NCBI GenBank assembly: GCA_934281565.1
Contig: CAKQXI010000022.1
Location: 1,145 to 25,144 of the forward strand
Length of the DNA stretch: 24,000 nucleotides
Reading direction: 5' to 3'
Source of the DNA: an uncultured Prevotella sp.
GTDB taxonomy: Bacteria; Bacteroidota; Bacteroidia; Bacteroidales; Bacteroidaceae
In this document: one piece after another, positions 1-24,000 of the stretch
Layout of the letters: every line of letters starts with the position of its first letter
Numbering within the stretch: position 1 is the first letter of the stretch
Notes under the pieces: model-generated
Database searches by the model: none
What the model was told of the DNA's origin: nothing
The model's input: only the letters and a program-made list of their open reading frames with translations
Program-made: the position numbers and the translations under genes

Positions 1-2
1 TG

Positions 3-1328
3 ACAGGCTTGCCTGCTGCAAATACAACAGTAGATGTAATAAGCAATGCCACGACATTCTTTAGCTCTGCCATCAGCACTTGGAAAACAAGCAAGTTGGC
101 TTCCGACCAAAGTACACTTGCCAAACTTGATGCCTGTGACTTGCACATAGGCAAGGCTACATTCGATAACACTGCCAGCAAGATTAACTTTACAAATATG
201 GCTCATGCCATGGGACTTGCTGATATTACAAGAGAGACTAAGGCTTTACCACATTTATATAAATTAAGTACAGACCAAAGCTATACTTGGACGAATGGCT
301 CTACCTCTGTAACGGCAAGCAACAGTTTAACTAATAGTCGTAAACTCTATGATGTCACTTCTACAAGAGGTATAATGATAGTGCCACCAGCTACTGCAAC
401 ATCATTCAATAGTACCAGTACTGGCAATGATGCATGGAGTGGAGCAGTTTCCATTACTGCTGTATCCAATGCCATTGGTACAGGAACAGCCAAACTTAAA
501 TTATCTGCCTTAGACAAAGGCACTTATACTATGGCTTTAGGTGACATCTATTATTCTGATGGTGCTCTTTCTCACCAAAGCGATGCATTGCTTTCTGGCA
601 AGACTCCAATTGGGGTTGTTGGTTATATTGGCAATAACAAATGGACAGAAAGTGGTACAGGAAGTGGTCATGGTGGTCATGCCTTGGTAATGTGCCTAAA
701 GACCATCGGGTCTACTGGAAAGACAAATATAGGTATTGGCTATGTTTGGGGACCATCTGGTATCGATTTGGATGATACGAAGTTTCCTAACATGACCACT
801 GATGCCTTGATAAAAGGCTCCTATGCAAGTCAAGTTCAAGGCTCTGGATATACGGCAACAAATAATTTAGTTGCATTGGGTGAAAGTTATGTGGCTGCAA
901 CCAAGGCAAAGAAATACAATGAACTTCCTGCACCTCTAAATAAAAGTACAGGATGGTTCTTGCCTACTGTTGGTCAATATTATGCTATCTTAATAGGTTT
1001 AGGTGGTGGCAACTTTACTGAAGGTGGTTTATATGGAGGTCTTGACCATTTGGGATTTTTTAAAAGAAATGGTTCTTGTGCAGGGATTACCGATCCAATC
1101 AACAAGGCATTAGCTAAAGTTGGAGATGCTAATTATACAGATTTTTTCGGCAGTGTTAATACTTCAGCTTCAACTTCTTCAGAGTCTTCTGCAACATCTC
1201 CAATAGCACTTGATTGTGGTATAGACGATGTTACTGTGGGATATGTTACAGGTTCTATTCGTTTCTTTGGTGTAGATCCTTATTTTAAGACATCATTGCT
1301 TATGGTCCGCCCATTCCTTGCTTTTTAA
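3..1328 (+). CDS. 5'-truncated secreted/surface protein with a C-terminal DUF1566-like (Lcl C-terminal-type) domain; function unknown
   Basis: Frame 3 is open from the window edge to TAA at 1326-1328. The track start at 9 is only a TTG, so the gene probably begins upstream of the window. The C-terminal ~230 aa show the pattern I associate with DUF1566: YYSDG, PIGVVGYIG, GHALVM, TGWFLPTVGQYYAIL, and the ending MVRPFLAF. The N-terminal part is Ser/Thr/Asn-rich. The family call comes from motif memory, not a search. Confidence 0.55.
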   Translation, partial: TGLPAANTTVDVISNATTFFSSAISTWKTSKLASDQSTLAKLDACDLHIGKATFDNTASKINFTNMAHAMGLADITRETKALPHLYKLSTDQSYTWTNGSTSVTASNSLTNSRKLYDVTSTRGIMIVPPATATSFNSTSTGNDAWSGAVSITAVSNAIGTGTAKLKLSALDKGTYTMALGDIYYSDGALSHQSDALLSGKTPIGVVGYIGNNKWTESGTGSGHGGHALVMCLKTIGSTGKTNIGIGYVWGPSGIDLDDTKFPNMTTDALIKGSYASQVQGSGYTATNNLVALGESYVAATKAKKYNELPAPLNKSTGWFLPTVGQYYAILIGLGGGNFTEGGLYGGLDHLGFFKRNGSCAGITDPINKALAKVGDANYTDFFGSVNTSASTSSESSATSPIALDCGIDDVTVGYVTGSIRFFGVDPYFKTSLLMVRPFLAF

Positions 1329-1379
1329 CAATATAGTTTAAAATTGATAGTAAGAGCAAAGTATTTGGTTAATTTTATG

Positions 1380-1387
1380 TATCTTTG
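1380..1387 (+). promoter_or_regulatory. Bacteroidetes-type -7 promoter box (TATCTTTG) for the acyltransferase gene
   Basis: TATCTTTG matches the TAnnTTTG -7 consensus of Bacteroidetes sigma-A promoters. It ends 16 nt upstream of the ATG at 1404. Confidence 0.45.
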
Positions 1388-1403
1388 CATCCATTAATAA
1401 ATA

Positions 1404-2570
1404 ATGGTTATGACAGACTTACAACAATCAACGGCTCGTTTTGCCGATACCAAGCCACATTACTCTCTCCTTGATGGTCTTCGAGGAGTAGCAGCATTGC
1501 TCGTCGTATGGTATCATGTATTCGAGGGGTATCAATTTGGCTCTGGAGCAGCAATCATCAAGGAGATCAATCATGGTTATTTAGCTGTTGACTTCTTCTT
1601 CATCCTTTCTGGTTTTGTTATTGGCTATGCCTATGACGACAGATGGGGAAAGACACTTAGTATGCCGAACTTCTTCAAGCGTCGTCTCATTCGTCTTCAT
1701 CCTATGGTAGTGATGGGAGCAGTGATAGGACTTGTCATGTTCATCTTGCAAGGAGCGGTGGCATGGGATGGGACTCATGCCACAATATCGGCGATGATGA
1801 TAGCCTTGCTCTGTGCTATGTTCATGATACCAGCTATACCCGGTTGTAGCTATGAAGTGCGTGGCAATGGTGAGATGTTTCCTCTTAACGGTCCTGTTTG
1901 GTCGTTGTTCTTCGAGTATATTGGCAACATACTTTATGCTCTTTTCATTCGCAAGTTATCCACCAAGAACTTGGCAATATTGGCAACAGTCCTTTCTGGA
2001 GCATTGGTTTGGTTTACGGTAACCGACCCAGCAGGATACGGTATGTTTGGCATAGGTTGGACCTTGGATGGACTGAACTTTGTTGGTGGATTGCTTCGTA
2101 TGTCATGTCCCTTTACGATAGGAATGTTCCTTTCACGAGTATTCAAGCCAGTTGCCGTGAAAGGAGCATTCTGGATATGTTCATTGGTATTGCTAATCTT
2201 GTTTCATGTACCTTATATAGAGGGAAATGGAACTTATTGCCTCAATGGCATCTTTGAGGCAGTATGTATCATCTTGATATTCCCTGTCTTGGTATGGTTG
2301 GGGGCATCTGGAACAACAACTGATAGTTTTAGCACTCGTATTTGTACGTTCTTAGGCGATATTTCTTTCCCCCTTTATATCGTACATTATCCATTCATGT
2401 ATTATTTCTATGCTTGGTTGATTGATAAGAAGCTCTTTACACTTGGCGAGACTTTGCCAGAGGCACTTATTACTTGTGCCGTATCAGTCATTGTGGCATG
2501 GGTATGCTTGAAATTCTATGATATTCCACTTCGCAAATGGCTCTCCAAGCGGTTCTTGGCAAAGAAATGA
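1404..2570 (+). CDS. Acyltransferase family 3 (OafA/WecH-like) integral membrane O-acyltransferase
   Basis: 388-aa ORF with an ATG start. The N-terminal LDGLRGVAALLVVWYHV motif and about 10 hydrophobic segments are typical of the acyltransferase_3 family. It converges on nanM with a 5-bp gap. Confidence 0.8.
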   Translation: MVMTDLQQSTARFADTKPHYSLLDGLRGVAALLVVWYHVFEGYQFGSGAAIIKEINHGYLAVDFFFILSGFVIGYAYDDRWGKTLSMPNFFKRRLIRLHPMVVMGAVIGLVMFILQGAVAWDGTHATISAMMIALLCAMFMIPAIPGCSYEVRGNGEMFPLNGPVWSLFFEYIGNILYALFIRKLSTKNLAILATVLSGALVWFTVTDPAGYGMFGIGWTLDGLNFVGGLLRMSCPFTIGMFLSRVFKPVAVKGAFWICSLVLLILFHVPYIEGNGTYCLNGIFEAVCIILIFPVLVWLGASGTTTDSFSTRICTFLGDISFPLYIVHYPFMYYFYAWLIDKKLFTLGETLPEALITCAVSVIVAWVCLKFYDIPLRKWLSKRFLAKK

Positions 2571-2575
2571 GCCGA

Positions 2576-3676
2576 TTAGGGAAAGATTAATAATATTTCT
2601 GGCGTTCTCACTCCGGGTTTGAGTTCGCCACCAATATAGAAATATTTGTTTCCCCATTTAACCAGTTGTGCTCCAGCCCTTGAAAGGCGTTTGTCATATA
2701 GAGGATAAGCGTTCCATTTCTCCTTGATAGGGTTGAAGAACAACAGGTTACCATTAAATTGATACCAATCAATATCTTTCTGCAAATAATCCTCTTTCTT
2801 CACAAGTTGATAACTACCGCTGATGGCATCCCAAAATATATCCTTGTTAACACCTCCCAAACATAATATGGACTGCTTGGTAAGAATAGCAGTGGCTCCT
2901 GTCAAGGTAAGTTCTTTACCCTTGGTATCCTTGGGAGCCTCCAATTGTTTCCAAACCTTAGAGGCAATATCATAGCTGTAGCCATTGGTAGCGACTGTAC
3001 TTTGCAAACCATTGGCAAAGAAACCTCCCCAAATATATAACTTACCTTTATCTGCCACGCAAACAGGTTGAACACGAGGACATTCAGGTATCTCAGACAG
3101 ATATTCCCAATCTTGTTTCTTGCTGGCATCCCAGTGTAATAAGGAAGCCGAAGCCTTTCCATCTTGGTTTCCACCAAAAACATAAATATGATTGGTGAGT
3201 TGTGTCACAGCCATATTGTCAACGGTATATGGTAAAGATGGCAATAACTTTATGATTGCTTTGTCTTTTTTCTTATTTAATCGGATGCTTAAAACTGTCT
3301 TGAGACTATGCTCATTGTTGTTGCCTCCTATCAAAATCAAACTGTCACCCAAGGAGACGACACCACCATAAGCAGCAGGTTCTGGCAGATAACCTATGAG
3401 TTTCCAGTCTAAAGATTTATCAGATACCTTGGCAGCATAGATGCCTGCATAATATTTCTTCTTGCCTGTCTCTGGAAAATTACAGCCACCAGCCATGATA
3501 ATTCTATTGCCAATCATGCCAGCATAACAGGCAGAAACACCAAGACCGTAACCAGCTTCCTCAGATGGGAAGCCTGTCACGGTCTTGATATTGAATGATG
3601 TCTGTGCCTTGGCTATATGAAAGAGACAAAGCATCAGTACTAATAAAAGATATGTCTTAACTTTATGATTGTTCAT
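2576..3676 (-). CDS. nanM: Kelch-repeat N-acetylneuraminate mutarotase/epimerase (NanM/YjhT; cyclically-permuted mutarotase family), secreted
   Basis: Repeated Kelch-like blades are visible (IIMAGGCNF, LILIGGNN, IYVFGGNQ, LYIWGGFF, YFYIGGE). The start is placed at ATG 3674-3676 (MNNHKVKTYLLLVLMLCLFHIAKAQ), which gives a clean signal peptide. The longer track ORF to 3793 would overlap the upstream gene by 131 nt. The gene sits in a nan operon. Confidence 0.8.
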   Translation of the reverse strand: MNNHKVKTYLLLVLMLCLFHIAKAQTSFNIKTVTGFPSEEAGYGLGVSACYAGMIGNRIIMAGGCNFPETGKKKYYAGIYAAKVSDKSLDWKLIGYLPEPAAYGGVVSLGDSLILIGGNNNEHSLKTVLSIRLNKKKDKAIIKLLPSLPYTVDNMAVTQLTNHIYVFGGNQDGKASASLLHWDASKKQDWEYLSEIPECPRVQPVCVADKGKLYIWGGFFANGLQSTVATNGYSYDIASKVWKQLEAPKDTKGKELTLTGATAILTKQSILCLGGVNKDIFWDAISGSYQLVKKEDYLQKDIDWYQFNGNLLFFNPIKEKWNAYPLYDKRLSRAGAQLVKWGNKYFYIGGELKPGVRTPEILLIFP

Positions 3677-4442
3677 ATAGGTCGGCGTTCTTTTGTACTT
3701 GAGCAAACTGCGCAAGGAAATCCACATACTTATCCACGACAGCCTCAGCAAATCTCTTACCTTTCTCGGCTGTAGCCAATGCAGGATTGCCAATGCCAGT
3801 ATCCTTGCTTACCATAGACCAGTTGCGTGGTATCCAGATTTGTCCTTCTCTCAATTCCTTGATACGGAAGTTTTTAGAGTCGCCAGAGCCAGCTTCTTCT
3901 TTGTTGACTAACTCAGGATGGTAGTGCATCATGACAGAAGTCTCAACCTCGTCGGCATGGTCGCCAGGATGTTCAAAATAGTCCTTGGCAGGACACATCT
4001 TAAACCATTCGCTGGATGCAATGATAAAATCGGGATAGTCAACGGTAAGGTCGCGAATCATGTTCTTGAAACTGTTGCCACCATGACCGCTAACTATCAA
4101 CAATTTTCTGATACCTTGTATATATAAGGAAGAAACAATGTCACTAAGAATAGCCTTCTGGGTCTCATACCTTGAATGTATGCAGAAAGTCAACTCACGT
4201 TGTCCTGGGTTTTGTGCTCCCATTGTTACTGGAGGCATCACCATACTATATACATGATGCTTGTCAAATAGCTTGATGGCAGCATCGACGGCAATATCAT
4301 GCGACAAGATGCAGTCTGTCAGATATGGCAGATGCAAGTTATGTGGTTCGGTCGCTCCCCAAGGAAGTATGGCAAGCTCGTATGTATGTTGCTTGGCTGT
4401 GCCATAGTTTGAGACCGACAAATCAAATTCTTTGTTCATCAT
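3663..4442 (-). CDS. Creatininase-family (creatinine amidohydrolase fold) metal-dependent amidohydrolase; substrate unknown
   Basis: 259 aa. The motifs GATEPHNLHLPYLTD, VSGHGGN and GDHADEVETS match my recollection of the family's binuclear-metal ligand blocks (E-x-H...D, HGGN, H-x-x-x-x-E-T-S). There is no signal peptide. Its stop codon lies 14 nt inside the nanM start region. Confidence 0.75.
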   Translation of the reverse strand: MMNKEFDLSVSNYGTAKQHTYELAILPWGATEPHNLHLPYLTDCILSHDIAVDAAIKLFDKHHVYSMVMPPVTMGAQNPGQRELTFCIHSRYETQKAILSDIVSSLYIQGIRKLLIVSGHGGNSFKNMIRDLTVDYPDFIIASSEWFKMCPAKDYFEHPGDHADEVETSVMMHYHPELVNKEEAGSGDSKNFRIKELREGQIWIPRNWSMVSKDTGIGNPALATAEKGKRFAEAVVDKYVDFLAQFAQVQKNADLYEQS

Positions 4443-4462
4443 TTCTTGTATATACTGTTTGT

Positions 4463-5644
4463 TTATTTGTTAAGGATTTCTTGACAGAGTGAATAGCTCT
4501 TGATCATCATACGTGGGATATGGAACGGACCCTTGAAGATGTTGCCTTTGGCAGGTTGTGCCACTGTTCCGTCACGATGCAGGTAACCATACCATTCACC
4601 ATACTGCTTGTCTGGGAAATGGGCGTATGTCCATTCACTGATGCGTTGATGCTTGTAGATATACTCATCATCACCAGTAGCGAGGTAAGCATAGAGCGAA
4701 GCGATAATTGTCTCACACTGAGGCCACCAGAACTTCATGTCCTGGGAATAATCCTGTGCAGGCAAGTTGCGGCAATCACAGAAATTGATGATGCCACCAT
4801 ACTGCTTGTCCCAGCCCCAGTCCCAAGACCAGTCGAATATCTGCAAGGCGAGTCTTAGGAGTTCCTTATCCCAACCTCTGAGCTTGGACTCCTCCATGAT
4901 GAACCATGAAGTCTCAATGCAATGACCAGGGTTGATGGTTCTTGTCATGTTGGTATCAATGAACTCACCGTTCATGCCAACGGTTTCCAACAAACACTTA
5001 AACTCTGGATGGATGAAATACTTCTTCAGTTTCTCAATGGACTCGTCAATCTGAGCTGTTAGCTTAGGGTCGTTGATAACTTTGCGGATGCAAGAACCCA
5101 CATTGATAAGAATCATGACGATACTATGACTCTGCAACTTCACCGACTCCTCGAACTTAGGCTCCAAGAAGCCTGGGGTAGTCAAAAAGCGTTGTGTATC
5201 CTTGAATATCTCCAAGGCACGCTCGGCGTATTTCTGTTCGCCAGTAGCCAAGGCATACTCCGACATGGCGATGGCAGCGAAAGTCTCCGAGAACACATAA
5301 CGGCGTTTACGGATAGGCTGACCATCGGCAGTGACGGTAAAATACATATGTCCGTTATCGTCAAAGCAATGCTTCTCTATGAAGTCAATAGCACTCTTTG
5401 CTGCTTCCAGCCATTGCTGGTTCTTTTCTACATTGTTATAGGCAAAGGCACAGACAAAGGCAAAACGCCCTTGGAACCAAACGGACTTGGTAGAGTCCAT
5501 CAAACTTCCATCCCTGTCAAGACAAGTATAGACACCACCGTTCTTCTTGTCCCAGCCATGCTCCATCCAGAAAGGCATGATATTCTCGGTCAAATCGGCC
5601 TTATAGGATGTTGCCCATTGATTGATATAATCTTTTATATCCAT
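4463..5644 (-). CDS. nanE: N-acylglucosamine 2-epimerase (AGE/renin-binding-protein family), the Bacteroides-type NanE converting ManNAc to GlcNAc
   Basis: 393 aa. The length and alpha/alpha-barrel AGE-like sequence fit the family (FWMEHGWDKKNGGVYTCLDRDG, WFQGRFAFV, WWPQCE, GEWYGYLHRDG). It lies directly downstream of nanA. Confidence 0.85.
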   Translation of the reverse strand: MDIKDYINQWATSYKADLTENIMPFWMEHGWDKKNGGVYTCLDRDGSLMDSTKSVWFQGRFAFVCAFAYNNVEKNQQWLEAAKSAIDFIEKHCFDDNGHMYFTVTADGQPIRKRRYVFSETFAAIAMSEYALATGEQKYAERALEIFKDTQRFLTTPGFLEPKFEESVKLQSHSIVMILINVGSCIRKVINDPKLTAQIDESIEKLKKYFIHPEFKCLLETVGMNGEFIDTNMTRTINPGHCIETSWFIMEESKLRGWDKELLRLALQIFDWSWDWGWDKQYGGIINFCDCRNLPAQDYSQDMKFWWPQCETIIASLYAYLATGDDEYIYKHQRISEWTYAHFPDKQYGEWYGYLHRDGTVAQPAKGNIFKGPFHIPRMMIKSYSLCQEILNK

Positions 5645-5669
5645 AGGTCTATATTTTTTTTATGGCTTG

Positions 5670-6587
5670 TTAAAATTGATTGCAACGCTCAAAGAAGTTG
5701 ATGTCTTCCAACTCTTTCTTCATGGCAGCTTCTTCCTCGTCAGTCATGTTGCGGAAAGGAACACGGTTAGGACCTAAGTCGAATCCTAAGAGTTTCATGA
5801 TGCGCTTGCCTCCAACGATGTTGCCACGATAGTGACAGATGACATTGATAACTTCTTGTGCAAAGTTTTGTTTCTCTCTCGCTGTCTCAATGTCGCCTTT
5901 GTTCCAAGCATCGATGATGCCAACAAGTTCACGACCATTGTAGTTGGTCGTACCACCAATTCCACCTTTTGCGCCACCTTGTGCCAAGCTGGGAAGGATA
6001 GTCTCGTCCTGTCCATGCAGCATATCATACTTGCCATTCTTGTACAAACGGCATTGGTTATATTCGTACAAGCTCTCAAACGTATATTTGATACCAGCAA
6101 AGTTAGGGATACGACCATCCACGGCTTTCAACAAATCAAGCATAGGCAAGTAAGCACCGTTGAAAGCAGGGATATGATAGTAATAAAAAGGAAGATTTGG
6201 AGCAGCAGAAGCTATTTCCTCACAGTACTTCACAAGTTCCTCAATACGACCAATGTGTGGGAATGGAGGAGCCATGGAACCTATGCCCCAAACACCTAAT
6301 TTCTGTGCATGCTCTGCCAAACGGCGGCTCTCACGTAGACAGCAACTACCTACATGAACTATGACCTTGAAGCCCTCTGGAGCAACTTCCATCCATCTTT
6401 CTGCCAATTTCATACGTTCCTCAGTGGTCAACATATAACCTTCACCAGAAGAACCATTGATGAACACACCTTTAAGCCCATTCTTTTGCAACATCTTGGC
6501 GTATGTTTCAATGGGTTCTAAGTTTACATCTCCATTACTATAAAACGGAGTGAAAGGAGCGTCAATTAATCCGATAATCTTTTCCAT
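5670..6587 (-). CDS. nanA: N-acetylneuraminate lyase (DHDPS/NAL family)
   Basis: 305 aa. Class I aldolase motifs are present: GVFINGSSGEG, YYYHIP, and GIKYT containing the Schiff-base lysine. The nan operon context supports the call. Confidence 0.9.
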   Translation of the reverse strand: MEKIIGLIDAPFTPFYSNGDVNLEPIETYAKMLQKNGLKGVFINGSSGEGYMLTTEERMKLAERWMEVAPEGFKVIVHVGSCCLRESRRLAEHAQKLGVWGIGSMAPPFPHIGRIEELVKYCEEIASAAPNLPFYYYHIPAFNGAYLPMLDLLKAVDGRIPNFAGIKYTFESLYEYNQCRLYKNGKYDMLHGQDETILPSLAQGGAKGGIGGTTNYNGRELVGIIDAWNKGDIETAREKQNFAQEVINVICHYRGNIVGGKRIMKLLGFDLGPNRVPFRNMTDEEEAAMKKELEDINFFERCNQF

Positions 6588-6643
6588 AATGAGTGATTTT
6601 ATTTATTGTTCTTTATTTTATGATGATAATATGTATGTCGTCT

Positions 6644-7878
6644 TTATTCCAAATTGTCAGTCTTTGGCTTTAGGAACACCAACTGCAAAGTTAGTGCCAC
6701 AATTACTACAATGCCCAACAAGGCGAAGCCAAGCCCCAAGTTTCCACCATCAGTCCACTTGCCCAGCACTTGGGTAACCAATGCGCCAGCGAAGACTCCC
6801 ACCATGTTCATGATGCCATACGCCGTTGCCCTATATTTGGCAGAAATAATCTGGCATAAGATAGGCATATTGTTGGCATCGAACATACCATATCCTACGC
6901 CGAATAGCAAACCTGCCCCTACTACTGCTGTCAAGCTATGGCCAAAGCCCAGGAGGAACAAGGCAGGAATGGTCATGCCCAAGCCTATGGCACTGGTATA
7001 GACACGGCCTCTAATATTCTTCTGTACCCATTTGTCGGAAAGAAATCCACCGATAAGTACACCGATGAATGAAGATACAGCTATCGTTATTGTTGACATT
7101 GGTCCTGCTTGTGACATGGATATGCCTAAGTTGTCGGCAAACAACGTTGGCAACCAGTTCTTGGTAGCCCACCCGGGTAAACTTGGGGCAGCGAAGTAAA
7201 TCAAGATAACCCAGAAAGCCCATGTAGACAACACCACGGAGAGTCCCTTGAAGATGTTTTCTTTGGCTGGAGAAGCCTTGACCTTGGCTTGTACTGGAAC
7301 TTTTTTCTTATCTTTGTCATGAAGCAACAAGAATAGTATGATGGAGTACCCGATGCCGATGATGCCAAACCAATGGAAGGTAGAGTGCCAAGAGAACATG
7401 GCTGCAACAGTAGCACCAAAGCCACCGATGGCTTGACCGACATATAGACCTGTCATGTGGACACCTATTGCCAAAGACCTGGACCTGCCCTCGTGCCAGT
7501 CGGCAATCAAGGACAAGGCGGAGGTATGTAAAGTGCCTCACTGATACCCATCAAAGCACGGAGCCAATATAGTTGATGAAAATTGGTGGCATACCCCATC
7601 AAGTAGGTTACTGCCGACCAAACGAACAGGCTTCCTACCACAAGTCGCTTCCTGCTGATACGGTCTGCTACGATGCCGGCAAAAGGACTTACTATGCCAT
7701 AAATCCAAAGGAACACAGCCATCAATGCTCCAAAAGCCTCGGCTTGGTTGAGTTCAACAATGTCTATTTTCATTGCTCCCTGCATCGTAGAGAGCATCTG
7801 GCGATCCATATAATTAAGGAGTGCCACTACCCAGAGAAGTGCCACTACCAGCCAGGGATAATATTTACTATTTTTCAT
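6644..7878 (-). pseudogene. nanT: MFS sialic-acid permease (NanT-like) split by a single-nucleotide frameshift
   Basis: Two overlapping ORFs (7507-7878 and 6644-7516) together make one 12-TM MFS protein. The N-terminal frame reads ...RALMGISEALYIPPPCP*. The other frame is open from 7537 and continues ...ALSLIADWHEGRSRSLAIGVHMTG. Inserting one nt in the cctccgcc stretch (about 7517-7525) restores YIPxALSLIADWH. Confidence 0.8.
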
Positions 7879-7927
7879 CTGTTTTGTCTTTAGTTATTAT
7901 AAGGTAATATATGTATGTTAGGAGAGG

Positions 7928-10042
7928 TTACTTTGCCTTTCCCCTGAATGTTGATGTTGGCAAACCATCTTGGTTCACCAGATTGGCGCGAGTGAAAGGT
8001 TGCCAGCCATATCTTACATATATAGGAACTCTCACTTTGGGAGAGGTGAGGCGTACTTTGTTTCTTTCTATCGTGACAGTGGCAGGATAGAACAGTCCGT
8101 CTTCTTCTGCAATCTCGAAGCATGAGGGAGCTTTGCCATCTGAAGTACGAAGCCCATCGCCATAATTAAATGAAACAACCAGTGTGGCACCGTCTTTGGT
8201 CACATTTTCAAAGATAGGTCCTGAAGGCGTGACATGATGGGCGTATGTCTTGTTTAGTGCCCATCGTCCCAAGCGTTCACCAACAGGTTGCTTGTTGGTG
8301 GGATGCACATCAAGGGAGTCGCCGTAATCCGAAGATACAGCCATGCCTGTGTTGGGGATAGACTTCATCAGACGAAGTTGACTATCCCTGAACCATGTCC
8401 ATGACGGACGGTTTAAGCTGGACAACTGTACAAAGTAGAATGGCATCTGTGGGTTCTTCCAATTAGTCCTCCAACTGTCTACCAGCAAGTGGAATAACTT
8501 TTCATGAGCTTCCATATTATGGGCATTCGACTCACCTTGGTACCAGATGACACCTTTGATAGGATATTGCTGCAAAGGCATGATGCCACTCTCGTAAAGG
8601 TAACATGGTTCATAAGGATGTCTTCCCAGTCGAGTACTGTCATTGGTAAGGTTCTTGGCAGCCCGATTTCTTACCCAGTCTTGGATAAAGTCATTATATA
8701 GCCAATCTTTCAAGATGGCAGGAAACTGGGTTTCCAAGGTATTGCGGTCTATCCAAGACTCTGTTGGCGAACCACCGATGGCATTGCATATCAATCCTAC
8801 TGGTACTTTCAAGCTATCACGCAACATCTTGCCATAATAGTAAGCTACGGCAGAGAACTTAGCTGCCGTTTCTGGCGTAGTTGGCTTCCAGCTTGCATTC
8901 TCGAAGTATTGTAAGTGATTGAGAGAATCAAGGCAAGAAGTGCGCCATGCCACATCGTATGTTTCCCATCTTCCTTTCATGTCATAAAGGCGTAAGTCAG
9001 AATCATTTGCCAAAGGAATGTCTTTCTTGCCAGTCGAAGCCTGATGCAGCATGAATGCCATGTTTGATTGTCCAGAACACAACCAAACTTCGCCTACTGC
9101 TACATGACGGAATATCTTCTTTTGTCTATCTGTCTCGATGGTGAGCGTATAGTCATCGCCAACTTTCAGGGGTTGTAGAGTTACGCACCATTCACCACGG
9201 TTATTGGCAATAGCCATTGATTTTTGCTTTGCTATGCTTACAACCACTTTTGTTCCAGCATTGGCTGTACCATGGATGTCAAGTGGAACATTGCGTTGCA
9301 ATACCATATAATCGGTGTAGAGGTTAGAAAGTTTCAAGCCTCCGTAGTTGCCCGTAATACCACCATATACTGTCTTGGCGAGGATGCCTGCACCCTCTGC
9401 GTTGGGATGGATGGCATCTGGCAATAAGTTGGGATAAGGATAGAGAGACGCATGGAAGTCTATTAACTCCGCTCCACTTACTCGTGCTACCGTCTCAATG
9501 GCATTTTGTATCTCGTCATGCCAAAGTTTGGTACCAGAAATAAAACGAGGATGACGGTCGGCGATGGGAGTCATGCGAGCCAAGATGAAGCGTACTTTGG
9601 GATTGGCACTGCGTAGGGAATCCATCAAGGAAAGATAATCTTTAACAAACTCATCCCGGTAGTTGGGCCAGTTACGAGGGTCTGTGTCATTGATACCTAA
9701 ATGTATCACGGCGATGTCGCCCTTGAAAGCCATTGCTTCCTTGAACTCAGTTTGTTGTATATAAGGACGGTGACCATGGTTCAGCAATGTAGCACCGGGC
9801 TTTCCAAAGTTTCCTATCAGGTACTTGTTGCCAAGCATCTTCTGTAGTTGCACAGGATAAGAGAAGTGTTCTCTGTCTTTGATGCCTGTACCATACGTAA
9901 TGCTATTGCCGATACAAGCGACCTTGATTTGCTGTATTTGTTTCTTTTTGGCTGCCGATAACGTAAGGGAACCAAAAGAGAGCATTGACAGCAAGAATAC
10001 TGCCAATACTCTTTTTGAAAAAGTTAATTTACCATCCATCAT
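7928..10042 (-). CDS. nanS: Two-domain sialate O-acetylesterase (N-terminal SGNH/GDSL hydrolase plus C-terminal SASA/DUF303 domain), secreted
   Basis: SGNH blocks are present: ACIGNSITYG, HLGINDTD, DAIHPN. The second domain carries the SASA-type WLCSGQSNM. The track start at 10084 is a TTG that overlaps a -7 box. The first ATG is at 10040-10042 (MMDGKLTFSKRVLAVFLLSMLSFGSLTLSA, a signal peptide). The architecture resembles the Tannerella NanS and Bacteroides EstA type. Confidence 0.85.
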   Translation of the reverse strand: MMDGKLTFSKRVLAVFLLSMLSFGSLTLSAAKKKQIQQIKVACIGNSITYGTGIKDREHFSYPVQLQKMLGNKYLIGNFGKPGATLLNHGHRPYIQQTEFKEAMAFKGDIAVIHLGINDTDPRNWPNYRDEFVKDYLSLMDSLRSANPKVRFILARMTPIADRHPRFISGTKLWHDEIQNAIETVARVSGAELIDFHASLYPYPNLLPDAIHPNAEGAGILAKTVYGGITGNYGGLKLSNLYTDYMVLQRNVPLDIHGTANAGTKVVVSIAKQKSMAIANNRGEWCVTLQPLKVGDDYTLTIETDRQKKIFRHVAVGEVWLCSGQSNMAFMLHQASTGKKDIPLANDSDLRLYDMKGRWETYDVAWRTSCLDSLNHLQYFENASWKPTTPETAAKFSAVAYYYGKMLRDSLKVPVGLICNAIGGSPTESWIDRNTLETQFPAILKDWLYNDFIQDWVRNRAAKNLTNDSTRLGRHPYEPCYLYESGIMPLQQYPIKGVIWYQGESNAHNMEAHEKLFHLLVDSWRTNWKNPQMPFYFVQLSSLNRPSWTWFRDSQLRLMKSIPNTGMAVSSDYGDSLDVHPTNKQPVGERLGRWALNKTYAHHVTPSGPIFENVTKDGATLVVSFNYGDGLRTSDGKAPSCFEIAEEDGLFYPATVTIERNKVRLTSPKVRVPIYVRYGWQPFTRANLVNQDGLPTSTFRGKAK

Positions 10043-10081
10043 ATCATATCTTGTCTTAAGGTTTTGTTTACTAAACTTTCG

Positions 10082-10089
10082 CAAATGTA
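10082..10089 (-). promoter_or_regulatory. Internal -7 promoter box (TACATTTG on the minus strand) upstream of the esterase gene
   Basis: The plus-strand caaatgta is TACATTTG on the minus strand, matching TAnnTTTG. It lies about 40 nt upstream of the ATG at 10042. Confidence 0.4.
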
Positions 10090-10222
10090 GAAGTTAAAGA
10101 ATTTAAAGAAGTTAGAGAACTTAAAGCCAAATGTTTTATGGCTTAAAATGAGCAAATAGGCTGATAGTCTTTCACTTCTAACGTAAAAAAACTCCGATTA
10201 TTATGTACTTGGGCTTAGAAGT

Positions 10223-10260
10223 GAGAAGAAGAAGGAAAAAACCTTCTTCTTCTCTTTTTT
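10223..10260. terminator. Perfect 13-bp stem-loop between susD and the esterase gene (terminator/attenuator-like)
   Basis: gagaagaagaagg (10223-10235), an A6 loop, then ccttcttcttctc (10242-10254), followed by T6 on the plus strand (10255-10260). On the minus (operon) strand the same stem forms with a U6 loop but no downstream U-tract. Confidence 0.5.
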
Positions 10261-10326
10261 ATCTATGTCAAAACACTATTACTGCCTTTTCAGGCATGAA
10301 CAAAATAAATAACCTCTCATGGTTAA

Positions 10327-11883
10327 TCAATATCCTGGAGTTTGCTTCAATTCACCATTCAAGCCACGGGCATTCTCGTCTATCGGCCACAATAGCCTAT
10401 CTTTATTGGCTGTAGAATATTTCGTAACGTAGTTTGCGCCCATCAGGCGAAGGTCATGCCAACGTTTGCCCTCAAAGAGGAATTCACGGCATCTTTCTTT
10501 CAAGACAGCCTCAATGGCATCGGCATCACTTCCTACAAAAGAGTTGTTGTTATAGAAAGAAGCATCCTTGTCATTAGGATAAGCCACCTCGGTTTGGTGT
10601 GCATTGAAGTAAGTTTCGCCATAAGCACGTTTTCTTACCTCGTTGATTTCGGTAGCGGGGTCCTCACCCAACAGAACCTTTGCTTCTGCCAACCCTAACA
10701 GGCAATCGGCATAGCGATAGATTGGATAATCGTCAAGCCAACTACGAGTAGACTGTCCTGGGAGCAGCACACCTTGGTACTTATAGGCAATGTTGCCGAT
10801 GAAAGTAAGTTTGCCATCCTTATCTTTGGTATATATATCTTTCAGGCTACCAGCTTTGCGGGTATCCCCGTCACGATAGAGTTGTGACCACAGCTTGTCA
10901 TTGAGTGATACACGCATGACACCATTCATGTCTTTCATGGCAGACTGGTTCAATGCGGTGCCATCCGCCTCATAATAGCTGTTCATGAACTGCTGGTTCA
11001 TCACCAAGGTTAGGCGATAGGTATCTTGCCACATACTGTACTCATCTTTTCCATTGTAAATAGCGAAGATGATTTCCTTGTTGCTCTTGTTGTCATAAGC
11101 GAAGACTTGGGTAAAATTGTTCAGCAAAGCGACATCAGCTTTCTTCACATTTTCGTATGCGGTCTTTGCTATCTGATAGTCGGCGTTTCCACCGTTCATC
11201 TGGCGACCACTCCAGAGGTAAACCTCACCTTTTAACATTTCTGTAGCAGCCAAGGACCAATAGTTCCTGCCATTGGTGAACTTATAGTTGTCGCCATATG
11301 CTGTTTCCGAGGCAGTGATGTCTTTCTTGATTTGTGCCATTACCTCTGCTGCGGAAGAAGCAGCTTTACCCATATTGCCGATGTTGACCGTGCTACCTTT
11401 GGTATAGTCAAGCATCAAGACAACATCTCCATAGGTCCTAAGCAACTGGAAGTACATATAAGCACGTAAGCCGTATGCCGCACCGAGATAATTGTTCTTG
11501 GTGGTGGCATCCAAGAGTTTTGTGTTCTCTGCTTGTGTTATCAGCAAGTTGACTTGATTGATCAACGTATAGCAAGAGCCAAAGTTCGTGATAATAGGAT
11601 TGGATGCACTCAATAGGTTGTTCCATAGTTCCTGATAACCACTGGGAGATTCGCCACTGAAAGGAGAACCTGCATAGAGATTGGAACGCATTTCACCCCA
11701 CTCATGGAGGGTAAAGTTACGTTCACGGAAGAGTCCTTGGAGACCTGTGTTGAAAGCACTGAACTGGTCTGCTTCCTTCCAATAACCTGCATCGGTGATT
11801 TCGCTCTCAGGCTCCACATCAAGACAGCTCGTCACAGACAAAGCCATGCATCCTGCTGCGATATATGTTAAAAACTTTTTCAT
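10327..11883 (-). CDS. SusD/RagB-family outer-membrane glycan-binding lipoprotein (NanU-like by context)
   Basis: 518 aa. There is a lipoprotein signal (MKKFLTYIAAGCMALSVTSC). SusD-like features include the C-terminal FLFEGKRWHDLRL motif. It starts 12 nt downstream of the SusC-like gene. Confidence 0.85.
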   Translation of the reverse strand: MKKFLTYIAAGCMALSVTSCLDVEPESEITDAGYWKEADQFSAFNTGLQGLFRERNFTLHEWGEMRSNLYAGSPFSGESPSGYQELWNNLLSASNPIITNFGSCYTLINQVNLLITQAENTKLLDATTKNNYLGAAYGLRAYMYFQLLRTYGDVVLMLDYTKGSTVNIGNMGKAASSAAEVMAQIKKDITASETAYGDNYKFTNGRNYWSLAATEMLKGEVYLWSGRQMNGGNADYQIAKTAYENVKKADVALLNNFTQVFAYDNKSNKEIIFAIYNGKDEYSMWQDTYRLTLVMNQQFMNSYYEADGTALNQSAMKDMNGVMRVSLNDKLWSQLYRDGDTRKAGSLKDIYTKDKDGKLTFIGNIAYKYQGVLLPGQSTRSWLDDYPIYRYADCLLGLAEAKVLLGEDPATEINEVRKRAYGETYFNAHQTEVAYPNDKDASFYNNNSFVGSDADAIEAVLKERCREFLFEGKRWHDLRLMGANYVTKYSTANKDRLLWPIDENARGLNGELKQTPGY

Positions 11884-11895
11884 TGTTGTCTAATT

Positions 11896-14800
11896 TTAGA
11901 ATGTTACTGATAAACCAAAAAGTAAGGTGCGTGGCGTTGGGTAACGACCATTGTCGATACCTGCTCCATAAGTGCTGTATGCTGCAGGCTCTGGAGAAGC
12001 ACCGTCATAGCCTGTGATATAGAACAAGTTCTGACCTGTTACATAGACAGAGGCATTTTCCATTCCAATCTTGCTGATCCAGTTCTTTGGTAAGTTCCAG
12101 TTGAGGGTTATCTCACGTAGGGCAAGATAGTCTCCCTTTTCATAGAAACGTGAGCTGTTGCCATTTACTGCAGTGTAACCATTGTTCTCACGAGTGATGT
12201 TTTTCTTGTTCAACTGGTCTGCATAGGTGAAGACAGGAAGGTCAGCACTTGTATTAGTCTCTGACCATGTGTCTTTCACCTTGTCTATGATATTGAACTG
12301 TCCCTGGTATTGTCCTAATGAACGAGCCTTGAGGTCGTTATAGATGGTGTGACCGAGGGAATAATCGAAGCGAGCATAGAGAGATACATTCTTATAACCA
12401 AAGGTTGTCGTGAAACCACCAGTTACCTTTGGGAAAATGTTACCTACTACCACACGGTCGAGGCGACTGATATGTCCATCGCCATTCACGTCTTCCCAAC
12501 AAACATCACCGGGTTCGATTGGTTTCCAACCATCGGATTCCTTATAGGTCTTGCCTGTGTTAGGATTAATTTGGTTTGCCATGCCAGGACCATAGAGGTT
12601 GGCAATGTCGTCGATGCGATTATTGGCATTTGCCTTTACATCGTCCCAGTCCTTGAAGATATGTTGCTGGTTATAGCCAACCAAGTCACCTAACTTGCCA
12701 CCTTCGCGGTATCCACCAATCCACTTGACAGGAGTATTGCCATTGGCATCAACAGGTCCTGCGGCAACCTCATAACCACCAATCTGGTTGAAAGGCTTGT
12801 CACTGCTTGGCAATAGAAGAACCTTGTTGGAAACAGAAGTAAGGTTTGCCGTTACATCCCACTTGAAGTCCTTGTTATTGATGATGTTAGCTCTCATCTC
12901 AAACTCAAAACCGCTGTTGCGTAGCTTGCCAAGGTTCGTCTTCATGCTTGCGAAACCAGTATAACCAGGCAAACTCATGTCGGTGAGCAAGTTGCTGGTC
13001 GTACGGTTATAATAATCGAGGATGAAGCTCAGGCGATTCTTAAAGAAACTGATGTCAAGACCAGCTTCGAAAGATGTACTCTGTTCCCATTTGAGGGCTG
13101 TGTTGGTCAATGTTGAGTTATAATAACCAGTGGTACCGTTATAGGTCTTGGCACCAATCTGTTTATAAAGACCATAGATGTCGAAGTTACCGATGCCATT
13201 CACATTACCATTGACACCATAGCTCAAACGTGGCTTTAAGTTGCTGATGACATTGGATATCTTGGAATTCTTCCAGAAATCTTCCTCCATTACGTTCCAT
13301 CCTACAGATACACCTGGGAAGAAACCCCAACGGTTGTCTTTCAGCTTGGAGATACCATCATAACGATAGGTGAAGGAGAAAAGATATTTCTGCTTATAGT
13401 CGTAATTGATACGACCAAAGAGTGATTCAATGCGGTATCTGGTCTTTGAACTGGTTGTTGCAGTACGAGTGGCACCCACGTTCAAGGTTGGTATGGCATC
13501 AAATGGTGAGTTCTGTGTAGTTGCGCTCAACTCATAATAATGATAGTCAAAGTACTCACCGCCAATCATGGCATCTACGTTATGATTTTCAAAGAATGTA
13601 TCATGATAGTTCAGTGTTCCACTCAACTGGATCTGGGTGAAACGATTGATTTCTGCATTGGCTTCACGGGTTCTGTTCATTGTGGATGAAGTCTGTTCTT
13701 GGTAAGCCTTGTTGAATCTCTCGTTTTGATAGTCATAGTGATACAATGAAGAATTGGCACTGAACACAAGTTTCTTAGGGATGATGCTCAAGTCAAAGCC
13801 TAAGTTATAAGTCTGCTTGCGTGTACCATTGCTGCTTGTCAGTTTGTCACGGTAATAGTTAGGGTTACCATCACCCGTGTTCCAGCCTGCTGCTGGTGAG
13901 CCATCCTCTAACCAAGGATTCCAAGTAGGACGCTGCGAACGAGTACGGTAGAAGAACTCATAAGTACCAATCCACAAGGATGGCTGCTGAGACCAACTGT
14001 AAGTTGTGCCAGCTTTTACGTTCAGGAAAGGAAGTATCCAATAGGAACCATTGAAAGAGCCATTGAAACGCTTATAGCCTGTACCTTTTACAGAACCATC
14101 CTCGTTATAATAGCCAAGGCTGGCAGCGAAAGTACCTTTGTCGTTTCCACCGCTAAGGCTCAGATAGTGGTCTTGGGTAATGGAAACATCGCGGAAAGCA
14201 GCATCATCTATCTGCCCACTATAATCTTTGTATAGAAGTTTCTTGCCCTCGTAATATGGGTCGTCCATGACAAGCCAGCCCTGGTTTACAAGATCCTGGT
14301 TGCTGTCATCAAGATATTTTAAGTCAATCAACTTGTTGCCAACGCCATAACCAACTTGATTGTCTACTGCACTGGCTTTAGCATTGTTGTTTGTATAACG
14401 CTTATAACCCAAGCGATTGTAATAAATATAATCATGGGCGTTGCAGAAGTCATATCCATAGCGGGTGAAGTTCATACCTAACTTCGCTTTGTAATTGATG
14501 CTTGTCTTGCCAGTCTTGCCACTTTTGGTTTGTACCAAGATAACACCACCATTGGCACGAGCACCGTAGATGGCAGTGGAAGCAGCATCTTTCAGGACTT
14601 GAACCGACTCAATGTCAGAAGGGTTGATGTCACTGAGACTTTCACGTACGATACCGTCTACAACTATCAAAGCACTGTTGTTACCACCAGTGATGGATGC
14701 GCCACCACGCAAAGTAATCCTTGGACTTGTACCAGGCTGACCAGATTCACTGATGACACGAAGACCTGTTACCGTACCTTGCAAGGCATTGCCGACATTA

Positions 14801-15177
14801 CTAACTGCTGCATTCTCCAATACCTTGTTGTCCATCTTGGAGATGGCGGTAGTAAGTGTGGCACGTTTTTGTTGTCCACCATAACCAGTAACAACAACTT
14901 CGCCCAAACTCTGTGTATCTTCTTTCAGAGTCACCTTGAGCGGAGTGCCATTCCATTTTACTTCCACAGGGTTAAGTCCGATGTATGAGATAACCAGTAC
15001 ATCACCAACTTTTGCATCTTCGAATGAGAACTTACCGTCAAGGTCGCTGACGGTTCCCTTGGACGAACCTTTAACCATGATAGATGCACCGATGACAGGT
15101 TCTCCTTGGTCATCAGTAACAATTCCAGTGCAAGCCTTGCTGTTTTGTTGTGCTTTTTGCGCAGACATTGCAGCCAT
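11896..15177 (-). CDS. SusC/RagA-family TonB-dependent outer-membrane transporter (NanO-like by context); the ORF as it stands lacks a signal peptide
   Basis: 1093 aa. It has an N-terminal carboxypeptidase-regulatory-like domain (GIVTDDQGEPVIGASIMVKGSSKGTVSDLDGKFSF), a plug (VVVTGYGGQQKR, DAASTAIYGARANGGVILVQTK), a long beta-barrel and a C-terminal F. The first ATG in this frame gives MAAMSAQKAQQ with no hydrophobic leader (see 15178-15260). Confidence 0.9.
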   Translation of the reverse strand: MAAMSAQKAQQNSKACTGIVTDDQGEPVIGASIMVKGSSKGTVSDLDGKFSFEDAKVGDVLVISYIGLNPVEVKWNGTPLKVTLKEDTQSLGEVVVTGYGGQQKRATLTTAISKMDNKVLENAAVSNVGNALQGTVTGLRVISESGQPGTSPRITLRGGASITGGNNSALIVVDGIVRESLSDINPSDIESVQVLKDAASTAIYGARANGGVILVQTKSGKTGKTSINYKAKLGMNFTRYGYDFCNAHDYIYYNRLGYKRYTNNNAKASAVDNQVGYGVGNKLIDLKYLDDSNQDLVNQGWLVMDDPYYEGKKLLYKDYSGQIDDAAFRDVSITQDHYLSLSGGNDKGTFAASLGYYNEDGSVKGTGYKRFNGSFNGSYWILPFLNVKAGTTYSWSQQPSLWIGTYEFFYRTRSQRPTWNPWLEDGSPAAGWNTGDGNPNYYRDKLTSSNGTRKQTYNLGFDLSIIPKKLVFSANSSLYHYDYQNERFNKAYQEQTSSTMNRTREANAEINRFTQIQLSGTLNYHDTFFENHNVDAMIGGEYFDYHYYELSATTQNSPFDAIPTLNVGATRTATTSSKTRYRIESLFGRINYDYKQKYLFSFTYRYDGISKLKDNRWGFFPGVSVGWNVMEEDFWKNSKISNVISNLKPRLSYGVNGNVNGIGNFDIYGLYKQIGAKTYNGTTGYYNSTLTNTALKWEQSTSFEAGLDISFFKNRLSFILDYYNRTTSNLLTDMSLPGYTGFASMKTNLGKLRNSGFEFEMRANIINNKDFKWDVTANLTSVSNKVLLLPSSDKPFNQIGGYEVAAGPVDANGNTPVKWIGGYREGGKLGDLVGYNQQHIFKDWDDVKANANNRIDDIANLYGPGMANQINPNTGKTYKESDGWKPIEPGDVCWEDVNGDGHISRLDRVVVGNIFPKVTGGFTTTFGYKNVSLYARFDYSLGHTIYNDLKARSLGQYQGQFNIIDKVKDTWSETNTSADLPVFTYADQLNKKNITRENNGYTAVNGNSSRFYEKGDYLALREITLNWNLPKNWISKIGMENASVYVTGQNLFYITGYDGASPEPAAYSTYGAGIDNGRYPTPRTLLFGLSVTF

Positions 15178-15260
15178 AGAAAACTTGCATAGAGCGGAAC
15201 CATGCTACTTGCTCCTCCAAGTAGCAAAGCTAAGCTAATAGATTTTAAGCGTGTTGCCAT
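15178..15260 (-). other. Signal-peptide-like 5' coding segment of the SusC-like gene, in a different reading frame from the body
   Basis: The ATG at 15258-15260 opens MATRLKSISLALLLGGASSMVPLYASF, a typical n-region plus h-region. It lies 46 nt downstream of a -7 box. The body frame is open back to 15204, so a 1-nt shift between 15178 and 15204 (for example in the A4/T4 run at 15180-15183) would fuse leader and body. Confidence 0.65.
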
Positions 15261-15306
15261 AACTAATGAAATAGTTTTAAGTTAATAATTATGTCCTTCG
15301 ACGCGG

Positions 15307-15314
15307 CAAAGATA
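15307..15314 (-). promoter_or_regulatory. -7 promoter box (TATCTTTG on the minus strand) for the susC-led nan operon
   Basis: The plus-strand caaagata is TATCTTTG on the minus strand. It is positioned about 46 nt upstream of the ATG at 15260. Confidence 0.5.
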
Positions 15315-15644
15315 TGCTTTAGTATTGAATTTATATCATTTTATCATGTTAAATTTTATAAAATAGCTATATTTTTTAATTTTAATATACAAAAATGGAA
15401 TAATAATTATTTAAATATGAATTATTTTGGCTGATTAGATAATTTATTCTTTGATATAAGTTTATTTGAATTAATTATTAAAACTGTTTTATTAAATGAA
15501 TGTAGAATATTATTCGTAAATAATAAATATTAAAATGATAGTAAGTGCATTGAATATTTAATGATGGGATCTCAAAATATTTGGATTAATCTTTATTTTG
15601 GCTAAAAATATTAAATTTCAAAGGGTTTGTGTTTGTTTTTTATT

Positions 15645-15675
15645 TATATTTGCATAAAAATCTCTATATTTGCAT
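15645..15675 (+). promoter_or_regulatory. Tandem duplicated -7 boxes (2 x TATATTTGCAT, 20 bp apart) upstream of the ROK regulator gene
   Basis: The exact 11-mer tatatttgcat occurs at 15645-15655 and 15665-15675. Each contains TAnnTTTG. The second ends 25 nt before the ATG at 15698. Confidence 0.5.
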
Positions 15676-15697
15676 CATAAACATATTATCATCTATC

Positions 15698-16903
15698 ATG
15701 GTACAGCAATTCTTAAACAATATTATAAAAGATAAGAGCAAGTCCAATGCCAAGGCAGATGTGTTGGGGCAACTCGCCCAGCAGGGCGGACTTACCATCT
15801 CTGAACTTTGCCAATGCTTGGGATATAGCATACCTTTTATTACTAAATCGCTCAATGAATTGATAAATGCTGGTCTGGTACAGGAAACTGGAAAAAAGGA
15901 AACCTATGCCAAACGTGCGCCACGTGTCTATGACCTCATACCTGAGTCTGGTTACTTCCTTGGAATAGACCAAGGAAAGGACTGCCTGAGCTTAGGTGTC
16001 TGTGATTTTTGTGGGAATATGGTCCACAAGAAGAAAGTGCCTTTCTTTTATGACGATAGTGAGGAATGTTTTGAGGAACTTGTAAATATCATCACTCGAT
16101 ATATTGATGAGTGTGGTATAGAGAAGAGCCTCATCCTCAAGGCTTGCATGAGCATCGGAGGTCGTGTCAACCCTGTGGAAGGAAAGGCATATAGCTGTTT
16201 TACTTGTCAGAAAGAGCCTTTGGCAAATGTATTGTCTGAGAGAACAGGACTGTCTACTTGCATAGATAATGATTCAAGATGTATGACATATGGCGAGTTC
16301 CTCAAGGGCTGTTGCAAGGGCGTGAAGAATGCTATATTCGTTAATATCAGTTGGGGATTGGGAATAGGAATTATCTTTGATGGCAAGCTCTATTTCGGTA
16401 ATTCGGGATATTCTGGAGAGTTCGGACATATGCACATTTATAACAATGGTATTATATGCCATTGTGGCAAGACTGGCTGTTTGGAAACAGAGGTCTCTGG
16501 AATGGCATTGCAGCGAAAGATGACGGAATTGCTTCTTTCTGGTGAAACTTCCATCTTGTCGGACAAGGTTGTCAACAAGAAAGAACCTTTGACCTTGCAA
16601 GACATTCTGGATGCCATCGCCAAGGAAGATGTGCTTAGCATCGAAGCCTTGCAGAAAATGGCGAGCGAACTGGGTACTAACCTGGCTGGCATCATCAATA
16701 TCTTCAACCCAGAGATGCTGGTTATTGGTGGAGACTTGTCGGTTACGGGTGATTACTTGATACAACCTATCAATATGGGCATCAAGAAATTTTCCTTAAA
16801 TGTCGTAAATGAAGATTCTAAGATTGTCATATCTGAACTAAAAGACCAAGCTGGATTAATTGGGGCTTGCCTGATGGCTCGACACAAGCTATTGTCTGAA
16901 TAA
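15698..16903 (+). CDS. nanR: ROK-family transcriptional regulator with an N-terminal winged HTH (NanR-type sialic-acid repressor)
   Basis: A wHTH is present (LTISELCQCLGYSIPFITKSLNELINAGLVQETG). The ROK zinc motif GHMHIYNNGIICHCGKTGCLE is present. The position of the kinase phosphate-1 motif reads LGIDQGKD instead of DxGGT, which favours a regulator over a kinase. The start is set at the first ATG. The track's GTG start at 15629 lies in A/T-rich DNA that contains the promoter boxes. Confidence 0.8.
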   Translation: MVQQFLNNIIKDKSKSNAKADVLGQLAQQGGLTISELCQCLGYSIPFITKSLNELINAGLVQETGKKETYAKRAPRVYDLIPESGYFLGIDQGKDCLSLGVCDFCGNMVHKKKVPFFYDDSEECFEELVNIITRYIDECGIEKSLILKACMSIGGRVNPVEGKAYSCFTCQKEPLANVLSERTGLSTCIDNDSRCMTYGEFLKGCCKGVKNAIFVNISWGLGIGIIFDGKLYFGNSGYSGEFGHMHIYNNGIICHCGKTGCLETEVSGMALQRKMTELLLSGETSILSDKVVNKKEPLTLQDILDAIAKEDVLSIEALQKMASELGTNLAGIINIFNPEMLVIGGDLSVTGDYLIQPINMGIKKFSLNVVNEDSKIVISELKDQAGLIGACLMARHKLLSE

Positions 16904-16926
16904 AGAAACTTAAACCTTTTATCATT

Positions 16927-21298
<4,372 letters not shown>

Positions 21299-21303
21299 CA
21301 ATT

Positions 21304-21334
21304 AAAAGGGTTGCCACAATCTGGCAACCCTTTT
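21304..21334. terminator. Bidirectional rho-independent terminator between the convergent GH2 and ATPase genes
   Basis: A perfect 13-bp stem: aaaagggttgcca (21304-21316), loop caatc, then tggcaaccctttt (21322-21334). The A-tract and T-tract arms allow it to work in both directions. The right arm overlaps the ATPase stop codon. Confidence 0.8.
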
Positions 21335-22469
21335 AGTTTCTTTTCTTATCCAACCACAGTGCAAGCAAAGGGTCGGCTATGCTATATACCTTTTCATTTC
21401 TTGTCAATATGTCATCCTCCAAAAGTTTAAGGGCAGCCGACTGGGTAGCACTTGGCGATTTCAAACGATGTTTCTTGGTAAATGCTGCGGAAACAATACT
21501 TTTGACTTGTTGTTCCTCATGGATTGCATAAAGCACTTCTTTCTGGGGTTCGGAAATATAAGCGAGAAGCTCACGGATACGATAGTCGTTTTCCAGTACG
21601 AAGTTATCTATGATATTGTCAATGAGATCAATGTCGCAGGTCACGCCATTGGGAGTCATTGCATAAGAATCTTTCATGATGCGCTGGACATAAAGGGTTA
21701 CGCCACGAAATGTGTTGTATGCTTTCTCTATGGCTTCTGGCATGATGTCCTTACCCCCTTCTTGGAAATGCTTGATGGCAAACTCTTTGTAAATAGGTAG
21801 CTTGATAGCTTCCAATTGTATCAGTTTGGCACTTTGGAAAAAAGGACGGCGAGAGGAAAGGAACATTTCCTCAAGAATTGTACGCTGGCTTCCTGCAAAT
21901 ACAAAGTTGGCATTGCTAACTTTTTGGATATACGAGCGAAGTACAGCCTCTATATTCTTTTCGGGATATTTGGTGATTTGCTGAAATTCATCTATCACTA
22001 TCAAACATCGTTTGTCGGCTTGCTCTATAAAATCAAATATTTCCTTGATGGTATACTCTGGCATATTAATATCGCCCAATTTGACATCGAATGTTGGCAC
22101 GTTTTGTATTGGGTCATAGCTAAAACTTGCAGATAATGAGCGCAAAGTCGTAATGAACAAGCGGCGCATCTTGTCACTTCGGGATGCAATCTTTTCATAG
22201 ATAGCTGTACCGAGTGTATAAATGAACTCCTTGAAGCACGTGGTATGCAGAATATCAACACTGATGGTAAAATAGTCTTTTTGAATATCTTCCTTGTCAA
22301 ACACGAAATCCACCAAGGCGGTCTTGCCCATTCTTCGTGGTGAAGTTATCACCACGTTCATTTGGTTGAGCAAGGCTTGCTCCAATACTTGTGATTCCAC
22401 TACTCTGTCACAGAAATATGCTGCAGGAATTTTACCTGTAACGATGAAAGGATTGATATTTACCGTCAT
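21333..22469 (-). CDS. AAA+ ATPase of the Arch_ATPase (PF01637-like) type with a C-terminal DUF234/wHTH-like region; function unknown
   Basis: 378 aa. The N-terminus is FCDRVVESQVLEQAL. Walker A is SPRRMGKTAL and Walker B is CLIVIDEFQ. The C-terminal helical region resembles DUF234. It is monocistronic, with its own -7 box and terminator. Confidence 0.7.
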   Translation of the reverse strand: MTVNINPFIVTGKIPAAYFCDRVVESQVLEQALLNQMNVVITSPRRMGKTALVDFVFDKEDIQKDYFTISVDILHTTCFKEFIYTLGTAIYEKIASRSDKMRRLFITTLRSLSASFSYDPIQNVPTFDVKLGDINMPEYTIKEIFDFIEQADKRCLIVIDEFQQITKYPEKNIEAVLRSYIQKVSNANFVFAGSQRTILEEMFLSSRRPFFQSAKLIQLEAIKLPIYKEFAIKHFQEGGKDIMPEAIEKAYNTFRGVTLYVQRIMKDSYAMTPNGVTCDIDLIDNIIDNFVLENDYRIRELLAYISEPQKEVLYAIHEEQQVKSIVSAAFTKKHRLKSPSATQSAALKLLEDDILTRNEKVYSIADPLLALWLDKKRN

Positions 22470-22500
22470 ATACCTTAATATATTTATTGGTTAAGTGCTA

Positions 22501-22508
22501 CAAAGATA
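22501..22508 (-). promoter_or_regulatory. -7 promoter box (TATCTTTG on the minus strand) for the ATPase gene
   Basis: The plus-strand caaagata is TATCTTTG on the minus strand, 31 nt upstream of the ATG at 22469. Confidence 0.45.
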
Positions 22509-22601
22509 CGATATTTTATTCAAATTATCCAAAACAAATAATCTTTTTTCAATAATTTATGTTTTCCTTAGTCATCTAATCTTCATTTCTTCATACATGA
22601 T

Positions 22602-22808
22602 ACCTTGACAAAGTGCTTTCTTGTGGTCTAACGATAAATGTTATCAAGGTTTGTTAAAGTTCTTCGTATTGGTCTAACACAGTACTTGGTTATGGTCTCA
22701 TGAAGTGCTTCGTTAGGGTCTTATAAAGCACTGTGTTAAGGTCTCATAAAACACTGTGTTAGACCAATACGAAGTACTTTATAAAACCTATACGAAAGTA
22801 TGTATGGA
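22602..22808. repeat. Array of about 9 degenerate 23-bp units (about 7 direct, 2 inverted) forming a long imperfect palindrome
   Basis: GGTCT-initiated units start at 22625, 22648 (degenerate, ggttt), 22671, 22694, 22717 and 22740, an exact 23-bp phase. A weaker unit sits at 22602. Inverted units start at 22763 and 22786. Arms 22647-22683 and 22753-22789 are complementary at 34 of 37 positions. The perfect 22-bp core is cttcgtattggtctaacacagt (22662-22683) against 22753-22774, with a 69-bp spacer. Confidence 0.8.
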
Positions 22809-22924
22809 AGTAATAGAATTTAAATCTACCACTGGTTTAAGATAAAAAAGACTCCCAAGACAAGAATTTTATCATTTTTTAGAAAAAAAGGAGAAAAAAA
22901 CTTGCAACTATTGGATATTTTTCA

Positions 22925-22932
22925 TAGATTTG
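22925..22932 (+). promoter_or_regulatory. -7 promoter box (TAGATTTG) with an upstream TTG for the second SusC-like gene
   Basis: TAGATTTG matches TAnnTTTG. cTTG at 22901-22904 lies 20 nt upstream, which fits -33-like spacing. The ATG is at 22995. Confidence 0.5.
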
Positions 22933-22994
22933 CAATCGATACGATTATAGTTGAGACACTAAATCATTAAAATTAACTCTTCACCTAAATTAAT

Positions 22995-23126
22995 ATGAGT
23001 AGAAACTTAAAACCTAAAAACCAGATGAAGGCTGCAATGTTAGTATGTGCGCTGGCTTCGATGTCTCCTGCGTTTGCTTATGATGCTGTGGCTAAAGCCG
23101 ACAATTTTACCCCCCCCATTAAGTAG
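22995..23126 (+). other. Signal-peptide-encoding 5' segment of the second SusC-like gene, terminated just after a poly-C tract
   Basis: It reads MSRNLKPKNQMKAAMLVCALASMSPAFAYDAVAKADNFTPPIK*. The leader is canonical (AFA-YD cleavage type). The frame runs through C8 and hits TAG at 23124-23126. Confidence 0.7.
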
Positions 23127-24000
23127 CATTCAGCAGAAGAAAGTAGCAACAGGACGTGTGGTTGACAATCTCGGAGAACCGCTTATCGGCGTAACCGTGA
23201 TGGAAGCGGGTACGTCCAATGGTACAGTTACAGATGTGGATGGAAACTTCACATTGAGTTTGAACAAACCTAATGGAAAAATTACCGTTTCTTATATAGG
23301 CTATAATCCTCAAACACTTGCAGCTGCTGGCAACATGAAGATTACCATGAAGCCAGAGGATCGAGAGCTGAACGAGATTGTAGTCGTTGGTTATGGTACA
23401 CAGAAGAAAGTAAACCTTACGGGTTCCGTATCTTCCGTGGATAGTAAGGTCTTGGAAAGTCGTCCTATCCAGAATTTACAAAGTGGACTTCAAGGCTTGA
23501 TGCCCGGTGTAACTATTAGTGGAACAAACGGTGCCCCTGGTATGGATGCAGGTAGCATCAATGTGCGTGGCGTTGGAACGCTCAACACTTCTTCCCCTTA
23601 TATCCTTATTGACGGAGTTGAGTCTGGCACGATGAGCAGTCTTGACCCTAATGACATTGAAAGCATCTCAGTATTGAAAGATGCTGCCTCTGCCGCTATC
23701 TATGGTTCCAAGGCAGCCAACGGTGTAATCCTTATCACGACAAAGCGTGGTAAGAGTGGCAAGCCTCAAGTTTCTTACAATGGATACTTCAGTGTACAGA
23801 ACCCAACCAATATGATAGATCGTTTGGATTCTTATGAGTATGCCCATATGCTCAATGATGCACTTCAGAGCGAGGGAAAGGCTAAGAAATTTGCGACAGA
23901 GGAAGAAATCAATGCGCTTCCTAATACAGATTGGTATGACTTAGCTTATAAGACTGGTTCTTTGCAGCATCATAATATCAGCGTGAACGGTGCCAATGAG
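23080..24000 (+). CDS. SusC/RagA-family TonB-dependent transporter no.2, 3'-truncated by the window end and out of frame with its signal peptide
   Basis: This frame is open from 23044 to the window end, which is why it is missing from the ORF track (no stop codon). It reads ...PPPLSSIQQKKVATGRVVDNLGEPLIGVTVMEAGTSNGTVTDVDGNFTL...EIVVVGYGTQKK...DAASAAIYGSKAANGVILITTKRG. That is a carboxypeptidase-regulatory-like domain followed by a plug. The first ATG in this frame is at 23080. Confidence 0.85.
   Translation, partial: MMLWLKPTILPPPLSSIQQKKVATGRVVDNLGEPLIGVTVMEAGTSNGTVTDVDGNFTLSLNKPNGKITVSYIGYNPQTLAAAGNMKITMKPEDRELNEIVVVGYGTQKKVNLTGSVSSVDSKVLESRPIQNLQSGLQGLMPGVTISGTNGAPGMDAGSINVRGVGTLNTSSPYILIDGVESGTMSSLDPNDIESISVLKDAASAAIYGSKAANGVILITTKRGKSGKPQVSYNGYFSVQNPTNMIDRLDSYEYAHMLNDALQSEGKAKKFATEEEINALPNTDWYDLAYKTGSLQHHNISVNGANE
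23110..23117 (+). repeat. Homopolymeric C8 tract inside the 5' coding region of the second SusC-like gene
   Basis: Eight consecutive C residues, counted directly. The leader frame and the mature-protein frame differ by +1 across this tract. Confidence 0.95.

What the first reader, a model, noticed from the sequence alone, without database searches (positions are those of the whole stretch)
3663..4442. Creatininase-fold amidohydrolase embedded in, and overlapping within, the sialic-acid catabolic operon
The canonical Bacteroidetes nan pathway consists of NanA lyase, an AGE epimerase, NanT, an esterase and a mutarotase. It has no described step that needs a creatininase-family enzyme. Here such a gene sits between the epimerase gene (20-nt gap) and nanM, and its stop codon lies 14 nt inside nanM, which suggests translational coupling. 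All the metal-ligand blocks I recall for the family are intact (E-P-H...D, HGGN, H-A-D-E-V-E-T-S), so it is probably an active cytoplasmic hydrolase. Known family members open cyclic amides or remove formyl groups. One speculative role is hydrolysis of an amide on a sialic-acid-derived intermediate. Candidate substrates include N-acyl groups of ManNAc/ManNGc-type sugars and the lactam formed by de-N-acetylated neuraminic acid. This would be an undescribed accessory step of sialic-acid catabolism.
Basis: partly seen in the sequence, partly recalled or inferred. Interest (0 to 1): 0.7.

Follow-up and report, generated by a model that had tools for sequence, protein, structure and literature searches.

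The report
Uncharacterised zinc hydrolase in sialic-acid operon
A conserved enzyme gene of unknown substrate sits inside the sialic-acid utilisation operon of this Prevotella-like gut bacterium and of many relatives, so the textbook Bacteroidales pathway probably lacks one accessory step, although the gene is not tied to sialic acid everywhere.

Summary
Window 3663..4442 (minus strand) encodes a 259-aa creatininase-family (PF02633) protein. It lies 20 nt after the AGE-type epimerase gene, and its stop codon sits 14 nt inside nanM. It scores far below the cut-offs for creatininase, MftE and IolN, so it has none of the named activities. The family's metal ligands are invariant in 91 relatives. 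The closest solved structure is 3LUB from B. fragilis, which carries two native Zn per chain.

Linkage to nan genes is real and looks ancestral. Of 80 species-level loci, 63 carry a nan gene within 10 kb, in different gene orders, across Prevotella/Segatella, Bacteroides and Muribaculaceae. dN/dS is 0.03-0.04.

The linkage is not universal:
- The 3LUB clade sits between a TonB-dependent receptor gene and a Crp-like regulator gene.
- The B. ovatus group places it in an ECF-sigma PUL.
- One Prevotella clade lost nanM-nanT-nanA-AGE locally but kept this gene next to nagB.

No paper in the searched library mentions the gene in a nan cluster. My best reading is a cytoplasmic di-zinc hydrolase. It probably removes the N-acyl group from an amino sugar of the sialic-acid/hexosamine route. 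The substrate is unknown. This is an interesting, testable, uncharacterised subfamily.

The parts
3663..4442 (-). Creatininase-family (PF02633) protein, 259 aa, no signal peptide. Predicted di-zinc hydrolase of unknown substrate. This is the finding.
   Evidence: Pfam E 5.3e-53. It scores below the NCBIfam cut-offs for creatininase, MftE and IolN. PDB 3LUB matches at E 2.9e-102. The ligands are invariant. dN/dS is 0.03-0.04.
2576..3676 (-). Cyclically permuted NanM-type sialic-acid mutarotase with a signal peptide. Its start overlaps the creatininase-family stop by 14 nt.
   Evidence: TIGR03548 at 305.9 bits against a cut-off of 243; PF24996. Sequence read.
4463..5644 (-). AGE-type N-acylglucosamine 2-epimerase (NanE-II), 20 nt upstream of the finding.
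   Evidence: PF07221 at E 3e-45; NF052547 at E 1e-101.
5670..6587 (-). N-acetylneuraminate lyase (NanA/NanL).
   Evidence: PF00701; NF003164 N-acetylneuraminate lyase at E 7e-42, below its cut-off. It is 81-97% identical to the lyase gene in related nan loci.
6644..7878 (-). MFS sialic-acid transporter (NanT type), split into two ORFs (7507..7878 and 6644..7516) by a 1-nt deletion near 7520.
   Evidence: Both halves match PF07690. The single-base gap is seen against four relatives.
7928..10084 (-). Two-domain sialate O-acetylesterase (SGNH plus SASA). The true start is probably an internal Met near 10042.
   Evidence: PF13472 and PF03629.
10327..15177 (-). SusC-like (11896..15177) and SusD-like (10327..11883) outer-membrane pair heading the operon (NanO/NanU position).
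   Evidence: Plug, TonB_dep_Rec and CarboxypepD_reg domains; SusD_RagB.
15629..17373 (+). Divergent unit: a ROK-family regulator/kinase with an N-terminal HTH (15629..16903) and a YhcH/DUF386 sialic-acid anomerase homologue (16927..17373), followed by a GH2 beta-galactosidase (17387..21298).
   Evidence: PF00480 plus MarR_2; PF04074 at E 2e-48; GH2 domains.

Best explanation
The gene encodes a cytoplasmic, metal-dependent (most likely di-zinc) hydrolase. It belongs to an uncharacterised, Bacteroidales-restricted subfamily of the creatininase fold.

It is probably co-transcribed with the sialic-acid utilisation genes: susC/D-like, nanS, nanT, nanA, AGE, this gene, then nanM.

I propose that it performs an accessory hydrolytic step on an amino sugar of the sialic acid to ManNAc to GlcNAc to GlcN-6-P route. 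The most likely reaction is removal of an N-acyl group (acetyl or glycolyl) from an anionic N-acyl amino sugar. A metal-bridged hydroxide would attack the amide carbonyl, His162 would act as proton shuttle, and conserved arginines would hold a carboxylate or phosphate.

- **Shown:** family, fold, ligand conservation, purifying selection and conserved nan linkage.
- **Inferred:** co-transcription, hydrolase chemistry, the substrate class, and the roles of individual residues.
For: - **Family and metal site.** It is a PF02633 member. E32, H34, D43, H120, H162 and E167 align to the creatininase ligands and catalytic His and are invariant in 91 relatives. The homologue 3LUB, about 61-65% identical, holds 24 native internal Zn in 12 chains.
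- **Operon layout.** All operon genes lie on one strand with gaps of -14 to 56 nt, apart from one 242-nt spacer.
- **Linkage.** Of 80 species-level loci, 63 have a nan gene within 10 kb and 47 have nanA, AGE or nanT. Gene orders differ between Prevotella, Bacteroides and Muribaculaceae. Linkage occurs in every major clade of the tree.
- **Other neighbourhoods fit the same theme.** These include nanT-yhcH-CRE, esterase-GH20-GH2-GH20-CRE-nanM and nagB-nagB/PIG-L-CRE.
- **Anionic substrate.** R130 and R206 are invariant and R82 is present in 90 of 91.
- **Distant homologues.** Two homologues at 42-45% identity sit beside amino-sugar-type genes: formyltransferase plus WbqC, and oxidoreductase plus aminotransferase.
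- **Selection.** dN/dS is 0.03-0.04, like AGE.
Against: - No biochemical or expression data exist for any member.
- The known pathway is complete without this enzyme: lyase, AGE, RokA, NagA, NagB.
- Some Prevotella loci already encode a PIG-L deacetylase domain fused to NagB.
- The 3LUB clade, the B. ovatus group and several other loci are not nan-linked.
- The family also contains a C-C hydrolase, IolN, so amide chemistry is not guaranteed.
- nanT in this window is frameshifted, so the operon may not be fully functional here, or the sequence may contain an error.
Confidence: 0.45

Rival explanations
1. It is a sialic-acid-level accessory enzyme. It would act on imported sialic acid itself, or on a modified form that NanA cannot cleave, before the lyase step. 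Candidates are Neu5Gc, an intramolecular lactone or lactam, or a residual acyl group.
For: - It is tightly paired with nanM. nanM is the immediate downstream gene in 22 of 85 loci, and the two overlap or lie within 21 nt in most Prevotella loci with this order.
- CRE-nanM pairs persist on their own.
- nanT-yhcH-CRE triplets exist.
- nanS-CRE adjacency occurs.
Against: - One Prevotella clade kept the gene after locally losing nanM, nanT, nanA and AGE.
- Sister clades with the same ligands sit in non-nan contexts.
- NanM is periplasmic while this protein is cytoplasmic.
Confidence: 0.25
2. It does not hydrolyse an amide. It would use the metal site for ring opening or anomerisation of a keto-sugar acid, or for a retro-Claisen C-C cleavage like IolN.
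For: - The family includes IolN, 3-dehydro-scyllo-inosose hydrolase.
- Another nan accessory protein, YhcH/NanQ, is a metalloprotein that opens the Neu5Ac ring (PMC10017367).
- An alpha-keto acid would chelate a di-metal site (my own inference).
Against: - The IolN model scores only 42 bits against a cut-off of 245.
- A yhcH homologue is already present in this locus, so a second ring-opener would be redundant.
- Most characterised members cleave amides.
Confidence: 0.1
3. The function is unrelated to glycans. The gene would be a housekeeping or detoxifying hydrolase that merely travels with nan genes, or a true creatinine amidohydrolase.
For: - Seventeen of 80 loci show no nan gene within 10 kb.
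- The 3LUB clade and distant homologues have unrelated neighbours.
Against: - Linkage persists through many rearrangements in three families.
- The creatininase equivalog scores 74.9 bits against a cut-off of 235, and the creatine-binding Tyr121/Glu122 are Gly-Gly here.
- No creatinase or sarcosine oxidase genes lie in the window.
Confidence: 0.15

Closest known systems
PDB 3LUB, 'putative creatinine amidohydrolase' YP_211512.1 of Bacteroides fragilis NCTC 9343 (structural genomics, no function assigned)
   Same: It belongs to the same Bacteroidales subfamily (phmmer E 2.9e-102; about 61-65% identity). All ligand residues match, and it has two native Zn per chain.
   Different: It belongs to a separate clade with a conserved TonB-dependent receptor / CRE / Crp-like neighbourhood rather than nan genes. 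Two positions are substituted: Q77H in the invariant QNPGQR loop and D164G two residues after the catalytic His. It may have a different substrate.
Creatinine amidohydrolase of Pseudomonas putida (EC 3.5.2.10; PDB 1J2T, 1V7Z, 3A6x)
   Same: Same fold (Foldseek E about 1e-8, TM 0.62-0.65). The Glu/His/Asp/His ligands and the catalytic His are shared.
   Different: Identity is only 17-20%. Tyr121-Glu122 (substrate and second-metal ligand) are Gly-Gly here. TIGR04448 scores 74.9 bits against a cut-off of 235. There is no creatine-catabolic context.
MftE (mycofactocin peptidase) and IolN (3-dehydro-scyllo-inosose hydrolase), plus ArfB formamide hydrolase (recalled from memory)
   Same: All belong to the same Pfam family with an HGGN-type metal site. 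They show that the fold handles peptide, formamide and C-C substrates attached to rings.
   Different: Scores are far below the equivalog cut-offs: 69.2 against 172 for MftE and 42.4 against 245 for IolN. No mft or iol genes are nearby.
Accessory nan enzymes NanM, NanS, YhcH/NanQ and NanOx/NanY
   Same: These are conserved non-core genes in nan clusters that prepare sialic-acid forms for the core pathway (PMC10017367; PMC8461474). This gene has the same kind of genomic behaviour.
   Different: The fold and the chemistry are unrelated, and no function has been shown for the creatininase-family gene.
[quoted passage not shown]
   Same: They are metal-dependent de-N-acetylases of amino sugars at the end of the same pathway. 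The proposed chemistry is analogous.
   Different: They belong to different protein families. A PIG-L domain fused to NagB is already present in some of the same Prevotella loci.

Membership tests
Creatininase family (Pfam PF02633) | Full-length match to the family HMM above the gathering score | tested here: met
   180.3 bits against a cut-off of 31.3, E 5.3e-53, profile positions 12-238 of 238.
Creatininase family (Pfam PF02633) | Metal-ligand residues (Glu-x-His ... Asp, the His of the GH motif, the Glu of the ETS motif) and the catalytic His | tested here: met
   E32, H34, D43, H120, H162 and E167 align to the creatininase residues. All are invariant in 91 relatives.
Creatininase family (Pfam PF02633) | Creatininase alpha/beta fold | tested here: met
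   An AF2 model (pLDDT 75.6) matches 3LUB at E 1.6e-24 and the creatininases at about 1e-8. No other fold matches below E 0.1.
Creatininase family (Pfam PF02633) | Bound binuclear metal centre in this protein | not testable with these tools
   Known only for the homologue 3LUB, which has 24 Zn in 12 chains (PMC3975891).
Creatinine amidohydrolase, EC 3.5.2.10 (TIGR04448 equivalog) | Score at or above the equivalog cut-off | tested here: not met
   74.9 bits against a cut-off of 235.
Creatinine amidohydrolase, EC 3.5.2.10 (TIGR04448 equivalog) | Tyr121/Glu122 of the GHYEN motif | tested here: not met
   The motif here is GHGGN, with G121 and G122 invariant.
MftE mycofactocin peptidase (TIGR03964) | Equivalog score and mft gene context | tested here: not met
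   69.2 bits against a cut-off of 172. No radical-SAM or mftA-type genes lie in the window.
IolN 3-dehydro-scyllo-inosose hydrolase (NF041098) | Equivalog score | tested here: not met
   42.4 bits against a cut-off of 245, and the match is partial.
Bacteroidetes-type sialic-acid utilisation (nan) locus | Lyase, AGE-type epimerase, MFS transporter, SusC/D-like pair, sialate esterase, mutarotase and a ROK regulator gene nearby | tested here: met
   All are found in window 2576..16903. nanT carries a frameshift.
Bacteroidetes-type sialic-acid utilisation (nan) locus | The creatininase-family gene is a conserved component, with synteny kept across taxa | tested here: inconclusive
   63 of 80 loci have a nan gene within 10 kb, across three families and several gene orders. 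Whole clades lack the linkage.
Bacteroidetes-type sialic-acid utilisation (nan) locus | Co-regulation with nan genes and a requirement for growth on sialic acid | not testable with these tools
   No expression or mutant data were found in the literature searches.

The most novel reading that the evidence does not exclude
This Bacteroidales subfamily catalyses a previously unknown enzymatic step of host sialic-acid / amino-sugar catabolism. One example would be cytoplasmic de-N-acylation of a sialic-acid-derived sugar such as an N-glycolyl or N-acetyl intermediate. The widely cited five-enzyme Bacteroidetes pathway would then be incomplete for natural sialic-acid mixtures.
Probability: 0.35. 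Interest if true: 0.7.

Novelty: new variant of a known kind. Interest (0 to 1): 0.55.

Why it matters
Sialic-acid foraging shapes gut, oral and vaginal colonisation by Bacteroides, Prevotella/Segatella and Muribaculaceae. The pathway is usually treated as fully known.

This gene is under strong purifying selection, has an intact di-metal site, and has stayed inside nan operons through many rearrangements. That makes it a concrete candidate for a missing accessory reaction, or for a new substrate specificity of the creatininase fold.

A crystal structure of a paralogue already exists. The hypothesis is therefore cheap to test with substrate screens, mutants and transcriptomics.

The result would also correct the misleading 'creatinine amidohydrolase' annotations used in microbiome studies of creatinine metabolism.

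Tried and rejected
- **Known activities.** Creatininase, MftE and IolN are all rejected on NCBIfam cut-offs and motif differences.
- **Domain fusions.** I looked for Rosetta-stone fusions. None exist among 150 representatives, all 307 aa or shorter. An apparent 492-aa fusion in L072 was my own frame error; a stop codon separates the gene from a GDSL esterase. P0145 (PF02633 plus PF01408) comes from a 2.5-kb contig and is not backed by the L084-L086 context.
- **Structure search.** A search beyond the family found only 3LUB and the creatininases.
- **Terminators and promoters.** The scan gave counts at chance level and nothing between AGE, this gene and nanM. Bacteroidetes promoters are not covered by the tool.
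- **RNA genes.** The tRNA and Rfam scans of the window found none.
- **Literature.** Nine searches found no paper that connects a creatininase-family gene with nan genes. The hits on C. perfringens and infant-gut creatinine were irrelevant.
- **Distant homologues.** Contexts at 37-45% identity are not nan-linked and give only weak hints of amino-sugar chemistry.
- **Not possible here.** I could not test whether genomes with a non-nan copy also carry nan genes, or a second copy, elsewhere.
Full report
**1. The observation**

The window carries a minus-strand ORF at 3663..4442 encoding 259 aa. It matches Pfam PF02633 (Creatininase) over essentially the whole profile, at E 5.3e-53 and 180 bits against a gathering score of 31.3.

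The gene upstream on the same strand (4463..5644) is an AGE-type N-acylglucosamine 2-epimerase, and the gap is 20 nt. The gene downstream is a cyclically permuted NanM-type mutarotase (TIGR03548, 306 bits against a cut-off of 243). Its ATG at 3676 begins a typical signal peptide. The TAA of the creatininase-family gene (3665..3663) therefore lies 14 nt inside nanM.

**2. The surroundings**

The minus strand carries, in order:
- a susC-like gene (11896..15177)
- a susD-like gene (10327..11883)
- a two-domain sialate O-acetylesterase gene (7928..10084)
- an MFS nanT (6644..7878)
- a nanA-type lyase gene (5670..6587)
- the AGE gene
- the creatininase-family gene
- nanM

Gaps run from -14 to 56 nt, except for one 242-nt spacer after susD. 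Divergently transcribed are a ROK/HTH regulator gene, a yhcH (DUF386) homologue and a GH2 beta-galactosidase gene.

This is a Bacteroidetes-type sialic-acid utilisation locus. Severi et al. summarise that paradigm as follows: NanA and the alternative epimerase NanE-II feed RokA, then NagA and NagB act (PMC8461474).

The terminator scan gave only chance-level hits and none at the AGE/CRE/nanM junctions. No RNA genes were found.

**3. The protein**

It has no signal peptide. Against NCBI's equivalog models it scores far below the cut-offs: creatininase 74.9 against 235, MftE 69.2 against 172, and IolN 42.4 against 245. It therefore belongs to the fold but to none of the named activities.

A profile alignment to P. 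putida creatininase pairs these residues:
- E32, H34 and D43 with Glu34, His36 and Asp45
- H120 with His120
- H162 with the catalytic His178
- E167 with Glu183
- creatininase Tyr121-Glu122 with Gly-Gly here (the HGGN motif)

All six putative ligand or catalytic residues are invariant in 91 relatives. So are H37, C87, H89, R130, R206, W28, W146, W203, W208 and most of the Q-N-P-G-Q-R loop (N78-Q81 invariant; Q77 in 87 and R82 in 90 of 91).

The nearest solved structure is 3LUB, a structural-genomics entry for B. fragilis YP_211512.1 (E 2.9e-102). A methods paper reports it with 24 native, internal Zn in 12 chains, which is two per chain (PMC3975891).

An AF2 model (pLDDT 75.6) finds only 3LUB and the creatininases in the PDB.

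dN/dS against the closest orthologues is 0.03-0.04, similar to AGE. The gene is real, expressed-protein-like, and very likely an active metalloenzyme.

**4. Is the nan linkage conserved?**

A scan of one genome per species found 404 genomes with a relative, of which the best 80 loci were returned. I located homologues of the window's nan genes in them by tblastn.
- 63 of 80 have at least one nan gene within 10 kb.
- 47 of 80 have nanA, AGE or nanT.
- 43 have nanM and 28 have nanS.

Gene order differs between groups:

| Group | Gene order |
|---|---|
| Window type and many Prevotella | nanT-nanA-AGE-CRE(-nanM) |
| Other Prevotella | nanM-nanT-nanA(-AGE)-CRE |
| Muribaculaceae | nanT-nanA-AGE-nanS-nanM-CRE |
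| Bacteroides | nanA-AGE-nanT-CRE-nanM-esterases-susC/D |

On a neighbour-joining tree the nan-linked state occurs in every major clade, so it looks ancestral.

The junction with nanM overlaps (-4, -11, -23 nt) or is at most 21 nt in most Prevotella loci with this order. In Bacteroides the gap is 80-250 nt.

Further contexts fit the same theme:
- nanT-yhcH-CRE
- esterase-GH20-GH2-GH20-CRE-nanM-GH92
- in S. copri, CRE-BNR protein-susC/D-GH20-nanS

It is not met.

**5. The linkage is not universal**

- **The 3LUB clade.** At 73-94% identity to 3LUB, it has its own conserved neighbourhood. A 764-aa TonB-dependent receptor gene lies upstream and a Crp-like regulator gene lies downstream on the other strand. 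It also differs at two otherwise invariant positions near the active site, D164G and, in the fragilis group, Q77H.
- **The B. ovatus/xylanisolvens/acidifaciens group.** The gene sits between an ECF-sigma/anti-sigma pair and a susC/D pair, with GH127, GH141 and rhamnosidase-like genes upstream.
- **One Prevotella clade (L030, L046, L049, L057, L068).** It shares the backbone nagB, nagB/PIG-L ... CRE, GH97 with nan-complete relatives (L045, L047, L058). It has lost nanM-nanT-nanA-AGE locally yet retains an intact CRE.
- **Pair-only loci.** Several Prevotella loci keep only the CRE-nanM pair.
- **More distant homologues (37-45% identity).** None is nan-linked. Two sit beside amino-sugar-type genes: formyltransferase plus WbqC, and GFO/IDH/MocA oxidoreductase plus class-III aminotransferase.
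- **Size of the subfamily.** In the 50%-clustered library the whole Bacteroidales group collapses to one representative. Only 60 proteins reach E 1e-30, and no fusion proteins appear.

**6. How it most likely works**

Four things are shown: a creatininase-fold protein with an intact metal site, a cytoplasmic location, strong constraint, and persistent genomic association with sialic-acid and hexosamine genes and with TonB-dependent importers.

The following is inferred. A bridging hydroxide on a di-zinc centre attacks a carbonyl of an anionic amino sugar, and the invariant arginines would suit a carboxylate or phosphate.

Characterised family members mostly cleave amides on or next to rings. 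The gene also survives beside nagB where the lyase is gone. I therefore favour a de-N-acylase acting on an N-acyl amino sugar of the Neu5Ac to ManNAc to GlcNAc(-6-P) route (confidence 0.45). I place this above a strictly sialic-acid-level role (0.25). A non-amide ring-opening or C-C reaction gets 0.10 and an unrelated function gets 0.15. A genuine creatininase is effectively excluded.

The main weakness is that the known pathway needs no extra step and that a PIG-L deacetylase domain already exists in some of these loci.

**7. What is known**

Nine full-text searches found no paper linking a creatininase-family gene to nan clusters. [quoted passage not shown] The 2023 JBC review lists lyase, anomerase, oxidoreductase, kinase, epimerase, esterase and mutarotase, but no such hydrolase (PMC10017367). 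Subscription-only literature was not searchable.

**8. Verdict**

This is an uncharacterised variant of a known enzyme fold in a well-studied pathway. It is abundant in important gut taxa and easy to test. Interest is 0.55.

Noticed in passing
window 6644..7878 (-), near 7520: The nanT MFS transporter gene is split into two ORFs by a single-base deletion relative to four related loci (L006, L014, L029, L013). This is either a real pseudogenisation of the sialic-acid transporter in this strain or a sequencing or assembly error.
   Followed up: partly
window 10223..10254: A perfect 13-bp-stem hairpin (GAGAAGAAGAAGG...CCTTCTTCTTCTC) lies in the 242-nt spacer between the susD-like gene and nanS. 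It may be an intra-operon RNA stabiliser or attenuator.
   Followed up: no
window 1404..2570 (+): An Acyl_transf_3 family membrane acyltransferase gene converges on nanM, with stop codons 5 nt apart. An 84%-identical copy lies near the nan cluster in L006. A 439-aa ORF with no Pfam match (9..1328) precedes it.
   Followed up: no
window ~23040..24000 (+): A second SusC-like TonB-dependent transporter gene starts here and runs off the end of the window. An AAA-ATPase-like gene (21333..22469, -) separates it from the GH2 gene.
   Followed up: no
L084-L086, L095, L096, L089: The B. fragilis 3LUB clade of the same subfamily has its own conserved context: TonB-dependent receptor, CRE, and a Crp-like regulator on the opposite strand. 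It carries D164G (and Q77H) near the catalytic His, so it looks like a paralogue with a different imported substrate.
   Followed up: partly
L030, L046, L049, L057, L068 compared with L045, L047, L058: One Prevotella clade deleted nanM-nanT-nanA-AGE from between nagB/PIG-L (or nanS) and the creatininase-family gene, but kept that gene and the flanking GH97 gene intact.
   Followed up: partly
L092 1962..3026, L093 19..1044, L094 3671..4780: A URO-D family (PF01208) gene lies within about 7 kb of each of three unrelated distant homologues (37-42% identity). This may be chance or a hint about the wider clade's chemistry.
   Followed up: no
L014, L015, L018, L019, L025, L027, L029 (for example L029 10790..12067): In Segatella copri-type loci the creatininase-family gene is followed by a 425-aa BNR_2 (sialidase-like) protein gene instead of nanM, then by susC/D, GH20 and nanS.
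   Followed up: partly
record titles (L004-L013, L020 and others): Many of the closest loci come from MAG bins whose titles name unrelated taxa (Gemmiger, Akkermansia, Escherichia coli, Lachnospiraceae). Their gene content is Prevotella-like, so these look like mislabelled bins.
   Followed up: no
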